Shown here in pieces: positions 1 through 64,000 of a stretch of 64,000 nucleotides of DNA (the stretch's first letter is position 1; every line of letters begins with the position of its first letter). Under the pieces are notes generated by a model. The model made no database searches, was not told where the DNA came from, and worked only from the letters and a program-made list of their open reading frames with translations. The stretch is from an uncultured Clostridia bacterium. Its GTDB lineage: Bacteria; Bacillota; Clostridia; TANB77; CAG-465. Location of the stretch: the NCBI GenBank assembly GCA_944388585.1, contig CALXJI010000003.1:79360-143359 (forward strand), in the 5' to 3' direction. The translations under genes were made by a program, and so were the position numbers.

Positions 1-654
1 TTTTACCATTAAATCTACTCTAAGATTTATTCTATTATATAAATATTGCCTATCCTGTTCAATACAAAATACAATAAATTCATACTTAGGACTATTTTTT
101 TCTATTCTTTCTTTTTCATTTTTCATATGCTCAGATTTTAGCATATCAGTTTTTTTAGCAATTTCTAATGCCCTAATTACTCTTTTTACATTATTCATAT
201 GTATTTTACTTGCAGATTCCTTGTCTACTTTAAGTAACATATCATATAAATATTCTTTTCCTTTTGTATTTGCTATATCTTCAAGTTCTTTTCTATATGA
301 TAAATCTGTATCTTCATCTTCAAAATTCATATCATATACAACAGAATTAACATACAGTCCTGTACCACCGGCAATAATTACTTTCTTTCCTCTTTTTACA
401 ATGTCATCAATTTTATCATAACACATACTTTTAAAATCTGCAACGCTAAAACTCTCATCTGGATTACATATATCTATCATATGATGTGGAATTCCTTGCG
501 CCTCTTCTTTTGTAACTTTAGCAGTTCCAACATCTAAGCCTTTATATATCTGCATAGAATCTGCAGAAATTATCTCAGCATCTATTTTTTTTGCAAGCTC
601 TATTGCAAGACCTGTCTTACCTGATGCTGTTGGTCCTACAATGCATATTACTTT
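1..654 (-). CDS. miaA: tRNA dimethylallyltransferase MiaA, N-terminal part (C-terminus runs off the window start); GTG start
   Basis: Minus-strand translation VEKVICIVGPTASGKTGLAIELAKKIDAEIISADSMQIYKGLDVGTAK.. carries the MiaA P-loop and DSMQIYK motif. SD GGTGA sits 5 nt before the GTG. Gene lies directly downstream of mutL as in mutS-mutL-miaA operons. Confidence 0.85.
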
Positions 655-669
655 TTCCACGTTATTCAC

Positions 670-2607
670 CTATTTTCTTAAAAACTTTCTTTCTATTTCA
701 TATTTAGATATTGGATATGCTGTTGGTCTTCCATGAGGACATGTAAAAGGATTATCTAATTTTACCATTTGATCAATAAGACTTATTTGCTCTTTTGTAT
801 CTAGTTTCATTTTTCCTTTTACTGCAGCTTTACAAGCAAGAGTTGCTAAAAATCTAAACTCTTTTTCTGATTTTTCTGTCTTATTTGCTCCAAGCAATTC
901 TTCAATAGTATCTATAAACATTGACTTATAATCTATATCATATCCTATATTTGGTACACCAGATATCTTTATTGTATCTTCACCAAATTCTTCAAGTATA
1001 AATCCACTTTTTTCAAACATTTCTTTGTTATTTAATACACTATCCATTTCCTTTTCAGATAATTTTACAAGTATTGGAATAAGTAAAAGCTGTGATTGTC
1101 TATCTTTAGAATAATATGCCTCTTTTATTTGCTCATATAATAACCTTTCATGAGCTGCATGTTGATCAATTATATACATTTTATCTTCTATTTGAATAAT
1201 TATATATGTATCAAACACATTACCTATATATTTATATAATATTGGCTCCTTTTCATTTTGAAGCATTGATGGTTCTTCTTCATATGTTTCAACATTAAAT
1301 TGTGGAGTTTCAGTTTGCTCTAGTTGTTCAGTTTTATCTAAAGATTTTTGATTGTTTTCCACATTTTCAACAACATTATTATCTACAACTTTTTCCTCTA
1401 AAACTTCTGTATTAATATCTCCTATTTTATCATTTAAACTTTCTATCAAACTATTTGTATTAACTTGTACACTAGGTTTATTATATAGTTTTTTTGTGGC
1501 ACTTTCAAAATCAAACTTTTTTTCTTCTTTTTGAATAACACCATTATTTACCAAATCTTTTGATATTTGCTCTATTTTTTGTTCTTCTTTTACAATAGAA
1601 AATGGACTTGTCTCCTTATTATTTTTTTCTAATGCACTTCTTACAGCATGATATATTACATCAAAAACTTTAGCCTCATCTGAAAATTTTACTTCAAGTT
1701 TTGCAGGATGCACATTTACATCTATAAAAGCTGGATTCATTTTTAAATTACATACAATAAATGGATGTTTATTTATTGCAAATTTTTGTTCACAAGCCTT
1801 ATCTATTGCAGTTGCAATTGTTTTATCTTTTATATATCTATTATTTATAAATGTATATTGATGCATTCTTGTAGATCTCGAAATTGACGGAAGTCCTATC
1901 ATACCAGTAACAGTCATATCTGCCATCTCATATTCTATTGGTACTACAGTATTATATATTTCTTTACCAAATATATCGTAAATAGTATCATGTAAATTTC
2001 CTGTTCCAGATGTTTGTATTATAGTTTTTCCATTATTTATATATCTAAAGCTAATATATGGATTAGATAACGCTATTCTTGTTACAACATCTTCTATATA
2101 TCCAGCTTCTGTATAATCTTTCTTTAAAAATTTAAAACGTGCTGGTACGTTATAAAAAACATCACGTATTTCAATTTGTGTGCCATCTATTGCTGGTATT
2201 TCCTGCTTTTCTATTATATTTCCAGCTTCTACTCTTACTCTTGTACCAATACTTTCATTAATATTTTTAGTTGTAAGAGTTATTTTAGAAATAGCAGCAA
2301 CTGATGCTAAAGCCTCACCTCTAAATCCCATAGAAGTTATTCTTGACAGATCTTCTTCTTTTCTTATTTTACTTGTTGCATGACGCTCAAAAGCTAAATC
2401 TATATCATCTGATTTAAAGCCTGTACCATTATCTATTATCTTTATATAACTTACTCCACCTTTATATATCTCTATACTAATAGCAGTAGCTTTTGCATCT
2501 ATTGAGTTTTCTACCAACTCTTTTACTATAGATGCAGGTCTATCAACAACTTCCCCTGCTGCAATTTTATTAATTGTTTGTTCATCTAATAATACTATAT
2601 CTCCCAT
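670..2607 (-). CDS. mutL: DNA mismatch repair protein MutL
   Basis: 645 aa; N-terminus IVLLDEQTINKIAAGEVVDRPASIVKELVENSIDA is the GHKL ATPase signature of MutL. Confidence 0.95.
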   Translation of the reverse strand: MGDIVLLDEQTINKIAAGEVVDRPASIVKELVENSIDAKATAISIEIYKGGVSYIKIIDNGTGFKSDDIDLAFERHATSKIRKEEDLSRITSMGFRGEALASVAAISKITLTTKNINESIGTRVRVEAGNIIEKQEIPAIDGTQIEIRDVFYNVPARFKFLKKDYTEAGYIEDVVTRIALSNPYISFRYINNGKTIIQTSGTGNLHDTIYDIFGKEIYNTVVPIEYEMADMTVTGMIGLPSISRSTRMHQYTFINNRYIKDKTIATAIDKACEQKFAINKHPFIVCNLKMNPAFIDVNVHPAKLEVKFSDEAKVFDVIYHAVRSALEKNNKETSPFSIVKEEQKIEQISKDLVNNGVIQKEEKKFDFESATKKLYNKPSVQVNTNSLIESLNDKIGDINTEVLEEKVVDNNVVENVENNQKSLDKTEQLEQTETPQFNVETYEEEPSMLQNEKEPILYKYIGNVFDTYIIIQIEDKMYIIDQHAAHERLLYEQIKEAYYSKDRQSQLLLIPILVKLSEKEMDSVLNNKEMFEKSGFILEEFGEDTIKISGVPNIGYDIDYKSMFIDTIEELLGANKTEKSEKEFRFLATLACKAAVKGKMKLDTKEQISLIDQMVKLDNPFTCPHGRPTAYPISKYEIERKFLRK

Positions 2608-2688
2608 AACATTCTCCTTTTTTCACATTAATTATACTATTTTTTTGTAAGTTTTACAACTATAGAAAAAAGCACAAAAATATTGTGC

Positions 2689-5292
2689 TTAATCTAATTT
2701 TTCTTTTAATTTATATAATACTTCTAAAGCATCTTTAGGTGTTAATTCATCTAAATTTATTTTTTCAAGCATACTTGTAACTTCTGCCATTTTATAATTA
2801 AACATATCTACCTGTACTTCCTCTGTTGTTATTTTCTTTCTCTTTTCGTCTATTGTCTTTTTAGCCAAATCTACATTTTCAAGATATTTTAATATTTCTT
2901 TAGCACGTGATATTACACTTCTTTTAATTCCTGCAAGTTTAGCTACATATATTCCATATGATTCATCTGCACCACCTGGTGTTATTTTTCTTAAGAAAAT
3001 AACATCATCGCCTTTTTCTTTTACTTCAACCGAATAATTTTTTACTCCTTCAATTTTACTTTCAAGTTCAATAAGTTCATGATAGTGTGTTGCAAATAAT
3101 GTTTTGGCGCCAATTTTTTCTTTATCTGCTATATATTCAACTGTAGCCCATGCAATAGCAAGTCCATCATATGTAGATGTTCCTCTTCCTATCTCATCTA
3201 ATATTATAAGACTATTTTTAGTTGCATTTTCTAATATATTAGATAGCTCTTGCATTTCAACCATAAATGTAGATTGCCCCATAGCTAAATCATCTGATGC
3301 ACCAATTCTAGTAAATATTCTATCAACAATTGATATTTTAGCACTGTCTGCTGGTACAAAGCATCCAAGTTGAGCCATATATGTAATTAATGCAACCTGT
3401 CTCATATATGTAGATTTACCAGCCATATTAGGGCCTGTAATTATTAAAAATCTATCAGATTCGTTATTTAAATATGAATCATTTGGTATAAATTGCTCAT
3501 TTTTTAAAGCTTTTTCAACAACTGCATGTCTTCCGTTTTTTATATCTATAACACCATCTTGTGTTATTTCAGGTTTTACATATTTATTATTTACTGCAAC
3601 AGTTGCAAAAGAACATAGTACATCAAGAATTGATACTATAGATGCAGTTTTTTGTATTCTAATTACTTGTTGTGCTACTTCTTCCCTTATTCTACAAAAT
3701 AAATCGTACTCAACATCCACAAGTTTTTCTTTTGCACCAAGTATTTTTTCTTCTATTTCTTTTAATTCTTCTGTAACATATCTTTCTGCACCAGCAAGTG
3801 TTTGCTTACGTATATATCTATCTTCTGGTACTTGATTTTTATATGCATTTGTTACTTCAATGTAATAACCAAATACTCTATTATATCCTATTCTTAGCCA
3901 CTTTCCTTTTATTCCTGTACGCTCTTTTTCCTTAGCTTCAAGTTCCATAAGCCACTCTTGTCCTTTAGAAGACGCCATTCTGTATTCATCTACTTGTTTA
4001 CTAAATCCATCCTTTATTATTCCGCCCTCTTTTATAGTAACACCAGCATCTTCTACTATAGCTTTATCTATTAATGTATATACATCTTCTAAAGTATCAA
4101 TAGTTTCTAAGAATTCTGTAAAATATTCGTCTTTAGTTTCATTTGAAATTTTTTCTAATAATTTTTTTAGTTGTGGTAATTTCATTAATGAATTTTTAAG
4201 TGAAGTTAATTCTCTTGCATTTACGCTTCCACCTACAACTTTAGAAATTAATCTTTCAATATCATATACAGATTTTAGTATTTCCTTAAGCTCATCTCTA
4301 TATATATTACTCTTATATAATACATCTACTGCGTTTTGACGTTTTTTTATCTCATCAATATTTAAAAGAGGAGATTCAAGCCAATGTCTTAGTGCTCTTC
4401 CTCCCATTGCAGTAACTGTTTCATCTAGCACCCATAAAAGACTACCTTTTTTTGTTTTTTCTCTGTTTGCTTCTAATATTTCAAGATTTTTACGAGTTGT
4501 TGTATCTAGTTGCATATATTTTTCTATTTCATACTTTTCTATATTATTAATTTGCTCTATAGAACCCTTTTGTGTATCTTCTACATAATTTAATAATAAA
4601 GTAGCTGCAACATCTTCTAGTTTAGATAGTTCTATGTCTTTATTTAACACAATTTTATTTAACAGTTCATTTTTTACTTCATTATTATATGTACTAACAT
4701 ATATATTGAAAATTTTATTAAATTGTTTTAAAAAAATAGCATTTTCTTTTGTTGAATCTGAAAGTATAATCTCAGATGGAGCAATTCTTGAAATTTCATT
4801 TAATATTTTTGTATTTACATCTACCCCTTTAACGCTAGAGATAAAAAACTCTCCTGTAGATATATCACAAAAAGAAATTGCACATTCTTTTCTTTCCATA
4901 TAAATACATGCAATATAATTATTCTTTTTTTCATCAAGCATTGTTAAGTCTGTAATAGTTCCAGGAGTTACAATCTTTACAACATCTCTTTTAACTATTC
5001 CCTTAGCATATCTTGGATCTTCTAATTGTTCACAAATAGCTACTTTATATCCCTTCTCTATAAGCTTAGGAATATAGGTGTTTATTGCATGATGTGGAAT
5101 GCCACACATTGGAGCTCTTTCTTCAAGTCCACAATCTTTGCCAGTCAAAGTAAGCTCTAACTCTTTACTAACAGTTATAGCATCATCAAAAAACATTTCA
5201 TAAAAATCACCAAGTCTATAAAATAAAATACAATCTTTATATTTTTCTTTTGTGTCTAAATAATTTTGCATCATTGGTGTAACTGTAGCCAT
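2689..5292 (-). CDS. mutS: DNA mismatch repair protein MutS
   Basis: 867 aa; N-terminus MQNYLDTKEKYKDCILFYRLGDFYEMFFDDA; Walker A GPNMAGKST; lies upstream of mutL. Confidence 0.95.
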   Translation of the reverse strand: MATVTPMMQNYLDTKEKYKDCILFYRLGDFYEMFFDDAITVSKELELTLTGKDCGLEERAPMCGIPHHAINTYIPKLIEKGYKVAICEQLEDPRYAKGIVKRDVVKIVTPGTITDLTMLDEKKNNYIACIYMERKECAISFCDISTGEFFISSVKGVDVNTKILNEISRIAPSEIILSDSTKENAIFLKQFNKIFNIYVSTYNNEVKNELLNKIVLNKDIELSKLEDVAATLLLNYVEDTQKGSIEQINNIEKYEIEKYMQLDTTTRKNLEILEANREKTKKGSLLWVLDETVTAMGGRALRHWLESPLLNIDEIKKRQNAVDVLYKSNIYRDELKEILKSVYDIERLISKVVGGSVNARELTSLKNSLMKLPQLKKLLEKISNETKDEYFTEFLETIDTLEDVYTLIDKAIVEDAGVTIKEGGIIKDGFSKQVDEYRMASSKGQEWLMELEAKEKERTGIKGKWLRIGYNRVFGYYIEVTNAYKNQVPEDRYIRKQTLAGAERYVTEELKEIEEKILGAKEKLVDVEYDLFCRIREEVAQQVIRIQKTASIVSILDVLCSFATVAVNNKYVKPEITQDGVIDIKNGRHAVVEKALKNEQFIPNDSYLNNESDRFLIITGPNMAGKSTYMRQVALITYMAQLGCFVPADSAKISIVDRIFTRIGASDDLAMGQSTFMVEMQELSNILENATKNSLIILDEIGRGTSTYDGLAIAWATVEYIADKEKIGAKTLFATHYHELIELESKIEGVKNYSVEVKEKGDDVIFLRKITPGGADESYGIYVAKLAGIKRSVISRAKEILKYLENVDLAKKTIDEKRKKITTEEVQVDMFNYKMAEVTSMLEKINLDELTPKDALEVLYKLKEKLD

Positions 5293-5552
5293 TATTTTGC
5301 CCCCTTAAAACAAAGATAATTATATCAAAAAATGTTGAAAAAATCAATAAAATATATTTTTGCAAAAAAGAAGTCTAAAAGAAAATTTAATATAAATATT
5401 CCTATTTTTTCTTGACTATTATTATATAATTAAATAAATTAGATAATAAATTTATAAAAATTTAAAATTTTATTATTTTATTATTTTTTTGTTATCTTTT
5501 TTATTTTTTATCGTTATATTAAATGTAAAGTTTATTTATGGAAGGAGGAGCT

Positions 5553-6077
5553 ATGAGTATTGAATATTTAGTAGAAAAATATACAAATTTAATATATAAA
5601 ATATGCTATGATATGCTCAATTCTTCTCCTGATGCACAAGACTTATCTCAAGAAGTATTTTTAAGCTTTTATTTACATTTAGAAGAATATATAAATTTAC
5701 CGGAAAATGATATAAAAAATATACTTTGTAAAATAGCACTAAACAAATGTAAAGACTTTTTAAAAAGTAAGTCATATAAATTAAAATTACTTACAAATGA
5801 CGATAGTACAGAACTTGAAAAATATGAAGAAGATAATAATATACTTGAAGAAATAATAAAAAAAGAAGAGGAAAATTATATACAAAAAATAATAAATGGT
5901 CTAAAAGAACCATATAACAACATCTTATACTTATATTATTTAAAAAGTTTTACATTAGATGAAATTAGTGATAAGCTAAATATACCAAAGCCTACTTTAA
6001 AAGTACAACTTTACAGAGGTAAGAAAATACTTAAAAATACAATAGAAATTGATAATGGAGGTGGTTATATATCATGA
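5553..6077 (+). CDS. ECF-type RNA polymerase sigma factor (sigma-70 family); alternative in-frame ATG at 5538
   Basis: Region 2 (DLSQEVFLSFY) and region 4 (TLDEISDKLNIPKPTLKVQLYRGKKILK) helix-turn-helix; SD GGAAGGAGG precedes the 5553 ATG; stop overlaps start of the next gene (ATGA). Confidence 0.75.
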   Translation: MSIEYLVEKYTNLIYKICYDMLNSSPDAQDLSQEVFLSFYLHLEEYINLPENDIKNILCKIALNKCKDFLKSKSYKLKLLTNDDSTELEKYEEDNNILEEIIKKEEENYIQKIINGLKEPYNNILYLYYLKSFTLDEISDKLNIPKPTLKVQLYRGKKILKNTIEIDNGGGYIS

Positions 6078-6478
6078 AGGAAGTAGAAAAAAATGAACAA
6101 TTAGATATAATAAATACAATTTTAAATGATGATAAAGCTTTCAATACTTATATAAATAGTATAGAAAAAGATATTGATATAAAAACACCAGATAATCTAG
6201 AAAATAACATTTTAAATTATATTAAAAATAACAAATCTCAAAATATAGAAAAACAAAATTCTAAAGTCAAAAAGTTTAAACCAATTGATATATTAAAAAT
6301 CGCTGCGTGCACTATACTTTCTGTGTTATTATGGCAAGCTATGTCACTGCCACCAGAAAGCGTTATGTCCCAAAATGAAGAGCCACAAACATACTTTACC
6401 ATTAACACAAACGATTTTTATAGAAAGATTAATCAATTTATGTTTAAACAGATAAATATAGAAAGGGGAGATAAATAA
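6074..6478 (+). CDS. putative membrane-anchored anti-sigma factor
   Basis: Translationally coupled to the sigma factor gene; single TM helix ILKIAACTILSVLLWQAM; small size typical of ECF anti-sigma factors. Confidence 0.5.
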   Translation: MKEVEKNEQLDIINTILNDDKAFNTYINSIEKDIDIKTPDNLENNILNYIKNNKSQNIEKQNSKVKKFKPIDILKIAACTILSVLLWQAMSLPPESVMSQNEEPQTYFTINTNDFYRKINQFMFKQINIERGDK

Positions 6479-6975
6479 TGAAGAAAAATATATTTTTAAC
6501 ATTCTGTTTTAGCTTTGTACCAGGTGCAGGACAAATGTACCAAGGATATATGAAAAGAGGATTATCTATATTAATACTATTTTCTGCTTTTGCCGCAATA
6601 TTTGGAACTATTTCAATTCCTCTTTTTATAATACCACTACCAGTAATATATATATATAGCTTCTTTGATACATTTTATATTAGAAATTCTTTTTCAAAAG
6701 AGGAAAAAATCGAAGATAATTTTATATGGAATGATTTTAATTTAGACTCTGTAAAAAATTCTCTTAATATTTCTAATAACAAAAAATTAATAGGTATTAT
6801 TCTTGTGTTTATAGGACTATATATTATAATTTCCAATATACTACCACAATTATTCTATGATTTAGATTTAAGAATAGTAAGTAATATGCTATATACATTA
6901 AGCTCATATATAACTCCTATTGCAATTGCAGCTTTATCTATAGTTATTGGAATAAAATTAATAGGTAGAAAATAA
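6478..6975 (+). CDS. TM2-domain-like membrane protein
   Basis: PGAGQMYQGYMKRGLSIL motif followed by hydrophobic helices; start overlaps previous stop. Confidence 0.45.
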   Translation: MKKNIFLTFCFSFVPGAGQMYQGYMKRGLSILILFSAFAAIFGTISIPLFIIPLPVIYIYSFFDTFYIRNSFSKEEKIEDNFIWNDFNLDSVKNSLNISNNKKLIGIILVFIGLYIIISNILPQLFYDLDLRIVSNMLYTLSSYITPIAIAALSIVIGIKLIGRK

Positions 6976-6990
6976 TAGGAGGATAAGTAA

Positions 6991-7650
6991 ATGGAAAATA
7001 AAAAAAGAAAAATAATTGGTAGAACAACTTTTGGTATTGCATTAATACTATTTGGTATCTCTTTAGTTATTCAAACACTATTTACTTTAGACATTTTAAA
7101 ATATATCTTAATGCTATGGCCACTAATAATAATTTCACTAGGTATTGAAATTATATACTATTCTAATAAAAATGATATTGAAGTAAAATATGATTTTTGG
7201 GGAATTATTTTAACAGGTATAGTAGTATTCTTTGGAATAATATTTAGCTTGTTTAATTATGGTGTAAATAAAATACTATATAATGATGATGTAATACAAT
7301 ATCTTCAAACACCTAATGAAGATTATATAGATTATTCATTTGATTCTAAATTAAAAATAACTAATATGGATGATTCAACTATTAATATAAAAATAATAGA
7401 AGATGAACAATGTACAGAAACTAAAGTTGTAATGAAATATACTTTAATACCGAAAACTACAGATAATGTACTAGCACTATTTGAAAATGCTGACTCACTA
7501 TATAATTACATTGACATAGATAATTTAGATTCAGATATAGCAACACTTGAAATATTGGATATACCAAGTACATTTGAAGATACAGAAATTGTTATTAATA
7601 CATCATCAAAAGATAATATATTATTAAATGGCAACTTCCATAATCTTTAA
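6991..7650 (+). CDS. LiaF-like / cell-wall-stress membrane protein (N-terminal TM region, C-terminal soluble domain)
   Basis: N-terminal pattern TTFGIALILFGISLVIQ..WPLIIISLGIEIIY resembles the LiaF/LiaI TM region; last gene of the sigma/anti-sigma operon. Confidence 0.4.
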   Translation: MENKKRKIIGRTTFGIALILFGISLVIQTLFTLDILKYILMLWPLIIISLGIEIIYYSNKNDIEVKYDFWGIILTGIVVFFGIIFSLFNYGVNKILYNDDVIQYLQTPNEDYIDYSFDSKLKITNMDDSTINIKIIEDEQCTETKVVMKYTLIPKTTDNVLALFENADSLYNYIDIDNLDSDIATLEILDIPSTFEDTEIVINTSSKDNILLNGNFHNL

Positions 7651-7694
7651 CTATACAAAAGAATTGCTCTAGAAAAATCTAGAGCTTTTCTTTT

Positions 7695-8180
7695 TTATAA
7701 CATAAAATTCACAATAATTATTGTTGATATAACTGCTGCTAAATCTCCAATAAGTCCAGCTATAATTACTATTTTCAAATCTTTTATTTTTACTTTACTA
7801 GACAAAATAGAAATTACATATAACGTTGTTTCGGTAGATGCCATAAGTATTGATGCTACAAGACCAATAAAAGTGTCAGGTCCTATATTTTTAAAAATAT
7901 CTACTACTATAGATGTTGATGCTCCACCAGATAATGGCTTCATTAGTATTAAAGGAAGTAAATTTCCTGTTATTCCAAATATAGAAATATTTTCAAGTAT
8001 TTTTGTATCATTTATAAGACCAGAAATTATAGTTATTGCAAATATATAGGGAAATATATTATATACTGTTTTTAATCCTTCTTTTGCTCCCTCTATAAAT
8101 AATGAGTATACGTTTCTTCTTTCAAAAATTCCAACTATTATTATAATTAAAATAAATAATGGTACAATATAATTACTCAT
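7695..8180 (-). CDS. spmB: spore maturation protein B (nucleoside-recognition/Gate domain)
   Basis: 161 aa; FIEGAKEGLKTVYNIFPY...LMKPLSGGASTSIVVD...GPDTFIGLVASILMASTETTLYV closely parallels B. subtilis SpmB. Confidence 0.85.
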   Translation of the reverse strand: MSNYIVPLFILIIIIVGIFERRNVYSLFIEGAKEGLKTVYNIFPYIFAITIISGLINDTKILENISIFGITGNLLPLILMKPLSGGASTSIVVDIFKNIGPDTFIGLVASILMASTETTLYVISILSSKVKIKDLKIVIIAGLIGDLAAVISTIIIVNFML

Positions 8181-8748
8181 AATATCTCCACATTATTCTC
8201 AAAGATATAAGTGCTACTATAAGTGAAATAACTGATACACTTATAACCGGTAAAATAATTTCACTTGGATTTTGTGAGTTATATAAAGTCCTAAGTGATA
8301 TCATACTAGTTGGTATTATTTGCATTGAAGCTGTATTTAAAACTATAAAAGTCGCCATAGATCTATTTAATTTTTTCTTATCTCTATTATTTTTTTGAAG
8401 CTCTTCTATACCTTTTAAACTGTTTACTGTCGCTGCATTTCCCACTCCCATCAAATTTGAAATTATATTTAAACTAATATATTCTTTTGCTTTCTCACTT
8501 ACTTCTTCCTTTTTAAATAAAAACGAAAAGAAATTATATACTTTTTTAGCAAATTTACTTAAAAAACTACAGTTAGACAATATATTAAACATACCACTCC
8601 AAAATATTAACATACTTGCAATAACAAATATGTTTTCTATCGCTCCTTTTGAGCTATTAGAAATAGATTCCACAACAACTTGTGGACTTAAGAAAATACA
8701 TGAAAAAACTATACATATTATTAAAAAAGTAGACCATATAAAAGACAT
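8173..8748 (-). CDS. spmA: spore maturation protein A
   Basis: MSFIWSTFLII..NLMGVGNAATVNSLKGIEELQ..RSMATFIVLNTASMQIIPTSMISLR parallels B. subtilis SpmA; SD GAGGTG before the internal ATG at 8748 (the longest ORF extends to 8793); overlaps spmB. Confidence 0.8.
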   Translation of the reverse strand: MSFIWSTFLIICIVFSCIFLSPQVVVESISNSSKGAIENIFVIASMLIFWSGMFNILSNCSFLSKFAKKVYNFFSFLFKKEEVSEKAKEYISLNIISNLMGVGNAATVNSLKGIEELQKNNRDKKKLNRSMATFIVLNTASMQIIPTSMISLRTLYNSQNPSEIILPVISVSVISLIVALISLRIMWRYYE

Positions 8749-8849
8749 ATTACACCTCACTAGATTATATGTCTTATTTTTTAATCTATTCAATATGTAT
8801 AATTGAAAAAAGTTTATATAATAATATATAATTATATAAGGTGAAATAA

Positions 8850-9524
8850 ATGAGTAAAAATCTATTTTTTGATGTTGGTAGAACTCTATTATATCCTAAG
8901 ACTCAAAATTGGTTTATACCACCAAATTATAACAATATACTAAATAATGTAACATTAAAGGAGTTAAAAAAATCTACTGAAAAACATAAGTACTTGTTAG
9001 ATGAACGACATATAAATACTGAGGAAGAAGAATTTGAGATGTTTTCAAAATTTTATTTATATGTATTAAAAGATCTAAATTACCCTGATATAAATCAACA
9101 AGTTATACAAAATCTCGCATACGACTGCGTATATAATGATGATAAATTTATATTTTATAAAGAAGTAAAAGATGAACTAATAAGTTTATCTAAAAATTAT
9201 AATTTATATGTTATATCTGATGCATGGCCATCAACATATAGAATATTAAAAAATTATGGTATTTTTGATCTATTTAAAAATGTATTTATATCATCTGACT
9301 TAGGATTTAAAAAATCTGATAAAACTCTTTTTGAAATAGCACTTGAAAAAATACCTTCTACCGATGAAAATTTCTTTATTGACGATAGATATGATTTACT
9401 TAAAATTTCCGAAAGTTATGGCTTTATTCCAATAATCATAGATAGAGATGATAATAAATTAACAAATTATATAGAAATAAATAACTTAACTCATTTAAAT
9501 GAATTACTAAATTACTATAAATAA
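8850..9524 (+). CDS. HAD-superfamily hydrolase
   Basis: Motif I FFDVGRTLL, later VISDAWPST, SDLGFKKSD and FIDD motifs typical of haloacid-dehalogenase-like hydrolases. Confidence 0.6.
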   Translation: MSKNLFFDVGRTLLYPKTQNWFIPPNYNNILNNVTLKELKKSTEKHKYLLDERHINTEEEEFEMFSKFYLYVLKDLNYPDINQQVIQNLAYDCVYNDDKFIFYKEVKDELISLSKNYNLYVISDAWPSTYRILKNYGIFDLFKNVFISSDLGFKKSDKTLFEIALEKIPSTDENFFIDDRYDLLKISESYGFIPIIIDRDDNKLTNYIEINNLTHLNELLNYYK

Positions 9525-9546
9525 AGTCGGACTTAAATCCGACTTT
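9524..9546. terminator. bidirectional intrinsic terminator between convergent genes
   Basis: Stem AAAGTCGG / CCGACTTT with 7-nt loop, flanked by A/T runs, lying between the 9524 and 9545 gene ends. Confidence 0.7.
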
Positions 9547-9994
9547 ATTCTATATAATCTGAAAAATCTATCAATCTATAAGTATATGCCACTTGTATTT
9601 TATTATTACTTTCCCTTTTTCTACTTTCTATTCCACCTGAATTTTCAAGAAATCTTCTCATTTTTTCATTCTTTTCATCACACCAAACAATTAAGCTTCT
9701 ATATCCTCTATCAAATAACTGTTTTTTAGTTTCAAAAAGTACTTCTGAATTTACTGTATCTTTATTTTTTACATTTCTTGTATAAATACCATATATTTCT
9801 GAATCATAATCGTCATCATCAACATCATCTGAACCAAAAAATGTAGCACTCACTATATTATTTTCTTCATTTTCATATACATACAAATACTTATCATCAT
9901 TTTTCATAAATTCTTTTATTTCTTCTTTTGATAATCCTATATTAGGTATCTCTACTATTTTATCTATATCGTTTACATTTGCTCTTCTATACAT
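9545..9994 (-). CDS. GNAT-family N-acetyltransferase (putative)
   Basis: 149 aa; C-terminal RGYRSLIVWCDEKNEKMRRFLENSGG resembles the GNAT motif A/B region. Confidence 0.45.
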   Translation of the reverse strand: MYRRANVNDIDKIVEIPNIGLSKEEIKEFMKNDDKYLYVYENEENNIVSATFFGSDDVDDDDYDSEIYGIYTRNVKNKDTVNSEVLFETKKQLFDRGYRSLIVWCDEKNEKMRRFLENSGGIESRKRESNNKIQVAYTYRLIDFSDYIE

Positions 9995-10217
9995 ATATTA
10001 CACCTCTTTAAAATTTATTAGTATTTTTCCTCAAATTATCATGTTTACATCTATATTACATTAAATTCTTAAAAAAATCAATAATTTATTTTCCTTAATT
10101 AACTATTTATATTTTATTATAATAAATAACTATTAAAATATTAACTTTAAATAATTTTATTTACAAAAAAGTAATTATTATATATAATTTATATATATTA
10201 TTTTTTTAGGTGATAGG

Positions 10218-12389
10218 ATGAAATATTTAAAATACTTTTTAAAAAAATTAAAAAATTTTCTATTAAATTTACTACTTTTATTTTTATTCTTTTCCCCATT
10301 TGTAGTATTTTTTTCTTTTATGTTAATGGCAATAGTAAGTGAAGCGATAGATAATGGTGATCTTAATTTAAATCCAAATGATTATTGTAATTTAACAGAT
10401 GTTAACTATACTGCTGTACTATATGATGATCCTGATGGAAGTGCTAGTGTTGAAATTACTGAATATCTAACATTTGATGTTCACGCAGATTCACCATCTA
10501 ATACATATAAAGAATTATGGAGGGAACTTCCTGAAGATTATGTTGATGGTCTAAGAATAACCTATGACGTTGAATCAGTATCACAAATTTTAGATAACGG
10601 TCAAGAAATACCTTATACTGAGACTGATGAAATGTATTGGGAAGATTATGACTATACAGAAAGCTCTACTATGTATTGGCACCATAGTGATGGCTCAGGA
10701 ACATATCCTGATAATGATGAATCGTTATTAATATATATTCCTTGGACATACAGAGATAAATTAACATTTAAAATTGTATATTCAATGAATAATGCATCAT
10801 TAAGGTATAAAGATTGCTCTGAATTATATTTATCTATGTATTCTGGAAATACTATTACAAAACTAAATTCTTATAAAGCTCAAATTCTTATACCAAATGA
10901 AATAATGCCTTCTACATACTATGCATATACATTTGGTACATCTAATAGTAGATTGCCTTACAGTGAATCTGACACTATAAATCCTGGATATCACACATTC
11001 TCAATTGATTTAGATAAGTCAGATTTAAAATTTGATCGTTACAGTGAATATTTAGAATTTTGTTTACTTGCTTATGGTGATGACAAACGTATCTTTACGC
11101 AAAATGCTCCTACTAATATGTATTCTGGTCAAAATGTTTTAGATGAATGTATTGCAGAAAATGAGTACTATGAGACTAGAAATGAAAGATATAAAACATA
11201 TAAGATAGTATTACTTGTAATTTCTATACTTGGATCTGGTATACTTGTTATTAGCGGTATAAGAAAGTACAAAAAAATGAAAGAAAAATACACTTTTTAT
11301 GAGCCAGAAATAGACTTTGACTACTTTAGAGAAATACCAAGTGATTTAGATCCAATTTTTGCATCAGAATTAGTTTTTATGAAAGATCCTTTTGATGAAA
11401 ACAAAGAAAAAAAAGAAGAATATGCGGCAATTTTACTTAGTTTAGTAAGGAAGAACTATATTAAATTAACTAAACTAGATGCAAATAAAGACTGGACAAA
11501 TTCTAATACCGTAATATCTTTAGAGCCTATACGCACTGAATCTTTTATTCCTACTTTTAATGACTCTCCAGATTATTCACCAGAGCCTATTTATACCTCT
11601 ATAAATGAAAATACTGGAGAAAAAGTAGAAGCACTTACAACATCTGAAAGACTTTACTTAGAACTATTAGAAAGACATTCTAAGACTAAAAATAATTCAA
11701 TTACAATAAGTCAATTACAAGAATGTATAAATTCAGACTATGAATATACAAATTCATTTATAAAAGATATTGAAAAGAAACCAGTTCTGGAAAATGGTGT
11801 AATTAAAGGATACTTTCAGACTGCAGAATATGATAAACCAAAAAAAGAGCTTGAAAAAATGGCAAAATCAAGTTTACGCTTAGGATTGTTTTTACTAGTT
11901 GTTGTAAATTGTATTTCGTATTTTACACCTTTAGCTTTATGCTTCGGAGCTTATACTATTTTAGGTGTTGCTTGCTTATGGAAATATTTTTACCTAAATA
12001 TAAAATCAAGTAATTTACTTTTACTTACACAATTTGGTGCTAATGAACAAGCAAAGTGGTATGGTCTATATAACTTCTTAAAAAGTGATACATTAATCAA
12101 AGAAAGAGAAATTCATGAATTACCTTTATGGGAAAAATACTTAATTTATGCAACTGCCTTTGGTATTTCAGAAAAAGTTATTAAAGCCATAAAAATAAAT
12201 GCAGTAGAGTTAAATATTGATAATAGTCCAATATTAAATCACAATTTTTATATTCACTCACACAACTTTCATAGAACTTCCAGAGCTTTAGGTCGTTCAA
12301 TTCATACTTTTTCAAGAGGTGGTGGATTTAGAGGTCATGGTTATGGAGGCGGTGGCCGCGGAGGTGGCGGCGGTGGCGGTGGCCATTAA
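10218..12389 (+). CDS. DUF2207-like membrane protein with C-terminal glycine-rich tail
   Basis: Signal/TM N-terminus, large extracytoplasmic domain, central TM helices, C-terminal GGGFRGHGYGGGGRGGGGGGGGH tail as in DUF2207 proteins; true start may be an internal Met. Confidence 0.5.
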   Translation: MKYLKYFLKKLKNFLLNLLLLFLFFSPFVVFFSFMLMAIVSEAIDNGDLNLNPNDYCNLTDVNYTAVLYDDPDGSASVEITEYLTFDVHADSPSNTYKELWRELPEDYVDGLRITYDVESVSQILDNGQEIPYTETDEMYWEDYDYTESSTMYWHHSDGSGTYPDNDESLLIYIPWTYRDKLTFKIVYSMNNASLRYKDCSELYLSMYSGNTITKLNSYKAQILIPNEIMPSTYYAYTFGTSNSRLPYSESDTINPGYHTFSIDLDKSDLKFDRYSEYLEFCLLAYGDDKRIFTQNAPTNMYSGQNVLDECIAENEYYETRNERYKTYKIVLLVISILGSGILVISGIRKYKKMKEKYTFYEPEIDFDYFREIPSDLDPIFASELVFMKDPFDENKEKKEEYAAILLSLVRKNYIKLTKLDANKDWTNSNTVISLEPIRTESFIPTFNDSPDYSPEPIYTSINENTGEKVEALTTSERLYLELLERHSKTKNNSITISQLQECINSDYEYTNSFIKDIEKKPVLENGVIKGYFQTAEYDKPKKELEKMAKSSLRLGLFLLVVVNCISYFTPLALCFGAYTILGVACLWKYFYLNIKSSNLLLLTQFGANEQAKWYGLYNFLKSDTLIKEREIHELPLWEKYLIYATAFGISEKVIKAIKINAVELNIDNSPILNHNFYIHSHNFHRTSRALGRSIHTFSRGGGFRGHGYGGGGRGGGGGGGGH

Positions 12390-12408
12390 TATAATCTAAA
12401 GTCAAACA

Positions 12409-12450
12409 AAAAAGAGTATTAATGAAGAAACTTCATTATATACTCTTTTT
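12409..12450. terminator. long bidirectional hairpin terminator between convergent genes
   Basis: AAAAAGAGTATTAATGAAG-aaa-CTTCATTATATACTCTTTTT, flanked by T runs on both strands. Confidence 0.7.
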
Positions 12451-13910
12451 TATTTTAATAATACATCTTCCAATTTCAGTGAATCTAATTTTATATTAAG
12501 ACTACTCTCTATTTTCTTTTTACTTATTGTTTTGTAAATTGTTTTTGAAATATATTTTTCTGCAAAACTAATTATTTCTTTATAATCATCAATATCATCA
12601 GGAAAATATATTCCGCCTTTATCCTTGTGCTTTATCATCCAACAAGTAGCAGATAAAGCTGACATGGATACAGGAGTTATTGTTGGTGTTTGCCAAAAAG
12701 AGGATTTTTTATCCTTATATAAAAAACTTTTCTTTATCCTATTTCCTACCCATACTGGTCTAAATTTATTTCCCAATAACAATACTCCTACATACTCTGT
12801 ACCATGCTTTATATTTTCCTTATAAATAATTTCAGCTCTTTCAGGATATTTATATCCTCTTATAATTGAGACATTATCATCTTGAGGCTTATTTATATCT
12901 GTATGTAAATAATCATTTACTTTAGCTTCTTTTAAATATTTTATTGCAAAATCACAAGGAGAATATAAAAATATAACTGTTGGTCTATATATAACTTTAT
13001 CTTCTTTTTTTACTTCAAGAGATTTAGCAATAGTAATTGTCTCTTCGTGCGGTACTAAAAAACCTTCAAAATATCCATTTGGATAATATGTTTTTCCCAC
13101 TTTATTAATTGCAATATCTTTAAATTCTAAAAAGCCATTTTTAAAATCTATTTTTTTAATTTCTTCCTTATCATTTATTATTTCATCAGTTCCAATATTT
13201 GCGGTTGCTTCACTCAACATTTCGAAAAAAAATGAATCAACTGACCATGTACTATATAACTTATCCTTTTCAAACTTATCTTTAACCTCTTGATAATCGT
13301 TATCATTTACATGAATTTCCTTTAAATCAAGTTCTCTGGCAAGCTCATTAAATTTATGTTCCTTCAATAACATATTATATTTTTGATTATTCTTAAATTG
13401 ATTTTTTACAATATATTCAAGTCCTGCTTTTACAAAATGAGAAACTAATCCAGGATTATTTCCATGATGGATTACAATTGGATATTTATTTACATTATTT
13501 TCTTTCCTTAATAAATTACGTAATTCATTTTTCTTTATATTTTCCTCAAAAATATTATACCAATTATCGCTCCAATCTGTTTCTCCTGTATTTAAATACA
13601 TTACATTTTTGTTGGCACACCATTCTATAAAATCTCTTGTACCAACACTATCTGCAAAATCGATCAGCAAATCTCCTTCACTCAAATATTTACTAAATAT
13701 ATTTTTAAAATTTTCTCTATTAATCTCAGCTACAATAAAATTTCCAATATTTCCTCCCATTTCAAGAAAAAAAGCATATTCAAGTTTATCCATAGAAATA
13801 ACATAATATTTTTCTTTATCAAACTTTATTTCTTTAGATACTTTTTCAAAAAAACTCTTTCCTACTGCTCCAAACCCAAATTGTACTATTCTATTATTAA
13901 ATTCAATCAT
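12450..13910 (-). CDS. homospermidine synthase-like NAD-dependent enzyme (saccharopine-dehydrogenase fold)
   Basis: 486 aa; N-terminal Rossmann motif RIVQFGFGAVGKSF parallels bacterial HSS (IVMIGFGSIGRG); length matches bacterial HSS. Confidence 0.5.
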   Translation of the reverse strand: MIEFNNRIVQFGFGAVGKSFFEKVSKEIKFDKEKYYVISMDKLEYAFFLEMGGNIGNFIVAEINRENFKNIFSKYLSEGDLLIDFADSVGTRDFIEWCANKNVMYLNTGETDWSDNWYNIFEENIKKNELRNLLRKENNVNKYPIVIHHGNNPGLVSHFVKAGLEYIVKNQFKNNQKYNMLLKEHKFNELARELDLKEIHVNDNDYQEVKDKFEKDKLYSTWSVDSFFFEMLSEATANIGTDEIINDKEEIKKIDFKNGFLEFKDIAINKVGKTYYPNGYFEGFLVPHEETITIAKSLEVKKEDKVIYRPTVIFLYSPCDFAIKYLKEAKVNDYLHTDINKPQDDNVSIIRGYKYPERAEIIYKENIKHGTEYVGVLLLGNKFRPVWVGNRIKKSFLYKDKKSSFWQTPTITPVSMSALSATCWMIKHKDKGGIYFPDDIDDYKEIISFAEKYISKTIYKTISKKKIESSLNIKLDSLKLEDVLLK

Positions 13911-13913
13911 TAT

Positions 13914-14576
13914 TTATATCTCTTCCTTTTCAAATTTTTCTTTTATTGTTTTCTTTAAAATAATTCTTTTAGGACATGCATATCCATCTGTTATATAAAT
14001 TTCAATTCCCTTACTTTGAAAATTTAATAAAATCTTTTTTATATCCTGGTTAATAGTATCACCTATAACTATTATTTTATCTATATTATTTTGTTTGAAA
14101 TATTCAGCAGACGGAACATCTTGTTTATATAAGTCCCAACTATTATCAAAAATTGATTCTTTTGATCTATATCTATTTATTCTGTAACTATCTAATAAAA
14201 AAGCTGGATTTGCATCGTTTTTTAGATTAATATTTTTTAGTATTTCACTACCATTTATTAGACAACTTTCTATTAAATAAGTGTTATTAGTAGCAATACA
14301 TCCTTGTTGTTCATCAGTGCCATTAAAAACGGGGATTGGTCTATATCCTAAATAAGATAAAGCAATTCCAAACTCTATACTCTCTTTACCAGGTAAATCC
14401 ACAAATATAGCACTATCTTGTTGATATTTCTTTATAAACACTATTTTTCTATCACACCAATCACTAATAGGTTTTCTATTATAAATATCAATTGCAACAA
14501 ATGGTACTGGTCTTACCCAATCTATCCACTTTGCTCCATTAGGTGCATATATTTTAAAAATATCTTTTCCGTTCAT
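13914..14576 (-). CDS. hypothetical protein (220 aa), translationally coupled between ATP-grasp and HSS-like genes
   Basis: No recognisable motif; several conserved-looking Cys (DWCDRK, QQGCIATNN, GYACPK); 3-4 nt intergenic gaps on both sides. Confidence 0.3.
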   Translation of the reverse strand: MNGKDIFKIYAPNGAKWIDWVRPVPFVAIDIYNRKPISDWCDRKIVFIKKYQQDSAIFVDLPGKESIEFGIALSYLGYRPIPVFNGTDEQQGCIATNNTYLIESCLINGSEILKNINLKNDANPAFLLDSYRINRYRSKESIFDNSWDLYKQDVPSAEYFKQNNIDKIIVIGDTINQDIKKILLNFQSKGIEIYITDGYACPKRIILKKTIKEKFEKEEI

Positions 14577-14587
14577 ATTATCATCCT

Positions 14588-15793
14588 CTATTTTTCAATT
14601 AAAACTGGTATATCTTCTGCATAAGAATCAATTCTTGGATATTGACTCATTCGTGCATAATATCCAGCGTGCTCTCCCTCTATTGTGTAAGAACCAATAC
14701 ATATATGATATTGTTTACCGTCTTCAGTTTTTAAAGGATTACTTTCAAATTTTTTCTGCATCAAATATTGTTTTGGATGTTTTTTTACATCTTTTAATAT
14801 TTTCTCATATTCATCATCTTTACAAGCTTCTTTTATTGAAATTTTTTCTCCTACTCTACCATAAACTGGTTTATATATGTATCCATCTTTTAATGTCGTA
14901 TTTTTTACTTCAAATGTTTCTGGTAATAAGCTTCTCCAAGTTTTCATATCAATACCAGCTTTTTCCAAATCATCCCAAACAAACGGAAATCTTTTACTTT
15001 GAGCATATATACTAATAGGATGATTGCAAGATTTTGTTAAACTACTAAAATATCCATCCCATCTACGTGGATTCATTTGTATAAGCCATTCTAGAGGAGT
15101 AAACCTAAAAATTAAATCTATACTTGTCTGGTTATTTTCTAATATACAATATGCTTTTTTATTTTTAAAATTAATATGATCTGCTGCACCATATATAATA
15201 TTATATCCTTCTTTTTTCAACCTATCTCCCATATATTGCATAACTTGTCTATCGTCACTAAAACATGTACAATGTATCATCATAATTGTACCTTTTTTAT
15301 TTAATTTTTTATTGATAACCTCTACCATTCTTTCACCAAATGAATTATATTCTAAATTAGGAATATCAATAAATTCACGTGCTACATTAGGTAATAATGA
15401 ACTTTCCGCAAAACCTCCAGGGCAATCACTATTTACTTCAGTTACAACCCAATTTCCATTTATACTCGGATGAAAATCATATCTCATAAGTCTAATATTT
15501 TGAGTTTTATCATAATTTTGCATGCTAGGAATTTGCTCTAAAATTTTCTTAGGAAGTGATAGTTTTTTTGCAATTTTTATATTTTTGTTTAAATATTCTT
15601 CTGCTATTATAGTTTCTTTATCCAAGTTTTGAGTTAATTTTACTAACTCCTCATTTTCCTCTTTACTCAATATTAAAACATATTTAGACAAAGTATTATT
15701 ATCACAAAATTGTGGATCCCATTTATAACAATCAAACATTGCTTGAATTTTATAATCGTAATACCTATCTTCAGGAATTTTTATTAATTTCAT
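14588..15793 (-). CDS. circularly permuted ATP-grasp enzyme, glutathionylspermidine-synthetase (GspS/YgiC)-like
   Basis: 401 aa; Mg-site motif VTEVNSDCPGGF (E.N..PG) lies N-terminal to the lysine loop YKPVYGRVGEKISI, the reversed order that marks GspS-type permuted ATP-grasp folds. Confidence 0.5.
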   Translation of the reverse strand: MKLIKIPEDRYYDYKIQAMFDCYKWDPQFCDNNTLSKYVLILSKEENEELVKLTQNLDKETIIAEEYLNKNIKIAKKLSLPKKILEQIPSMQNYDKTQNIRLMRYDFHPSINGNWVVTEVNSDCPGGFAESSLLPNVAREFIDIPNLEYNSFGERMVEVINKKLNKKGTIMMIHCTCFSDDRQVMQYMGDRLKKEGYNIIYGAADHINFKNKKAYCILENNQTSIDLIFRFTPLEWLIQMNPRRWDGYFSSLTKSCNHPISIYAQSKRFPFVWDDLEKAGIDMKTWRSLLPETFEVKNTTLKDGYIYKPVYGRVGEKISIKEACKDDEYEKILKDVKKHPKQYLMQKKFESNPLKTEDGKQYHICIGSYTIEGEHAGYYARMSQYPRIDSYAEDIPVLIEK

Positions 15794-15826
15794 ATATACT
15801 CACTTTCTTTTATACATTTTAGTTTA

Positions 15827-16297
15827 TTAATATATTATCCCATTATTTTCTTTATATTTTTCAAAAAGCTTACTACATTCTTCATGATCTATTTGCGTTA
15901 AATTAATATCTAATGAATTTTTACCCTTAAGATAATTATATAATGCATCATCTCTAAATCCTATTTTAGCAGCATCTTTTCTTGTTGCACCATAATATAC
16001 TTTTTTTATATTTGCCCATACAATAGCACAAAAACACATAGGACATGGTTCACAACTTGTATATAAAATATATCCAGATAAATCATATGTATTTAATTTT
16101 TTACATGCATTTCTTATAGCTTGAATTTCTGCATGTGCAGTAGGATCATTATTTTTAAGCACTTGATTATTTCCTGTAGATATTACTTCTCCATCTTTAT
16201 CTACAATAACTGCACCGAAAGGTCCTCCTTCATTGTTTATAATTCCTTCTTTTGCATTTTCATTTGCTATTTCCATATATTTATTCATACTATACAT
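15827..16297 (-). CDS. guaD: guanine deaminase (CDA fold)
   Basis: 156 aa; GGPFGAVIV..NDPTAHAEIQAIRNACKKL..ILYTSCEPCPMCFCAIVWA nearly collinear with B. subtilis GuaD (156 aa). Confidence 0.7.
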   Translation of the reverse strand: MYSMNKYMEIANENAKEGIINNEGGPFGAVIVDKDGEVISTGNNQVLKNNDPTAHAEIQAIRNACKKLNTYDLSGYILYTSCEPCPMCFCAIVWANIKKVYYGATRKDAAKIGFRDDALYNYLKGKNSLDINLTQIDHEECSKLFEKYKENNGIIY

Positions 16298-16350
16298 CTC
16301 CTATTTTAATCAAAATTAATTTTACTTATTCTTAAACATAATAGCTATAT

Positions 16351-16986
16351 TTATTTAATATACTCATAAAAACTATTAGGTATTCCATATCTTGCAAGAT
16401 GTCCATTCTTATAATTTTCATCATCTGTAACATCTTTTATAACCCAATCATAAGATTTAAAATTATTAGCTTCTTCTTCTGATTCAAATTCTATTTCTAA
16501 ATAAGCTAGGCCTTCTAACTCTCCAGAAAATATATCAATTGCTAACAAATCATCTCCATCTAAAAATTGATATCTTGTTTTTAAAATAGTATTTCCTTCT
16601 CTCTTTTTTATCAAATTTTCATATTCTTCTTTAGTAATATTTATCTCCATCTCGTCTCTTATCATTCCATCTGATGTCATATTAGTTTTTACTGTAAAAG
16701 TGTATTCTTCTCCATTATTTATTCTTCTAACTCTTATTTCTGGAGAAAAACATATATATGTTTGCTCAATCATTGAAATTTGCGAATTAGTTAAATCATA
16801 TGGAATTTTTTCCTTATCTATTATCCATTTTCTCTCTATTTCAACAGAATCTGAAGTTATAGAATTAACTTTCTCAATATATTTTTTATCATATATAATA
16901 TTTTTTAAATAAATAGTAAATACAATAATTAAAATTACTATTAAAATAAAAATTATAATATCTAGTCCAATACTTTTTTTATTCAT
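16351..16986 (-). CDS. membrane-anchored CYTH-domain (triphosphate tunnel metalloenzyme) protein
   Basis: N-terminal TM helix, then the EIERKWII signature of CYTH domains and acidic motifs (EIEFESEEE). Confidence 0.55.
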   Translation of the reverse strand: MNKKSIGLDIIIFILIVILIIVFTIYLKNIIYDKKYIEKVNSITSDSVEIERKWIIDKEKIPYDLTNSQISMIEQTYICFSPEIRVRRINNGEEYTFTVKTNMTSDGMIRDEMEINITKEEYENLIKKREGNTILKTRYQFLDGDDLLAIDIFSGELEGLAYLEIEFESEEEANNFKSYDWVIKDVTDDENYKNGHLARYGIPNSFYEYIK

Positions 16987-16996
16987 ATTCGCTCCT

Positions 16997-17317
16997 TTAT
17001 ATAATTTTTAATGTATTTACATATTCAGAGCATAACCATAAAATTATACTAATTATAATCAATACTATTAAATAAATTTTTATTTTTCTAACTTTTTCTT
17101 CTTTATCTTTTTTGGAAGTATTCATATACCATATAGCAAATAAAATATATGCAAAAACAAGCATAAAAACAAATACTTTAATAGATCCAGATATATCTGA
17201 TATTTCCATATTATGTACTTCTTGACTTGTAAGTCCTCTAACAGCAAATATATATGTAGAATTTAAAGTTAAACTAATACTGATAAATATAAAATACATT
17301 ATTTTTCTTATTTTCAT
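16997..17317 (-). CDS. small membrane protein (2 TM)
   Basis: 106 aa with two hydrophobic helices; no known motif. Confidence 0.35.
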   Translation of the reverse strand: MKIRKIMYFIFISISLTLNSTYIFAVRGLTSQEVHNMEISDISGSIKVFVFMLVFAYILFAIWYMNTSKKDKEEKVRKIKIYLIVLIIISIILWLCSEYVNTLKII

Positions 17318-17387
17318 ATACTCTTCCTCCTATGTTTTAATATTACACATATTTACTTTTTTAATAATAAACATCTTTATAAAAAAT

Positions 17388-17426
17388 AAAAGCTATAAAG
17401 TATAATATATCATACTTTATAGCTTT
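17388..17426 (-). terminator. intrinsic terminator downstream of tRNA-Arg/tadA
   Basis: 14-bp stem AAAGCTATAAAGTA / TACTTTATAGCTTT followed on the minus strand by a T run. Confidence 0.7.
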
Positions 17427-17431
17427 AATAT

Positions 17432-17508
<77 letters not shown>

Positions 17509-17554
17509 AATAACATAATATATTATACAACAAATATTCATATAATTCAAGTTT

Positions 17555-17968
17555 TCACTTTCTTAAGTCTTTAAAAAAATCACTTAATATTTTAGAGCAT
17601 TCTTTATACTCCATATTAACTAACAATTTTTTATCATATTGTGTTGAATTATTATCTAAAGCTCCAAAATATACCTTCTCAATTCTAGCCTGTTTTATCG
17701 CTCCTAAACACATTTGACATGGATATAAAGTAACATACATTTTACATCCTTCAAGTCTCCATGCCTTTAATTTTTTACATGCTTTATTTATACATAAAAT
17801 CTCTGCATGTGCTAAAGCATTTTTTTTAGTTTCACGTAAATTATATGCTCTTGAAATTATCTTATCTTCTTTTACAATAATTGCGCCAACTGGTACTTCT
17901 TTTTTTTTATAAGCTTTTTTTGCCTCTTTAAAAGCTTCAATCATATATTTATCCACATTATCCACCAT
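17555..17968 (-). CDS. tadA: tRNA-specific adenosine deaminase TadA
   Basis: 137 aa; VPVGAIIV...HAEILCINKACKKL...PCQMCLGAI zinc-binding CDA motifs (HAE, PCxxC) at TadA spacing. Confidence 0.8.
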   Translation of the reverse strand: MVDNVDKYMIEAFKEAKKAYKKKEVPVGAIIVKEDKIISRAYNLRETKKNALAHAEILCINKACKKLKAWRLEGCKMYVTLYPCQMCLGAIKQARIEKVYFGALDNNSTQYDKKLLVNMEYKECSKILSDFFKDLRK

Positions 17969-18054
17969 AATTATTATACAGTATATTTGATATAAAATAA
18001 AGCATACTTGAAATTTATTTTAAAAATGATATAATAATAGAAGATTTTAAAAAA

Positions 18055-18131
18055 GACTTTGTAACTCAGTTGGATAGAGTGCTTCCCTCCTAAGGAAGAA
18101 GTCGGCGGTTCAAATCCGCCCAAGGTCACCA
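18055..18131 (+). tRNA. tRNA-Arg (anticodon CCT)
   Basis: GACTTTGTAACTCAGTTGGATAGAGTGCTTCCCTCCTAAGGAAG..GGCGGTTCAAATCCGCCCAAGGTCACCA; anticodon loop CTCCTAA; T-arm GGTTCAAATCC. Confidence 0.9.
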
Positions 18132-18143
18132 TATTTTTCTATA

Positions 18144-18185
18144 AAACATAGTGATTTTTATATAAATACTATGTTTTTATTTTTG
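18144..18185 (+). terminator. intrinsic terminator after tRNA-Arg(CCT)
   Basis: AAAACATAGT..ACTATGTTTT stem followed by TATTTTTG. Confidence 0.7.
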
Positions 18186-18281
18186 ATAGTAAAAAATTAA
18201 ATATTAAGTATCGAAACTACTAAATAAAAATATATTATAACATGCAAAATATAAATAAAAATTATTAATTAATTTTTACAT

Positions 18282-18779
18282 TTAAACAATATATGGCTCT
18301 AATAATTTAAGTAATACCACAACTACAAATGTTGAAAATAATAAAATCATAGTATAAATATAAGAAAGTCTTTTTGAATACGGAGATGCCAACTTTGTCC
18401 ATTCATCCAAATTTTCAACTCTAACCATACCTTTCTTGTTGCACTTTGGACAAACTATTTCTTTTGCATATTTTTTATATTTTGGATAAAATACAATGCA
18501 TTCTTCCGTAGTATATTTTCCGGAATAATAATATTCTATTCTCTTTTCAACTTTTTCTTTTGACTTTCTAAAATAATGTTTTTTTATAAATCCATAGGAA
18601 AAAGTAAAAGTTTCCTTGCAATCATCACAAACACATCTAAATTGAAAACCCAAATTAGAAAGCTTTTTTTTCATTTTTTCAACAATAACTATTAATCCTA
18701 TTACAAACCATAATACAACTACTATAATTGATAATATCACATATGTTTCTGAATCCATAATACCACCCACTATCTTCAC
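18282..18779 (-). CDS. membrane protein with zinc-ribbon (2 x CxxC) between N- and C-terminal TM helices
   Basis: 165 aa; CVCDDCKETF ... CPKCNKKG; hydrophobic termini. Confidence 0.35.
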   Translation of the reverse strand: MKIVGGIMDSETYVILSIIVVVLWFVIGLIVIVEKMKKKLSNLGFQFRCVCDDCKETFTFSYGFIKKHYFRKSKEKVEKRIEYYYSGKYTTEECIVFYPKYKKYAKEIVCPKCNKKGMVRVENLDEWTKLASPYSKRLSYIYTMILLFSTFVVVVLLKLLEPYIV

Positions 18780-18860
18780 ATTTTTATATTATAATTGAAA
18801 TTGTGATATATTAAATTATATCATCTACAATATTTTTATTCCATATATTTTATATAAATT

Positions 18861-18892
18861 ATGAGACTGTTTGAAAAAACAAACAGTCTCAT
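18861..18892 (-). terminator. intrinsic terminator after the 1444-aa gene
   Basis: 13-bp stem ATGAGACTGTTTG / CAAACAGTCTCAT immediately past the stop codon. Confidence 0.7.
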
Positions 18893-18895
18893 ATT

Positions 18896-21800
18896 CTACT
18901 TTTTCACTTTCATTTTTTTATTTCTAACTCTATATTTAGAAACATTTTCTTTTATCTTTAAATTATCTTTAGCAACAGTAATAAGTAGTTTTATTCTGTT
19001 TATCTGATTTGTTTGACTTGCTCCTGGATCATAATCTACAGGAGAAATATTTGCTTGTGGGAATTTTCTTCTTATTGTTTTTATAACACCTTTTCCAACA
19101 ACATGATTTGGAAGACAAGCAAAAGGTTGTACACATACTATATTTGGTATATCATTTTCTATATATTCAATCATTTCAGCTGTTAAAAACCATCCTTCAC
19201 CTGTTTGATTTCCAATAGATAATACATTTTGTACTTTTTCTTCAAGCTCCCATATATCACATGGCGGTAAATATCCTTTTTTAGATTTTGCAAGTGCTTG
19301 TTTTGCATCTTTTTCAAATCCATCTATTAAATTAATAGCTAATTTACAAATCTTTGAAGCTATCTTATCTTTTTTAAGCAGCTTATTATTTGTTATACTA
19401 TGTGTTGCCATATATTTTACAAATCCCATAAAATCTGGCATTACTACTTCTGCACCCTCATTTTCTAATACATCTATAACGTAATTATTTCCAAATGGAT
19501 GATATTTAATTAATATTTCACCTACAACACCTACTCTAGGTTTTACCTGCTTTTTATTTATTTGAATATTTTCAAAATCATCTACCATTTGGTAAATTCC
19601 TTGCTTAAATTCTTTCATATCACCATTTGCTATTATTTCTTTTCCTTTTTCAAGCCATTTATTATATACTTTTTCTGATTCTCCTTTTTTCACTTCATAT
19701 GCTCTATTTTTAAGTAGCATTTTTTGTAAAAGATCTCCATATACAACAGCTTTTATTAACTTTACTGCAAGAGATGGAGTAATTTTAAATCCACTAGATT
19801 TTTCCATTCCTTTCACATTAAATGAAATAATAGGTATATTAGAGTATCCAGCATCTTTTAATGCTTTTCTAATAAATCCAATATAGTTAGTTGCTCTACA
19901 TCCTCCACCTGTTTGTGACATTATAAGTGCTGTTTTATTTAAATCATATTTACCAGAGTCTAATGCCTCAATCATTTGGCCTGTTGTTATAATAGAAGGA
20001 TAACATGCATCATTATTTACATATTTTAGTCCTGTCTCTATTGTATGCTCTGTACACTCTCTTAAAAGCTCAACATTATACCCCTCTGCTTTCATTGCTG
20101 CAAGTAATAACTCAAAATGTATTGGTGCCATTTGTGGTACTAAAATAGTATATCCTTCTTCTTTCATTTCTTTAGTAAATTTTACTTTATCTATTTCATA
20201 ATTTCCTAAATCTTGTTCTTGATTTTCTTGTATTTTAGGATTAGCATCTTCCATTTTCTTTTGTTGCATTCTTTTATTCATACTAGCAAGTAATGATCTT
20301 ACACGTATTCTTACAGCACCTAAATTATTTATTTCGTCTATTTTTATTAATGTATACATATTATTATAACTTGTTAATATTTCTTCTACCTCGTCTGTTG
20401 TTACAGCGTCAACGCCACATCCAAATGAATTTAGTTGTATCATTTCAAGAAAATCATGTCTTCCAACATATTCAGCTGCAGCATATAATCTTGAATGATA
20501 TACCCACTGATCTACAACTCTTATTGGTCTTCTAACTTGGGCTTTATCTGATACACTATCTTCAGATAATACACAAAGTCCAAGGCTTGTTATTAATGTA
20601 TCTATACCATGGTTTATTTCTGGATCAACATGATAAGGACGTCCAGCAAGTACAATACCCCTTAAATTGTTTTCTTTTATATAATCTACAATCTCCTGAC
20701 CTTTTTTATGCACATCATCTCTAAATCTTTGATATTCATTTTCTGCCTCTTTAGCTGCTTTTAACACTTCAGATTTTTTAAAATGGTATTCTTTAAATTC
20801 AGGAAGTTCCATTACAACTTCTGTTAATCTCTTTGGATCGAAAGGTAAAAACGGATTAATATATTTTACATCTTTAAGTTCTTCTACATTATTTTTTATT
20901 ACTTCTGAATAAGACGCTACTATTGGACAATTATATGAGTTATCTGCACCTTCAAACTCTTTACGAGAATTAGAAATACATGGATAAAAAATAGTTTTTA
21001 TCCCTTTATTTATTAAGCTCATAATATGTCCATGTGCAAGCTTTGCAGGATAGCATACAGACTCAGATGGCATAGATTCCATACCTTTTTCATATGTTTT
21101 TCTATTACTCTTTTCAGAAATTATTACCCTAAATCCAAGATTAGTAAAGAAAGTAAACCAAAATGGATAATCTTCATACATATTTAAAACTCTAGGAATT
21201 CCTATTGTTCCTCTTTTAGCATCTTCTTGTGACAATGGCTTGTATGAAAATAATCTTTCATTTTTATATTTATACATATTAGGTAAATCATTTTGAACAT
21301 TTGTATTTCCAGCACCTTTTTCACATCTATTACCTGATACAAATATTTTACCATTACCAAATTTATTTATTGTTAATCTACAATTATTTTCACATTTTCC
21401 ACATCTTGCATGAGTAATTTTAATATCTAATTTATCTATCTCATCTGGTTTTAGCATAGTAGATTTATAATAATCATCCTCATTTGCTATAAATTGCTCT
21501 TTAGCAAGTAATGCTACTCCATATGCACCCATAAGTCCTGCAATATCTGGTCTTATTACATCTCTTCCTGTTATTTTTTCAAAGCTACGTAGTACTGCAT
21601 CGTTATAAAAAGTACCACCTTGAACAACTATATTTTTACCAAGCTTTCTTACATCACGTATTTTCATAACTTTTTGAATAGCATTTTTTACAACCGAATA
21701 TGAAAGCCCACTAGATATATCTCCAACAGTTGCTCCTTCTTTTTGAGCTTGTTTTATTCTAGAATTCATAAATACAGTACATCTAGATCCTAGATCCACA

Positions 21801-23230
21801 GGTGCTTGAGATTTTATAGCTTCATTTACGAATTCTTCTATGCTTACGCCTAAACTTTTAGCAAAAGTTTCAATAAATGATCCACATCCAGATGAACAAG
21901 CTTCGTTTAGCATAATATTATCTATAGCATCATTTTTTACCTTAATGTATTTCATATCTTGTCCGCCTATATCTATAATGCTACTTACCTTTGGCATAAA
22001 CTCTTTAGCTGCAGTATAATGTGCTATTGTTTCAATTTCACTAAGATCTATATTTAATGCTGTTTGTATTAGCTTTTCACCATACCCTGTAACGCCAACA
22101 TATCTTAAAATAGCTCCATCTGGAATATTTGAATATAATTTTTTAACCATGGATATTACACTTGTTAATGGATTTCCCCTATTACTTCCATAAAGCGAGT
22201 AAAGTAATGCTCCATCTTTATCTATAGCAACTAATTTTGTAGTTGTAGATCCTGCATCTATTCCTACAAATATATCTCCTTTTGTATCTTCTAGTTTTCC
22301 TCTTTTTACCTTATCTTTTTCATGACGTTTTTTAAATTCATCATATTCTTGCTCATTTTTAAATAATGGTTCTAAAGGCTTTGTCTCTGTATATTTTGCA
22401 TCTTTAAACTCTTCTAATTTTTCTTGTAGTTGTCTAGTTGTTATTTTCTCTGTATCTAAAGATGCAAGTGCTGCTCCTTTTGCAACTAGCAAATGTGCTT
22501 CATCTGGTACAATAACTTCATCATCTTTTAGTTTTAAAGTTTCAATAAACCTTTTTCTAAGTTCTGGTAAATAATTTAATGGTCCACCTAAAAAAGCAAC
22601 TTTTCCTTTAATTGGTCTACCACATGCAAGTCCACTTATTGTCTGGTTTACTACGGCCTGAAAAATAGAGGTAGCAATATCTTCTTTTCTTGCTCCTTCA
22701 TTTATTAAAGGTTGTACATCAGTTTTTGCAAACACACCACATCTTGATGCAATAGGATATATAATTTCATGTCCCTTAGATAACTCATTTAATCCTTGTG
22801 TATCAGTGTTTAGTAAAGACGCCATTTGATCTAGAAAAGCACCTGTTCCTCCTGCACATGTTCCGTTCATTCTTTGCTCTATAAATTTATCAAAATAAAT
22901 TATTTTTGCATCTTCTCCACCAAGCTCTATTACTACATCAGTTTGTGGAATATACTTTTCTACTGCTCTTTTACAAGCAATTACCTCTTGAATAAAAGGT
23001 ATACCTAAAACTTTAGATATTTCAAGTGCACCAGACCCTGTCAAAGACATAGTATAGGTACTATTTGGAAAATCTTTTATTAGTTTTTTTAGTACTTCAT
23101 ATATAGTATTTTTAGTATCTGAATGGTGTCTAGTATAACTTGTATATAAATTCTCTAATTTATCGTTCATTACTACAATTTTTACCGTTGTTGATCCAAC
23201 ATCTAGACCAACATGTAATGTTTTATTCAT
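18896..23230 (-). CDS. fused acyl-CoA dehydratase activase-like protein (two BadF/BcrA/HgdC-type ATPase domains plus a dehydratase-component-like domain)
   Basis: 1444 aa; two acetate/sugar-kinase-fold starts (LHVGLDVGSTTVKIVVM and IFVGIDAGSTTTKLVAI); Cys-rich C-terminal domain; SD GAGGTGAA before the ATG. Confidence 0.6.
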   Translation of the reverse strand: MNKTLHVGLDVGSTTVKIVVMNDKLENLYTSYTRHHSDTKNTIYEVLKKLIKDFPNSTYTMSLTGSGALEISKVLGIPFIQEVIACKRAVEKYIPQTDVVIELGGEDAKIIYFDKFIEQRMNGTCAGGTGAFLDQMASLLNTDTQGLNELSKGHEIIYPIASRCGVFAKTDVQPLINEGARKEDIATSIFQAVVNQTISGLACGRPIKGKVAFLGGPLNYLPELRKRFIETLKLKDDEVIVPDEAHLLVAKGAALASLDTEKITTRQLQEKLEEFKDAKYTETKPLEPLFKNEQEYDEFKKRHEKDKVKRGKLEDTKGDIFVGIDAGSTTTKLVAIDKDGALLYSLYGSNRGNPLTSVISMVKKLYSNIPDGAILRYVGVTGYGEKLIQTALNIDLSEIETIAHYTAAKEFMPKVSSIIDIGGQDMKYIKVKNDAIDNIMLNEACSSGCGSFIETFAKSLGVSIEEFVNEAIKSQAPVDLGSRCTVFMNSRIKQAQKEGATVGDISSGLSYSVVKNAIQKVMKIRDVRKLGKNIVVQGGTFYNDAVLRSFEKITGRDVIRPDIAGLMGAYGVALLAKEQFIANEDDYYKSTMLKPDEIDKLDIKITHARCGKCENNCRLTINKFGNGKIFVSGNRCEKGAGNTNVQNDLPNMYKYKNERLFSYKPLSQEDAKRGTIGIPRVLNMYEDYPFWFTFFTNLGFRVIISEKSNRKTYEKGMESMPSESVCYPAKLAHGHIMSLINKGIKTIFYPCISNSRKEFEGADNSYNCPIVASYSEVIKNNVEELKDVKYINPFLPFDPKRLTEVVMELPEFKEYHFKKSEVLKAAKEAENEYQRFRDDVHKKGQEIVDYIKENNLRGIVLAGRPYHVDPEINHGIDTLITSLGLCVLSEDSVSDKAQVRRPIRVVDQWVYHSRLYAAAEYVGRHDFLEMIQLNSFGCGVDAVTTDEVEEILTSYNNMYTLIKIDEINNLGAVRIRVRSLLASMNKRMQQKKMEDANPKIQENQEQDLGNYEIDKVKFTKEMKEEGYTILVPQMAPIHFELLLAAMKAEGYNVELLRECTEHTIETGLKYVNNDACYPSIITTGQMIEALDSGKYDLNKTALIMSQTGGGCRATNYIGFIRKALKDAGYSNIPIISFNVKGMEKSSGFKITPSLAVKLIKAVVYGDLLQKMLLKNRAYEVKKGESEKVYNKWLEKGKEIIANGDMKEFKQGIYQMVDDFENIQINKKQVKPRVGVVGEILIKYHPFGNNYVIDVLENEGAEVVMPDFMGFVKYMATHSITNNKLLKKDKIASKICKLAINLIDGFEKDAKQALAKSKKGYLPPCDIWELEEKVQNVLSIGNQTGEGWFLTAEMIEYIENDIPNIVCVQPFACLPNHVVGKGVIKTIRRKFPQANISPVDYDPGASQTNQINRIKLLITVAKDNLKIKENVSKYRVRNKKMKVKK

Positions 23231-23256
23231 ATCTATTTCACCTCAATTTATATCTT

Positions 23257-23271
23257 TTTCGACATATATAT
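23257..23271. promoter_or_regulatory. Spo0A-box-containing 15-mer TTTCGACATATATAT (copy 1)
   Basis: Lies 27 nt upstream of the start of the 1444-aa gene, in the divergent promoter region shared with the HD gene. Confidence 0.4.
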
Positions 23272-23405
23272 TATATCATAACTTTATTAAAAGTAAATAA
23301 ACAAAATAGTGTGTATTGTCATATTGAATATGCATAAATACTGTGTTATAATTACTCTACATTTAAATATTTTTCTTTTAAAAAATTTGAAAAGAGGTGT
23401 TTATT

Positions 23406-24077
23406 ATGATTAATAATAAAAGTGATACTATATTAAGATTTTACTTACTTGCAACTACTTTAAAAAATAAAATACGTCAAGGCTCAATATATTGGAATGT
23501 TACTGCCAAAAGAAGAGAAAGTATAGCAGAACATGTATATGATACATGTATATTAGCAATTGCTATCGATTCAGAATATAAACTAGATATAGATATAAAA
23601 AAAGTAGTAGAAATGCTTGTTATTCATGAACTCGAAGAAATAATTATAGGAGATATCACTCCCTTTGATAATATAAGCAATGAAGAAAAACTTCAAATGG
23701 GTAAAAAAGCTGTACTTGACATTCTTGATGGTTTAAAAAAAGAACAAGAATATATTGAACTTACTGATGAATTTAATTTAAAACAGACTAAAGAAGCAAA
23801 ATTTGCTTATTTATGTGATAAATTAGATTTTGATTTGCAAATGAAATTATATGCAGATCAAGGATATATTAAACTTGATCAAAAATCTAAAAGTCCAATT
23901 TTTAAAAACACTAAAGTACAAAACATATTAAAAAATGGTGCTAAATCCGCTCCTGATGTATTTTATAATTATGATGTAGAAAAATATATTAATTATCCAG
24001 AATTTAAAAATTTACTAGATTATGCATACTCTAATAATCTTAATGATTTACTGAATAATTATTTAAAAAATTTTTGA
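23406..24077 (+). CDS. HD-domain 5'-deoxynucleotidase (YfbR-like)
   Basis: ESIAEHVYDTCILA (H..D), IHELEEIIIGDITP metal-binding motifs as in YfbR; SD AAGAGGTG before the ATG at 23406 (ORF track begins at GTG 23397). Confidence 0.6.
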   Translation: MINNKSDTILRFYLLATTLKNKIRQGSIYWNVTAKRRESIAEHVYDTCILAIAIDSEYKLDIDIKKVVEMLVIHELEEIIIGDITPFDNISNEEKLQMGKKAVLDILDGLKKEQEYIELTDEFNLKQTKEAKFAYLCDKLDFDLQMKLYADQGYIKLDQKSKSPIFKNTKVQNILKNGAKSAPDVFYNYDVEKYINYPEFKNLLDYAYSNNLNDLLNNYLKNF

Positions 24078-24101
24078 GCTTGTTGTTTTCAAGCTCTTTT
24101 T

Positions 24102-24857
24102 TTATTTAAAAAATTCTTGTAATCCTATATATATCCCCCAAGCTAACTTTTCTTGATAATCTTCTTGCTCTAGTTTTTTTGCTTCTTCTTCATTAGATAA
24201 AAAGCCACATTCTACAGTTACAGTTGCATTTTCTACATGATCCATAATATAAATACCTTTTAATACCAATGGTACTCTATTATTAGGGGTGGAAATAGTA
24301 TTGTTTAACGAATCTTGTATATTTTTTGCAAGTCTTATACTTTCTTCATTTCCTTCTTGATAAAAAGTCTGCCAACCACTATATACATTTGATGGGTACT
24401 TATTAAGATGAATAGAGATAAAAGCATCTACATCTTCATCATTTCCTATCAATACTCTATTTTTTATATCACTTACCTTTTTTTCTTTTAAAGTTGTAGC
24501 ATCAGAAGAATATATTCCATTTTCATCGCTTCGAGTAAGATATACTACTCCCCCACTTTGCTCAATAAGTTTTTGAAGTTTTAATGCAATTTTTAAATTT
24601 ATTGCTTCCTCTGTCGTACCATAAACTCCAACTGCACCTTCATCTGGAAGCCCATGCCCCGCATCTATTACTACCACATGAGATGTTATAGGTGTAGAAT
24701 TTGTAGCTATTGTTTCTGAGCTTTTATTTAAAAATATTATACTAAGTAATATAATTAAAATTATTAAAAAAATGAAAAAAATTAATTTGTACTTTTTCAA
24801 AATATCACCTAGTATAATGTATGTCTTTTTTATTATTTTGATTACATCAAATAACAA
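24102..24857 (-). CDS. cwlD: N-acetylmuramoyl-L-alanine amidase (Amidase_3, CwlD-like, sporulation/germination)
   Basis: Signal/TM N-terminus; VVVIDAGHGLPDEGAVG...SIHLN motifs of Amidase_3; size and context fit CwlD. Confidence 0.7.
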   Translation of the reverse strand: MLFDVIKIIKKTYIILGDILKKYKLIFFIFLIILIILLSIIFLNKSSETIATNSTPITSHVVVIDAGHGLPDEGAVGVYGTTEEAINLKIALKLQKLIEQSGGVVYLTRSDENGIYSSDATTLKEKKVSDIKNRVLIGNDEDVDAFISIHLNKYPSNVYSGWQTFYQEGNEESIRLAKNIQDSLNNTISTPNNRVPLVLKGIYIMDHVENATVTVECGFLSNEEEAKKLEQEDYQEKLAWGIYIGLQEFFK

Positions 24858-24864
24858 TTAATAT

Positions 24865-24900
24865 ACAAAAAACAGGCGGGAGCAAAATTTCTCCCGCCTG
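24865..24900 (-). terminator. GC-rich intrinsic terminator of cysS
   Basis: CAGGCGGGAG-caaaattt-CTCCCGCCTG followed on the minus strand by TTTTTTG. Confidence 0.8.
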
Positions 24901-24915
24901 CCTTTCTGCTAACTT

Positions 24916-26385
24916 TTAAGCGTTATATAACGCTTTAAAATCCCAAACAACACCATCTCTGGTATCACTAAGAATAATTCCCTTTTTATCAAGCTCTGCC
25001 CTAATAGCATCAGCCTTCTGAAAGTCTTTCTCTTTCTTAGCTTCTGCTCTTAAAGCAATCTGCTCTTCTATATAGGAAACGTCAACAGAAGTTTTTTGCA
25101 AGTACTTATCCTTCATCTGCGAAATGAAGTCGTCTGGATTCTGTGTGAAAAGACCTAAGATACCGTATACCTCCTTAACATTAGCAAGGATTTTAGCGAC
25201 TGTGTTGGCAACTTTAACCCTATTTGCCTTCTTAGCTGTTTTCATGAGATTGTTAGCATATTTGAAAATACCATACAACTCAGAAATCGCCGCAGAAGTA
25301 TTGAAATCATCATCCATAACCTCAATAAATTTAGGAATGATGTTTCCGGAAATGTCGCCATCAACAGATTCGCTGTCAACGCTACCGCCATACTGAGAGA
25401 CAAAGTTCTCAATTGCTTTTATCACATTGTAAAAATAATACATGTGCTTTTCAGCAAGTGAAAAGTCTTTATCAAGCAGATCCATGTCAGATGTGTAATG
25501 CTTAGAAAACATAACATACTTGATAACTTCGTAGTTATACATCTTCAAAGCATCCCTGATTGTAAGCGAATTACCAAGCGACTTACTCATTTTCTCACCA
25601 TTGATTTTGATAAGTCCGCAATGCGACCAATATCTAGCAAACTGCTTGCCAGTATAAGCTTCGCTCTGTGCGATCTCATTTTCATGATGAGGAAATACTA
25701 AGTCCTTTCCACCGCCATGAATATCGATGGTTTCGCCCAAGTTGTTAAGAACCATAGCAGAGCACTCAATGTGCCAACCAGGTCTTCCAAGTCCCCAAGG
25801 TGACTCCCAAGAAATTTCGCCGGGTTTTGCCGATTTCCAAAGTGCAAAATCCAACGGATCATGTTTACCTTCCTCGACATCCTTTCTTACACCGTTTAAC
25901 AGTTCGTCAATACGACGTTTAGAAAGTTTACCGTACTCAGGAAAGCTTCTTACACTGAAATACACATCACCTTTATCGGTAGCATATGCATGCCCCAATT
26001 CAATGAGTCCCTGTACGAGACGGATGATGTTATCAATGTTTTCAGATGCTTTTGGTTTAATGTCTGCATCAGTAACATGCAGATTTCTCATGTCAAGCTC
26101 AGTTTCAGCAATTTGCTCTCTTGAAAATTCAAGTGCATCCTTGCCAAGCTTGTTTGCACTGTTGATGATTTTATCATCTACGTCTGTATAGTTGCGAACA
26201 TAAGTTACATCATACCCTCTGTAACGAAGGTAATCCGCAACCATTGCATAGGCAATTGCTTGCCTTGCATGACCAATGTGGCTCAAGTCATAGACTGTGA
26301 TACCACAAGCGTACATTTTGACTTTGTTTGGCTCGATAGGAATGAATTCCTCTTTCTTACCAGTCATTGAATTGTAAATTTTCAT
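24916..26385 (-). CDS. cysS: cysteine--tRNA ligase
   Basis: 489 aa; [18 protein letters not shown] (HIGH motif), KMSKSLGN (KMSKS motif); base composition far more GC-rich than neighbours. Confidence 0.9.
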
Positions 26386-26549
26386 TGTGGTTTTCCTCCT
26401 TTACTGTTAATAAAGTTGCAATATCAGTACTTGTCAAAAAAAGTTTTGAATTTAACATCACTTCAAAATTTTTTAGTGACTCATACTAAAAACTACGTCA
26501 TAATTATAGCATAATAGTTTACATATTTCAACAGTTTTATGTAAATTTT

Positions 26550-27464
26550 TTATTTATATAACTCTGTAGATAAATATCTTTCTCCAGAGTCTGGCAATAT
26601 AATTACAACTTTTTTATTATTTTTAGCATAATGTTTAGCTGCATCAATAACAGAACCAGAAGAAATTCCTACTAATAATCCCTCTTTTTGTGCCACTTCT
26701 CGTGAAGATTGGTAAGCTTCGTCAGTTGTAACTGTATATACCTCATCTATTATATTTCTATCTAATATCTCTGGTATAAAATTAGCTCCTATTCCTTGTA
26801 TTCCGTGTTGTCCAGCTATACCCTTAGAAATCAATGGAGATTCAGCAGGCTCTACTGCCACTATTTTTATATCTTTATTTTTTTCTTTTAAATATTTTGC
26901 AATTCCAGTCAAAGTACCTCCAGTTCCTACAGATGCGATAAATACATCTATATTTCCATCCATATCTTCCCAAATTTCAGGTCCTGTTGTCTTATAATGA
27001 GCATTAACGTTTGCAGGATTTGTAAATTGCCCAGCAATAATAGCTCCAGGAGTTTGTTTAAGTATTTCGTCCGCTTTATCTAAAGAACCTTGCATTCCAA
27101 GTGCTGCATCAGTTAAAACGACCTCTGCGCCATATGCCTTTAATACTTTAATTCTCTCTTCACTCATACTTGAAGGCATTGTTAAAATAACTTTATATCC
27201 CTTTAATCTTGCAATAAAAGCAAGACCAATTCCTGTATTACCACTTGTAGGTTCTATTATTGTTGCTCCAGGTTTTAAAATTCCTTTTCTTTCAGCATCT
27301 TCTATAATTTCAAGTGCTGCTCTATCTTTTACACTTCCAGCAGGATTATACTTTTCTAGTTTTGCATAAATTTCTCCTGTTAAATTATTTGTTTTTTCCA
27401 TATTATTAAGTCTTAGCATTGGTGTATTTCCAACCAATTCAATTAAATTTTGATATACCTTCAT
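26550..27464 (-). CDS. cysK: cysteine synthase A (O-acetylserine sulfhydrylase)
   Basis: 304 aa; NPAGSVKDRAAL PLP-lysine motif; GNTGIGLA; 12 nt downstream of cysE. Confidence 0.9.
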   Translation of the reverse strand: MKVYQNLIELVGNTPMLRLNNMEKTNNLTGEIYAKLEKYNPAGSVKDRAALEIIEDAERKGILKPGATIIEPTSGNTGIGLAFIARLKGYKVILTMPSSMSEERIKVLKAYGAEVVLTDAALGMQGSLDKADEILKQTPGAIIAGQFTNPANVNAHYKTTGPEIWEDMDGNIDVFIASVGTGGTLTGIAKYLKEKNKDIKIVAVEPAESPLISKGIAGQHGIQGIGANFIPEILDRNIIDEVYTVTTDEAYQSSREVAQKEGLLVGISSGSVIDAAKHYAKNNKKVVIILPDSGERYLSTELYK

Positions 27465-27476
27465 TTTTATTCCTCC

Positions 27477-28076
27477 TTATCTTTTTATTATTCTATCTGT
27501 AGGTACACCTACAGCAGTCACATCATCTTCAAGATTTTTAAGCACTACTGCACCAGCTCCTATTTTTACATTATTTCCTATTGTTATTGGTCCTAAAATC
27601 TTTGCACCTGCACCTATTAGAACATTATTTCCAATAGTTGGATGTCTTTTAACCTTATCTTTACCAGTTCCTCCAAGAGTAACTTGATGATAAATTGTAC
27701 AATCATCTCCTACAATAGCTGTTTCACCTATAACAACTCCCATACCATGATCTATAAATAATCTTTTACCAATTTTTGCACCAGGATGAATTTCTATACC
27801 TGTAAAAAATCTTCCAAGTTGTGAAACCAATCTAGCTAAAAAGAATCTATTATGTCTATATAGAAAATTACCTATTCTATAATATATTAATATATGAAAT
27901 CCTTGATATAGTAAAATAACTTCTAATAAACTTTTAACTGCTGGATCTTTTTCTTTTATATTTTTAGCATCTAAATATAATTGTTTTATTCCATAAAAGA
28001 AACCTTTTTCTTTTATTTTTAATTCCTTTTTTTCATTAGTAGATACTTTTATTAAACTCACTTTATTAATTTCCAT
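27477..28076 (-). CDS. cysE: serine O-acetyltransferase
   Basis: 199 aa; hexapeptide-repeat left-handed beta-helix ([28 protein letters not shown]); SD GAAGGAG before the ATG. Confidence 0.85.
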
Positions 28077-28104
28077 TACTATTACTCCTTCATTACTAAA
28101 AATA

Positions 28105-28141
28105 ACTACAAAAAAACTATGTAGTTGCCTACATAGTTCAT
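28105..28141 (-). terminator. leader (attenuator) terminator upstream of cysE
   Basis: Minus strand: AACTATGTAG-GCAA-CTACATAGTT followed by TTTTTTTG, 28 nt before the cysE SD. Confidence 0.7.
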
Positions 28142-28217
28142 ATATTTAATTAAAAAATATATTCTCTTTACTGTAGGCACGAAATTAGACACTCATACCT
28201 ACATTCAGATACGAGCG

Positions 28218-28262
28218 TTATTTCATACAACAACAGCAGTTTACGAATATATTTTTTTTCAT
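28218..28262 (-). CDS. candidate Cys leader peptide MKKNIFVNCCCCMK
   Basis: ATG 7 nt after SD AAAGGAGAG; codons TGC TGT TGT TGT in a row; lies between a consensus promoter and the leader terminator. Confidence 0.55.
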   Translation of the reverse strand: MKKNIFVNCCCCMK

Positions 28263-28303
28263 ATAAATTCTCTCCTTTTCTATATTATGCACTATTATAT
28301 AAT

Positions 28304-28332
28304 ATAATAAAAAAAAAGTCAATATTTTATTT
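28304..28332 (-). promoter_or_regulatory. sigma-A-type promoter for the cysE-cysK leader
   Basis: Minus strand: TTGACT - 17 nt - TATAAT, both consensus hexamers. Confidence 0.65.
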
Positions 28333-28350
28333 ATTGTTATTATAAAATTC

Positions 28351-28384
28351 AATAAAAACTAGGGGAGAATTAATTCTCCCCTAG
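28351..28384 (-). terminator. GC-rich intrinsic terminator of the CyuA-like gene
   Basis: CTAGGGGAGAAT/TAATTCTCCCCTAG perfect palindrome followed on the minus strand by TTTTTATT. Confidence 0.75.
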
Positions 28385-28412
28385 CCGACTACTTGATTTA
28401 CTGATTACGGTC

Positions 28413-29717
28413 TCATCTTACGATGATGTCCAAGATGCTCTTGTCCATGACCACAGCCGAGTCTTTCTCAATTTTTGCGTAATTCTGAACAGTCTGTTTG
28501 ATGTCGGAACTTACGATGCCAACGTCGTCTGTAATGCACCCCTTGCCACTAAGTGCAAGATCAGCCGCATACATTCCGGCGGAGACACACGCACACACCT
28601 TCATTGCACAGGTGCTTTTTGCACCGTCGCAAAACATACCAGACACAGTACCAAGCATATTCTGAATCGCATATTCTGCCTGCTTATAATCACCGCCAAG
28701 AAGATATACGATACCAGTAGTTGCTCCAGTACTTGCGATGACAGCTCCGCACAAATGAGAAAGAACATTAAGTTCTTTCTTAATGTACATTGCCGTCAAG
28801 TCAGCTACTGCCACAGCACGAAGCATCTTTTCTTCAGAAGCTCCGATTTCTTTTGCCACCTGTACAACAGGCAACGTGGTAGTAAGGCCCTGATTTCCGC
28901 TTCCAGTGCACGCCATTACAGCTAACGGTGCTCCACCCATTCTTGCATCAATTGCAGAAGTGGTCGTAGAGATAACCCTGGAGAAGATTGTATCTTCACC
29001 GAAAGGCTGAGCCTTTCCTACATTAAGTCCGTAGTTTGTAACTTTACCGTGCTCACTAATTGCAGTATTGAGTTCCACAGCTTTTTTGAAGATAGAGAGG
29101 TCATCAGTGGTATTTGCATACTCAAAGATTTCCTTCATGGTAATTTCTTCATACTCAGCTTTGCTGTCAGTGGTGCTGTCAGCTTCGCCTTCACTCATCT
29201 TAGAGTGAATAACTTCACCGTTCCGTTCGATGAGAACAACATTTGTGTGCTCATCTTCGATTACGACCCTCGCCATGTTGCAACAACAACAGCAACAACA
29301 GCTCTTCTTCGAAGAATCTTCCTTGCCATAAGCAGTGACCTGGATAAAAAGAGATTTCGGCGAATCGGTAATCTTCACCGACACATTATCCTTGGAAAAT
29401 TCATAGGCATAATCCTGATCCTCTTTTGCAACATTGCCAAGAAGTTCAAAACCATCCTCAGACTTTCCAAACAGGCCACCCTCTGCAGTCACGAATGCTG
29501 CGCCAACGTAGTTGGAGCCAGGTACACCAGCATCCATTGCATTCTTAGCCATATTAGGGCTAAGTTCAACTTCAAATCTGGTAGGCTCTTCGCCCAGTGC
29601 TTCTTTTGCAATAGCACTTGCATATGCAATTGCAATAGGCTCTGTGCATCCAGTGGATACTAACAAATACTTGTCCATCAGTTTCTGAATTTTGTGTTTC
29701 TGTTTCGTGGTAAGCAT
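28413..29717 (-). CDS. L-cysteine desulfidase-like (CyuA/YhaM, UPF0597, serine-dehydratase-like) with internal 7-Cys run
   Basis: STGCTEPIAIAYASAIA N-terminal signature of UPF0597/CyuA; ~435 aa from the ATG at 29717 (SD AAAGGAGGAAAAATT; the longer ORF to 29798 is unlikely); SCCCCCCCN insert; GC ~48%. Confidence 0.6.
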   Translation of the reverse strand: MLTTKQKHKIQKLMDKYLLVSTGCTEPIAIAYASAIAKEALGEEPTRFEVELSPNMAKNAMDAGVPGSNYVGAAFVTAEGGLFGKSEDGFELLGNVAKEDQDYAYEFSKDNVSVKITDSPKSLFIQVTAYGKEDSSKKSCCCCCCCNMARVVIEDEHTNVVLIERNGEVIHSKMSEGEADSTTDSKAEYEEITMKEIFEYANTTDDLSIFKKAVELNTAISEHGKVTNYGLNVGKAQPFGEDTIFSRVISTTTSAIDARMGGAPLAVMACTGSGNQGLTTTLPVVQVAKEIGASEEKMLRAVAVADLTAMYIKKELNVLSHLCGAVIASTGATTGIVYLLGGDYKQAEYAIQNMLGTVSGMFCDGAKSTCAMKVCACVSAGMYAADLALSGKGCITDDVGIVSSDIKQTVQNYAKIEKDSAVVMDKSILDIIVR

Positions 29718-29855
29718 AATTTTTCCTCCTTTACTACGAAAAACCATAACCAATTGCAACAAGTAATCAAACACCATGTGGATGTAATTACACCACATTT
29801 AAATATGTTTAATTACAAGAAGAATTTTATCACTATTACATTTATATGTCAACAC

Positions 29856-29876
29856 CAAAACGCAAATAATTTGCGT
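29856..29876. promoter_or_regulatory. perfect 10-1-10 palindrome AAACGCAAAT-A-ATTTGCGTTT in divergent intergenic region (candidate operator)
   Basis: Exact inverted repeat centred between the divergent CyuA-like gene and the 30006 gene; no upstream gene for which it could be a terminator. Confidence 0.4.
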
Positions 29877-30005
29877 TTTTGCTATTTTTATTCTTTTTTA
29901 GATACTTTTTTTTACATTTCTATTGATTTTTAAGCTTTTTTATGTTATATTAAAGTCCTGTAGCAGTTGGCTATTCTTATCTTATTAGAAAGGAAGGTTA
30001 TTGTC

Positions 30006-30425
30006 ATGTTATCAATTATGAACGTAGAACTCATTCAATTTCAACAAGCACGGTTCATGTCCGAAGATAATCATCGCTACCTCGAAAAGGGAAAGAAAAT
30101 AAAAAAACATCTTTCTCTTTCGGAAGATGAAGAAGACACTTTGAAAGCTCTTGAGGGCAAAGACCTCACTGCAAGATCATTGATTCTCTATCAAAAGCTT
30201 CTCATTAAAAAAGCACTCTACGAAGGTGTTAACAATGGGAGATTTCTGTATGAGATTGATTTTGGTGTTCCTCTTGAAGAAGAGGTAAAGCAGTGGTCAA
30301 GAACTTTCGGATATGCATTAAGTGCTAAATCTAACACAATTTGGGTTACTGGTCGTGACGGCTGGCAGTATGAGTCAATTGACTCTCCACCCCCTTCTAA
30401 AACGGAATTCACCTTGCTTTGGTGA
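30006..30425 (+). CDS. hypothetical protein (139 aa), GC-rich, divergent from the CyuA-like gene
   Basis: SD GAAAGGAAGG before the ATG at 30006 (ORF track starts at 29967); no known motif. Confidence 0.4.
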   Translation: MLSIMNVELIQFQQARFMSEDNHRYLEKGKKIKKHLSLSEDEEDTLKALEGKDLTARSLILYQKLLIKKALYEGVNNGRFLYEIDFGVPLEEEVKQWSRTFGYALSAKSNTIWVTGRDGWQYESIDSPPPSKTEFTLLW

Positions 30426-30463
30426 AATATTCCACAAAAAATGAATGCTTAGACAATCATTTC

Positions 30464-30492
30464 CACCGAGTAAAATCGGTGGTTTTTATTTA
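30464..30492 (+). terminator. intrinsic terminator
   Basis: CCACCGA-gtaaaa-TCGGTGG followed by TTTTTATTT. Confidence 0.75.
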
Positions 30493-30660
30493 TTCACTCT
30501 AATTCAATTTTTTTAATTACATTACATATTCTACTACTCTATATTATCATCTTACACAAATATTTATTAATATTATTTAATTTTAACTTTTATCTATTTA
30601 TATTATTATCATAAAAACGAATTAAAAACATATATTATAATATATATTTTAAAAAGGAGA

Positions 30661-31578
30661 ATGTATATGAATAATATGAATAATTCATATCCATCAATAC
30701 CATATGTTGGATATAAAAATAAAAACATAAAAATACCTATTACTTTCAAAGGCCAACATCAATCAGTTCAGCCTGGAATGGAATATAAAATGGAACCATT
30801 ACCTATATTTGAAAACCCAAATTATTCTCCAAGTGATAAACTAAAAAATAAAACAGTCATTATTTCTGGTGGAGATAGTGGAATAGGAAGAGCGATAAGC
30901 GTTTTATTTGCAAAAGAGGGAGCAGATATTGTTATTAACTATTTAAACGAACACGAAGATGCTAATTTTACAAAAAAAAGTGTAGAAAAACATGGTAGAA
31001 AGTGTTTACTTATTCCTGGAGATTTAAGAGAAGAAAAATTATCCCAAGAAATAGTAAATAAAACTATATCTACTTTTGGAAAAATAGATATTCTAATAAA
31101 TAATTGTGGAGTTCAATATCCTCAAGACAGTATTCTAGATATATCTAGCAAGCAATTAAAAGATACATTTGAAACTAATATCTTTACCTTCTTTTATTTG
31201 ACGAAAGCTGTTTTACCACATTTAAAAGAAAACAGTAGTATTATTAATACAACTTCAATTACAGCCTTCGACGGAAAAAAGAATTTAATAGACTACTCAG
31301 CTACAAAAGGAGCAATAACTGTATTTACAAAATCTCTTGCACTATCACTTGCAGACAAAAAAATTCGCGTCAATGCCGTTGCTCCCGGTCCAATATGGAC
31401 ACCTCTTATTCCGTCGTCTTTTAGCATAGAAGAAGTAGAAATATTTGGTACAGAAACTCCTCTTAAAAGAGCAGGTCAACCCTTTGAGCTTGCACCAGCA
31501 TATTTGTATCTTGCAAGTGATGAATCAAGATATGTAACAGGGCAAATATTACACGTAAATGGTGGGACTATTGTATAG
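30661..31578 (+). CDS. SDR-family oxidoreductase (YhdF-like)
   Basis: VIISGGDSGIGRAISVLFAKEGADIVINY Rossmann motif; NNCG; Y..K active-site spacing. Confidence 0.7.
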   Translation: MYMNNMNNSYPSIPYVGYKNKNIKIPITFKGQHQSVQPGMEYKMEPLPIFENPNYSPSDKLKNKTVIISGGDSGIGRAISVLFAKEGADIVINYLNEHEDANFTKKSVEKHGRKCLLIPGDLREEKLSQEIVNKTISTFGKIDILINNCGVQYPQDSILDISSKQLKDTFETNIFTFFYLTKAVLPHLKENSSIINTTSITAFDGKKNLIDYSATKGAITVFTKSLALSLADKKIRVNAVAPGPIWTPLIPSSFSIEEVEIFGTETPLKRAGQPFELAPAYLYLASDESRYVTGQILHVNGGTIV

Positions 31579-31605
31579 ATAATATACAATAAATATGCTA
31601 TAATA

Positions 31606-32082
31606 TTGTCGGTGATAGAATTGGAAGAATTAGTAAAATATTTTAAGAAATATAATCTAGAATCTAGAATTAAAACTTTTTCATCTTCTTCTGCAACAGT
31701 AGAACTTGCTGCTAAAGCTTTAAACTGTAATCCAGAAAATATAGCAAAGACTTTATCATTTGATGTAAACAATAATACAATATTAATAGTAACAGCAGGA
31801 GATATGAAAATAGATAATGCTAAATTTAAAAACAAATTCAATGTAAAGCCTAAAATGTTAAAGTTAGAAGAAGTCGAAGAAAAAACTGGATATCCTGTAG
31901 GAGGAGTTTGTCCTTTTAATCTAAAAAATAATATACATGTGTTTTTAGATTTATCTTTAAAAAGATTTGAAAAAATATATCCTGCATGTGGAACTCCAAA
32001 TAGTGCTATATTACTTACTATTGAAGAACTTGAAAAATACTCTGATTTTACTGAATGGATAGATGTATGCAAAAGAAAGTGA
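31606..32082 (+). CDS. YbaK/ProX-type aminoacyl-tRNA deacylase domain protein
   Basis: 158 aa; pattern of the YbaK/EbsC trans-editing domain (..VKTLSF..; GYPVGGVCPF). Confidence 0.55.
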   Translation: MSVIELEELVKYFKKYNLESRIKTFSSSSATVELAAKALNCNPENIAKTLSFDVNNNTILIVTAGDMKIDNAKFKNKFNVKPKMLKLEEVEEKTGYPVGGVCPFNLKNNIHVFLDLSLKRFEKIYPACGTPNSAILLTIEELEKYSDFTEWIDVCKRK

Positions 32083-32149
32083 ACCCAACTAGGTTCACTT
32101 TAAAATTACTTATTACAATAATGTATCATCAAAAATTAATATTTCTTAA

Positions 32150-32683
32150 TTAGCTTTTATATACATCTTTTCCATATCTATTCTTTATTTTTATCTTTAT
32201 CCTTCTTATTCTTGTTCTAATAGTCTTTTCATTAGTATTTAAAATCGTTCCTATTTCTGCAGTAGTATATCCACGAGAAAAATACAAAATAACAATTGTT
32301 TTTTCGTCTTTAGACAAAAAATCTATTAAATTAAATAAATCTATATTACTATCTACTTCAATATATTCATCATTAGTTTCAAAGTAATTATCACACTCTA
32401 AATCGTCATAAGAATAAAAATTTCTCATATTATTTCTCATTATATTATTACAATTATTTATTAAAACCCTAGTTATCCATCCATTAAAAGAGCCATCATT
32501 TCTTAAAGTATTTATGTTTCTAAATGTTTGATATATTGTCTCTTGAACAGCATCTTTTATATCTTCATCTTGATCCAATCTACTTTTTGCAATAACAAAT
32601 AGCTTTCTTTCATACAACTCAATTAATTTAGCAAAAGCATCCTTATCTCCTTCTTTTGATCTTTTAATTAAATTCTCTTCCAT
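32150..32683 (-). CDS. ECF-type RNA polymerase sigma factor
   Basis: Region 2 DAVQETIYQTF; region 4 GYTTAEIGTILNTNEKTIRTRIRRIK. Confidence 0.7.
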   Translation of the reverse strand: MEENLIKRSKEGDKDAFAKLIELYERKLFVIAKSRLDQDEDIKDAVQETIYQTFRNINTLRNDGSFNGWITRVLINNCNNIMRNNMRNFYSYDDLECDNYFETNDEYIEVDSNIDLFNLIDFLSKDEKTIVILYFSRGYTTAEIGTILNTNEKTIRTRIRRIKIKIKNRYGKDVYKS

Positions 32684-32778
32684 ATTTTCCCCTCTTCTTA
32701 TTCACACGAAAATTATATCATAAAAAATAGGATTTAGGTATTTCATTCCTAAATCCCAATAATGATTTTAGAGTAAAT

Positions 32779-33546
32779 TTATTCATTAGTGATATAAGTA
32801 TCTATATACTCTTGTAATGATTCGAACTCTCCAGTTTCATTATTTTTTATCTCCAATGAAGATATATCTAGATTCTGAACAGCAACCCTTGATTTATTTT
32901 GTTGTATATTTAGTTCTCTCAAACCATTTCCAAGTCCTATTACCTCGTATTGCTCATCTGAATTTTCTTTTAAATATACTAAATAGCTCTTTCCAGATTC
33001 TATTTCTATATCACCAGATATCAATACATTAATGTAAGTATTATCTAAATCAATACTTGTATTATTCTCAGAACGTAGGTATTCACGCTTTAAATTAGCT
33101 GCATCCGGTTGAGTTTCTTCCCAATCTGACATTTTCATTATTCCACCTGGTTTTGTATACTCTATAACTTGTCCTTGTTCTAATTCTCCTTTTAAAACAG
33201 TATTAATAAGCATTTTACCATCTGTCATTCCAATTAAACTTCCTTCAGGATCAGCCCCATCTAATGAAATAACAGTTGCAAGTGCAATACAATCAGCATC
33301 TTCACCTAACTTATTTGGTGTAAATTCTTCTACTAAGCAAAGCTGTGTAACACAATCATATGTTGAATTTTTAATTTCATCTGTAATATAACTTGTTATC
33401 TCATATGTCTGCTCCTTAATATTTGAATTTTCTTTAACCTCACCATATAGATTGTCATTTTTTAATTTATATCCTACTAAAACAGTAAAATATAATAGAA
33501 CAATAACACTTGCCACAACAACAACAATCTTTTTTTTCATAAACAT
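32779..33546 (-). CDS. membrane-anchored extracytoplasmic protein (signal-anchor N-terminus)
   Basis: MFMKKKIVVVVASVIVLLYFTVLVGY signal anchor; remainder hydrophilic, acidic; sits upstream of the ECF sigma gene. Confidence 0.35.
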   Translation of the reverse strand: MFMKKKIVVVVASVIVLLYFTVLVGYKLKNDNLYGEVKENSNIKEQTYEITSYITDEIKNSTYDCVTQLCLVEEFTPNKLGEDADCIALATVISLDGADPEGSLIGMTDGKMLINTVLKGELEQGQVIEYTKPGGIMKMSDWEETQPDAANLKREYLRSENNTSIDLDNTYINVLISGDIEIESGKSYLVYLKENSDEQYEVIGLGNGLRELNIQQNKSRVAVQNLDISSLEIKNNETGEFESLQEYIDTYITNE

Positions 33547-33702
33547 TCCCCCTCTTTAAATAACTTACACCTAATAAAATTTGAGCTAAATATAAAATGT
33601 ACAAACTCAATATTGCCATTTCTTTAACTGCATCTACTATAATAGACGGAAAATTTATGAAATTTGTTTCAAAAAACAAAAAAATCTTAAAAATTACAAT
33701 TT

Positions 33703-34188
33703 TTAAGACTCTTTTTGTATTATTTTGTCATTTTTTATTACAAAATGTTTAATATTATTTGTTAATCCTTTTATTATTTCTTGCTTTAGAAAATCTGGTT
33801 TAAACTTATCTAATTGATTAATAGAGATCCATTTAAATTCTAGCAAAGTACCATCTTGTTCTTTCTTAATATAGTCTTTCAAATCTACTTTATCCTTAAA
33901 TTCTAATAAATAATATAATCCTAATTCATGACATTTTACTCTTTTACTATAAAAAAAATTTTCTGTTACATATAATAATCTTTTTATACTTACATTCATG
34001 TCTGTTTCTTCCTTAAACTCTCGTATAATAGCTTCTTTGCTATCTTCATTTAGCTCAACATGTCCACCAGGTAAGCAAAAAAAATCATTATCATTTATTT
34101 TTACACATAGTAATTTATTATTATTTATTGCTATACCAGATACCCTATATTTAAATCTGATATTATATTTTTCTAATTCAATATCCAT
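33703..34188 (-). CDS. NUDIX hydrolase
   Basis: Nudix box GGHVELNEDSKEAIIREFKEETDMNV (G.5E.7REUXEEXGU). Confidence 0.8.
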   Translation of the reverse strand: MDIELEKYNIRFKYRVSGIAINNNKLLCVKINDNDFFCLPGGHVELNEDSKEAIIREFKEETDMNVSIKRLLYVTENFFYSKRVKCHELGLYYLLEFKDKVDLKDYIKKEQDGTLLEFKWISINQLDKFKPDFLKQEIIKGLTNNIKHFVIKNDKIIQKES

Positions 34189-34197
34189 ATACCCTCA

Positions 34198-35094
34198 CTA
34201 AATAGATTTTGTATCTACATATCTAGCTGGTTTTATATCAAAATTAACCGGCTGCGATAAAGCTGTTAATATATTTTTTCTAATATCTCCATCTAAATAT
34301 TTTATATCATTTTCATCTGATTGAATACATTGTTTTAATTTTCCTGAGCTTGTTACTCTTAAATGCATTTTTTTACATACGTCACATTCTCTTATCCTAC
34401 AATGTGAGTGAAAAAATGTTACAGCTATAAAATCATCACTATCAACTCCATGATATTCTTTAAATAATTCATCAAATTTAGAAGTTAAGTTGAAATCTGA
34501 TAATATTCTATCTTTCATTTTTAAATATTCTATGTCAGTAGAGTCAGCAACTTCATTTTTCACTTCTTCTAAAATTTTTATTCTTATTTTATTCTTCTTT
34601 GCCCAATCAACTAATTTATATAAATTATTATAATCACCATTATATACAGTAGAAATAGTAACATTAACACCTGTTTCTTTTACTTTTAAAATATTTTCTA
34701 AAGCTTTTTTAGAGCTAATACCAACAGGTGATTGTTTAGATATTGGAGCATCATAATAGTCTAATCCAACTACAACTCTATATATCCATCCCTTTTTAAT
34801 CATATACATTAACTTGTCTATTTCAACTATATTAGTATTTATTCCAACTTTTAAATGATACTTTTCTGCAAGCATCTGACATATATCATAAATTTCTTTA
34901 TGAATAAGTGGTTCTCCTCCAGTAAGTCTAACTTGCTCTAAGCCCAAATCATATGAATTTTTTATTAATTTTTCTATATCATCTTTTGATAATTGATTAA
35001 TTATCTTATTTCCCTCATTATGACAATAAACACATTTCATATTACATGCTGATGTTATAGATATTCTATATTCATTTTTTGGCAATTGTAACAT
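34198..35094 (-). CDS. MoaA-like radical SAM enzyme (two Fe-S cluster motifs)
   Basis: CNMKCVYC (CxxxCxxC) plus RLTGGEPL SAM motif; C-terminal C-x2-C-x13-C (CDVCKKMHLRVTSSGKLKQC), the MoaA auxiliary-cluster spacing; 298 aa; no moaC/moaB/mog neighbours. Confidence 0.6.
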   Translation of the reverse strand: MLQLPKNEYRISITSACNMKCVYCHNEGNKIINQLSKDDIEKLIKNSYDLGLEQVRLTGGEPLIHKEIYDICQMLAEKYHLKVGINTNIVEIDKLMYMIKKGWIYRVVVGLDYYDAPISKQSPVGISSKKALENILKVKETGVNVTISTVYNGDYNNLYKLVDWAKKNKIRIKILEEVKNEVADSTDIEYLKMKDRILSDFNLTSKFDELFKEYHGVDSDDFIAVTFFHSHCRIRECDVCKKMHLRVTSSGKLKQCIQSDENDIKYLDGDIRKNILTALSQPVNFDIKPARYVDTKSI

Positions 35095-35117
35095 TTTACT
35101 TCCTCTCCTTTAAAAAA

Positions 35118-35891
35118 TTAATATCTTTTTTTACCCAAATCTATTCTTAAATTATCAAAATTTAAATCATATTTTCTAGTAGAATATTTATATAGTTCAT
35201 TTATTCTTTCCAGTTTTTGTTCTTTTGTTGTTCCTTCTTCTATTGCATTAAAAAATAGTTGTATAAAATTCTTTTCAGGAATTTTCTTATGTTGTGCTAA
35301 TTGTAATCTCTCATTTGTATACAATTTGTATATTTTTGTTTGTGACAAATTTGAAAAGCCATTTAATTTATGATAAAAATCTCTTATTCTTTCAACTGTT
35401 AAAAAATAATAATTTTCAAAATAAGGATCATTTTGTATTCTTAATTCATTTAAAGCTAAAACTGCTTTATGAATTCCTGCAATCTGATATATTGCCTCAT
35501 GTTTTGTATAACATGGTAATGGTCTGGAATATTTCTCTTTTATATATGCTACTAAGTCTGAAATTTTTCCATTTCTATCAAATATTACTTCACCATATCC
35601 AATCATTGATAATAATGAATCTTCACATTTCATATAATCTGAATTTGCACGTTCATAAATTTTTGATATTGTTCTTTCAAAATACTCTACTTGTATTCCA
35701 TTAACATTTTTATATCCTTTTATTTGATTTGTGTCTGAATCATCATCATACAATATCATTAAATCTATGTCTGAAAACTCATTTGCTGTTTGAGTATGAT
35801 AGCTACCATAAAAGATTATACCTTCTACTTCTTCATTTTTTAAATAATTCATATCATCTATAAATTTATTTAAAGCATCTCTATAATTCAT
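35118..35891 (-). CDS. nucleotidyltransferase-domain protein (Pol-beta superfamily, KNTase/ANT-like two-domain architecture)
   Basis: GSYHTQTANEFSDIDLMILYDDDSD (G[SG]..9-13 DhD) NTase motif plus a helical C-terminal domain; SD GAGGTG before the internal ATG at 35891 (the ORF extends to 35972). Confidence 0.55.
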   Translation of the reverse strand: MNYRDALNKFIDDMNYLKNEEVEGIIFYGSYHTQTANEFSDIDLMILYDDDSDTNQIKGYKNVNGIQVEYFERTISKIYERANSDYMKCEDSLLSMIGYGEVIFDRNGKISDLVAYIKEKYSRPLPCYTKHEAIYQIAGIHKAVLALNELRIQNDPYFENYYFLTVERIRDFYHKLNGFSNLSQTKIYKLYTNERLQLAQHKKIPEKNFIQLFFNAIEEGTTKEQKLERINELYKYSTRKYDLNFDNLRIDLGKKRY

Positions 35892-36014
35892 AAAACACCT
35901 CAAAAAAATCCAATAGAAATTTTTATAATTTCTACTGGACATAATTATACCATATAATATTACTTTTTTCAATACTACAAAGATAATATTTTACATAAAT
36001 TAATTTCATAACTA

Positions 36015-36176
36015 TTTAATTTTTATTTTTATTCTTTTATGATCGATTTTCATATCTTCTATTTCTATTTCTTTAAGCTCTGCAGGTGAATCATCTATAT
36101 TGCCAGAATATATAATATCTTCATTCTGATAAATATCAACATCATAACATCTTATATCTTTAATCCACATAAATAT
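36015..36176 (-). CDS. small hypothetical ORF (53 aa) below the ORF-track cut-off
   Basis: MWIKDIRCYDVDIYQNEDIIYSGNIDDSPAELKEIEIEDMKIDHKRIKIKIK; ends 4 nt before the ylbF-like gene start. Confidence 0.25.
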
Positions 36177-36179
36177 CAC

Positions 36180-36527
36180 CTAAAACTTTACCAACTCTTC
36201 TATTGCTTCACCCATTGATTTTTGTAAATCTGCTAATATTATATTTATTTTCATTTCACATTCTAAAATTTTTCTACAATCATCATTTTGAATTACAATA
36301 GAATATAAATTTTCCATCTCTTGTTGTTTTTCTTTAGAAATATCTTTACCATTTAAATAACTAATTTGTACTTCATTTTGCTTCTCTTTAAAGTCTTTTA
36401 ACATGTTATATACTTCATTATTCTTTTTTAAATTTTCTTTTAAATCTAAATATTCTTTATACTCTTGAGTTTCTTTAAAAGATTCAACAAGTTTATTAAT
36501 ATTTTCATGAAAATTCATTAATATCAT
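36180..36527 (-). CDS. YlbF/YmcA (YheA, UPF0342) family regulator
   Basis: 115 aa; helical pattern ESFKETQEYKEYLDLKENL..MLKDFKEKQNEVQ..ECEMKINIILADLQKSMGEAIEEL collinear with the B. subtilis YheA/YmcA family. Confidence 0.55.
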   Translation of the reverse strand: MILMNFHENINKLVESFKETQEYKEYLDLKENLKKNNEVYNMLKDFKEKQNEVQISYLNGKDISKEKQQEMENLYSIVIQNDDCRKILECEMKINIILADLQKSMGEAIEELVKF

Positions 36528-36581
36528 CCTTTCTTTAGGATAATATTATATAACATTTTGATTATTTTTTAAACACTTTAT

Positions 36582-37274
36582 TTAAATTTCATCTAAACTA
36601 CTACAAATATCATATTGTGTTTTTGTAAGCTTTTGTTTTCTAACATTTACTAACTCCGTTATATTTTGAATTATATTATTCTCATTTATACAATCATTAT
36701 TAAAATTCACCTTATATTTTAACTTATTTAATTTATTAGCTATTTCTTTTATCTGTCTTAAATCAAAATTATCATATGCATCATACCAATCATTACACAA
36801 TTCCTTAAAGTCATCTACTTTATTCATACATTTTTCAACATTCAAATCTATTTTCTTTTTAAATTCTGTACTTGAAATAAAGCTTTTTAAATCTCCAAAA
36901 AAATCATCTATATAATTATAAAATATATTTCCATATTTTTTTGTTGTACTAACTATATCTATTCCAATGTTGATACAATTAGATAAGCCTCCCTTAAATG
37001 CAGCTTCCACCATTTTATTAATTTCACTAATATTTTTTTCTGGTACTCCTGCTATTTCAAGGCCTTCTTTTATACTACTTGTAAGTGCAGTATTCAATAT
37101 TTTTAAAAAATCTCCCTGTTTTAATACTTTCTTTACATCAATTAAAACCTCTTTAATATGTTCATTTACTGGCATTCCTTTAATAACATAATTTGCACCT
37201 TTATCTATTATATTTAATATTATATTCATAAGTTCTTCTTTATTCTTTTCTACTTCTAAATCTTCTTTTTGCAT
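36582..37274 (-). CDS. hypothetical soluble protein (230 aa), third gene of the ATPase operon
   Basis: No recognisable motif; 2-nt gap to the upstream ATPase gene. Confidence 0.3.
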   Translation of the reverse strand: MQKEDLEVEKNKEELMNIILNIIDKGANYVIKGMPVNEHIKEVLIDVKKVLKQGDFLKILNTALTSSIKEGLEIAGVPEKNISEINKMVEAAFKGGLSNCINIGIDIVSTTKKYGNIFYNYIDDFFGDLKSFISSTEFKKKIDLNVEKCMNKVDDFKELCNDWYDAYDNFDLRQIKEIANKLNKLKYKVNFNNDCINENNIIQNITELVNVRKQKLTKTQYDICSSLDEI

Positions 37275-37276
37275 TT

Positions 37277-38404
37277 TTACTCCTCCTCTATATTAATTAA
37301 TTTATATATTATTTCATTTCTTACTTTTTCAAATTTAATAACTCCAATTGATTTTAATAGTTTTTTTAAATTATATCTTATATAAATTTTTTTGCCCGTC
37401 AATATATATTTATCTATAAAAAAACTATCTTTTATTACACCATATATGATTATATCTAATTTATTTTCAATTACTTTTATTAGTTCTTTTTTTCCTTTAA
37501 ATTTATTTATTATAAATTTACTTTTCCTTAATAGCCTTTCGTCTATAAATCTTGTTTCACTAGCAAATTCTCTTATCATACTTTTAAAAAATTGTATGCA
37601 AAAAATATATTCTACATTTAATTCTTCAAAAATATTATACATACTATTTAGCATAACTGTAGAAGTATCTACAATTACATAGTCATAATAATTACTAAAA
37701 TATACTAATAAATCAATTATATTTTTATTTTTTATAATAGGAATACTTTTAGAATTTAAAATATACTTAATATTATTGCTTTTTATATTATTGCTCTGAT
37801 AGCTTATCAAATCTTTTATATCTTCTTTTTTTATATCTTCTATTAAATTATTTAAGCCATAGTTTTTATCACTACTAACATATAAATCAAGGCATGGATA
37901 TATAAAATCAAAATCTAATATTATAACATTTTTATTTGTATTTTTTACTATTTCTTCCGAAAGAATTCTACAAAGAATTGTTTTACCAGATTTTCTTAAT
38001 CCTGTAACAATAAAAATATTACTTTTATTTTGACTCTTTTTATATATAATCATCTTAGGATTATTTATATTTTCTAATATTTCATCAAAAGAAATGTAAT
38101 TTCCTACAATAATATTAAAAATTTCTTTAGCAAATAATTTTTCTTTCATTTCTTTATTTAAATCACTTAATATTACAACTATTCTATTCTTACTATTTTT
38201 ATCTTTTATAGTATATAAATACTCTATAAAGTCCACTTTTCCTTTTACTTTATCTCTTGTTATTACAATTATTTCTTCTTCAAAAGTGATACTCTTTAAA
38301 ACCTGTTCTTTAGTTGAAAATATGAATATTTCATACTTATTTATGTACATATTTTTTATTTTATCTTCTAAATATTTATTATTCAATGCTATTATCATTT
38401 TCAT
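37277..38404 (-). CDS. P-loop NTPase, ParA/MinD/CpaE(TadZ)-like fold, with N-terminal receiver-like region
   Basis: Canonical Walker A GLRKSGKT at aa ~135, Walker B-like VIILDFD, then YVIVDTST as in ParA-type ATPases; ~120-aa N-terminal extension. Confidence 0.45.
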   Translation of the reverse strand: MKMIIALNNKYLEDKIKNMYINKYEIFIFSTKEQVLKSITFEEEIIVITRDKVKGKVDFIEYLYTIKDKNSKNRIVVILSDLNKEMKEKLFAKEIFNIIVGNYISFDEILENINNPKMIIYKKSQNKSNIFIVTGLRKSGKTILCRILSEEIVKNTNKNVIILDFDFIYPCLDLYVSSDKNYGLNNLIEDIKKEDIKDLISYQSNNIKSNNIKYILNSKSIPIIKNKNIIDLLVYFSNYYDYVIVDTSTVMLNSMYNIFEELNVEYIFCIQFFKSMIREFASETRFIDERLLRKSKFIINKFKGKKELIKVIENKLDIIIYGVIKDSFFIDKYILTGKKIYIRYNLKKLLKSIGVIKFEKVRNEIIYKLINIEEE

Positions 38405-39929
38405 TTAAAATTATCCTTTCATATTCATTAGCACTAATTACTATAGGAGCTTTATTGTTTGATATAGATAATATTGCTTCACCTTTTTGTAGATTACTTA
38501 TATTAAATTCTGATAAATCAATAAAACTACTTAAATTCTCTACATCCTTATATACCATTTTAAAAATAAGTTTAAACGACGAATTATTTAATATACTTTT
38601 TGCAAAAATTCCATTATCATATGTAAAAAAATCATTTATATCTTGAGTTATTGTAATAATAGAAGCACGTCTTTTTCTAATTGTTTTATACATATTTGAT
38701 ATACTTAATAAAAGTTGTTTACTTTGAGCATATTTCCACATTTCATCTATATATATAATAGTATTCTTTCCGTCTAAATAGCTATTTACTATATTATTTA
38801 AGACATATGAAATAATAGTAGAATCACTATTAAAATAATTAACATCAAATATGTATAAATTTTTTTCTAATGATATATTAGTTTTATCTGAAAAGAATTT
38901 AATATTAGATTTTATTTTATCATCCAATAATTTTTTTAAATATTTATCCTCAACAGTTTCAACTAAATCTTTTAATGTAGGAAATTTATCATAATTTATA
39001 ATGGTACTATCTAAGCATATCTTGCCATCTTCTTCTGTTTTTAAAATAGTGTTAATGTCTTCAGTTATATTAAATTTAAAATATATATCTTTTATTTTAA
39101 GTTTTAAATATTCAATATATATCTTTTCAATACCACATATTTCTACTAAAAAATTTATCACTTTTTTTATTTTTTCATCTAAAAAGCTTTTATCATTTAT
39201 ATTTTTTAAATCATTTTTGGTTATTTGTAATAAATTAAAATAACAACCATCTGTTATTATCTGCCCCTCAAGTTGATTACAAAGATAAAAATATTCTTTC
39301 TCAATATCTAAAACAATCTGATTTATATTTTTAAAAAAATTTCTTATAATATTTAGCTTAACAAAATAAGATTTTCCACTGCCACTACTTCCAAAAATAC
39401 ACATATTTGAATTTTCATATTTATTAGAAAATATATCTAATATACATATTTTATTATCTAATTTAGTATATCCTATAAAAACCCCATTTATATCTACAAA
39501 ATTACTACTAATATATGGAAATAAATTAGTTAATACGCTACTTGTAACAAATAAGTTATAGTTAATTTCTTTTTTTATTGGTAAATTCAAAAGATAATAA
39601 TCTAATTGTCTAAAATTAGTAATCTCTGAAATAAAATTTTTAGAATAAAGTTTAGATTTAAAACTTGACAAAATATTTAATAAATTTACTATATTATCTG
39701 AATAAAACGTTAAAGTTATATTTAAATTATATATTTCTTGATTTTCAATTTGAATTTTTCTTCTAAGTTCTTTTGCCTCTTTAGATGTCCTATCTATAAT
39801 ATCTATATTACTTTGATTTTCTTTAATAGTATGCTTTTCACTCTCAGACCTTCCAATGGTATATGAAATGTCATTTAAGACCTTATATGCATCTAATTTT
39901 TTTATATATAAAGACATGTCATAATCCAC
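38379..39929 (-). CDS. VirB4/TrsE/HerA-superfamily (AAA_10/DUF87) ATPase, C-terminal ATPase portion; in-frame open extension continues to 40091 with no canonical start
   Basis: Walker A FGSSGSGKSYF; motif IVLDIEKEYFYL..EGQII (compare VirB4 DPEGEY..GG); arginine-finger/sensor RKRRASIITITQDINDF (VirB4/HerA RK..TQ..D). ORF-track start is GTG at 39929; the 50 codons upstream are stop-free in 25%-GC DNA. Confidence 0.6.
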   Translation of the reverse strand: MDYDMSLYIKKLDAYKVLNDISYTIGRSESEKHTIKENQSNIDIIDRTSKEAKELRRKIQIENQEIYNLNITLTFYSDNIVNLLNILSSFKSKLYSKNFISEITNFRQLDYYLLNLPIKKEINYNLFVTSSVLTNLFPYISSNFVDINGVFIGYTKLDNKICILDIFSNKYENSNMCIFGSSGSGKSYFVKLNIIRNFFKNINQIVLDIEKEYFYLCNQLEGQIITDGCYFNLLQITKNDLKNINDKSFLDEKIKKVINFLVEICGIEKIYIEYLKLKIKDIYFKFNITEDINTILKTEEDGKICLDSTIINYDKFPTLKDLVETVEDKYLKKLLDDKIKSNIKFFSDKTNISLEKNLYIFDVNYFNSDSTIISYVLNNIVNSYLDGKNTIIYIDEMWKYAQSKQLLLSISNMYKTIRKRRASIITITQDINDFFTYDNGIFAKSILNNSSFKLIFKMVYKDVENLSSFIDLSEFNISNLQKGEAILSISNNKAPIVISANEYERIILNENDNSIE

Positions 39930-40075
39930 AGCTTTATCTATGGCATTTATTAAATCTAAGAAAAAAATATATTCAGGTAAAGAAGTAATATGTAAAGAAG
40001 CTATATATTTATTATCTACTACAACATATCTTAAATTAGTATTATCTATATAATCTGGTAAAACTTCATTTATGT

Positions 40076-40627
40076 CTATAATATCACCTCTTTATTAATT
40101 GTCTCATACATCAAAAATTGTAGTTTTTCCTTAGACATTATTCTTTTTGTATTACATCCAATATTATCTATTCTTCTTATTAAATTATCTATATTATTAA
40201 TATCATAGTCAGAATCACTTTTAAAAGATATTACTAAATAAAATTTTGTTGTATAGATTTTCTCATTTTCTAATTGCTTACTTATACTTGAAATATAATT
40301 ATTTACATGACTTAAATATCTCTTACTTCCATTCTTATTTATACATATCTTAAGATTTGATATATACTTATCAATATTTATTTTTTTATTTGATATAAAA
40401 ATTTGAAATTCTAAATTAAATTCACGAAGAAACTCACCATATAGATTTAAAATATTTGATTGAACGTCTATTGAAAAATTTAAAAAAGTAACAGGCTCTA
40501 CTTCATAAATATATACTTTTTTTACGAAATCTTTTTCTTTTATTAATATATATTTATCTGTAATATTTATAAGATTAAATATTTCATTTACATCTGCATA
40601 TTTTATATTTATCCCTCCATTTCTTAA
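40076..40627 (-). pseudogene. ORF resembling a VirB4 N-terminal domain, with no ATG/GTG/TTG start; possibly the frameshifted 5' part of the ATPase gene
   Basis: Stop-free 183-codon frame (..ADVNEIFNLINITDKYILIKEKDFVKKVYIYEVEPVTFLNFSIDVQS..) bounded by TAA at 40628 and TAG at 40076. SD GGAGGG is followed by ATA AAT ATA; the only nearby ATG is out of frame (MQM*). The frame is +1 relative to the downstream ATPase frame and overlaps it by 16 nt. Confidence 0.4.
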
Positions 40628-40690
40628 TTAAAACTTATACCATCATTTTCTTATAACGTCAATATTTTTTTACTGATTTTTTATCGCAAC

Positions 40691-40704
40691 TTTCGACACT
40701 ATAA
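40691..40704 (+). promoter_or_regulatory. Spo0A-box (TTCGACA = TGTCGAA on the opposite strand) abutting a TATAAT -10
   Basis: TTTCGACACTATAAT about 75 nt upstream of the 40778 operon; part of the repeat TCGCAA-N-TTTCGACA. Confidence 0.4.
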
Positions 40705-40777
40705 TTTAAATTTTCAATATTAAATTATCACAAACTAAAAAACAATGCATATAATTTAATATATAGGAGATGATAAT

Positions 40778-40933
40778 ATGAATGATAATAATATCAATAA
40801 AAAATTAATGGACGTATTAGGCTCTTTAGATAAAGATAAAATAGAGCAAGTAACAAAAATGGTTCAAAATATGTCTAGTGAAGATCTAAACAATATTGCA
40901 AAAATGCTAGGGGTAAATAACAAGAACAAATAA
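40778..40933 (+). CDS. small hypothetical protein (51 aa)
   Basis: SD TAGGAGATG; MNDNNINKKLMDVLGSLDKDKIEQVTKMV..; first gene of a three-gene + strand operon. Confidence 0.4.
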   Translation: MNDNNINKKLMDVLGSLDKDKIEQVTKMVQNMSSEDLNNIAKMLGVNNKNK

Positions 40934-40934
40934 T

Positions 40935-41300
40935 ATGAATGATGATAATAAAGATGCTTTAAATAATCTTATTAATAGCATTCAAGAAAAAATGAATGGT
41001 AATGAAAGCAGTCAAAAAGAAGAAAATAATGGCTCATTTGATTTGTCTTCAATATTAAATGCCTTCAATCAAAGTAAAGAAGAAAATAGTAATAATACTG
41101 AATCTTCTTTTGATCCTTCGCTTCTTTTAAAAATTCAAAAAATAATTAGTAGTATGAATAACAATAATCCTAAAAAGGATTTACTGCTTTCTTTAAAACC
41201 TTTTCTTAGAAAATCTAGACAAGACAAAATGAATGAATATCTAACCATTTTAAATGTTATATCTGCTTTAGAAGCTTTTAAAAATAAGGATAGTGATTAA
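40935..41300 (+). CDS. hypothetical protein (121 aa), possibly sporulation-related
   Basis: 2-nt gap from the previous gene; low-complexity N/S-rich N-terminus, helical C-terminus. Confidence 0.4.
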   Translation: MNDDNKDALNNLINSIQEKMNGNESSQKEENNGSFDLSSILNAFNQSKEENSNNTESSFDPSLLLKIQKIISSMNNNNPKKDLLLSLKPFLRKSRQDKMNEYLTILNVISALEAFKNKDSD

Positions 41301-41302
41301 AT

Positions 41303-41728
41303 ATGTATTATTATAATTATAATCCATTTTATATGCGCAATAGAAACTATTATTATAATAGAAATATGCAAAATATATCAGAAAATGTTGAAAGTGAAAA
41401 AAAAGATACTGAATCACAACAAAGTGATACAATATCCTTTCAAAAATTCTACAATAATAATGCCAATCCAAACTGTGATAACACTATTAACGAAAGTGAA
41501 GAAAAAATACACACTAATAATTCTACTAAAAAAAGAAATAATAAGTTTATTTCATTTGATAGAACACAAATAAATTTGTTAGGCTTCACCTTTGAAATAG
41601 ATGATTTAATAATAATAGGAATAATCATATTATTACTATTGGAATCAGATGAAAATTATGCATTAATTATTATATTAGGATTAATTTTATTAAATGTAAA
41701 TTTAAGTGATATTCTTAATATTTTCTAA
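41303..41728 (+). CDS. hypothetical Tyr/Asn-rich protein with C-terminal TM helices (141 aa)
   Basis: MYYYNYNPFYMRNRNYYYNR low-complexity start; C-terminal LIIIGIIILLLLE..IIILGLILL hydrophobic segments. Confidence 0.4.
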   Translation: MYYYNYNPFYMRNRNYYYNRNMQNISENVESEKKDTESQQSDTISFQKFYNNNANPNCDNTINESEEKIHTNNSTKKRNNKFISFDRTQINLLGFTFEIDDLIIIGIIILLLLESDENYALIIILGLILLNVNLSDILNIF

Positions 41729-41851
41729 ATAATATTTTGTAAGTAATACATCTATTTCTTCACTCGTTTTTAATATCTGCTCGTATGAACAATTTTCTTC
41801 AATTTCTTTGTCTAATTTTTGTTTTAAAAACTCGATCTCATTAGTTATCAT
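41702..41851 (-). CDS. Spo0E-like sporulation regulatory phosphatase family protein (49 aa), not in the ORF track
   Basis: MITNEIEFLKQKLDKEIEENCSYEQILKTSEEIDVLLTKYYLENIKNIT fits the Spo0E-like helix-loop-helix (IE.LR..L...; S.ELD.LI..Y); SD AAGAGGAG; TTGACT-17-TATAAA promoter and a Spo0A box upstream. Confidence 0.5.
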   Translation of the reverse strand: MITNEIEFLKQKLDKEIEENCSYEQILKTSEEIDVLLTKYYLENIKNIT

Positions 41852-41932
41852 ACATATCTCCTCTTTTTTTACATATTTATACCATTTGTTGACTTATTAG
41901 TCAACATTTTTGATATACTTTTTCGTCGCAAG

Positions 41933-41947
41933 TTTCGACATATATAT
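41933..41947. promoter_or_regulatory. Spo0A-box-containing 15-mer TTTCGACATATATAT (copy 2)
   Basis: Identical 15-mer also at 23257-23271; contains TTCGACA. Confidence 0.4.
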
Positions 41948-42021
41948 CTCGTGGTATAAAACTAGTTTATGCAACTAATAAAATTTAATTTACTATATAT
42001 AAAAATTAGTGATATTTCTTA

Positions 42022-43311
42022 CTATTTAGATATAATTTTTGAAGAAACTTGATTATCAATAGTTAGTTTATTTAAGAAATTCCTTATATCTTCTTTGGTT
42101 ATTCCTTTTAAAACCTCTATTTGATAATATACATCTGTCTTATTAAGTATAGAATCAATAATTCTTCTATAACTTACATTCAAATTATCTGATGAAAGAA
42201 TAGCTTCTCCTATCTTTTTCTTTTTTATTATATTAAACATTTCATCATCAACGGGCATGTTTTTTATTTTTTCTATATACTCTAATATATCTTTTTCTAC
42301 CTCATCAATCTTAGTTGAAAGAGTTGATATTATAACATGTGAAAATGAATCACTTCCTTCATATTGCATATCTATACTATCATTAACTTTTCCAGAGTTG
42401 TATTCTTTTTCAAAAAAATCTGATTGTTTAGAAAAATACATATCTGATATAATATTAACAATTATCTCATTTTTTAATATTTCTTTACCTTCCGCTAAAT
42501 CTAATTTATATCCTATACAAAGTTGAGGTAAATATATATCCATTTTTTGCACTATTTCTTTTTGTGCTATTTTCTTTTCTTCCTCTGTCCTAAATTTCTG
42601 AATCTTATTTTTAGGCAAGTTTTTATTTTCATATTTTTTTAAGTTTTCTTCTATTAAATTAATTGTATGTTCTACATCAACATCTCCTACAACAATAAAA
42701 AACATATTTTGAGGACTATAAAAAGTATTATAACAAGTATATAATAATTCTTTTGTTATATGAGATATTGATTCTATTGTTCCAGCTATATCAATTTTTA
42801 CAGGATTTTGATTATACATTGCACGTAATGCATTAAAATATACCATAAAATTAGGATCATCATCATACATACTTATCTCTTGACCTATGATACCTTGTTC
42901 TTTTTGAACGTTTTCATCCGTAAAATAAGGCTCTTTTATTAATTTTACAAGCATTTCAATTGACTCATCAAATTTTTCTGATGTTTCAAAAAAATATACA
43001 GTCTGATCAAAAGAAGTATATGCGTTTGATGAAACACCCATTTTAGAAAATAAATCTAGTGCATTTGCTCCTTCTTTTTCAAACAATTTATGCTCTAAAA
43101 AATGAGCGATACCATCAGGTACTTTAGTTCTTTTATTAGTATTAATATCTATAAAATCGTTATCTACAGATCCATATTTTGTTCCAAACATTCCTATTTT
43201 TTTTGAAAATCCCTGTTTTTTACAAATATACACTTCAAGTCCATCAGGTAAAGTTGTAGTAAAAGTACTTTCTCCTAATTCTTGAGAATTCATGACAGCT
43301 ATTTTATTCAT
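42022..43311 (-). CDS. M16-family zinc peptidase (catalytic subunit, HxxEH)
   Basis: GIAHFLEHKLFEKEG inverted zinc-binding motif of pitrilysin/insulinase family. Confidence 0.8.
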   Translation of the reverse strand: MNKIAVMNSQELGESTFTTTLPDGLEVYICKKQGFSKKIGMFGTKYGSVDNDFIDINTNKRTKVPDGIAHFLEHKLFEKEGANALDLFSKMGVSSNAYTSFDQTVYFFETSEKFDESIEMLVKLIKEPYFTDENVQKEQGIIGQEISMYDDDPNFMVYFNALRAMYNQNPVKIDIAGTIESISHITKELLYTCYNTFYSPQNMFFIVVGDVDVEHTINLIEENLKKYENKNLPKNKIQKFRTEEEKKIAQKEIVQKMDIYLPQLCIGYKLDLAEGKEILKNEIIVNIISDMYFSKQSDFFEKEYNSGKVNDSIDMQYEGSDSFSHVIISTLSTKIDEVEKDILEYIEKIKNMPVDDEMFNIIKKKKIGEAILSSDNLNVSYRRIIDSILNKTDVYYQIEVLKGITKEDIRNFLNKLTIDNQVSSKIISK

Positions 43312-44551
43312 CTATCTCACCTCCAAGTAAAAACACCTTTTCAATTTCAATCTTATTTGCAACTTCTGTTACATCTTCAATTTTAACATTTTTAATCTCT
43401 TCTCGCATTTGATCAATAGATATATCTGCATCCTTAAAAGCAATTAAATTAGATAATTTCATTTTTGCCATAGCAACTTTTGAGTCCTTCCATTCTAAAA
43501 GATCAGCAAGTAAACTATCTCTTGCACTTTTAAATTCTATATCTGTTATATTTCCTTTTCTCATATCTTCAAGTTGCATTTTTATTACTTCCAATGCTTT
43601 TGAATAATTCTCCTTATTAATTCCAGCATATATTACAATTATATCTTTAAATCTATAATATCTTGATCTTACAGTATAAGCAAGTGATTCTTTTTCTCTA
43701 ACATTTTGAAACAATTTAGATGATGGTGTAGTACCTAAAATAGCATTATATACATTCAATACATAAAAATCTTTTGGTGTACATTCCTTTATTCTAAGTC
43801 CTAAAGATAAAACACTTTGTGTTGTATCTTGAATTTCTTTTACTTCTTCGTATTTATAATTTTCTTGTTTTTTTATATTATATTTTAAATTTTCAATCTT
43901 ACTATTAGGATTTCTATCATACTGTTTAAATATTTTTTCCACATCATTTTCTATGTTATCATATCCATCTAAATTTCCAGATATAATTACAGTTAAACTA
44001 TTATTTATTAATCTATTATATGCACCATTTATATCATATACTTCAAGTTTTTCAACAACATCTTTTTCACCATATAAATATGTACCAAAAGGCTCACCTT
44101 TACAAAGTAACTCTTCAGCTCTTTGTATACCATATTTTAACTTTTCATCTTTTCTTTCATTTATTCTTTGCAATATAAAATCTCTTTCTCTATCTAATAT
44201 ATCCTGTGTCCAATCTGCTGGGTTATATATCATTTCTCTTAAAAATAATAATACTTTTTCTAATAATTCTTCTTTACTTGGAATAAATTTTTTATTTACA
44301 AACTCAACTCTAAATTCTAGATTATATAAATCTCCAAACTTTTCAATATTTACATCAAAATTTGCTCCATATAAAGAATTTAAGTATTTTTCTATATCCT
44401 TCTGTGTAGTATATTTTTTAGAGCTCTTTGCCATTAAAGATGCAAGTACAGCATAGCTTGAAAAAATTTTCGTATCACTAACTTCTTGTGTAAAATTATA
44501 TGATATATAAATACTTTTAAACTTGTTATTATTAATTTTATAAATATTCAT
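43304..44551 (-). CDS. M16-family peptidase-like protein (non-catalytic partner; no HxxEH)
   Basis: 415 aa, overlaps the start of the catalytic M16 gene; M16 fold pattern without zinc motif, as in YmfF/YmfH-type pairs. Confidence 0.6.
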   Translation of the reverse strand: MNIYKINNNKFKSIYISYNFTQEVSDTKIFSSYAVLASLMAKSSKKYTTQKDIEKYLNSLYGANFDVNIEKFGDLYNLEFRVEFVNKKFIPSKEELLEKVLLFLREMIYNPADWTQDILDRERDFILQRINERKDEKLKYGIQRAEELLCKGEPFGTYLYGEKDVVEKLEVYDINGAYNRLINNSLTVIISGNLDGYDNIENDVEKIFKQYDRNPNSKIENLKYNIKKQENYKYEEVKEIQDTTQSVLSLGLRIKECTPKDFYVLNVYNAILGTTPSSKLFQNVREKESLAYTVRSRYYRFKDIIVIYAGINKENYSKALEVIKMQLEDMRKGNITDIEFKSARDSLLADLLEWKDSKVAMAKMKLSNLIAFKDADISIDQMREEIKNVKIEDVTEVANKIEIEKVFLLGGEIDE

Positions 44552-44601
44552 TTAACCTCTCCTTTACATTAAATTAAGCCAAGATTTAACTTGGCTTTTA
44601 C

Positions 44602-45045
44602 TTAAATATTAGCAAGTTTTTCTTTTACTATATCACTTACTAATTTTCCATCTGCTTTTCCAGCAGTCTTAGGTCTTAAAATTGACATTACCTTTCCCAT
44701 ATCTTTCATAGATATAGCTTGAGATTCGATAATAGCTTGGTCAACTAGTTTCTCAATCTCTTCTTTTGACAATTGCTCTGGTAAGTATTTAGATAAAACT
44801 TCAATCTCTTTTTTTAAACCTTCAACAATATCTTCTCTATTTGCATCTTCATATTCTTTAAGAGATTCTTTTCTTTTTTTAACCTCTTTAGCAACAATAG
44901 CGCAAATTTCATCATCATTTAAAGTTTTTTGTGTATCTTTTTCTACTTGAAGTATTGATGCTCTAAGCATTGTTATTGCATCCTTTTTAATAGTATCTTT
45001 TTCCTTCATTGCCTCTTTTAAATCTTGTAATAATTGTTCCTTCAT
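44602..45045 (-). CDS. GatB/YqeY-domain protein
   Basis: 147 aa; LKEAMKEKDTIKKDAITMLRASI..GKADGKLVSDIVKEKL pattern of YqeY. Confidence 0.7.
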   Translation of the reverse strand: MKEQLLQDLKEAMKEKDTIKKDAITMLRASILQVEKDTQKTLNDDEICAIVAKEVKKRKESLKEYEDANREDIVEGLKKEIEVLSKYLPEQLSKEEIEKLVDQAIIESQAISMKDMGKVMSILRPKTAGKADGKLVSDIVKEKLANI

Positions 45046-45083
45046 TTATATTATCTCCCTTCATTAAAATTATATGTATTTTT

Positions 45084-46157
45084 TTAAATATTATTTACTT
45101 TAAAATTATTACTTACTGTACTATCCGATTTTATCTCTCTATTTTTAATCATGCTAACAATCCATAAAACAATAAATATTGTTGACATTCCAACTAATAA
45201 TGCAAGTTTCCAAACATCTTGAGTAATTAATGAAATAGCTATTATACATAAAGTACTTGTTACTGTATATAATATTAATACTGCTTGTCTTTGAGTAAAT
45301 CCCGCTTTTATTAGTCTATGATGTACATGTCCTCCATCAGGTGCAAACAATGGCTTTCTTTTTATAGCTCTTCTTACCATCGCAAAAACTGTATCAAATA
45401 TTGGTACACCAAGTATAAGTACTGGAGCTAAATATTCAACCGTAGTATATCCTCGAGAAAATCCAAGAATTGTAACGCATGCCATTGTAAATCCTAAAAA
45501 ATTTGAGCTACAATCTCCCATAAAAGTCTTTGCTGGATTAAAGTTATACGGTAAAAATCCAATTCCCGCTCCTACTACTGCAGCTGTTATTATGATTGCT
45601 TCTAAACTTGAAGAAGTAGATATAAATAGCATAAGTAAAGATAGCGCTGAAATTGAAGTAAGCCCTGCTGCAAGTCCGTCAAGTCCATCTATTAAATTCA
45701 TAGCATTAAGTACGGTTATAATCCATAAAAAAGTAACTGGTAATGAAAATATTCCTAAATTAATGCTTCCGATATTTTCGATTCTTACTCCAAATATAAA
45801 TACTATAAAAATAGCAGCAAATTCAAATATAGCTTTATATCTAGCTTTAAGAGTAAAGATATCATCTATTATTCCCATTGTAAATATTAAAATAGCTCCA
45901 ATTAAATATCCATAAAATTGTGTATTAAAAGCTATCGATTCAACATCTTTTGTAATTATATAATATACAAACATAGCAATCATTGCAGAAGCAAATATTG
46001 CTATTCCTCCACATCTTGGCATTGGTTTTGAATGTACCCTTCGACTATCTTTTGGAACATCCACAAGTCCATGTTTCTTACACATAGATATAACAAATGG
46101 TGTTAATATAATACAGCAGACAAAAGCTATTACAACTATACTATAAACTATCGCCAT
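45084..46157 (-). CDS. polyprenyl-phosphate N-acetylhexosamine-1-phosphate transferase (MraY/WecA/TagO family, Glycos_transf_4)
   Basis: Multi-TM; NAMNLIDGLDGLAAG signature of the MraY-like family. Confidence 0.75.
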   Translation of the reverse strand: MAIVYSIVVIAFVCCIILTPFVISMCKKHGLVDVPKDSRRVHSKPMPRCGGIAIFASAMIAMFVYYIITKDVESIAFNTQFYGYLIGAILIFTMGIIDDIFTLKARYKAIFEFAAIFIVFIFGVRIENIGSINLGIFSLPVTFLWIITVLNAMNLIDGLDGLAAGLTSISALSLLMLFISTSSSLEAIIITAAVVGAGIGFLPYNFNPAKTFMGDCSSNFLGFTMACVTILGFSRGYTTVEYLAPVLILGVPIFDTVFAMVRRAIKRKPLFAPDGGHVHHRLIKAGFTQRQAVLILYTVTSTLCIIAISLITQDVWKLALLVGMSTIFIVLWIVSMIKNREIKSDSTVSNNFKVNNI

Positions 46158-46608
46158 ACTCTACACCATCCTTTTGACAGTCTTCTATTTTTTTTATTTT
46201 ATCTATTCTTCTTTGATGCCTTCCACCAGCAAACTCTGTTGATATAAACGTATCAACAATATCTTCTACTGCAATATTTTCAAGTCTCGCTCCCAAACAT
46301 AATACATTTGCATCATTATCTTGCCTTGTCATTTTTGCCATATACTTATCTGTACATACAGAAGCTCTTATTCCATTTACTTTATTACATGCTATGGATA
46401 TACCAATACCTGTTCCACAAATAGCTATTCCTAAACACTTTTTATCAAGAACATTTCTACTTACTATATATCCTATATCTGGATAATCATCTCCTGTTTG
46501 ATCATTAAAATTAGTAACATCTATAACATCTATTCTTTTTTCTTTTAAATGATTAATTATTCTTTTTTTAAGTTCTATCCCTGTATGGTCTGATCCAATT
46601 ATTATCAT
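46141..46608 (-). CDS. rpiB: ribose-5-phosphate isomerase B
   Basis: 155 aa; IIIGSDHTGIELK...CGTGIGISIACNK motifs of RpiB/LacAB. Confidence 0.8.
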   Translation of the reverse strand: MIIIGSDHTGIELKKRIINHLKEKRIDVIDVTNFNDQTGDDYPDIGYIVSRNVLDKKCLGIAICGTGIGISIACNKVNGIRASVCTDKYMAKMTRQDNDANVLCLGARLENIAVEDIVDTFISTEFAGGRHQRRIDKIKKIEDCQKDGVEYGDSL

Positions 46609-46621
46609 ATATACACTTCCT

Positions 46622-47080
46622 TTATATCATTTCTAGAAGTTTATCCACACAATCAACAATTTCCTTTGCACATGATTTATATATACTTAAATTATATCCC
46701 CATGGATCATCAATATCTATATTTTTTATATCTTTTCCTATTACATATTCTTTAAGTGTGAATACTTTTTCTTTTAATTTTGGAAAATACGCTAAAATAT
46801 TATATTTATGCTGCTCTGTCATACAAAATATTAAATCATAATTTTGTATATCTATATCAAATATATTTGTAGCTCTATGATTAGATAAATCAACACCATA
46901 CTCCTTCATTGCAAGTATTGCATTTTTTGTTGAAATATCACCATTTACAGCAGATGTACCACAAGATGAGACAATTACATCATTTTCCCTTTTTAAGTCA
47001 TACAGTCTTTTTTGCATATAATGATGTGCCATTGCGCTTCTGCAAATATTTCCAGTACATACAAACATAATTTTTTTCAT
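46622..47080 (-). CDS. low-molecular-weight protein-tyrosine phosphatase
   Basis: MFVCTGNICRSAMA (C.GN.CRS P-loop) and DP motif (DIDDPWG). Confidence 0.8.
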   Translation of the reverse strand: MKKIMFVCTGNICRSAMAHHYMQKRLYDLKRENDVIVSSCGTSAVNGDISTKNAILAMKEYGVDLSNHRATNIFDIDIQNYDLIFCMTEQHKYNILAYFPKLKEKVFTLKEYVIGKDIKNIDIDDPWGYNLSIYKSCAKEIVDCVDKLLEMI

Positions 47081-47226
47081 AATGTATCCTCCAATTAAAT
47101 ATACAAAAATATATTATCACATTTACGTTTCAAAGTCAAACAACTTCGCTTATATCACTAGTTTTTATTATATCCCAAAAACAATAAAATAATATAAAAA
47201 AACAACTCTTAATTTTTTATTAAGAG

Positions 47227-48033
47227 TCATTTAATCATTTTTTCAAACATATTTCTACTATATGTTTTTTTATACACATTCAGTTTATACAATTTTTTGG
47301 TATCAATTTCTATACTAATTTCATTTAAATTCTTCAAATCAATATCTACTTGCTGACCATCTATAAAAATCTCAATATCATCTAAATTAGATAATATTTT
47401 TAGTCCAAATTTCTTTCCGACTAATGAATTTGTTATATAATCTTTTGTTCTATTATTTTGTATCGGAGCAAATAAAGTAGCACATATAGCATCTATTCCC
47501 TCGCAAAGAATAGGTCCACCCAAGCTTTTATTATATGCAGTAGATCCTAAAGGTGTCGCAAAAACTATACCTGAAGATACAACTTTTTCTTTAAACTCTA
47601 TAGTGTCATTTAATTCAAATTCAATTTTTCTATATTTTTTTCCAACTACTTGCAATTCATTTATAGCATTATCTGTTATAATTTTATCTCTATACAAATA
47701 TGAAATTTTTGCAATAGAAAATTTGCTTATTTTATCATTACTTATATTATTTTCATTTTCTTTTAAAAAAGTTATTATTTTATCTATTTGTGCACATGAT
47801 ATATCTTGTAAGTAGCCTAAATTTCCACAGTTTACTCCAATATATAAAGGAAAAGATGAATAATTTAATTTTCTTATCGATTTTAAAAATGTACCATCTC
47901 CACCAATAATTATAACTAAATCTGCCAAATTATCTACCAAATTAAAGCCATTAGATAGTAGCTTATTTTTTAAAATTCGCGCTTGAATCTTACTATTGTC
48001 ATTATACATAATTTGTATGTTCACGTATAACAC
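47227..48033 (-). CDS. nadK: NAD kinase
   Basis: IIIGGDGTFL (GGDG), NCGNLGYL motifs; 268 aa. Confidence 0.85.
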   Translation of the reverse strand: MLYVNIQIMYNDNSKIQARILKNKLLSNGFNLVDNLADLVIIIGGDGTFLKSIRKLNYSSFPLYIGVNCGNLGYLQDISCAQIDKIITFLKENENNISNDKISKFSIAKISYLYRDKIITDNAINELQVVGKKYRKIEFELNDTIEFKEKVVSSGIVFATPLGSTAYNKSLGGPILCEGIDAICATLFAPIQNNRTKDYITNSLVGKKFGLKILSNLDDIEIFIDGQQVDIDLKNLNEISIEIDTKKLYKLNVYKKTYSRNMFEKMIK

Positions 48034-48164
48034 CTCCTTTAATATTAATTAGTAGATTAATTTTATAATTATATGCATATTTTAACATAGTTTTAATAGC
48101 ATTTCAATATTGAATTATTTATCTTAATATGATATATTTTAATAAAAATAGGAGGTAGAAAATA

Positions 48165-48704
48165 ATGCTAAATAATATAAAAAAGTATGAAAAAATGTCT
48201 ATTGCTACGTCAATACTTTTAATTGTATTTGCATTATGCTTAATTTTTAGTCCACAAGCATCGCTTAATTTTATGGTAATTGTTATTGGCGTATTTCTTG
48301 CTTTATCTGGTATAGTACATATAGTGTCATATTTTACTTCAGATAAAGAATTTAGATCAATAAGTACTGAACTTATAGAAGGAACTATATATACAATTTT
48401 GGGCATATTTTTAATTTTTAAACCAACTATATTAAACGAGTTTTTAGCAATAATAATTGGTGCTTGGCTTATAATTCAATTTATAATAAAATTCCAATTT
48501 GCTTTTAATTTAAAATCACTTTCATCTCCTGCATGGGGACTAATGCTTTTAAGTGCCATTGGACATTTAATTTTTGGTATATTGATTTTAATAAATCCTT
48601 TCGCATCAATGGTAACTCTTACAACAATAGCAGGTATAATTTTACTTATATCTGAAATATTTAATATAGTAGAATCAATATATTTATTATCTAGAAAACA
48701 ATAA
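48165..48704 (+). CDS. HdeD/DUF308-family membrane protein
   Basis: Six hydrophobic segments with repeating G..L..G pattern typical of DUF308. Confidence 0.5.
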   Translation: MLNNIKKYEKMSIATSILLIVFALCLIFSPQASLNFMVIVIGVFLALSGIVHIVSYFTSDKEFRSISTELIEGTIYTILGIFLIFKPTILNEFLAIIIGAWLIIQFIIKFQFAFNLKSLSSPAWGLMLLSAIGHLIFGILILINPFASMVTLTTIAGIILLISEIFNIVESIYLLSRKQ

Positions 48705-48723
48705 AACTAGGAAGATATTCTTC

Positions 48724-49368
48724 CTAGTTTTTTAATATATAATTTAAGTCTTCTATAGCTAAGTCTATATTTCTCATTCCATTACCAATGGGATAAAATA
48801 CAGGATATACACTATATTCATTTTCTTTAATACTCATTCTAAACTCTTGTTTTCTAACAGACTTTACACAAATTTTCTGATTTAAAAAAATACTACTTAC
48901 TTGATTTCCAAAAACTATAATTTTTCTAGGCTTTACAATATCTATTTCTTCATATAAAAGATCTAAATATTGCTTTAGCACTCTATCTGGCAAAGGTCTT
49001 GCATCTATTTGTGTACATTTTCCAAGATTAGTAACATATATTTTATTTCTACTTAATATGTCATAAACATTTTTTGCAAAATCTTCTGTCCAATCATTAG
49101 GCTTTTTAGATAATATATCATCAAATAAATCTTTATCGATTATCCCTATGCTATAAAACAACTTCCAAATATTCTTTGTTCCAATCCAAGGAGCTCTAAT
49201 TCCTTTCCATTCTTTTGTTGATGCAATATTTTTTCCTGTAGGGTTCATAAATACAAAACATACATCTGGATTATTTTTACATCCTCCATTATATATAGAA
49301 CAAAGAGTTGGATCACCATATTCTAATTGTAACTTATCATAATATTTATTTAATTCTTCTACTCTCAT
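48724..49368 (-). CDS. uracil-DNA glycosylase-superfamily protein (putative)
   Basis: CFVFMNPTG (motif-1-like, compare GMNPG/GINPG) and YVTNLGKC; weak call. Confidence 0.35.
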   Translation of the reverse strand: MRVEELNKYYDKLQLEYGDPTLCSIYNGGCKNNPDVCFVFMNPTGKNIASTKEWKGIRAPWIGTKNIWKLFYSIGIIDKDLFDDILSKKPNDWTEDFAKNVYDILSRNKIYVTNLGKCTQIDARPLPDRVLKQYLDLLYEEIDIVKPRKIIVFGNQVSSIFLNQKICVKSVRKQEFRMSIKENEYSVYPVFYPIGNGMRNIDLAIEDLNYILKN

Positions 49369-49405
49369 ATAAAAAATATATCACATTTTAGTAAAAAAAT
49401 AAATA

Positions 49406-49895
49406 CTAATTCTTCATTAATATTTCTAATTCATACCATTTTTTTATTAATTCTCTTGATACTTTAGTCTTTTTTAATATACTAGAATATAAAACTTCAG
49501 GATTAGAATATATTTCATCTAAAGGTGAACAGCCATAAAATAAAATATTATTTAACTGAGTTGCAGATAAATCACCAAAATTATAAATTATAATATCAAT
49601 TATGCTTTTAATATTTGAAGGTATTTTTTGTCCTAGTTCTATCTTGATAGAATCAATCATCAAAGCTTCAAAAGGATTATTATATAAAACATTAAATAAA
49701 TTTTTATTATAAATGCCGAAAAATATCTACTAAAAATCCTTCCTCATATAATCCTTTATCATCATATATACACATACAATGAGCATCTGCTAAATATAAT
49801 AAAGCATTTAACTTTACAGCATTAATACTTTTTTTCTTTTTTTGATATACAGAAATAATATAATATGAATCTAATAAAATATTACTCATATACAT
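49406..49895 (-). pseudogene. Panacea (DUF4065, SocA-like) domain gene split by a frameshift at a T-run
   Basis: The ORFs 49707..49895 and 49406..49663 plus the stop-free linker (..DIFFGIYNKNLFNVLYNNPFEALMIDS..) together give a ~150-aa Panacea-like protein (AVKLNALLYLADAHCM..; NFGDLSATQLNNIL); the frames switch at ATTTTTC near 49690. Confidence 0.5.
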
Positions 49896-50021
49896 CCCTC
49901 CTTAAATTAAATTATTATATTTAATGTACATAAATCATTTAAGTACAATTTATTATACCATAATAAAAGTAAAAATAAAAGATATTATTAACATAACTTT
50001 TATTAATAATATCTTTAACTA

Positions 50022-50774
50022 CTATTTTTCTTTTCTTTTTTGTCTTACATATACAAACTTACTCAAAATATTATCTGGTACTATTTTAGCAAAAACTCTA
50101 AGTATCTTTATATCCACTCCAGGAGTAATATCTGTTTTTCCTTTTAATAATTTATCTACAGTATATTTAGCCACATAATCACTAGATAATGAATTCATGC
50201 TAAATTTGACATTAGCAACATTATTAAAATTAGTTCTAACAGGTCCAGGATTTAATGTTGCTACTTTTACATTTAATCTATCTTTTTTTAGTTCCTCGTT
50301 TATGGATTCAGAAAGCACAAACACATATGATTTAGAAGCATAATATGCATCCATAAGTGGACCAGGTAAATGTCCAGCAATTGATGACACATTTAAAATA
50401 TATCCACTATTCTTCTTTACCATTTCTTTTAAAAATAATTTTGTAAGTACATGAACAGCCATAACATTTGTGTTGATAAGTTGAATTTCTCTATCTAAAT
50501 CTGTAGCTATAAATTTACCAAAAACTCCAAATCCTGCATTATTTACAAGTATATCTACATATCCAACCCTATTAAATAGTTCTATACAATTTTCTTTCAC
50601 ACTAATATCCATTGGTATTACTTCAACACTAGCATTTACTTCATTTTTTAGCTCTTCTAGTTTTTCTTTTTTCCTTGCAACTACAATTATATCATATCCT
50701 CTTCTTGCAAGCTCCTTTGCAATATCTCTTCCAATTCCAGAAGAAGCACCTGTTATTAAAGCTCTTTTTGCCAT
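50022..50774 (-). CDS. SDR-family oxidoreductase
   Basis: ALITGASSGIGRDIAKELARRGYDIIVVAR; NNAG; YASKSY active site. Confidence 0.8.
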   Translation of the reverse strand: MAKRALITGASSGIGRDIAKELARRGYDIIVVARKKEKLEELKNEVNASVEVIPMDISVKENCIELFNRVGYVDILVNNAGFGVFGKFIATDLDREIQLINTNVMAVHVLTKLFLKEMVKKNSGYILNVSSIAGHLPGPLMDAYYASKSYVFVLSESINEELKKDRLNVKVATLNPGPVRTNFNNVANVKFSMNSLSSDYVAKYTVDKLLKGKTDITPGVDIKILRVFAKIVPDNILSKFVYVRQKRKEK

Positions 50775-50828
50775 ATTCCATTCTCCTCCTTACTAAATAA
50801 TACCAAGAATTAATTAATTGTACAAGCT

Positions 50829-51245
50829 TTATATATTTTCTGCTAAAAATTTATCTAATTTTTCTAAGATCTTATATACTTTATCTTTATCCTCTCTATC
50901 TTTAAAATAAAAATCACTAAGTATATCCTTTTGACCTAAAACTTTAATTCCTGCTATTCTTATTAAAAATACTTTTATTGTTCCAAGTTTTGTATTATAA
51001 TACTTTTTTCTACTTTCTACATTTTCGTCAACTTTTTCTTTAACATCTTTTTTTACTATATTATAAAATAATTTATCTAACTCATCTTTATATTTTTTCT
51101 CAAGTAGAAATATATTTTTCTCCTTATAATTCACATCATCTTCTACAATAGCTCCATCTATTAAAATTATATCTTTTACAATCTCATTTATTTTTGTATC
51201 TTTAATCTCTTTAATTTTTTCTAATACTTCTTCTGATTTTTCCAT
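50829..51245 (-). CDS. hypothetical protein (138 aa)
   Basis: Lys/Glu-rich helical protein, no motif; coupled to the upstream 154-aa gene. Confidence 0.3.
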   Translation of the reverse strand: MEKSEEVLEKIKEIKDTKINEIVKDIILIDGAIVEDDVNYKEKNIFLLEKKYKDELDKLFYNIVKKDVKEKVDENVESRKKYYNTKLGTIKVFLIRIAGIKVLGQKDILSDFYFKDREDKDKVYKILEKLDKFLAENI

Positions 51246-51254
51246 ATTACCCTC

Positions 51255-51719
51255 CTATATACTATTTCTAAGACAAGATAATATATCTTCGTCTATATCA
51301 TCTAATCTTTCGTTTAATGTATTTATATCTACAACATCATCTGCTATAGAATATTTTTTCATATACATATCTATTCCATCAGCCACATTTTCTTCAGCTA
51401 TCTTCCTTACGCACATATACCCGCAACACCTTATTATCCATTTTCTTAATATACTTAAACTATTTCTAATTATTGATTCCTCAGATAAATTGCTAGTAGT
51501 ATATCTACTAGTCATCAGCTCTATAGCTTTTGCATACCCCATTTTTTCTAAATCAAAATTATATTTTTCTTTCATCTTATTATATATATTAGTTTTATAT
51601 GCTACATCTGAACTTAAAATTGCAAATTCTATTATTTTAATATCTCTTATACTATCAGATATAAAATATTCAAATTTTGTTTTTACAATAAAATCATATA
51701 TATATTCTACTTTTTCCAT
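51255..51719 (-). CDS. hypothetical protein (154 aa)
   Basis: No motif; Cys-containing segment RCCGYMCVRK. Confidence 0.3.
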   Translation of the reverse strand: MEKVEYIYDFIVKTKFEYFISDSIRDIKIIEFAILSSDVAYKTNIYNKMKEKYNFDLEKMGYAKAIELMTSRYTTSNLSEESIIRNSLSILRKWIIRCCGYMCVRKIAEENVADGIDMYMKKYSIADDVVDINTLNERLDDIDEDILSCLRNSI

Positions 51720-51913
51720 ATTATCCCTCCATTTTTATTAAAATTATACTACTTAAAAATTTGTATGCTATATTTTAGACAAAACTTTTAATAACAAGAC
51801 AAATTAAAATAATTTATCTTTTTGTATTACAAATTTATTTTTTTTTGTTTATATTTTATATATTATTGAAAATTTTATTTTTTTTATTATATAATTATTA
51901 TATCGGTGATATT

Positions 51914-52615
51914 ATGGAAGAAATAGATTTAAAAGAAATAATTTACTATATTTTTAAGAAAAAACTTTTTGTTATACTTGCAATAATTATATGTGGTGTA
52001 ATTGGTATTTTTTATACAAAATATATGGTTACCCCTATGTATTCATCTTATAGCACAGTTGTGCTTTCAAAGCCAGAAGATAATACAGTAATAACAAATA
52101 ATACTAGTAATACTACATCTAATTCTATTACACAAAATGATGTAACATTAAATCAGAAATTAATATCTACTTATAGTGAGATAATGAAAAGTAGAAGTGT
52201 TGCAGAACAAGTAATAAATGAGCTTAATCTAAACATTAGTGAAAATGAACTTATGTCTAATGTATCAGTAAGTGCAAAAGATGATACAGAAATGCTAAAA
52301 ATTTCCGTATCAAATAAAGATCCTCAAATTGCTGCTCAAATTGCGAACTCAATAACAGAAGTTTTCAAAATAAAAATTAAAGAAATATATAATATAGAAA
52401 ATGTAACTACTATAGATACAGCTATTGCAAGTAACAGTCCATATAATGTAAATTATATTAAAAATAGTGCAATTTTTGCATTAATTGGTGCAATCTCAAG
52501 TTGTGGTATTTTATTCTTACTTTTTTATTTTGATACAAGAATAAAATCTAAAGAGGAAGTAGAAGATCTTTTAAATTTAGAAGTTTTAGCTGTTATTCCA
52601 GAAATCAAAGAATAA
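51914..52615 (+). CDS. capsular polysaccharide chain-length determinant (Wzz/CpsC/YveK-like)
   Basis: N-terminal TM, Wzz-like periplasmic region, C-terminal TM (FALIGAISSCGILFLLFYF); SD GGTGAT before the ATG at 51914 (ORF track starts at 51845). Confidence 0.65.
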   Translation: MEEIDLKEIIYYIFKKKLFVILAIIICGVIGIFYTKYMVTPMYSSYSTVVLSKPEDNTVITNNTSNTTSNSITQNDVTLNQKLISTYSEIMKSRSVAEQVINELNLNISENELMSNVSVSAKDDTEMLKISVSNKDPQIAAQIANSITEVFKIKIKEIYNIENVTTIDTAIASNSPYNVNYIKNSAIFALIGAISSCGILFLLFYFDTRIKSKEEVEDLLNLEVLAVIPEIKE

Positions 52616-52627
52616 GAGGTGGATAAT

Positions 52628-53377
52628 ATGAAAAAAGATTTAATAATTCATGAAGCTCCAAAATCTCCCGTTTCAGAAGCTATAAGAACGCTAAGAACTA
52701 GCATTACATATAAAATGACTAAAACTCATGATAAAGTATTTTTAATTACTAGTTCATCAATTGAGGAAGGTAAAAGTTGGGTTGTATCAAATCTTGCTAT
52801 TGCTTTTACACAATCCAAACAAAAAGTTTTAATAATAGATGCAGATTTAAGAAAAGGTAGACAAGCTAACATTTTTTCATTAAATAGTTCTTATGGATTT
52901 TCTAATGCTTTAGATAATTCGAAAATCTCTAATGATAATAATAGTCTAGATGAAGAAATTCAAAAAGCAATTTTCAAAACACAAATAGATAATTTATTTA
53001 TAATGCCTTCAGGAATGTTTCCATCAAAGCCATCTGAACTTCTTGAAAATGAGCAATTTGATATTATTTTAGAAAACTTAAAAGATAAATTCGACATTAT
53101 ACTACTTGATGCTCCACCTATTAATATAGTTACTGATAGTATGATTCTTTGTAACAAAGCAGATAGTGTAATAATTGTATGTGCAATCGGAAAAACTAAA
53201 AGAGATTCATTAGTTGAAACAAAAAAGAAAATCAAAAATATGGGCGGAAATATTTTAGGTGTAGTAATAAATAAAATGCCAATAGATAAACTAAAAGAAT
53301 ACACTAAAGATTATACTAAATACAATAATAATAAAATTATAAAAATTGAAAATCCAAAATTAAAAAATATTTCCTAA
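52628..53377 (+). CDS. capsular tyrosine-protein kinase (BY-kinase, CpsD/CapB-like)
   Basis: Walker A ITSSSIEEGKSWVVSNLA, Walker A' IIDADLRKG, Walker B ILLDAPP; SD AAGAGGTGG before the ATG at 52628; no C-terminal Tyr cluster was recognised. Confidence 0.7.
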   Translation: MKKDLIIHEAPKSPVSEAIRTLRTSITYKMTKTHDKVFLITSSSIEEGKSWVVSNLAIAFTQSKQKVLIIDADLRKGRQANIFSLNSSYGFSNALDNSKISNDNNSLDEEIQKAIFKTQIDNLFIMPSGMFPSKPSELLENEQFDIILENLKDKFDIILLDAPPINIVTDSMILCNKADSVIIVCAIGKTKRDSLVETKKKIKNMGGNILGVVINKMPIDKLKEYTKDYTKYNNNKIIKIENPKLKNIS

Positions 53378-53405
53378 AACAGCTTTTTAAGCTGTTTTTT
53401 ATTTT
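53377..53405 (+). terminator. intrinsic terminator
   Basis: AACAGCTT-ttt-AAGCTGTT followed by TTTTTTATTTTT. Confidence 0.75.
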
Positions 53406-53518
53406 TATTTTTATTTATGTCTAAATTTGTTGACTTTTGTAATGCACTGTGATAAATTCAATATGTACTTTATGTACAAGATAGCATTAAATAATTATTT
53501 ATGTTAGGAGGATTCAAA

Positions 53519-55375
53519 ATGATTAACGAAATCTATTGTAGTCTGGATCCAGAATGCAAAGATCCTGTAGGTCCTGTACAACAAGGAACAAATGTCAGAT
53601 TTAGCATACGGTTAGATAAGGTTAGTATGGTTGATTCGCCTAAGCTTGTAATTTTTCAAATAGATAATTGGGAAAAACGGCAATCAATCGATCTAAAACT
53701 TACACACATTTCTAAAACAAGTAACTTCTATACTTGCTACTTCACACCCAAAGAAGCAGATGTATATTTTTATTACTTTACTTTGTATATCAATGGTAGA
53801 TACGTTGAACTTAGGAAAGGTAAATATTCAAAATGCTTTTTTGGTGGAAAAGAAAATGAATGTTTTCAGCTCACAGTCTTTACGAAAAACATCAATGTAC
53901 CCGATTTTATGAAAGGAGCGATTTTCTATCAGATATTCCCTGATAGGTTTTTCTCTTCTGGTGAATTTAAAGAAAATGTACCTCAAGATAGGAAAATCCA
54001 TTCTAATTGGTACGAAAATCCAAACTATTTACCTGAAAACGGACTTATTCTAAATGATGATTATTTTGGTGGAGATTTAAATGGTATAACCCAAAAGCTT
54101 GATTATATTGCATCCTTTGGGGTAACAATCATCTACCTTAATCCGATCTTTGAAGCTCATTCAAATCACAGGTATAATACTGCAAACTATTTAAAAATAG
54201 ATCCTCTTCTTGGAAAAGAAGATGATTTTGTAACACTTTGCAGTGAAGCGCGAAAAAGAGGTATCAGAATTATCCTTGACGGAGTATTTAATCATACTGG
54301 CTCTGACAGTATATACTTTAACAAGGAAAAAAGATACGCAACCATTGGTGCATATAACAGTCCTGATAGTGAATATTTTGACTGGTATTGCTTTTACAAT
54401 TATCCAGATGGATATGACTCTTGGTGGAATTTTGATACTTTACCTAAACTTAACAAAAATTCACAAGATTGTCTTGACTTTATATGTCAAGTAATAAAAA
54501 AGTGGATTAGACTCGGTGCCTCTGGTTTTAGGTTTGACGTAATTGATGAACTTACTAACCATATGGTTTATCACATTGCGCAAACTCTTAAAAACGAAGA
54601 TACATTTGATTCTCAAAAGGCTACCATGATAGGAGAAGTATGGGAAGATCTCTCGACTAAAGAGGCGTATGGAGAAAGAAAGCATTATCTTACGCAAAAT
54701 ACACTTGATAGCGCTATGAACTATGTCTATAAAGATGCTCTTTTTGATTTCTTTGAAAATAGAAGTGCACAAAATCTTTTAGACAACATTCTTCGCATAA
54801 TCGAGAACTATCCTAAAGACTGTTTAGATGCCATGATGAACATAATTTCTAGTCATGACATTGAAAGGGCACTTACACGCCTTGCAAAAGGATCCGCTAA
54901 TGGCCGTGATAGATACTGGCAAGCTCAAAACGATTTCTTAAATGGAGAAGAATATCAAAGAGGTAAAGAACTTTTAAAGCTTTTAGCTACTATTCAATAC
55001 TTCTTACCTGGCAACCCTTGTATCTACTACGGTGACGAAGCAGGTGTCTATGGATTTAAAGATCCTTTTAATAGGAAAACTTATCCATGGGGACGCGAAG
55101 ACCAAGATCTCATCTACTTTTTTAGAACTTTGGGTTCTATCAGAAGAAATGAGATATATCTTAAAGATGCATCTTTCCTTCCCGTACTATTTTATGGTGG
55201 AATCTGTGTCTTTGCTAGAGAAGCACTTGACAAAACTCAGCGAATTTACATTGGTGTAAATATTTCTGATACTCCTTTAGACTTAAGCTTTGTTGGGGCA
55301 AGAGAAGTATTAAACTCTTCTGGAAATCCAGCTGATATGGTGCTTAATCCGTATTCGTCTATTATTCTTAAGTGA
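53519..55375 (+). CDS. GH13 alpha-amylase-family glycosidase (neopullulanase/cyclomaltodextrinase-like, N-terminal E-set domain)
   Basis: GH13 conserved regions DGVFNHTG (I), GFRFDVIDE (II), GEVWE (III), SSHDIER (IV); SD AGGAGG before the ATG at 53519. Confidence 0.8.
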   Translation: MINEIYCSLDPECKDPVGPVQQGTNVRFSIRLDKVSMVDSPKLVIFQIDNWEKRQSIDLKLTHISKTSNFYTCYFTPKEADVYFYYFTLYINGRYVELRKGKYSKCFFGGKENECFQLTVFTKNINVPDFMKGAIFYQIFPDRFFSSGEFKENVPQDRKIHSNWYENPNYLPENGLILNDDYFGGDLNGITQKLDYIASFGVTIIYLNPIFEAHSNHRYNTANYLKIDPLLGKEDDFVTLCSEARKRGIRIILDGVFNHTGSDSIYFNKEKRYATIGAYNSPDSEYFDWYCFYNYPDGYDSWWNFDTLPKLNKNSQDCLDFICQVIKKWIRLGASGFRFDVIDELTNHMVYHIAQTLKNEDTFDSQKATMIGEVWEDLSTKEAYGERKHYLTQNTLDSAMNYVYKDALFDFFENRSAQNLLDNILRIIENYPKDCLDAMMNIISSHDIERALTRLAKGSANGRDRYWQAQNDFLNGEEYQRGKELLKLLATIQYFLPGNPCIYYGDEAGVYGFKDPFNRKTYPWGREDQDLIYFFRTLGSIRRNEIYLKDASFLPVLFYGGICVFAREALDKTQRIYIGVNISDTPLDLSFVGAREVLNSSGNPADMVLNPYSSIILK

Positions 55376-55385
55376 ATCATTTTGC

Positions 55386-55420
55386 GCACTGTAGGTGTAC
55401 CTACAGTGCGTTTTCTTTTT
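55386..55420 (+). terminator. intrinsic terminator of the GH13 gene
   Basis: GCACTGTAGGT-GT-ACCTACAGTGC followed by TTTTCTTTTT. Confidence 0.8.
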
Positions 55421-55533
55421 AAAAAATAAAATATTTATTGTCGAATTATGTAGTTTAGTATTTATGTATGTTGACTTTTATAGCAAATTGTAGTAAATTA
55501 AATTTGTCAATATTTAGAAAGGGAGGATAAAAA

Positions 55534-56862
55534 ATGACTACGCAACTCATTTCCTTTATTAAGATTATGAGTCAAACAATAATGTTTTTTTCATTTATTA
55601 TTAGTACAAATGAAACTTATAATAATAAAAAAATCAAACTATCAAAAAAGCTTTATATTCTTTGCTTTAGTGTAATAATTTCTGTAGTTATAAATCTTTT
55701 AAGTGAAGATTTATCTTTTTTAATATATGGTATTTTTATAATTCCTTTATACATAATTTATAAATACATATTAGAAGCTAAAAATAATGTAACATTATTA
55801 TCTTTGCTTTTATTTTATATAATGATATCTTTAAGTGAAATGATATCTTACTTTTTAATTAGAGAATCCTTTAATGTTTATCTTGAGAATTTTTATTCTA
55901 ATTTTAGAATATCAGCTTGTTTTATAGTACTAAAACTTTTTATATTTATTACGCTTTTAATATTACTAAATAAATATATGAGAAAAAATTTAAAAAAGCT
56001 TCATGAAGTAGTTGATACTTTCACAAATCACGAATTAATATTTCTAGTATCTCTATCTTGTAGCATAATAATACCAGGACTATTAAAATTCTCTTTAGAA
56101 AAAAGTGACTACAATTTTAATTTTCTTTCACTAGATATATTTCAACTTGCTATAATTTGTATGTTAATTTTTTCATATTTTAAATACATACATTTTTATA
56201 AAAAAAGTCAATCAGAATTACTAGAATCAAAGACATATAATAAAGCATTAGTTGAAACAGTTGAAAATTTACGCATATTAAAGCATGATTATAACAACAT
56301 ACTGCAATCAATAAATGGCTACATTATAACAGAACAATATGATGAATTAGAAAAACACATGCAAAAGTTAACAAAAGAAGCTGGCAATATTTCTAATCTT
56401 GAATGCATTAATCCAGAAATAATCAATCAACCAGCAATATATGGAATAGTAGGTGGAAAATACTTTGTAGCAAGCTCTAAAAATATAGAATTTAAAGTAG
56501 ATGTATTAACAGATATAAGTACCATAGACTTTGATTTTACTGATCTTTCGAGAATTCTTGGAATATTACTAGATAATGCAATTGAGGCAAGTGAAAAAAC
56601 AAAAACTCCTAAAATTTATTTAACCTTTAAATATGATAAAGCAAAGCAAGCTAATATAATAACTATAAAAAATTCTGTTATATCAGGCTTAAAATTAGAT
56701 GTTTCTAAAATTTTCAACAAGGGAGAATCCTCAAAAAAAATAAAATCTGGTATAGGGCTTTGGGAAGTAAAGAAAATAATTGCTTCAAAATCTAATTCAC
56801 AAATTTATGCTAGCTTAAATAATAATGAATTTTGTCAAACAATAATAATAGAAAAAATATAA
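55534..56862 (+). CDS. AgrC/ComD-like (HPK10, GHKL) membrane sensor histidine kinase, orphan
   Basis: 6-7 N-terminal TM helices; cytoplasmic H-box region ILKHDYNNILQSINGY; C-terminal ATPase motifs LLDNAIEAS and SGIGLWEVKKI; SD GGGAGG; no adjacent response regulator. Confidence 0.65.
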   Translation: MTTQLISFIKIMSQTIMFFSFIISTNETYNNKKIKLSKKLYILCFSVIISVVINLLSEDLSFLIYGIFIIPLYIIYKYILEAKNNVTLLSLLLFYIMISLSEMISYFLIRESFNVYLENFYSNFRISACFIVLKLFIFITLLILLNKYMRKNLKKLHEVVDTFTNHELIFLVSLSCSIIIPGLLKFSLEKSDYNFNFLSLDIFQLAIICMLIFSYFKYIHFYKKSQSELLESKTYNKALVETVENLRILKHDYNNILQSINGYIITEQYDELEKHMQKLTKEAGNISNLECINPEIINQPAIYGIVGGKYFVASSKNIEFKVDVLTDISTIDFDFTDLSRILGILLDNAIEASEKTKTPKIYLTFKYDKAKQANIITIKNSVISGLKLDVSKIFNKGESSKKIKSGIGLWEVKKIIASKSNSQIYASLNNNEFCQTIIIEKI

Positions 56863-56892
56863 AAATCCAAATTGAAAATCAATTTGGATTTT

Positions 56893-57612
56893 TTAATTAA
56901 ACGTTTCTAGCTTTTTATAAAATTTTAAATTTTTATCCACATATTCTTTATTGCAATTTTTCATATATTCATAATGTAATTTACAATAATTTACCATATA
57001 AAAATATGCAGAAGTAATTAATTGTTTATTCAGCTTTTCAATATTAACTACTATATTATCTATATTAATTGATATATTAGTATTTAAAAATTCACTCTTG
57101 CATTGATAGAACTTTATTTTATCAATAATATTATATCTGTCCCTAATTTGAAATCTTCTAAAATACTTATCTGTATTTTTTATTTGAATAAATCCATTAT
57201 ATAAAGATAGTTTTACTAACTCTTCTTGATATGCCTCTAAATATAAATTATTAGAAAACTCTATATCAAGTGACACTTTCATATTTGGTAATTCTTTAGA
57301 AAATATTTCAAGTATTTTTGATATATGTTTATATTTATTATCTATATCTTTTATAATATCTATATCGGAAGAAAAAACATATTTAAATTTAATAGCAGAA
57401 ATTTCCTCATCAGCTTCTATATACATATGAATATCTTTTTTTATATAGGATAATTTTTTTCTTCCTATATCCCATCCGCTTTCTAATAACTGTTTTTCAT
57501 TTTTCTTTATATAAGCTATAAATTTTTTATATACTTTTTCAGCTCTAATATGAAAATCTAAAATAACTTGTGTACTACTATTTCCGTATAATTTGTTTGC
57601 ACTCTCTTTCAT
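56893..57612 (-). CDS. hypothetical protein (239 aa)
   Basis: No motif; an out-of-frame ATG with a perfect SD lies 70 nt upstream (see findings). Confidence 0.3.
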   Translation of the reverse strand: MKESANKLYGNSSTQVILDFHIRAEKVYKKFIAYIKKNEKQLLESGWDIGRKKLSYIKKDIHMYIEADEEISAIKFKYVFSSDIDIIKDIDNKYKHISKILEIFSKELPNMKVSLDIEFSNNLYLEAYQEELVKLSLYNGFIQIKNTDKYFRRFQIRDRYNIIDKIKFYQCKSEFLNTNISINIDNIVVNIEKLNKQLITSAYFYMVNYCKLHYEYMKNCNKEYVDKNLKFYKKLETFN

Positions 57613-57978
57613 TAGCTTTTGCTTGCAAAAATAAATTGCTAGCGTCCTTTGATCTTTTTTGACCTACAAAATAATTGTTCATAATAAAACCTCCTATTAT
57701 TAAATATTAGTTACACACTAACTTGCACACTATATTATAGCATACATTTTACATAAAATAAAGTGAGAGACTAAAAAATATTATTATTTTTGTAAAAATT
57801 ACAAAATTTTAACTTTCTATACCCAGATATACTTAAATAATCTTTTATTCTTTTACAATATATATTTTTTAATTTATAACTTTTATTATAATTAAATATT
57901 GCATACTCACATGTATTACACTTATATACATACTTCATACATATATTATTTACAAAAAATAAAAGACCAAACGGTCTT

Positions 57979-58536
57979 TTACATCTTTTCTTTTACTTTA
58001 TCTTCTGCATATCTCATAGCTTGAATTGTTTCATCAAATAGTCTATCTAAATCCCAATTTAGTCTTTCAGCTCCAGCCTTTATTACATCTCTTGAACAAC
58101 CTGCAGCAAATTTTTTGTCTTTAAATTTTTTATTCAAACTTGATACTTCCATATCTTTTGTACTATGTGAAGGTCTCATTTTTGCAGCTGCCCATATTAA
58201 TCCTGTTAATTCATCTGTAGCAAATAAAATCTTTTCCATTTCATTTGTTGGCTCAACATCACTACACAAACCATATCCATGTGAACATACTGCATGTACC
58301 AAATTATCATCTACATTTTCTTCATTTAAAAGTTCAATACATTTTTTACAATGGTCTTGTGGCCACATTTCATAGTCTATATCATGTAAAAGTCCTGCAA
58401 TTGACCAAAATTCTTCATCCTCATTATATTTTTTAGCAAAATATTCCATAACATATGATACAGTTAATGCATGTTCTATATGAAATGGCTCTTTATTATA
58501 TTTTTTTAATAAATCATAAGCTTCATTCCAATTCAT
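57979..58536 (-). CDS. HD-domain phosphohydrolase
   Basis: HIEHALTVSY (H) ... GLLHDIDYEMW (HD) metal-binding motifs. Confidence 0.7.
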   Translation of the reverse strand: MNWNEAYDLLKKYNKEPFHIEHALTVSYVMEYFAKKYNEDEEFWSIAGLLHDIDYEMWPQDHCKKCIELLNEENVDDNLVHAVCSHGYGLCSDVEPTNEMEKILFATDELTGLIWAAAKMRPSHSTKDMEVSSLNKKFKDKKFAAGCSRDVIKAGAERLNWDLDRLFDETIQAMRYAEDKVKEKM

Positions 58537-58582
58537 TTTTTCTCATCCTTTCTTATAGTATTATAATTAATATTATCATACA

Positions 58583-60103
58583 ATGTCAATATTTACACAT
58601 ATTATATATATGGATATTAATTCAAAATCTATTTGGGAATATGAAGTAAAAAATACTAACTATAAAATATTAAACTCAGATATTACTACAGATATATGTA
58701 TAATTGGAGGTGGAATAGCTGGAATAAATATTGCATATAAACTGTATAAAAACAACTTAGATTTTATAGTATTAGAAAAAAATAAAATATGTAATAAGAC
58801 AACCAAATACTCTACTGCTAAAATCACTGCTCAGCATGGACTTATATATTATAATATAAAACAAAAATATGGAATAAATAATGCAAGAAAATATTTAGAG
58901 TCAAATTTAAAAGCTGTTGAAGAATATAAAGAAATAATATCAAATGAAAATATAGATTGTGATTTTGAAACTTGTGACTCTGTTATATTTACTCAAGATA
59001 TTAATAAAAAGAAAGATATTGAAAAAGAATATAATTGCCTAAAAAGTATTGGATACACAAATGTAGAAATATTAGATAATGAAACAATACTACCTAATAT
59101 AAAATATAGCATTAAATTTAAAAATCAAGCTAAATTTAATCCAGTAAAATATATTTATGCTTTATCTAATTTATTTGATAAAAGAATATATGAGTATACA
59201 AATGTAAAAAGTATAAAACGAGATGGCAATAAATATATTATATATGCAAATAATAGTAAAATTATCTGTAATAAAGTAATACTATGTACCCACTTTCCAA
59301 TAAAAGATATACCAGGATTTTACTTTTTTAAAATGTATCAAGACACATCTTATGCTATTGCAGCTAATATTAAAAATATAGACTTTAAAGATGTATATTT
59401 AAACTTAGATAATCCTACTATATCTCTTAGAACGACCAAAATAAATAACGATAATATTTTAATTGTAGGTGGGAATAATACTAAAACTGGAGATACTGCT
59501 TTAGAAGAAAAATATAAGTTTTTAGAAAATGTTGCAAAGCAAATTGCACCAAACTGTAAAATACTAGATAGGTGGAGTACTCAAGATTGTATGACTCTTG
59601 ATCAAATCCCATACATAGGCTGTTTTTCAAAATTTTTGCCAAATTTATATATAGCTACTGGCTTCAATAAATGGGGATTTACCACATCTATTGTAGCTTC
59701 AAATATAATATTAAATAAACTTTTAAATAAAAAAAATGACTCTTACAATACTTTTTTTGCAACAAGAGTACATCCAATAAAAAATATAAGCAAATTATAC
59801 TATAATATAGACCAAAGTATACAATCAATATTATTAAATAAATTTAAGATAAAAAAAGATATTTTAGATAATATTCCAAATGATACTGGTAGAATTTTAA
59901 AAGTGAATAATAAAAAAATAGGAATATATAAAGATAAAAACGGAAAAATATTTAAAGTTCATCCTTATTGTTCTCATCTAAAATGCGTCTTAACATTTAA
60001 TGCAGAGGATAAAACATGGGACTGTCCATGTCATGGCTCAAGATTTGATATATATGGTAATATATTAAACTCACCTGCAAATATAAACATACATATAGAA
60101 TAA
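58583..60103 (+). CDS. FAD-dependent oxidoreductase with C-terminal Rieske [2Fe-2S] domain
   Basis: ICIIGGGIAGINIAYKL dinucleotide-binding motif; C-terminal CSHLKC..17..CPCHGSRF (CxH..CxxH). Confidence 0.7.
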   Translation: MSIFTHIIYMDINSKSIWEYEVKNTNYKILNSDITTDICIIGGGIAGINIAYKLYKNNLDFIVLEKNKICNKTTKYSTAKITAQHGLIYYNIKQKYGINNARKYLESNLKAVEEYKEIISNENIDCDFETCDSVIFTQDINKKKDIEKEYNCLKSIGYTNVEILDNETILPNIKYSIKFKNQAKFNPVKYIYALSNLFDKRIYEYTNVKSIKRDGNKYIIYANNSKIICNKVILCTHFPIKDIPGFYFFKMYQDTSYAIAANIKNIDFKDVYLNLDNPTISLRTTKINNDNILIVGGNNTKTGDTALEEKYKFLENVAKQIAPNCKILDRWSTQDCMTLDQIPYIGCFSKFLPNLYIATGFNKWGFTTSIVASNIILNKLLNKKNDSYNTFFATRVHPIKNISKLYYNIDQSIQSILLNKFKIKKDILDNIPNDTGRILKVNNKKIGIYKDKNGKIFKVHPYCSHLKCVLTFNAEDKTWDCPCHGSRFDIYGNILNSPANINIHIE

Positions 60104-60123
60104 GAGCTTTTGCTCTTATTCTA
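60098..60123. terminator. bidirectional terminator overlapping both stop codons of the convergent genes
   Basis: GAATAAGAGC-tttt-GCTCTTATTC; the plus gene's TAA and purB's TAA (as tta) lie inside the stem. Confidence 0.7.
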
Positions 60124-61471
60124 TAAAATCTACTAGTTTTGATGCTAATCCAATATAAGTTGAAGGTCTTAAATTTAATAATCTTTTCCTATCTTCTTCA
60201 TCTATATCTAAACTAGTTATATAATCTTTTAACATGTCTAATGTTACTTCTTTTCCCCTTGTAAATTTTTTTAAACTTTCATATGCATCATTATATCCAT
60301 TTTTTCTAAGTACTGTTTGTATAGCTTCTGCAAGTATTTCTGGATTATCATCTAACTCATTTTCTAAGACTTTTACATCTACTTCCATTTTTTCAAATCC
60401 TTTTATACTTTGAATAATAGATACTAGTGTATGTGAAAAGACTACACCTATATTTCTTAAAGTAGATGAATCACTTAAATCTCTTTGCATTCTAGATATT
60501 TGTAAATTATTAGTAAAATTATCTATTATACTATTTGCCATATGTATATTTGCCATTGAATTTTCATGATTTATAGGGTTAACTTTATGCGGCATTACTG
60601 AAGAACCAACTTCTGTTTCAATAACTCTTTGTTTAAAATATTTTCTACTTATATACATCCACATATCACTATTAAAATCCAAAGTTACATTGTTAAATAA
60701 TTTTATATAACTAAAAAATTCACATAATACATCATGAGACTCGATTTGTGTAGTTAAATAATTAAATTTAAGTCCTAAAGAATTGACAAACTCTTTATTA
60801 AATTCTATCCAATTTATATTTTTATACGCCACAATATGTGCATTGTAGTTTCCCACTGCACCACTAAATTTTCCACAAAACTTAATATTTGATACTTTAT
60901 CTAAAATATACTTCCATCTATAGACAAATACAGCAAGTTCTTTGCCAACTGTTGTAGGAGTGGCAGGTTGGCCATGAGTATGTGCAAGCATAGGTATATT
61001 TTTATACTTTATTGCTTTTTGTTGAACTTTATTAATTAATTCTTTCATATTATAAGCTAAAATTTTATCCACAAATTCTTTGCACATTAATGCATATGCT
61101 AAATTATTTATATCTTCTGATGTACATCCAAAATGTACAAAATTTTTGTATTTGCCAATATTATTTTTATCCATTTCTTCTTTTATATAATACTCTATAG
61201 CTTTAACATCATGATTTGTTACTTTTTCAATTTCCTTTACTCTAATAGCACCATTTATATCAAAAGTATTATATATTTTATCCACATTTTCCACTATTTC
61301 TTTGTTGACATTACAAATATCACTCTTTAAAATATACTTTAACCATTCAATTTCAATTTTTACCCTATATTTTATATATGCATATTCACTAAAATATTCA
61401 CTTACTTTTTCTGTTATATCTCTATATCTTCCATCAATAGGTGATATACAAAACAATGTATTTAGCTCCAT
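60116..61471 (-). CDS. purB: adenylosuccinate lyase
   Basis: 451 aa; fumarate-lyase signature GSSVMPHKVNPINHEN. Confidence 0.9.
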   Translation of the reverse strand: MELNTLFCISPIDGRYRDITEKVSEYFSEYAYIKYRVKIEIEWLKYILKSDICNVNKEIVENVDKIYNTFDINGAIRVKEIEKVTNHDVKAIEYYIKEEMDKNNIGKYKNFVHFGCTSEDINNLAYALMCKEFVDKILAYNMKELINKVQQKAIKYKNIPMLAHTHGQPATPTTVGKELAVFVYRWKYILDKVSNIKFCGKFSGAVGNYNAHIVAYKNINWIEFNKEFVNSLGLKFNYLTTQIESHDVLCEFFSYIKLFNNVTLDFNSDMWMYISRKYFKQRVIETEVGSSVMPHKVNPINHENSMANIHMANSIIDNFTNNLQISRMQRDLSDSSTLRNIGVVFSHTLVSIIQSIKGFEKMEVDVKVLENELDDNPEILAEAIQTVLRKNGYNDAYESLKKFTRGKEVTLDMLKDYITSLDIDEEDRKRLLNLRPSTYIGLASKLVDFIE

Positions 61472-61481
61472 CTTTTCCCTC

Positions 61482-62753
<1,272 letters not shown>

Positions 62754-62783
62754 CTATCATCTCTCCTTTTCTAAACTATAAGT

Positions 62784-62821
62784 AAAAAAAAGATAAGAAG
62801 GTATTTTACTACCTTCTTATC
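62784..62821 (-). terminator. intrinsic terminator just upstream of the purA SD (terminator of the upstream gene and/or a leader attenuator)
   Basis: Minus strand: GATAAGAAGGTA-loop-TACCTTCTTATC followed by T8, ending about 10 nt before the purA SD GGAGAG. Confidence 0.7.
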
Positions 62822-62971
62822 TTACACGTTCGGCAAAGAAGCAAGTCTTTTGCTTGCATTTATAACTTAATATATAATTATTAAAGTTAAATCTTCTTTG
62901 CATTGCTATACTCCTTATAATTTTTTACATTAAAAGTATACATTAAATTATTTCCTTTGTCAATGACTTAT

Positions 62972-63835
62972 TTAACTTTTTGTTTTATATAAAGTTGTAA
63001 TGCTTATCTCAGGTGGATCAAATATTCTAATGGGTCTTGTAGAATTTCCAATTCCCCTACTTACTATTATTTGAGTATCTTTCTTTTTATGAATTCCAGA
63101 TGCAAGAGTTGTAAAGAACCAATTTTTCCTTGCTGTAGCAACACCTATTCCAAAAAATCGTATTCCTCCTCCATGAAGGTGCCCTGAAAAAACAAGATCA
63201 AATCCTTCTTTTACATACACCTCAAAATCCATTGGATCATGAGATAGTAATATATTATACTCATTTTTATTAATAACTCCTATTTTTTCTTCATAATCTT
63301 TTTTATATTTTTCCAAAACTTGTTCTGTTAAATCTTTTCTTGATGCAATATGACTAAAAATATATGATACTCCATATAAGTTCAATTTTTGATTTTCTCT
63401 TGTTAGCTCAATCTTTTTATCATCTAATACTACTACTCCTAAAGTTTCTAATTTATTCTTAAAATCTTGAATCTCTTTACTTTTTAATATCATTTCATGA
63501 TTTCCATAAACAAAATATATATTGTTAGATTTTATTTTACTAATAAATTCTAATGCTGGTCTATAATCTCTTTTTTGTCTTATAATAAAATCCCCTGTTA
63601 TAACTACAATATCTATTTTTTCCCCTTTAATTTTATTATTTATTAAATTAATTAATCTTTTGTTATTTTTACCATAAGTTGTACAATGCCAATCAGATAA
63701 ATGTAATATTTTAAAGCCATTAAATGCTTGTGGTAATTTATTACTTTTTACTTTATATCTACTTACAAAAATAACTTTATAATTTACATATATAAATAAT
63801 ATAACCAAAAGTATAATTATAATTAATATATTCAT
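62972..63835 (-). CDS. membrane-anchored metallophosphoesterase (calcineurin-like)
   Basis: N-terminal TM; GDFI, GNHE, SGHLHGGG metallophosphatase motifs. Confidence 0.75.
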   Translation of the reverse strand: MNILIIIILLVILFIYVNYKVIFVSRYKVKSNKLPQAFNGFKILHLSDWHCTTYGKNNKRLINLINNKIKGEKIDIVVITGDFIIRQKRDYRPALEFISKIKSNNIYFVYGNHEMILKSKEIQDFKNKLETLGVVVLDDKKIELTRENQKLNLYGVSYIFSHIASRKDLTEQVLEKYKKDYEEKIGVINKNEYNILLSHDPMDFEVYVKEGFDLVFSGHLHGGGIRFFGIGVATARKNWFFTTLASGIHKKKDTQIIVSRGIGNSTRPIRIFDPPEISITTLYKTKS

Positions 63836-63882
63836 ATTTGTACCTCAATAGCTAAATTATCTCATATAGAGCAAACTTTTTC

Positions 63883-63911
63883 AAGAAAAAACAGTAGAAA
63901 AATCTACTGTT
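63883..63911 (-). terminator. intrinsic terminator of the partial gene at the window end
   Basis: AACAGTAG-aaaaat-CTACTGTT followed on the minus strand by TTTTTTCTT. Confidence 0.7.
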
Positions 63912-63916
63912 CCTTT

Positions 63917-64000
63917 CTAATATTTAGGCATTAGTATTGCAAGAAGTATATATAATAATACACCTGTTCCAAAACAGATAACTGCAATACAAAAGGCAAG
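63917..64000 (-). CDS. C-terminal fragment of a membrane protein (gene continues beyond the window)
   Basis: Minus-strand frame LAFCIAVICFGTGVLLYILLAILMPKY* ending at 63917. Confidence 0.4.
   Translation of the reverse strand, partial: LAFCIAVICFGTGVLLYILLAILMPKY

What the first reader, a model, noticed from the sequence alone, without database searches (positions are those of the whole stretch)
28351..30492. GC-rich ~2.1-kb cassette next to the cys operon: CyuA-like cysteine desulfidase with a 7-Cys run, divergent small gene and a perfect palindrome between them
Sampled windows here run at ~45-50% GC against ~25% elsewhere. Both ends are GC-rich terminators (CTAGGGGAGAAT..; CCACCGA..TCGGTGG). 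The 435-aa gene carries the UPF0597/CyuA signature STGCTEPIAIAYA (L-cysteine desulfidase family; the E. coli member is cysteine-inducible). Embedded in it is SCCCCCCCN, encoded by tgttgttgctgttgttgttgttgc at ~29277-29300. That is a heptacysteine tract in a cysteine-degrading enzyme, which could couple its own translation to Cys-tRNA availability or add metal/Fe-S ligands. The divergent 139-aa gene has no recognisable HTH. The 10-1-10 palindrome AAACGCAAAT-A-ATTTGCGTTT (29856-29876) sits in the shared promoter region, where it cannot be a terminator for any upstream gene, so an operator is more likely. Combined with the leader-peptide attenuator and the GC-rich cysS nearby, this locus looks like a mosaic cysteine-homeostasis island.
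Basis: partly seen in the sequence, partly recalled or inferred. Interest (0 to 1): 0.7.

Follow-up and report, generated by a model that had tools for sequence, protein, structure and literature searches.

The report
Poly-cysteine cysteine desulfidase with orphan partner
A GC-rich two-gene module in a very AT-rich gut Clostridia genome encodes an iron-sulfur cysteine-degrading enzyme that carries a run of seven cysteines, paired with a small protein of unknown fold; the enzyme is a known kind, but the cysteine-rich loop, the partner protein and the stable foreign base composition are not described.

Summary
Region 28357-30490 is 40% GC against 26% elsewhere (GC3 0.42 and 0.35 against about 0.12). 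It is bounded by two intrinsic terminators.

Gene 1 (28413-29717, minus strand, 434 aa) is a CyuA/CdsB-family [4Fe-4S] L-cysteine desulfidase. All cluster ligands and catalytic residues are kept, and its best structural match is M. maripaludis CyuA.

The seven-Cys run (29280-29300) is real. Independent assemblies of close relatives carry 5, 6 or 7 in-frame TGY codons. The run sits at a disordered beta-hairpin tip. That tip is a short turn in ordinary CyuAs and carries 3-6 Cys (...RCCN) in most of this subclade.

Gene 2 (30006-30425, 139 aa) belongs to a tiny orphan family. Its model is confident but matches no solved structure. It is found only beside this CyuA subclade.

The palindrome (29857-29879) abuts the -35 of a near-consensus promoter. 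Its core GCAAAT-N-ATTTGC recurs in the same intergenic region of diverged relatives.

The 'island' reading is only partly supported. There are no mobility signs, the module predates a roughly 11% lineage split, and its GC content is not decaying.

The role of the Cys run, the regulator role of gene 2 and the cause of the composition remain inferred or unexplained.

The parts
28357..28386 (-). Intrinsic terminator of the desulfidase gene (perfect 13-nt arms at 28359-28384, then a T run). It lies 35 nt upstream of the -35 of the cys-operon promoter.
   Evidence: Terminator scan; palindrome list; conserved in L001-L004.
28413..29717 (-). CDS of a 434-aa CyuA/CdsB-family [4Fe-4S] L-cysteine desulfidase.
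   Evidence: PF03313 at 7e-48. PDB sequence hit to M. maripaludis CyuA at 3e-28. Foldseek TM 0.71-0.84. Invariant C24, E26, R259, N275, C323, C363, C370 and K373.
29280..29300 (-). (TGY)7 tract encoding Cys140-146, at the tip of the beta-hairpin between strands 124-133 and 146-154.
   Evidence: Sequence. AlphaFold pLDDT below 50 at residues 138-144. 5, 6 or 7 copies in relatives. Loop comparison across 120 homologues.
29718..29817 (-). 5' untranslated leader of about 100 nt with a long hairpin; AAGGAGG ribosome-binding site at 29725-29731.
   Evidence: Fold of -25.5 kcal/mol, z = -3.15. Outer stem kept in L003, L004 and L084, but covariation is weak. The transcription start is inferred from the promoter match.
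29824..29852 (-). Sigma-70-type promoter of the desulfidase gene: TTGACA, 17 nt, TG-n-TAAAAT (11 of 12 matches).
   Evidence: Promoter scan. The same promoter is present in L003, L004, L084 and L005.
29857..29879 (.). Perfect 11-1-11 palindrome AAAACGCAAAT-A-ATTTGCGTTTT, centred about -51 from the inferred start. Candidate operator.
   Evidence: The core GCAAAT-N-ATTTGC is unique in the window. It is present once in the equivalent intergenic region of L001-L005 and L084.
29923..29951 (+). Weaker promoter-like site for the small gene (TTGATT, 17 nt, TG-n-TATATT; 9 of 12 matches).
   Evidence: Promoter scan. This is only a consensus match.
30006..30425 (+). CDS of a 139-aa orphan protein without cysteines. 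It is the conserved neighbour of this CyuA subclade.
   Evidence: 24 clusters in 5.8 billion proteins and 11 representatives in 1.84 billion. Adjacent to the desulfidase in every complete context. AlphaFold pLDDT 91. No structural match. 19 synonymous against 15 non-synonymous codon differences to L004.
30463..30490 (+). Intrinsic terminator of the small gene (CCACCGA...TCGGTGG, then a T run).
   Evidence: Terminator scan.

Best explanation
This is a two-gene module for regulated cysteine breakdown. It is long resident in a lineage of very low-GC uncultured Clostridia and sits directly upstream of the cysE-cysK-cysS operon.

Gene 1 makes a CyuA/CdsB-type enzyme. This enzyme uses a [4Fe-4S] cluster held by three cysteines, plus a Cys/Glu catalytic pair, to split L-cysteine into pyruvate, ammonia and sulfide. 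Family, fold and residues are shown; activity is inferred.

The heptacysteine run is the local form of a cysteine-rich insertion at the tip of a flexible beta-hairpin in the N-terminal domain. Most members of this subclade carry 3-6 cysteines there, with a conserved ...CCN end. In this lineage the insertion has turned into a TGY trinucleotide repeat that slips in frame between 5, 6 and 7 copies (shown). The loop is therefore an accessory feature rather than part of the catalytic core. Its most likely use is as thiolate ligands for a metal, a second cluster, or the free iron of the catalytic cluster (inferred).

Gene 2 encodes a 139-aa protein of a new, tiny family that travels only with this enzyme subclade (shown). 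It most likely acts as the dedicated transcription factor, binding the GCAAAT-N-ATTTGC palindrome next to the -35 of the strong desulfidase promoter (inferred).

The neighbouring cys operon is switched on through a CCCC leader-peptide attenuator when Cys-tRNA is short. The locus therefore pairs synthesis and disposal of cysteine.

The foreign base composition is real, but it is old and stable. It is not the trace of a recent insertion.
For: Enzyme:
- PF03313 at 7e-48.
- phmmer hit to the M. maripaludis CyuA (MmCyuA) chains 9he0/9fsl at 3e-28.
- AlphaFold model with pLDDT 89.7. Its best PDB matches are MmCyuA (E 4e-21, TM 0.71-0.84), then L-serine dehydratase 4rqo.
- Counterparts of MmCyuA C23, E25, R223, N239, C287, C329, C336 and K339 (PMC12647591) are invariant in a 53-sequence alignment, as C24, E26, R259, N275, C323, C363, C370 and K373.

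Cys loop:
- Tract lengths of 7, 6 and 5 in the window, L003 and L001/L002/L004.
- Loop table over 120 homologues. Relatives at 36-42% identity mostly have none (0-4 Cys). Members at 50-57% have 0-6, most of them 3-6, typically GGxCKIEGCCxCRCCN or xRCCN.
- The hairpin tip is disordered in the model.

Partner protein:
- Homologues at 30-99% identity lie within 2 kb of the desulfidase in L001, L002, L004, L005, L007-L011 and L084-L089. None is found in 72 loci with more distant CyuAs or in 80 cysE loci.
- The family is tiny.
- The model is confident, with pLDDT 91.

Operator:
- The promoter matches 11 of 12 consensus positions, and the palindrome lies 4 nt upstream of its -35.
- The motif occurs 7 times in the close set, against 0.65 expected.
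- Its centres lie at about -51, -62 and -102.

Context: CCCC leader ORFs precede cysE or cysK in all lineages examined.

Age of the module: nucleotide identity is 91.5%, against 85-89% for the flanks, and recent substitutions are balanced.
Against: - No experiment supports activity, regulation or metal binding.
- No shared palindrome was found in lineages where the partner is only 30-36% identical. In some of them the partner gene is convergent rather than divergent.
- The palindrome also matches the terminator pattern. It resembles the AAAA-stem-TTTT bidirectional terminators found elsewhere in the window.
- Some subclade members with the partner gene have no Cys loop (L005/P0010). The loop and the partner are therefore not functionally tied, and the loop is dispensable.
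Confidence: 0.6

Rival explanations
1. The seven consecutive Cys codons act as an in-ORF sensor of charged tRNA-Cys. When cysteine is scarce, ribosomes stall in the tract and the cysteine-degrading enzyme is not completed. The same shortage de-attenuates cysE-cysK-cysS through the CCCC leader peptide.
For: - The organism and all sampled relatives place 3-5 consecutive Cys codons in leader ORFs upstream of cysE or cysK. Stalling at Cys runs is therefore a plausible signal in this group.
- The tract in the enzyme is longer than the one in the leader.
- Precedents exist. Polycysteine short ORFs attenuate cysteine operons in mycobacteria by ribosome stalling (bioRxiv 10.1101/834739). Serine codons inside sinR lower SinR levels (PMC3862929, abstract).
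Against: - Most of the subclade has spaced cysteines (C-x5-CC-x-C-x-CC), not runs, which points to a protein-level role first.
- The tract length drifts between 5, 6 and 7, and some members have no Cys there at all.
- Stalling would be an unavoidable side effect whether or not it is selected.
- There are no expression data.
Confidence: 0.2
2. The small protein is not a transcription factor. It is instead an accessory subunit, chaperone or inhibitor of the desulfidase. The palindrome is then either bound by a host regulator, for example a Fur-family-like 7-1-7 site, or serves as a transcriptional insulator or terminator between the two genes.
For: - No DNA-binding fold was detected.
- Co-occurrence with one enzyme subclade is strict, regardless of gene orientation.
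- The palindrome fits the terminator pattern and has A/T-run flanks like other terminators in the window.
- The shape CGCAAAT-N-ATTTGCG is a 7-1-7 inverted repeat with an AAT-N-ATT centre, as in Fur, PerR and Zur boxes. This comparison rests on my own knowledge and was not tested.
Against: - The motif core is conserved in L084 and L005 at different positions and without the flanking runs or a stable stem. This argues for protein recognition, not RNA structure.
- In L084 the motif overlaps the likely -35 of the small gene, as an autoregulated factor would (read by eye).
- No transcript from either predicted promoter crosses the palindrome.
Confidence: 0.3
3. The stretch is a recently acquired horizontal-transfer cassette or island from a donor of roughly 45% GC.
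For: - GC3 and codon usage match a 40-45% GC genome.
- Boundaries are sharp, at two terminators.
- cysS and an amylase-family gene in the window are also compositional outliers.
- The neighbours on the small-gene side differ between lineages: SDR, NUDIX or plsC.
Against: - The module shares synteny with, and is as diverged as, its flanks in the 92% lineage.
- There is no AT-ward decay.
- Every homologue above 48% identity whose context was read sits in a low-GC host, with the same GC excess.
- No donor, plasmid or phage match was found.
- No integrase, tRNA or convincing target duplication was found.
Confidence: 0.12
4. The poly-Cys run or the GC jump is an assembly or sequencing artefact.
For: Trinucleotide repeats are error-prone. 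One relative (L001) has a 1-nt deletion in an A run that truncates the gene.
Against: Four independent assemblies from different samples carry the same module in the same place. All tract variants are in frame.
Confidence: 0.02

Closest known systems
L-cysteine desulfidase CyuA of Methanococcus maripaludis / M. jannaschii MJ1025 (PDB 9FYI, 9FSL, 9HE0, 9HE2; PMC12647591)
   Same: Same two-domain fold (TM 0.71-0.84). The three cluster cysteines, the catalytic Cys/Glu pair and the Arg, Asn and Lys of the active site are conserved. The interdomain linker is disordered in both.
   Different: - Only about 23% identity.
- The window protein has Ala where MmCyuA has Cys289, the non-conserved fourth cluster ligand.
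- It carries a 13-residue insertion with seven cysteines at a hairpin that is a short turn in MmCyuA.
E. coli / Salmonella cyuPA with the activator CyuR (DecR/YbaO) (PMC9040844)
   Same: A CyuA-type desulfidase paired with a dedicated factor, and a catabolic or detoxifying role for excess cysteine.
   Different: - No CyuP importer is adjacent.
- The neighbouring protein has no Lrp/AsnC or any other known DNA-binding domain.
- The module is embedded in cysteine-synthesis genes rather than next to tdc.
Clostridioides difficile CdsB with the sigma-54 activator CdsR (PMC5767170)
   Same: A clostridial cysteine-inducible desulfidase of the same family.
   Different: The promoter here is sigma-70 type with 11 of 12 matches. 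No TGGC-N8-TGCW element lies in the intergenic region. No enhancer-binding protein is nearby.
Polycysteine leader ORFs (mycobacterial Cys 'ribulon', bioRxiv 10.1101/834739; actinobacterial Cys leaders, PMC1262725) and the sinR serine-codon sensor (PMC3862929)
   Same: Runs of codons for one amino acid couple ribosome progress to the supply of that amino acid. The adjacent cysE leader MKKNIFVNCCCCMK is a direct analogue.
   Different: The heptacysteine tract lies in the middle of a 434-aa enzyme, not in a leader. No alternative RNA structure depends on it, and a sensing role is untested.
Extra cysteine ligands in the family: Cys289 of MmCyuA and the C-terminal Cys458 of Legionella L-serine dehydratase (PMC12647591)
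   Same: Precedent for a non-conserved cysteine reversibly capping the substrate-binding iron of the cluster.
   Different: Those are single residues next to the active site or on the C-terminal tail. Here the cysteines sit on an N-domain hairpin whose distance to the cluster is unknown.

Membership tests
CyuA/CdsB L-cysteine desulfidase (UPF0597, Pfam SDH_alpha) | Sequence membership in PF03313 and similarity to characterised CyuA | tested here: met
   PF03313 at 7.1e-48 over residues 199-430. MmCyuA chains at 3e-28 over residues 11-422.
CyuA/CdsB L-cysteine desulfidase (UPF0597, Pfam SDH_alpha) | Three strictly conserved cysteines that hold the [4Fe-4S] cluster (MmCyuA C287, C329, C336) | tested here: met
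   C323, C363 and C370 align to them and are invariant in 53 sequences.
CyuA/CdsB L-cysteine desulfidase (UPF0597, Pfam SDH_alpha) | Catalytic Cys/Glu pair (GCTE; MmCyuA C23, E25) that distinguishes desulfidases from serine dehydratases, plus R223, N239 and K339 | tested here: met
   C24, E26, R259, N275 and K373 are invariant. Their role is taken from PMC12647591.
CyuA/CdsB L-cysteine desulfidase (UPF0597, Pfam SDH_alpha) | Two-domain CyuA fold | tested here: met
   AlphaFold pLDDT 89.7. Foldseek best hits are 9fyi and 9he0, E 4e-21, TM 0.71-0.84.
CyuA/CdsB L-cysteine desulfidase (UPF0597, Pfam SDH_alpha) | Cluster-dependent conversion of L-cysteine to pyruvate, ammonia and sulfide; dimer | not testable with these tools
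   Needs anaerobic purification and assay.
CyuR (Lrp/AsnC) or CdsR (sigma-54 enhancer-binding) type regulators of desulfidase genes | Recognisable HTH/AsnC or AAA+ sigma-54 interaction domain; -24/-12 promoter for CdsR | tested here: not met
   The 139-aa protein has no Pfam, NCBIfam or PHROG hit. No structural match. No sigma-54-like element in 29718-30005. The promoter is sigma-70 type.
Genomic island / mobile cassette | Integrase or transposase, flanking tRNA or direct repeats, presence/absence polymorphism, similarity to plasmids or phages | tested here: not met
   - The neighbouring ORFs that were scanned (cysE, SDR, tRNA-editing protein) have ordinary metabolic or housekeeping domains, and none is an integrase or transposase.
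- The nearest tRNAs are 10 kb away.
- Only AT-rich 72-82% repeats flank the module.
- No plasmid or phage match.
- No empty site was found.
- Deviant composition, the only island-like feature, is met.
Intrinsic terminator (for the 29857-29879 palindrome) | Stable GC-containing stem followed by a U run, placed downstream of a transcribed gene | tested here: inconclusive
   The pattern matches on the plus strand: 10 pairs, 3 of them G-C, tail TGCTATTTTT. However, it lies upstream of both predicted promoters. Its core, not its stem and tail, is what is conserved in L084 and L005.
Operator of a dedicated transcription factor (for the palindrome) | Dyad symmetry, fixed relation to a promoter, conservation with the factor across species, demonstrated binding | tested here: inconclusive
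   Dyad symmetry and promoter proximity are met. The core is conserved where the partner is at least 55% identical, but at -51, -62 and -102. No common motif occurs in the 30-36% lineages. Binding is not testable here.
Leader-peptide / codon-run amino-acid sensor (for the poly-Cys tract) | Run of codons for the regulated amino acid whose translation speed changes a downstream outcome through alternative RNA structures or loss of product | not testable with these tools
   The codon run is present. No alternative structure is linked to it. A true Cys leader lies next door. An effect on expression needs experiments.

The most novel reading that the evidence does not exclude
In these Clostridia two poly-Cys codon runs would form one ribosome-read circuit. 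A CCCC leader peptide turns cysteine synthesis on when Cys-tRNA is short. A 5-7 codon run inside the desulfidase ORF blocks completion of the cysteine-destroying enzyme under the same condition. Transcription of that enzyme would be set by a regulator with a previously unseen fold, and all three non-biosynthetic genes (desulfidase, partner, cysS) would be kept at a foreign GC content by selection rather than by recent transfer.
Probability: 0.15. Interest if true: 0.75.

Novelty: new variant of a known kind. Interest (0 to 1): 0.5.

Why it matters
CyuA-type desulfidases are major sources of gut hydrogen sulfide and control cysteine toxicity. Their structure was solved only in 2025, and the role of non-conserved cysteines at the cluster is an open point.

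- **Cys-rich hairpin.** A natural subclade with a cysteine-rich, length-variable hairpin offers a ready-made test of whether extra thiolates cap or extend the cluster, or bind another metal.
- **Partner protein.** The strictly co-inherited 139-aa protein has a confident model but no known fold. It is a candidate for a new cysteine- or sulfide-responsive regulator, or for a new enzyme partner.
- **In-ORF sensing.** A poly-Cys leader peptide sits next to a poly-Cys tract inside the opposing enzyme. This makes codon-run sensing within an ORF directly testable.
- **Composition.** Three cysteine-related genes hold 40-45% GC inside 26% GC genomes without decaying. This cautions against reading every compositional outlier as recent transfer, and it is itself unexplained.

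Tried and rejected
- **Empty site.** A metagenome scan with CysE returned 80 loci, the best at 78% identity. None had the desulfidase or the partner gene, and none was syntenic, so no insertion site could be compared.
- **Donor.** No plasmid or phage similarity was found. The best homologues outside the syntenic lineage are at most 73% identical and again sit in low-GC hosts.
- **RNA families.** No Rfam family reached threshold in 24000-33000. Only chance-level hits overlap the terminator.
- **Flanking direct repeats.** Only AT-rich 22-26 nt matches at 72-82% identity were found, and I judged them to be chance.
- **Sigma-54 promoter.** None is present in the intergenic region.
- **5' UTR.** The hairpin is stable. 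With five sequences the covariation term is not supportive, so I make no riboswitch claim.
- **Codon-choice idea.** I considered that high GC3 reflects avoidance of AAA/GAA/CAA codons, which depend on thiolated tRNAs, under sulfur shortage. I rejected it because cysE and cysK, which are needed in that very condition, have the lowest GC3 (0.055 and 0.125). The shift also affects all codon families.
- **Operator in distant lineages.** No common motif was found.
- **Outgroup polarisation.** Polarising substitutions with the 73% outgroup is unreliable because of saturation. I repeated it with the 92% lineage as outgroup.


Full report
**Observation**

The stretch is as described. Windows of 400 nt run at 45% GC across 28401-29600 and 39% across 30001-30400, against 23% on both sides. 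The whole of 28351-30492 is 40.4% GC against 25.7% for the rest of the window. The 285-nt intergenic part is host-like at 26%.

Third-position GC is 0.42 for the large gene and 0.35 for the small one. The mean of 60 ORFs is 0.14, and most genes lie at 0.09-0.16. cysS (24916-26385, GC3 0.38) and an alpha-amylase-family gene (53501-55375, GC3 0.27) are the only other outliers. The deviation affects every codon family, for example C-ending codons at 21% against 3%.

Both ends scan as intrinsic terminators, at 28386-28357 on the minus strand and 30463-30482 on the plus strand.

The large CDS is 28413-29717 (434 aa), with AAGGAGG 7 nt before the ATG. The Cys tract is TGT TGT TGC TGT TGT TGT TGC at 29280-29300, encoding Cys140-146. 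The palindrome has 11-nt arms at 29857-29879.

**The enzyme**

The protein matches Pfam SDH_alpha (7e-48). It also matches the only solved L-cysteine desulfidase, Methanococcus maripaludis CyuA, by sequence (3e-28).

An AlphaFold model built on 53 homologues (pLDDT 89.7) finds MmCyuA as its best structural match (E 4e-21, TM 0.71-0.84). Legionella L-serine dehydratase is second.

The paper describing that structure (PMC12647591) defines several functional residues:
- Three strictly conserved cluster cysteines: C287, C329 and C336.
- A catalytic Cys23/Glu25 pair that separates desulfidases from serine dehydratases.
- R223, N239 and K339 around the substrate.

All have invariant counterparts here: C323, C363, C370, C24, E26, R259, N275 and K373. 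I therefore file it as a member of the family. Activity itself is inferred.

**The poly-Cys tract**

In the model the run sits at the tip of a long beta-hairpin of the N-terminal domain (strands 124-133 and 146-154). The tip has pLDDT below 50.

I compared this segment in 120 homologues.
- Relatives at 36-42% identity (Desulfosporosinus, Fusobacteriaceae, Bacillus testis and others) have a short turn, and most have no cysteine in it.
- One clade has 20-40-residue Thr/Ala/Ser/Gly-rich inserts at the same place.
- Most members of the 50-57% subclade have a 10-17-residue insert with 3-6 cysteines. Typical forms are GGxCKIEGCCxCRCCN or xRCCN, and the last two cysteines and the Asn are the most constant.
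- A few subclade members (P0006, P0010, P0011, P0047, P0048) have none.
- Only the window's lineage has a homopolymer: seven in the window, six in a 98% relative (L003), five in three 92% relatives (L001, L002, L004), and CCSCCCC in a 73% relative.

All variants are in frame and come from independent assemblies, so the tract is real and behaves as a slipping trinucleotide repeat.

A spaced Cys-rich motif therefore came first, which favours a protein-level use (thiolate ligands). The loop is dispensable for the family's chemistry.

Both solved family members use a non-conserved extra cysteine to cap the substrate-binding iron: Cys289 in MmCyuA and the C-terminal Cys458 in the Legionella enzyme. 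The window protein has Ala at the Cys289 position. A flexible Cys-rich loop could supply such a cap. I could not measure whether it can reach the cluster.

**The small gene**

The 139-aa product has no Pfam, NCBIfam or PHROG match, either alone or as a 24-member family.

The family is tiny. It has 24 clusters among 5.8 billion proteins and 11 representatives among 1.84 billion in a full profile search.

It is a real protein. Codon differences to the 92% lineage are 19 synonymous against 15 non-synonymous. Identity falls to 30% across lineages with invariant F12, R16, E20, E42, Q63, N76, G78, W97, G102, Y103 and a C-terminal Trp. The AlphaFold model is confident, with pLDDT 91 and pTM 0.81: three helices followed by a small alpha/beta unit.

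Its distribution is the strongest clue. A profile of the family finds a copy within 2 kb of the desulfidase in every complete locus of the subclade at 48% identity or above (L001, L002, L004, L005, L007-L011, L084-L089). It finds none in 72 loci with more distant CyuAs or in 80 cysE loci. The gene is divergent in most lineages and convergent in L009, L011 and L088. It also accompanies a desulfidase without the Cys loop (L005), so the partner and the loop are independent features.

**Intergenic region**

The desulfidase has a near-consensus promoter (TTGACA, 17 nt, TG-n-TAAAAT; 29852-29824). A leader of about 100 nt follows, folding into a long hairpin (z = -3.15). The same promoter is present in the relatives.

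The palindrome lies 4 nt upstream of the -35, centred near -51. It is also upstream of the weaker promoter-like site of the small gene (29923-29951). No predicted transcript crosses it.

Its core GCAAAT-N-ATTTGC, allowing one mismatch, occurs as follows:
- once in the 64-kb window;
- once, exact, in the same spot in L001-L004;
- once in the same intergenic region in L005 (centre about -62) and in L084 (centre about -102, overlapping the likely -35 of the small gene);
- 0.65 times expected in shuffles of the close set, and five one-mismatch hits in the remaining 0.9 Mb of loci held at that point.

The flanking A and T runs and the stem stability are not conserved in L005 and L084. This argues for protein recognition rather than RNA structure.

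Two caveats apply. The element also fits the terminator pattern and looks like the bidirectional terminators elsewhere in the window. No common motif was found in lineages where the partner is only 30-36% identical.

An operator is therefore the better reading. That the small protein is the factor binding it is an inference from linkage.

**Context**

The module lies directly upstream of cysE-cysK-cysS. That operon has its own promoter (28322-28294), a leader ORF MKKNIFVNCCCCMK (28262-28218) and a terminator (28139-28114) with alternative pairings.

Equivalent poly-Cys leader ORFs precede cysE or cysK in all ten lineages examined. In every relative the desulfidase-partner pair sits among cysE, cysK and cysS, although the other neighbours differ.

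Known CyuA systems are arranged differently. E. coli has cyuPA with the Lrp/AsnC-type activator CyuR and Crp (PMC9040844). C. difficile has cdsB with a sigma-54 activator (PMC5767170). Neither regulator type, no importer and no sigma-54 element is present here.

**History of the composition**

The host is an uncultured low-GC Clostridia lineage (MAG CALXEQ01, 92% identity).

Against the 92% lineage, the module is 91.5% identical in DNA, the native flanks are 85-89%, and cysE is 97.7%. The module was therefore already in place in the common ancestor, and the locus is mosaic in divergence.

A gene at GC3 0.42 drifting toward the host's 0.12 should show about five GC>AT changes for each AT>GC. 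With the 92% lineage as a close outgroup, the window and L003 branches show 10 against 13. Fixed differences between the two groups are 39 against 36.

Homologous modules in all sampled relatives are also GC-enriched (GC3 0.21-0.52 against 0.09-0.20 in their flanks). cysS is enriched too, and L005 carries one low-GC and one high-GC cysS.

No donor, plasmid or phage match was found. There is no integrase, flanking tRNA or convincing direct repeat. No empty site could be found, because the metagenome collection holds no close relative.

The anomaly is therefore real, old and apparently maintained. Why it is maintained is unexplained.

**Mechanism and rivals**

Most likely (0.6) this is a regulated cysteine-disposal module. 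It comprises a CyuA-type desulfidase with an accessory Cys-rich hairpin and a dedicated new-family factor acting at the palindrome, set next to an attenuator-controlled synthesis operon.

The rivals are:
- The tract is a translational Cys-tRNA sensor (0.2). This is physically plausible because the neighbouring leader uses only four Cys codons, and it has precedents. But spaced cysteines in relatives and variable length argue that sensing is at most secondary.
- The small protein is an enzyme partner and the palindrome belongs to a host factor or is an insulator (0.3).
- The module is a recent horizontal-transfer cassette (0.12).
- The finding is an artefact (0.02).

**Verdict**

The enzyme is a known kind. 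The Cys-rich, length-polymorphic hairpin, the strictly linked orphan protein with its conserved dyad site, and the stable foreign composition make this a new variant worth a modest follow-up. Interest is 0.5.

Noticed in passing
window 28114-28322 (minus strand); also L004, L005, L007-L009, L011, L084, L086, L088: A cysteine leader-peptide attenuator lies upstream of cysE. It has the promoter TTGACT-17-TATAAT, the leader ORF MKKNIFVNCCCCMK (28262-28218), and alternative pairings around UGUAGG/CCUACA ending in a terminator at 28139-28114. Equivalent leader ORFs with 3-5 consecutive Cys codons precede cysE or cysK in all ten lineages examined. No Rfam family matches.
   Followed up: partly
window 24916-26385; L005 1458-2924 and 7101-8573: cysS is a compositional outlier like the module (GC3 0.38). 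This holds in relatives too (0.27-0.44). L005 carries two cysS genes, one host-like (GC3 0.12) and one GC-rich (0.44).
   Followed up: partly
window 28413-30425 versus L002-L004: The GC-rich genes are not drifting toward the host's AT richness. Recent substitutions are 10 GC>AT against 13 AT>GC, and fixed differences are 39 against 36. No explanation so far accounts for a stable 44% GC gene in a 26% GC genome.
   Followed up: partly
window 27477-28076 versus L002 6265-6864: cysE is far less diverged from the 92% lineage (97.7% nt; 3.5% of codons differ synonymously) than its neighbours on either side (85-92% nt; 14-24% of codons). This suggests recombination or unusual constraint at this gene.
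   Followed up: no
window 29718-29817 (minus strand): The roughly 100-nt leader of the desulfidase mRNA folds into a long hairpin (-25.5 kcal/mol, z = -3.15). The outer stem GUAAUUAAAC/GUUUGAUUAC is kept in L003, L004 and L084 with wobble changes, and other lineages have different long hairpins at the same place. Covariation support is weak.
   Followed up: partly
window 53501-55375: The alpha-amylase-family gene has GC3 0.27, about twice the background. It is followed by a GC-rich perfect palindrome at 55385-55410. It may be another foreign gene.
   Followed up: no
L001 10001-10915 (column 878 of alignment A6): One relative has a 1-nt deletion in an A run of the desulfidase gene, giving a 304-aa product (P0004). 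This is either a pseudogene or a long-read homopolymer error.
   Followed up: no
homologues P0084, P0101, P0104, P0109-P0118: Another CyuA clade has 20-40-residue Thr/Ala/Ser/Gly-rich low-complexity inserts at exactly the same hairpin tip. This tip is a general insertion hot spot of the family.
   Followed up: no
window 33685-33708, 48703-48731, 53376-53398, 56861-56893: Perfect palindromes of the form AAAA-stem-TTTT sit at gene ends, often between convergent genes. They look like the genome's standard bidirectional terminators.
   Followed up: no

Follow-up and report, generated by a model that had tools for sequence, protein, structure and literature searches.

Layout of the locus

Three genes lie on the minus strand of a 64-kb window (the whole stretch of DNA that was analysed, 64,000 nucleotides from an uncultured Clostridia bacterium). 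They code for a Pol-beta-superfamily nucleotidyltransferase (NTase; 257 aa, positions 35118..35891), a MoaA-derived radical SAM protein (rSAM; 298 aa, 34198..35094) and a NUDIX hydrolase (161 aa, 33703..34188). A sequence-only reading had described an operon of this composition, and its domains and its gaps (23 nt between the NTase and rSAM genes, and 9 nt between the rSAM and NUDIX genes) were confirmed; each gene has a ribosome binding site (RBS). The strong domain matches and deep homologue sets indicate that all three ORFs are real genes rather than chance ORFs. The window is chromosomal and carries housekeeping genes, among them those for MiaA, MutL, MutS, CysS, PurA, PurB, RpiB, NAD kinase and Wzz.

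That reading had delimited the operon as 33703-35972 (minus strand), and its upstream limit is corrected here. An NTase start at the TTG at 35972 was rejected, because this TTG sits in the TTGAAA -35 hexamer of the operon promoter. The ATG at 35891 is preceded by a GAGGTG RBS and all homologues are 257 aa long, hence the NTase coordinates given above. The putative promoter (35944..35972, minus strand) consists of TTGAAA, a 17-nt spacer and a TG-extended TATAAT. Eleven of its 12 positions agree with the consensus, the -10 being extended, and it was the top promoter-like site of the 32-40.5 kb region in the scan. In the alignment, TGnTATAAT is invariant across 15 species.

Between the promoter and the RBS lies a conserved leader hairpin of 13-14 bp followed by a U-run (35900..35940, minus strand), which was terminator-like in the scan. 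Its minimum free energy is -15.6 kcal/mol (z = -4.5). The hairpin is also supported by covariation: 95% of the cells are paired, compensatory changes occur in 8 of the 13 pairs, and none of 500 shuffles reached the observed values. This element may act as a terminator, as an attenuator or as a stabiliser of the 5′ end. Rfam gave no match in the window at E ≤ 1, leader included, and only tRNAs at 11 other loci.

Downstream of the NUDIX gene, on the same strand, are genes for a 255-aa protein with a hydrophobic N-terminal anchor (membrane-anchored or secreted) and for an ECF sigma factor (32150..33546, minus strand). The minus-strand terminator scan matched only at the leader hairpin and after the sigma gene (32101..32076), with none detected between the NUDIX gene and the latter site, and in the close clade the two genes may be co-transcribed with the triad. 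Genes for a secreted protein and for an ECF sigma factor had been pointed out at this place; both are indeed present, but they are not part of the conserved module, since they are syntenic in the close clade only.

The nucleotidyltransferase, radical SAM and NUDIX proteins

The NTase matched Pfam Polbeta with 35.8 bits (cutoff 26.9) and NTP_transf_2 with 30.5 bits (cutoff 21), and has the motif GS...SDIDLMILYDDD. The signature hG[GS]-x9-13-Dh[DE]h and the Pfam score together place it in the Pol-beta superfamily. In the alignment, G29, S30, S40, D41 and D43 (GS ... SDxD) are invariant. The AF2 model (pLDDT 90.7) has an ANT(4′)/KNTase-like two-domain architecture, in which a Pol-beta domain with GS...DxD is followed by a C-terminal helical bundle. 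Foldseek with this model retrieved 3c18, ANT(4′) (6un8 and 1kny; TM about 0.55) and LinB; ANT(4′)-IIb and ANT(6) were also structural neighbours, and HalB of the Hailong defence system a weak one. The modelled fold is far closer to small-molecule ANTs than to poly(A) polymerases or TUTases, and is ANT-like rather than CD-NTase-like.

The best characterised of these neighbours, ANT(4′), ANT(4′)-IIb, LinB and ANT(6), suggest a cassette that modifies antibiotics or other xenobiotics and that might be under the control of the ECF sigma factor, whose gene lies downstream and may be co-transcribed. APH-family kinases in a sister clade (see below) fit this reading, which had been raised before. However, the structure-based identity to ANTs is 10-14%, no NCBIfam ANT or AMR model matched the NTase at E ≤ 0.01, and a PDB sequence search gave no match for it; the protein thus appears to fall outside the curated ANT families, with a likeness to ANT(4′) and LinB at the level of the predicted fold only. 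A resistance enzyme would have no need of a radical SAM partner, yet the NTase here is tied to one and is even fused to it in distant relatives, and the module belongs to the core genome, on the chromosome, with no copies detected on plasmids. A resistance function was therefore not borne out, and we consider it quite improbable.

The rSAM protein has Radical_SAM (76.5 bits) and Fer4_12 Pfam matches and carries the CNMKCVYC and LTGGEPL motifs. The cysteines predicted to hold the SAM cluster (C17, C21 and C24) are invariant. The sequence-only reading had recognized both MoaA clusters in it. The first, with the TGGEPL motif, was upheld, but the second is not C-x2-C-x13-C: it contains four cysteines, C232-x4-C237-x2-C240-x15-C256, all invariant in 40/40 family members. 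With a CX3CX2C motif and a C-terminal Cys-rich region the protein classes with the auxiliary-cluster (twitch/SPASM-like) radical SAM enzymes, and we infer that its C-terminal region is twitch-like. An auxiliary [4Fe-4S] cluster in this region would probably be fully ligated by the four cysteines, C232 included.

MoaA is the nearest family in sequence and in structure, yet in sequence the distance is large. The best matches were MoaA models, the archaeal one foremost, and every score was less than half of its cutoff: 123.5 bits for TIGR02668 moaA_archaeal (cutoff 325), 122.3 for TIGR02666 (cutoff 284) and 115 for NF001199 (cutoff 231). Mob_synth_C of Pfam scored 16.4 bits (cutoff 37.4) and the generic N_Twi_rSAM model 35 bits (cutoff 170). 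In the comparison with viperin, which the earlier reading had also called for, model NF038283 scored 41 bits against a cutoff of 180. Among structures, the top neighbour was MoaA (TM 0.69), accompanied by viperins (TM about 0.6-0.67, alike in the partial TIM-barrel rSAM fold), AbmM (8WM2), BlsE (7VOB), DesII (8HZV), SuiB, SkfB, CteB-type maturases and anSME. MoaA, SuiB, SkfB and anSME are twitch/SPASM-type enzymes. AbmM was also the top PDB sequence match, over the N-terminal half (E 2e-12).

Could the protein be a genuine MoaA, that is, a GTP 3′,8-cyclase of the archaeal kind, with the NTase and NUDIX genes as unrelated neighbours? MoaA is defined by three Cys ligands, by Arg17, Arg266 and Arg268, and by an essential GG (PMC9026282). 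The three cysteines (C-x2-C-x13-C) hold an auxiliary [4Fe-4S] cluster that leaves one Fe free for N1 of GTP (PMC9026282, PMC5352715). The C-terminal GG is essential in bacterial and eukaryotic MoaA, while archaeal MoaA also lacks it (PMC9026282). In our set, the bacterial MoaA proteins P0217, P0219, P0222 and P0230 end in GG. The rSAM protein ends in ...TKSI and none of 40 family members, whose C-termini are variable, ends in GG, in agreement with the tail reported missing before. R10 (aligned with Arg17) is invariant in 38/38 sequences and R246 (aligned with Arg268) in 40/40, and R56, K120, K173, R233 and K254 are invariant as well. By contrast, the position aligned with Arg266 falls inside a 2-residue insertion and is not kept as Arg (K32/R6/Q2 or variable). 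P0213 and P0214, judged by their motifs to be archaeal-type MoaA, have a YCHxEG motif in common with the rSAM family, but they retain C-x2-C-x13-C. The invariant HNEGN and SKxSPxG of the rSAM family are extra to MoaA. Other GTP-contact residues of MoaA (K69, T102, N124 and K163) may also be replaced in the rSAM protein, a point on which the argument does not draw.

The genomic setting also differs from that of MoaA, which is partnered with MoaC and other molybdenum cofactor (Moco) proteins. That no molybdopterin genes lie nearby proved true of the entire window: when essentially all larger ORFs of the 64 kb were annotated with Pfam, no MoaB/C/D/E, MogA or MoeA came to light, and the annotated neighbours at related loci included no Moco gene. 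The partners, at most family loci as in the window, are instead the NTase and NUDIX genes, which are conserved with rSAM and in distant relatives even fused to it. The scores far below the equivalog cutoffs, the missing GG, the different auxiliary motif and the lack of nearby Moco genes support the conclusion that rSAM is MoaA-like but not MoaA; a true MoaA at this locus is extremely unlikely. Two homologues are named 'cyclic pyranopterin phosphate synthase', an automatic annotation that is wrong for the rSAM family.

The NUDIX protein scored 51.9 bits with Pfam NUDIX (cutoff 21.1; 33703..34188, minus strand). Its Nudix box is intact, G41 G42-x5-E48-x7-R56 E57 xx E60 E61, and reads G-HVELN-E-DSKEAII-REFKEETDM; relative to GX5EX7REUXEEXGU it departs at one position, with D for the final G. 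Nudix box and catalytic Glu together identify it as a NUDIX hydrolase. The box is invariant in 11 orthologues, with identities down to 29%. No specific NUDIX subfamily model of NCBIfam was reached at its cutoff, and there were weak matches to RNA pyrophosphohydrolase models.

Conservation and context of the triad

Among 1.84 billion representatives, the rSAM family comprises about 29 clusters at 50% identity, all from MAGs of gut Clostridia or Bacilli. About 29 full-length representatives, scoring at least 219 bits, are set apart from the rest by a score gap, and the signature motifs CNMKCxYCHNEGN and SKxSPxG divide the family from archaeal and bacterial MoaA. By these sequence features, rSAM is the founder of a small new family.

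The NTase and rSAM genes are adjacent at 22 of 30 family loci, and at 20 of those the NUDIX gene is present too. Conservation of the three-gene arrangement, which the earlier reading had left to be checked, was thus found, and it includes loci with wholly different neighbours; the adjacency holds at L024, L030-L033 and L050 although no other neighbour is common. Among distant relatives, P0205 is a Radical_SAM + NUDIX fusion, and P0210, P0215, P0268 and P0308 are fusions of NTP_transf_2/Polbeta with Radical_SAM. Those NTase-rSAM fusions whose sequences were read also have SKxSPxG. At the fusion loci L056 and L057, genes for ATP-cone, 2H phosphoesterase, LemA and TPM proteins are nearby, which offer no obvious further hint, and no NUDIX gene was present within the few kb covered around the examined NTase-rSAM fusions. 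At L051, a 321-aa protein at the NTase position looked NTase-like by eye (HHDIDLYV) and was rejected: Pfam found nothing, and a comparison with the NTase profile by hhalign put the probability at 0.1%.

The triad is thus one conserved module with its own promoter. Two independent types of fusion, NTase-rSAM and rSAM-NUDIX, and synteny that persists through complete turnover of the neighbourhood support the view that the three proteins are one functional unit. We found no description of an NTase-rSAM-NUDIX module in the literature. A sister clade pairs rSAM with an APH kinase, HIT and DUF1919 proteins instead, and the contexts split by clade; the sister contexts also gave a GT-like match that is weak and below threshold, as well as GT-D-like Pfam matches that range from weak to faint.

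In 16 species the module occupies a single conserved chromosomal locus. The identity is 75-94% for rSAM and 71-88% for the NTase, compared with 35-70% for the flanking genes; the NUDIX gene is lost in two of the 16 (L013 and L016). Megablast of 6 kb against plasmids gave no match, tblastn of rSAM against phages and plasmids gave MoaA-level matches only (≤28% identity), and BFVD returned generic rSAM matches only. A plasmid or mobile origin was rejected, as none of these searches yielded a family member. The module is vertically inherited and strongly conserved, and it behaves like a core physiological function of the lineage.

These observations bear on the suggestion of antiviral chemistry made in the sequence-only reading. 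In an anti-phage module of this kind, rSAM would produce a viperin-like chain-terminating or signalling nucleotide, the NTase would make or transfer it, and NUDIX would confer immunity or reset the system. Viperin acts on a nucleotide (CTP or UTP), and its partners are often nucleotide-processing enzymes. The viperin and HalB neighbours agree with such a role, as do weak PADLOC matches to pVip (49-52 bits), PDC-S09 (NTase) and PDC-S07 (NUDIX). The pVip matches cover only the rSAM core (residues 12-181), and the PADLOC-DB 2.0 matches are all weak and at domain level, which does not make the triad a known defence system. The viperin model remained far from its cutoff, the cysteine motif of the auxiliary cluster has no known counterpart in viperin, which is not known to have an auxiliary cluster, and the NTase model is not CD-NTase-like. 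Moreover, the module is neither mobile nor patchy: it is fixed and vertical in the 16 species, rSAM and the NTase outdo the flanking genes in conservation, and no sequenced phage or plasmid carries a member. Vertical inheritance, strong conservation and absence from sequenced phages and plasmids disfavour defence and resistance cassettes alike, and we regard a defence role as improbable.

A role in RNA or tRNA modification or repair was also considered, with rSAM acting on a base or ribose, the NTase on RNA ends, and NUDIX removing a 5′ pyrophosphate or cap. Family loci are often near aaRS or tRNA genes, one of them with a standalone DALR_1 domain gene, and the weak RNA pyrophosphohydrolase matches of NUDIX point the same way. 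TYW1 and MiaB, which have three-Cys auxiliary clusters, modify tRNA (PMC5352715). But different loci have different types of aaRS, with none conserved, the module contains no detectable RNA-binding domain, the predicted NTase fold is closest to the small-molecule ANTs, and the APH and DUF1919 genes and weak GT-like matches of the sister contexts point to small-molecule or glycan chemistry. RNA as the substrate is, in our judgement, rather unlikely.

The maturases SuiB, SkfB and CteB-type enzymes are strong structural neighbours of rSAM, and its twitch-type C-terminal domain could be that of an enzyme which matures a RiPP or another peptide, with a small precursor as its substrate. At L051 the relative adjoins YcaO, a C39 peptidase and a 111-aa ORF, and a 55-aa ORF (orf55) lies upstream of the present operon. 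As a precursor, orf55 was rejected: it belongs to the ylbF unit, upstream of the module promoter, contains a single Cys, and does not occur at the distant triad loci. Against peptide maturation, rSAM, at only 298 aa, has no RRE or peptide-binding domain, and the partners conserved with it handle nucleotides; none is a protease or a transporter. We hold peptide maturation to be very unlikely.

A putative pathway for nucleotide tailoring

As judged from their sequences, none of the three proteins has lost its catalytic signature. rSAM most resembles enzymes that perform radical chemistry on nucleotides or nucleoside sugars, and in its model the NTase is folded like a small-molecule O-nucleotidyltransferase. 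The most likely reading, to which we give about even odds, is an uncharacterised pathway outside Moco synthesis, built around a new MoaA-derived rSAM, in which a nucleotide or a small molecule linked to one is tailored. The notion of a toolkit for modified-nucleotide chemistry, put forward from the sequence, was right in its general idea, because the rSAM partners are nucleotide-handling enzymes.

Two groups of known systems offer precedents. AbmM, BlsE and DesII use radicals to tailor sugars that are linked to a nucleotide or a nucleoside, each as part of a pathway of several enzymes. They differ from rSAM in their C-terminal regions and genomic partners, with 11-17% structure-based identity, and sit in actinomycete antibiotic clusters, whereas rSAM belongs to a compact core operon of gut Clostridia. 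In the 'cryptic phosphorylation' of nucleoside natural products (OxsB/OxsA, and PolH/NikJ with a kinase and a phosphatase), the radical SAM enzyme takes its substrate phosphorylated or as a nucleotide, after which a partner hydrolase strips the phosphate handle. Those systems employ other rSAM subfamilies and an HD protein or a phosphatase where NUDIX is found here, and are not known to include an NTase partner.

The mechanism that we infer from family resemblance would begin with the NTase, which may transfer an NMP onto a small substrate, at a hydroxyl or a phosphate, to give an NMP- or NDP-linked intermediate. rSAM might then hold the nucleotide part through R10 and R246 together with the other invariant basic residues (R56, K120, K173, R233 and K254), and its 5′-deoxyadenosyl radical would abstract a hydrogen, so that the substrate is rearranged, dehydrated or cyclised. 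The auxiliary cluster, if ligated by four cysteines, would serve as an electron conduit, unlike its substrate-ligand role in MoaA. Finally, pyrophosphate cleavage by NUDIX would release or recycle the product. This simple linear order needs a phosphorylated acceptor: when an ANT-type enzyme transfers to a hydroxyl, the product is a phosphodiester, on which NUDIX enzymes do not act. An alternative order is equally compatible: rSAM would modify a free NTP, the NTase would move the modified NMP to an acceptor, and NUDIX would clear the surplus.

Three further observations run against a nucleotide reading. The NUDIX gene can be dispensed with in two species (L013 and L016), the examined NTase-rSAM fusions have no NUDIX gene within the few kb covered, and the peptide maturases SuiB and SkfB are equally good structural neighbours of rSAM.

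The nature of the substrate is hinted at by the sister clade, whose APH kinase, HIT, DUF1919 and GT-like genes nearby point to a phospho- or nucleotide-activated, sugar-like compound, and possibly to a cell-surface or secondary-metabolite product. A bolder proposal, which we put forward tentatively and think somewhat more apt to fail than to hold, is an undescribed radical reaction whose substrate is either a purine NTP or a sugar-like compound linked to an NDP. In it, the substrate-binding cluster of MoaA would have been repurposed with four cysteines, and rSAM would work with the NTase and NUDIX to make a new core nucleotide-derived metabolite in a lineage of uncultured gut Clostridia; in the APH/HIT/DUF1919 sister clade, a kinase route would lead to a related compound. 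If this is true, the metabolite could serve as a cofactor, as building material for the envelope or as a nucleoside with biological activity.

Many radical SAM subfamilies are uncharacterised. Functionally diverged offshoots of MoaA are rare, and new radical chemistry on nucleotides tends to emerge from just such proteins; the triad is compact enough for direct cloning. Because the module is core and strongly conserved in an uncultured lineage, its product may bear on the physiology of animal- and human-gut bacteria.

Organization of the operon

The nucleotidyltransferase (NTase), MoaA-like radical SAM (rSAM) and NUDIX hydrolase genes were called at 33703-35972 on the minus strand. Pfam assigned Polbeta and NTP_transf_2 domains to the first product and Radical_SAM and Fer4_12 domains to the second, and identified the third as a NUDIX hydrolase. 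The intergenic gaps of 23 and 9 nt were confirmed, and each contains a Shine-Dalgarno sequence. The sequence-only reading had seen no molybdopterin genes nearby; Pfam annotation revealed none anywhere in the 64-kb window. The window is of uniform composition (G+C ∼25%), carries ordinary chromosomal genes (those for MiaA, MutL, MutS, CysS, PurA, PurB, RpiB, NAD kinase and Wzz), and a 6-kb segment of it gave no plasmid match by megablast. A series of unusual genes was also observed at 12450-23230 (minus strand): a saccharopine dehydrogenase-like gene, a 220-aa protein, a glutathionylspermidine-synthase-like protein (GSP_synth), two cytidine/dCMP-deaminase-like proteins on either side of a CYTH protein and a 106-aa protein, and finally a 1444-aa BcrAD_BadFG/DUF2229 fusion (activator, 2-hydroxyacyl-CoA dehydratase type).

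The NTase start had been placed at a TTG, giving a 284-aa ORF. Since this TTG belongs to the −35 hexamer of a promoter, all homologues are 257 aa long, and an RBS (GAGGTG) serves the ATG at 35891, the start was moved to this ATG. The promoter (TTGAAA, 17 nt, TG-TATAAT; 35972..35944, minus strand) outranks all other promoter-like sites in the region, and its extended −10 form is invariant in 15 species. Between it and the NTase RBS, within 35900-35972 of the minus strand, lies a terminator-like hairpin of 13-14 bp followed by a U-run (minimum free energy −15.6 kcal/mol, z = −4.5). In the hairpin alignment 95% of the cells are paired and 8 of the 13 pairs show compensatory changes, values reached by none of 500 shuffles. 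The arrangement of promoter and hairpin is conserved in 15 species, and no Rfam family matched the hairpin. It may be the terminator of the upstream ylbF-orf55 unit, a promoter-proximal attenuator or a 5′ stabiliser.

Upstream, at 36180-39929 on the minus strand, are genes for a P-loop ATPase resembling TraG/HerA (516 aa), a 375-aa protein that matches AAA weakly, a 230-aa protein and a YlbF/YmcA-family protein, followed by orf55, a conserved ORF of 55 aa. This block is syntenic in the 16 species-level genomes that share the locus (the close clade; in L020 it is cut at the contig end), and not in the distant loci carrying the three genes. A RiPP role, with orf55 as the precursor gene, is improbable: this ORF falls outside the transcription unit, and its conservation does not follow that of the module. 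Downstream, a terminator scan found no terminator between the NUDIX gene and a site after the ECF sigma gene, so that the close-clade operon may run on into the genes for a 255-aa protein and the sigma factor.

The radical SAM protein is derived from MoaA

MoaA is the GTP 3′,8-cyclase of molybdenum cofactor (Moco) synthesis. Its auxiliary cluster has three Cys ligands, with GTP N1 as the fourth; Arg17, Arg266 and Arg268 are strictly conserved, and the C-terminal GG is essential in the bacterial and eukaryotic enzymes (PMC9026282). The C-x2-C-x13-C motif first read in the rSAM protein proved to be C232-x4-C237-x2-C240-x15-C256, with all four Cys invariant; thus, unlike MoaA, the family has a fourth invariant C-terminal Cys. 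R10 and R246, aligned with Arg17 and Arg268, are invariant, whereas Arg is not maintained at the position corresponding to Arg266. The lack of the GG tail extends to the whole family, and CNMKCxYCHNEGN and S119-K120-x-S122-P-x-G125 are invariant motifs of its own. The AF2 model (pLDDT 89.9) is closest to MoaA (TM 0.69, 21% identity), followed by SuiB, viperins, AbmM, BlsE, SkfB and DesII; AbmM (8WM2) is the best PDB sequence match of the N-terminal half. When MoaA and viperin were compared, as had been proposed, the protein was nearest MoaA, yet NCBIfam MoaA equivalogs scored 115-123 bits against cutoffs of 231-325, Pfam Mob_synth_C remained below threshold, and the viperin model failed. We conclude that the rSAM protein is MoaA-derived but is not MoaA.

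When a 40-member profile was run on 1.84 billion cluster representatives, only 44 matches had E ≤ 1e-30. Scores of 219-432 bits were obtained for about 29 full-length representatives, followed by a gap, below which sequences of 125-168 bits keep YCHNEGQ and the four-Cys motif. Lower still is a continuum at ∼100-120 bits that includes canonical MoaA, which differs in keeping YCMP, C-x2-C-x13-C and the GG end. Family matches in the genome collection are MAGs whose labels read uncultured Clostridia, Clostridiaceae, Ruminococcaceae, Clostridium sp. or Bacilli, and animal or human gut samples appear in many of the record titles. Members P0031 and P0106 bear the JGI name 'cyclic pyranopterin phosphate synthase', probably a mis-annotation. 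A distant relative, P0182 (386 aa), is an rSAM protein extended at its N terminus by a Cys-rich, ferredoxin-like region. Stenotrophomonas phage TS-12 (MW302330.1, 30866-31801) encodes a full-length MoaA-like hypothetical protein (H1; 26% identity, covering 99% of the query), which falls outside the family.

Conservation and fusion of the three genes

The close-clade order is TraG-like, 375 aa, 230 aa, YlbF, NTase, rSAM, NUDIX, 255 aa and ECF sigma, the final one or two genes being undetected in four loci (L015, L018-L020). Identity is 75-94% for rSAM and 71-88% for the NTase, with YlbF at 63-86%, NUDIX at 50-63% and most flanking genes at only 35-70%. The three-gene arrangement, whose conservation had been put forward for checking, persists in the close clade, where two species have lost NUDIX, and in six divergent loci (L024, L030-L033, L050; rSAM identity 43-60%) in which all other neighbours differ; L051 retains rSAM-NUDIX. 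In L030 (Clostridium sp. CAG:389; 8001-8847) the rSAM match is split between two frames (8001-8171 and 8173-8847), reflecting either a frameshift/pseudogene or an assembly error. Independent support for the link comes from fusions in distant relatives: P0205 joins Radical_SAM to NUDIX (427 aa), and proteins of 554-625 aa, of which only six were detected, join a Pol-beta NTase to Radical_SAM. Sequences of four of the latter (P0210, P0215, P0268, P0308) were inspected, and all have the family-specific SKxSPxG. NTase, rSAM and NUDIX form one functional unit.

An anti-phage role, suggested earlier by analogy with viperins, is unlikely: the module occupies a fixed locus and is inherited vertically, its genes behave as core genes and have no copies on sequenced phages or plasmids, and the viperin comparison failed. 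The NTase retains GS...SDxD, and its model (pLDDT 90.7) is arranged in two domains like those of ANT(4′)/kanamycin nucleotidyltransferase, LinB and 3C18 (TM ∼0.55), with no resemblance to CD-NTases in the structure comparison. An ANT-like resistance cassette, also raised earlier, is nevertheless improbable, because no ANT or AMR family matched the NTase at the sequence level (NCBIfam, PDB sequences) and its partner, to which it is fused in distant relatives, is the rSAM protein. The NUDIX protein of the window has an intact Nudix box, which does not vary even among orthologues of as little as 29% identity; both NTase and NUDIX look catalytically competent.

Other contexts and proposed role

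In a neighbour-joining tree the genomic contexts separate by clade. The sister clade generally has an APH-family kinase and DUF1919 beside rSAM, and L026-L029 carry DUF1919, rSAM, the kinase and a HIT protein. In L029 a standalone DALR_1 (ArgRS anticodon-binding) domain gene directly follows HIT, with ArgRS upstream. Loci L023 and L052 combine rSAM with an APH kinase and uncharacterised proteins; L023 adds a methyltransferase and Peptidase_S51, and L052 a weakly GT4-like protein (sub-threshold), DUF1919 and weak to faint GT-D-like matches. The L051 region (768-6826; C39 peptidase, 111-aa ORF, YcaO, 321-aa protein, rSAM, short NUDIX, Peptidase_S51) looks like a biosynthetic cluster, and Mob_Pre relaxase and tRNA genes just downstream suggest a mobile context.

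The rSAM partners of the three-gene loci and of the sister clade all transfer or remove phosphate or nucleotides, which suggests that the substrate carries a phosphate or nucleotide handle; it is probably sugar-like. The operon best fits a Moco-unrelated pathway that tailors a nucleotide or nucleotide-linked small molecule, and we would give a role in RNA modification little credence. In the tailoring pathway, attaching an NMP, or passing on a modified NMP, would be the task of the NTase; the rSAM protein would perform the radical step on the nucleotide-bound substrate, and NUDIX would cleave the pyrophosphate, both substrate and order of steps being inferred. A literature search found no publication describing the three-gene module. 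It is real, conserved and previously undescribed, and has at its core a new radical SAM subfamily derived from MoaA; the chemistry to which it is assigned, nucleotide-directed radical SAM tailoring, is already known in kind.

Follow-up and report, generated by a model that had tools for sequence, protein, structure and literature searches.

Is a VirB4-like ATPase gene that appears to be cut into two overlapping frames, neither of them opening with a canonical start codon, a broken gene or a working one? A 64-kb stretch of DNA (the window) carries such a pair of frames on its minus strand, followed by two further genes. A preliminary description of the sequence had considered a gene broken by a frameshift in a decaying remnant, programmed frameshifting plus non-AUG initiation, or sequencing errors at two places. 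Our comparison with related genomes makes it very probable that this is no broken gene but four genes in an intact chromosomal operon, passed on vertically in uncultured low-GC Clostridia, and just as probable that the operon encodes a naturally split VirB4-type ATPase (A and B) with two partners (C and D). We reject decay, sequencing error and programmed frameshifting because the split is ancestral, the starts are conserved, dN/dS is low and an independent assembly is identical.

The operon comprises:

40076..40606, minus strand: gene A, 176 codons, predicted start ATA (40604-40606), stop TAG (40076-40078)
38379..40079, minus strand: gene B, 566 codons, predicted start ATA (40077-40079), stop TAA, VirB4-type ATPase
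37277..38404, minus strand: gene C, 375 aa, its ATG overlapping the end of B by 26 nt
36582..37274, minus strand: gene D, 230 aa, all-alpha, 10 helices

Two complementary pieces of VirB4

The frame of gene A is free of stops over 183 codons (40076-40627) and offers its first ATG, GTG or TTG only at codon 163, while that of gene B is open over 570 codons (38379-40091) with a first canonical start at codon 54; the two frames overlap by 16 nt. The preliminary description had reported both frames, the overlap and a 516-aa GTG ORF (38379-39929) whose frame stays open upstream without ATG, GTG or TTG, and we confirm each of these, the open frame reaching 40091. It was mistaken in giving the frame difference as +1: codons on the minus strand start at 40078+3k for A and at 40079+3k for B, and the B frame is -1 (= +2) relative to A.

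The proposal that B is VirB4-like is borne out by HMM searches, which match it to two NCBIfam VirB4 models at 6e-50 and 1.6e-40 (model positions 191-733 and 309-891), far below the curated equivalog cut-offs (170 vs 590 bits; 139 vs 325 bits), and to the VirB4 C-terminal domain of PDB 4AG5 at 1.2e-35. The Walker A motif pointed out earlier (GSSGSGKS, G230-S237) and the other motifs are present, and together with the Walker B pair D445-E446, R468-K469-R470 and T478-Q479 they are invariant in 15 homologues. Judged from its sequence, the 566-aa product of B is a VirB4-type ATPase minus the first ~180 residues, with its catalytic motifs intact.

The 176-aa product of gene A is predicted to be the detached, stand-alone N-terminal module of VirB4, TraC-like and TrsD/TraD-like. 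The window's own protein A finds no HMM match by itself and the assignment is based on orthologues at 56-84% identity plus more distant family members. These orthologues match the VirB4 models at positions 1-170/752 and 103-278/894, spans complementary to those of B, and carry Pfam PF26593 (TraC-like), which upholds the earlier suggestion of a VirB4-N-terminal-like frame; they also match the TrsD/TraD model NF041427. Alignment of the A profile by hhalign to one single streptococcal VirB4 N-terminus gave a probability of 1.5%.

Homologues of the two genes, in their hundreds, occur as distinct proteins, about 180 aa long for one and about 560 aa for the other, and the sequence comparison indicates that the split is ancestral. 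The best 120 of 1567 A homologues are all stand-alone (146-239 aa) and all but three have PF26593; the best 120 of 558 B homologues (E<=1e-5) are mostly 556-564 aa. Sequenced B homologues begin at the same aligned position, where those starting with ATG read M-LPD-IDNTN. The same layout is found in Gram-positive conjugative plasmids, in which TrsD/TraD, the counterpart of gene A, and TrsE/TraE are likewise two separate proteins. Where the preliminary description looked to orthologous loci for a single intact gene, we find the two-gene layout in varying frame relations: B follows in the same frame after TAA-ATG in L026, has an SD and an ATG to itself in the +1 frame in L002, begins 60 nt downstream in L005 and has an ATG in L003.

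Errors at two places in an AT-rich, homopolymer-rich and thus error-prone sequence could in principle mask an ordinary ATG and a single ORF. We give this next to no credence, since L027, an independently obtained metagenome assembly of this organism (100% identity), is identical both at the junction and in the A start region, and the arrangement recurs in nine further species from different studies.

Proposed start sites of genes A and B

Three elements surround the two starts:

40613..40618, minus strand: SD GGAGGG ahead of gene A, with 6 nt between it and the proposed ATA start
40083..40093, minus strand: extended SD AAAGAGGTGAT of gene B, within the last gene A codons (..N-K-E-V-I-L*)
40588..40599, minus strand: mini-ORF ATG CAG ATG TAA, three codons, out of frame with gene A and overlapping its codons 3-6

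Both SDs, the ATA/ATT codons after them and the out-of-frame MQM* had been recognised before, and all are where they were said to be. We read the A start in ten species (the window with L027, L001, L020, L028, L022, L024, L025, L026, L029 and L002). Each has an SD, 6-7 nt (from GGAGGG or GGAGGGG) and an AUH codon, which is ATA in seven species, ATT in two, ATC in one and ATG in none; only three of them (L020, L028, L024) have an in-frame ATG or TTG upstream, within the SD region. The mini-ORF, 13 nt from the A SD, has an equivalent (ATG-NNN-NTN-TAA) in eight of the ten, being absent from L025 and L002, and is probably a by-product of the conserved residues K-Y-G/E-D/N-V/I.

At gene B the GAGG core of the SD lies 7 nt upstream of ATA, and the SD (AA[AG]GAGGT[GA]..) is kept in every species of the clade. 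The ATA shares two bases with the TAG of A, forming ATAG, an exact analogue of the common ATGA start/stop overlap that is retained in the window, L001, L020, L028, L022, L024, L025 and L029. The nearest canonical codon for B in L024 and L025 has no SD of its own. Across the 64-kb window, A and B are the only coding-looking frames in which the absence of a canonical start coincides with a strong SD and an ATA after it; on the scale of this window, ATA starts behind a strong SD are not a genome-wide habit.

These features support non-AUG initiation with translational coupling for both genes. Gene A would most likely be initiated at AUA, 6 nt behind GGAGGG, and gene B at the AUA that overlaps the UAG of A (AUAG), 7 nt behind the GAGG core of the extended SD AAAGAGGUGAU. 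Because this AUA sits on the A stop behind an extended SD, synthesis of B would depend not on frameshifting but on translational coupling, with the SD assisting initiation at a near-cognate codon. In Firmicutes, near-cognate AUH starts combined with extended SDs have been documented as an attenuation device that is sensitive to IF3. In S. aureus, Ribo-Ret mapped AUA/AUU starts at infC, ccpN, cvfC1 and citZ, and extended SD motifs occur at all three conserved sites (infC, cvfC1, ccpN). In E. coli, AUA initiates poorly, reaching 1-2% of the AUG level. We hypothesize that the AUH starts hold A and B at low, linked levels.

That inefficiency of AUA, and the choice of automatic gene callers (P0001, 512 aa; 534-539 aa in relatives), would favour canonical codons only, with B starting from GTG 39929 or ATG 39917 (516 or 512 aa) and frame A left untranslated or merely its last 20 codons translated. 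We consider this very unlikely: purifying selection acts on the 50-54 upstream codons of B and on nearly all of A, the start-less regions align residue for residue with homologues that start there with ATG, the called starts vary by species (512, 534, 539, 556, 557 aa) and lack an SD, and strong SDs stand 6-7 nt ahead of the AUH codons.

SD-like sequences inside genes are known to stimulate frameshifting, as in prfB and dnaX. The SD-like AAAGAGGTGAT might likewise be a stimulator rather than a ribosome-binding site, with programmed -1 frameshifting (or stop-codon bypass) near 40076-40093 joining A and B into a ~740-aa full-length VirB4. The two genes are indeed complementary VirB4 halves, their -1 overlap has a conserved SD-like element just upstream, and in L026 they share one frame with a single TAA between them. 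However, no X XXY YYZ slippery heptamer is present at the A/B junction, and no hairpin or pseudoknot lies downstream of it (z = +1.56). A TAA TAA closes frame B four codons before ATA, so that a shift would be confined to GAG GUG AUA UUA, where re-pairing is poor. The differing frame relations among relatives, the rule of stand-alone ~180-aa and ~560-aa proteins in the family and the TrsD/TraD and TrsE/TraE precedent also speak against frameshifting, which we judge very improbable. Of the combined explanation offered earlier, non-AUG initiation stands and frameshifting falls, there being no slippery site or RNA structure.

Transcription, descent and neighbouring genes

Signals for transcription were located at:

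40634..40662, minus strand: sigma-A-type promoter read from sequence, TTGACG (-35), 17-nt spacer ending TGg (extended -10), TATAAG (-10)
40684..40698, minus strand: conserved 15-mer TGTCGAAAGTTGCGA, candidate operator, lying about 22 nt ahead of the -35
35908..35940, minus strand: first intrinsic-terminator-like hairpin downstream of the operon, 14-bp stem then T-run

The promoter was missed by a generic scan because its rule demands T at position 6 of the -10 hexamer. In the nine species read for the upstream stretch (the ten above except L002), TTGAC[GTC]-17 nt-TG[GA]TATAA[AG] is kept in all nine, and each of them also has an identical TGTCGAAA[CG]TTGCGA, even where protein B has fallen to 48% identity. 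The 15-mer contains a perfect Spo0A-box core, TGTCGAA (0A-box core as defined in PMC3485338), together with a 0A-like half-site in inverted orientation; the number of such motifs over the window, 5 observed vs 2.4 expected, is by itself not significant. The operon would be transcribed from the conserved extended -10 sigma-A promoter, and the Spo0A-box-like 15-mer, a candidate operator, suggests control at stationary-phase entry or sporulation.

Operon synteny is common to ten related species. Gene order is unchanged across loci from 47% to 100% identity, and protein identities drop in parallel with those of the flanking genes, which are syntenic housekeeping genes with Pfam calls. The ten largest other ORFs of the window encode MutS, MutL, CysRS and similar proteins, and no relaxase, coupling protein or integrase was found near the operon among the window's ORFs and HMM matches, in agreement with the earlier view that this is no intact ICE.

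The missing relaxase, integrase and other T4SS genes, the lack of canonical starts, the very low GC of the locus (19-21% vs 23-30% in the rest of the window) and a distant relative, L010, in which B is divided between two frames might be taken as signs of a decaying conjugative-element remnant in which an indel disrupted VirB4, the start codons disappeared and the frames fell silent. Selection argues otherwise, with dN/dS of 0.12-0.27 for gene A against four species and of 0.14-0.26 for B codons 1-54, before the first canonical start. Codon counts are fixed in the five species compared (A exactly 176; B 566 or 567), all catalytic residues are invariant, and promoter, SD and start context are conserved. 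With synteny and co-divergence with housekeeping neighbours down to 47% identity, we regard decay as extremely improbable.

The operon is bordered by:

36180-36527, minus strand: YlbF/YmcA-family gene (Pfam Com_YlbF, 3.5e-16)
36012-36179, minus strand: co-oriented ~52-aa ORF downstream of it
40778..41728, plus strand: divergent trio of 51, 121 and 141 aa, conserved along with the operon
41702..41851, minus strand: Spo0E-like gene, 49 aa, on the far side of the trio

The YlbF/YmcA gene and the ~52-aa ORF keep their order in all syntenic loci. They may be on the operon transcript or be expressed from their own promoter; only two terminator-like sites occur in 35.9-42.1 kb, one being that at 35908..35940, and none lies between gene D and these two genes. 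The trio has orthologues at 31-98% identity in L001, L020, L024-L026, L002 and L003, and its proteins found no family match in HMM searches. Hydropathy places two transmembrane helices at the C-terminus of the 141-aa product, whose N-terminus is Tyr/Asn-rich; no other membrane segments occur in the locus. Going by co-conservation, the trio may be functionally part of the operon. The 49-aa gene is conserved in synteny, and its orthologues in L024 and L025 carry a weak PF09388 (SpoOE-like) match.

Partner proteins and possible function

Gene C is modelled as a pseudo-receiver (about 1-115) followed by a MinD/ParA-fold P-loop NTPase (about 128-375), an architecture like that of TadZ/CpaE. The AF2 model (pLDDT 88) and Foldseek agree with the ParA-fold ATPase and receiver-like extension proposed earlier, the closest structures being the ParA-family 3EA0 (TMt 0.71), MinD and FlhG (about 0.63) and, over 120 residues, Spo0F 1NAT (TMt 0.73). 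Walker A residues G135/G140/K141 and D246 are invariant, and the phospho-acceptor position D51 is not conserved. A search of 1.84 billion representatives turned up only 45 relatives. Gene D encodes a novel all-alpha protein with no known family or relative, and wherever it occurs in a related locus A and B are there too, also in L009, which is without gene C.

We propose that B acts as an oligomeric VirB4-type motor, with A as its docking or adaptor module, C as a positioning or assembly factor and D as a scaffold, so that together they might make up an ATPase module of T4SS origin, co-opted for a host function. More distant relatives add a CpaF/VirB11-like ATPase (T2SSE 2e-27) and a GspF/TadB-like membrane platform (T2SSF 3.4e-7), and in one distant member, L004, an integrase and a CI-like repressor adjoin the module. 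This model is tentative because the operon encodes no membrane component, channel, hydrolase, coupling protein or relaxase.

Alternatively the operon could serve in anti-phage defence or another kind of conflict, with a HerA/VirB4-like ATPase at its core. B matches PADLOC mad8 at 7.8e-16 and HerA models at about 1e-5, and the component proteins are fast-evolving and narrowly distributed. Yet the PADLOC matches of B are confined to the generic P-loop domain, A, C and D have none above noise, and the operon has no effector such as a nuclease, Sir2 or TIR domain. This locus is fixed at one core-genome position and has co-diverged with its neighbours, unlike defence islands, which are typically patchy and mobile. 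A defence role is therefore a long shot compared with the proposed module.

Reading frames and start codons of genes A and B

The window is part of a low-GC (20-30%) Firmicutes chromosome that carries PolC, MutS, MutL and CysRS. The operon consists of four minus-strand genes, which we call A to D in the order of transcription, preceded by a promoter and by small divergent genes.

Features of the operon and its upstream region
36582-37274, minus strand: gene D, 230 aa
37277-38404, minus strand: gene C, 375 aa
38379-40079, minus strand: gene B, 566 aa counted from ATA
40076-40606, minus strand: gene A, 176 aa from ATA at 40606
40634-40662, minus strand: extended -10 promoter, TTGAC[GTC]-17 nt-TG[GA]TATAA[AG], in 9/9 species read
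40684-40698, minus strand: 15-mer TGTCGAAAGTTGCGA, that is TGTCGAAA[CG]TTGCGA, about 22 nt 5' of the -35 element, in 9/9 species read
40778-41728, plus strand: divergent trio of small genes encoding 51, 121 and 141 aa, conserved with the operon down to the related loci L002 and L003

The 516-aa ORF with a GTG start reported in the preliminary description is present (38379-39929, minus strand). Its frame continues without stops up to 40091, giving 570 codons, and the first canonical start (ATG, GTG or TTG) is reached at codon 54. The upstream stop-free frame (40076-40627, minus strand) has 183 codons and its first canonical start at codon 163. Strong Shine-Dalgarno sequences (SD) precede both frames, GGAGGG at 40613-40618 and AAAGAGGTGAT at 40083-40093, and ATA codons follow each of them. 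The earlier observation of two such frames holds, except for the sign of the shift: the downstream frame is -1 (equal to +2) relative to the upstream frame, not +1. The ATA at 40077-40079 and the TAG stop at 40076-40078 share two bases in an ATAG, the exact counterpart of the ATGA in which start and stop commonly overlap.

No further long frame of the 64-kb window looks coding, is without a canonical start and has an ATA behind a strong SD. The missing canonical starts are peculiar to A and B within the window and not a genome-wide habit. Reassignment of TAG under an alternative genetic code was ruled out because frame A ends with two consecutive stops, TAG then TAA, and the other genes are normal under table 11. 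Gene callers truncate, extend or mis-start A and B in every species examined (B 512-557 aa, A 146-210 aa).

Across ten species the start region of A reads GGAGGG(G), 6-7 nt and AUH-AAA-UAY, where AUH is AUA, AUU or AUC. Two variants are found among the ten: GAGG, 7 nt and AUA followed by AAA-AAC-AAA-UAU in L002, and AUC followed by AUU-CAU in L029, another related locus. Seven of the ten species have ATA as the start codon, two have ATT, one has ATC and none has ATG. An ATG or TTG lies in frame within the SD region of A in 3/10 species; elsewhere such codons are behind a stop or out of frame and so cannot be the conserved start. For B, eight species have an extended SD, AA[AG]GAGGT.., with the GAGG core 7 nt 5' of the ATA that overlaps the TAG of A. 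Downstream canonical codons in B (ATG in L024, TTG in L025) have no SD of their own. A near-cognate AUH start behind a strong or extended SD thus appears conserved for A in ten species and for B in eight.

In E. coli, AUA, AUC and AUU yield 1-2% of AUG. In Staphylococcus aureus, infC, ccpN and cvfC1 have conserved AUA/AUU starts mapped by Ribo-Ret, each with an extended SD, and citZ has an AUA start restricted to its lineage (PMC13009471). The other literature found on ATA start codons is mostly mitochondrial, besides eukaryotic and chloroplast papers. Like infC, ccpN and cvfC1 in S. aureus and B. subtilis, and infC and pcnB in E. coli, A and B have an extended SD with an AUH codon at the optimal distance; the start is kept across species, and an attenuated, IF3-sensitive translation is expected. 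Unlike these cases, two adjacent genes of one operon use the device, and because the start of B overlaps the upstream stop (AUAG), coupling and attenuation would be combined. The starts of A and B are predicted from sequence comparison. From the conservation of SD and AUH together with the S. aureus precedent, we infer SD-driven initiation at AUA for A and, for B, initiation at the AUAG overlap that is assisted by the SD and coupled to translation of A. Such near-cognate starts would limit both proteins to low amounts in linked stoichiometry and make them sensitive to IF3.

The preliminary description had also proposed programmed frameshifting. The four-codon stretch open in both frames at the A/B junction contains no slippery heptamer X XXY YYZ, and two stops close frame B four codons before the ATA. 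No stable RNA structure was found at the junction; shuffled controls are more structured than it (z = +1.56). The frame relation is not constant either: it is -1 with the ATAG overlap in the window's clade and +1 in L002, where B has its own SD and ATG, while L005 has a 60-nt gap, L003 an ATG overlap, and in L026 (7990-8010) A and B share one frame, split by a single TAA with an ATG directly after it. This variation argues against a conserved recoding event, and on all three grounds we reject programmed -1 frameshifting. Expression from putative AUA starts, not by frameshifting, is well supported by the comparative evidence. L026 is the sole relative in which plain stop-codon read-through would fuse A and B.

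A mini-ORF, ATG CAG ATG TAA (MQM*; 40588-40599, minus strand), overlaps codons 3-6 of A and has equivalents (MVM*, MKI*, MKV*) in 8/10 species. We considered it as a regulatory uORF and dropped it because it is absent in two of the ten species and lies far from the SD; the conserved K-Y-G/E-D residues of A probably account for it.

If true, this is a rare case of two consecutive genes with conserved near-cognate starts, one of them fused to the upstream stop. A and B would offer a natural test bed for the interplay of extended SD, termination-reinitiation and IF3 proofreading in Firmicutes.

Selection, synteny and vertical descent

Both damage by frameshift, as in a decaying gene, and sequencing errors at two places had been put forward to explain the two frames. 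We estimated dN/dS (Nei-Gojobori) from the loci of species with a B 72%, 70%, 68% and 52% identical to that of the window. The ratio is 0.12-0.27 for the whole of A, 0.14-0.26 for codons 1-54 of B, which come before any canonical start, and 0.22-0.45 for the remaining B. Purifying selection acts on the N-terminal codons. Codon counts from the ATA are constant across the compared species (176 for A, 566-567 for B).

The gene order of the clade is YqeY, two M16 peptidases, Spo0E-like, the three small divergent genes, A, B, C and D, followed after D by YlbF, a nucleotidyltransferase, a radical-SAM protein and NUDIX, and the locus has the same position in every species of the clade. The identities of A-D drop in step with those of the flanking genes, as is typical of genes inherited vertically. 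At both critical sites the window agrees fully with L027, an independent assembly of the same organism. Taken together, the dN/dS values, constant lengths, synteny, co-divergence and identical second assembly lead us to reject decay as well as sequencing error, and A and B both appear to be living genes.

The operon (36000-40000) is the most AT-rich part of the window, with a GC content of 0.19-0.20 compared to 0.23-0.38 elsewhere, despite its vertical inheritance. The nucleotidyltransferase ORF (284 aa with a TTG start; 35118-35972, minus strand) is probably over-extended; its orthologues are called at 257-259 aa, starting at the M of MNYRDALNKF.

A VirB4-type ATPase, probably in two proteins

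B matches the NCBIfam VirB4 models NF045975 (Mbov_0397 family; 6e-50, model positions 309-891 of 894) and NF045971 (CD1110 family; 1.6e-40, model positions 191-733 of 752) and also TIGR02746 (4e-25) and TIGR00929 (1e-15) (TraC and VirB4_CagE models); its Pfam matches are P-loop_TraG and DUF87. A profile of B and its homologues aligns B residues 191-553 with PDB 4AG5, the C-terminal domain of VirB4 from Thermoanaerobacter pseudethanolicus, at 1.2e-35. These matches agree with the earlier VirB4-like assignment. All scores of B are below the curated equivalog cut-offs, so that B belongs to the VirB4/TraC/TrbE/TraE superfamily but not to those named subfamilies. In 15 homologues (46-72% identity) Walker A (G230-S-G-S-G-K-S237), Walker B (D445-E446), the RKR motif (R468-K469-R470) and the TQ sensor (T478-Q479) are invariant. 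PADLOC and PHROGs returned generic P-loop matches only (mad8, HerA, terminase).

B is not a VirB4 in a single polypeptide: here, as in hundreds of relatives, a gene of its own (A) encodes the first ~180 residues. The A of the window has no family match by itself among Pfam and NCBIfam profiles, and together with five orthologues it matched nothing even at E<=10 in a Pfam copy without PF26593. That family, 'TraC-like', is precomputed on the A orthologues P0122, P0145 and P0169 (78-83% identity) and on nearly all listed homologues. VirB4_plasma is matched by 13/16 A orthologues at positions ~103-278, and distant A orthologues match the CD1110 VirB4 model at positions 1-170. Searched against PDB sequences, the A profile gave noise only; in an hhalign comparison with the N-terminus of a single VirB4 from a streptococcus, the expected stretch (residues 37-161) was aligned, but at a probability of 1.5%, which makes the match uninformative. 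Since the A orthologues and B match complementary parts of VirB4 models, A and B would be complementary VirB4 pieces, jointly spanning the CD1110 model from 1 to 733 of 752.

The search with B found 558 proteins at E<=1e-5, the best 120 of which are mostly 556-564 aa long, and sequenced B homologues begin where window residues ..EV-LPDYIDNTNLRY align. The A profile found 1567 proteins, and the best 120 of them are all stand-alone (146-239 aa). Related loci came from a search of genome contigs (at least 19) and from a metagenome scan (3). The division into A and B is ancestral and not the result of damage, and the reading supported here is a VirB4 that occurs naturally as two pieces, both with a conserved start other than AUG (AUA). 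Once recognised, AUH starts correct the annotation in a family of well over a thousand members.

A comparable layout is known. Distant A orthologues match NF041427 'TrsD/TraD family' (6e-6 and 3e-5, far below its 200-bit cut-off), and the arrangement of a small protein and an ATPase is thus also that of staphylococcal and enterococcal TrsD/TrsE and TraD/TraE (pSK41/pGO1, pIP501; MPF-FATA), where a ~200-aa protein is encoded directly 5' of an N-terminally shortened VirB4; B, too, matches VirB4/TraC/TrbE models. B is at most 25% identical to plasmid-borne VirB4s, with scores far below the family cut-offs. In contrast to the plasmids, the operon is without VirB6-, VirB8- or VirB1-like genes, T4CP and relaxase; its position is in the chromosomal core genome with vertical inheritance, its starts are AUA, and the ATPase is accompanied by a TadZ-like NTPase and a novel helical protein. 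B has its ATPase core and motifs in common with the full-length VirB4s of the CD1110 family, Tn916 Orf16, ICEBs1 ConE and pCW3 TcpF (MPF-FA) and with 4AG5, but these full-length proteins form one polypeptide of ~750-830 aa, here two proteins, and sit in ICEs or plasmids with a full transfer apparatus, unlike A and B.

We found no VirB3/6/8-like genes, cell-wall hydrolase, T4CP or relaxase in the operon, its flanks or the ten largest other ORFs of the window. The earlier statement that the locus is not an ICE is supported. VirB4 is the signature protein of conjugation and type IV secretion systems (T4SS). A stable chromosomal VirB4 without channel, coupling protein and relaxase suggests that this motor has a use not yet described.

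Partner proteins, a possible Spo0A link and related loci

The AF2 model of C (pLDDT 88) matches receiver domains over residues 1-115 (Spo0F, TMt 0.73) and ParA/MinD/FlhG ATPases, including 3EA0, over residues ~128-375 (TMt 0.6-0.7), in line with the ParA fold and receiver-like extension proposed from the sequence. The position of the phospho-acceptor Asp is not conserved, and Walker A (GLRKSGKT) is a plain GxxxxGK[ST] without the signature lysine of MinD/ParA. C has no CpaE/TadZ family match; the window protein gives only weak generic P-loop matches, and CbiA (MinD/ParA family) matches come from the C orthologues in L002, L003 and L006. Relatives of C are few, 45 among 1.84 billion representative proteins. 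The predicted architecture is that of TadZ/CpaE of the Tad/Flp pilus, a receiver-like domain without conserved phospho-acceptor joined to a MinD/ParA-fold NTPase, while sequence does not place C in that family. Unlike in Tad loci, neither CpaF and TadB/C nor a pilin and prepilin peptidase are encoded in the window, and association of such a protein with VirB4 is not a feature of Tad loci.

D is confidently all-alpha (pLDDT 90), and no specific structural or sequence relative of it was found. None of A-D has transmembrane segments. No family match was obtained for any of the three trio proteins; the 141-aa product, whose N-terminus is rich in Tyr and Asn (MYYYNYNPFYMRNRNYYYNRN) and whose C-terminal part has two transmembrane helices, is the sole membrane protein in the locus.

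The 15-mer upstream of the promoter is constant in nine species save one C/G position, across about 50% protein divergence. Its first seven bases (TGTCGAA) are the canonical Spo0A box (PMC3485338) and its second half is an inverted 0A-like half-site. While the count of 0A boxes in the window is by itself not significant, the perfect intergenic conservation of the 15-mer is notable, and we hypothesize that Spo0A may control the operon. The 15-mer also faces the divergent trio. Beyond the trio lies a 49-aa ORF (41702-41851, minus strand) whose orthologues have a weak Pfam Spo0E-like match; with the 0A box, this ORF hints at a link to sporulation initiation.

As a working model, the operon may encode a domesticated T4SS-derived ATPase module, positioned by the TadZ-like NTPase and possibly under Spo0A control. 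A more complete reading, which we offer tentatively and regard as possible rather than probable, is a T4SS-derived ATPase machine that uncultured low-GC Clostridia of one family-level clade have domesticated as a vertically inherited core-genome function. Its components would be a VirB4 motor in two pieces, a TadZ-like NTPase of pseudo-receiver/MinD type and, as scaffold, a new all-alpha protein, and it may work together with the co-conserved divergent trio, one protein of which is membrane-anchored. Spo0A would switch it on and two IF3-sensitive AUA starts would set its dose. Its task may be developmental or related to the cell envelope, for example sporulation-linked translocation or polar assembly, and not conjugation. 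We found no published description of such a VirB4 module with TadZ/CpaF or linked to Spo0A/sporulation in the literature, including that on pIP501 TraD/TraE.

Loci L002, L003 and L005, with a B 38-43% identical, have the M16-peptidase neighbourhood in common with the window, and the first two also keep the divergent trio. Between C and D all three carry a T2SSE ATPase (CpaF/VirB11 family, 2e-26 to 2e-27), followed before D in L002 and L003 by a T2SSF GspF/TadB-like membrane protein (3.4e-7).

T2SSE/T2SSF stretches in the related loci
L002: 9953-12035
L003: 9974-12117
L005: 10036-11205

No pilin or prepilin peptidase was seen near these T2SSE genes, and no homologue of either protein (CpaF-, TadB-like) is found anywhere in the window. 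The TadZ-like pairing, plus the CpaF-like ATPase and GspF-like platform of the relatives, points to an evolutionary bridge between the parts of T4SS and of type IV filaments.

In L004 (33% identity; 3133-9772; a Clostridium sp. MAG) the module comes directly after a CI-like repressor (HTH + S24 peptidase) and a tyrosine integrase, so that at least one distant member appears to lie in an integrative element; it comprises A (256 aa), B (595 aa) and proteins of 242 and 253 aa, with murA next. This stretch is a candidate compact integrative element. The simplest history would be an origin in a mobile element, fixation in the chromosome of the clade and later loss of the second ATPase and the membrane platform in the branch of the window.

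Three further loci (L006, L009 and L010; ~30-35% identity), a more distant branch of the family, have A, B and D between gyrB and gyrA, with C present in L006 and L010 and absent in L009. The insertion is in the origin region (dnaA-dnaN-recF-gyrB-gyrA), and A is found at ~5.9-6.5 kb in each of these loci. The B of L010 is split into two frames by a frameshift or assembly error.
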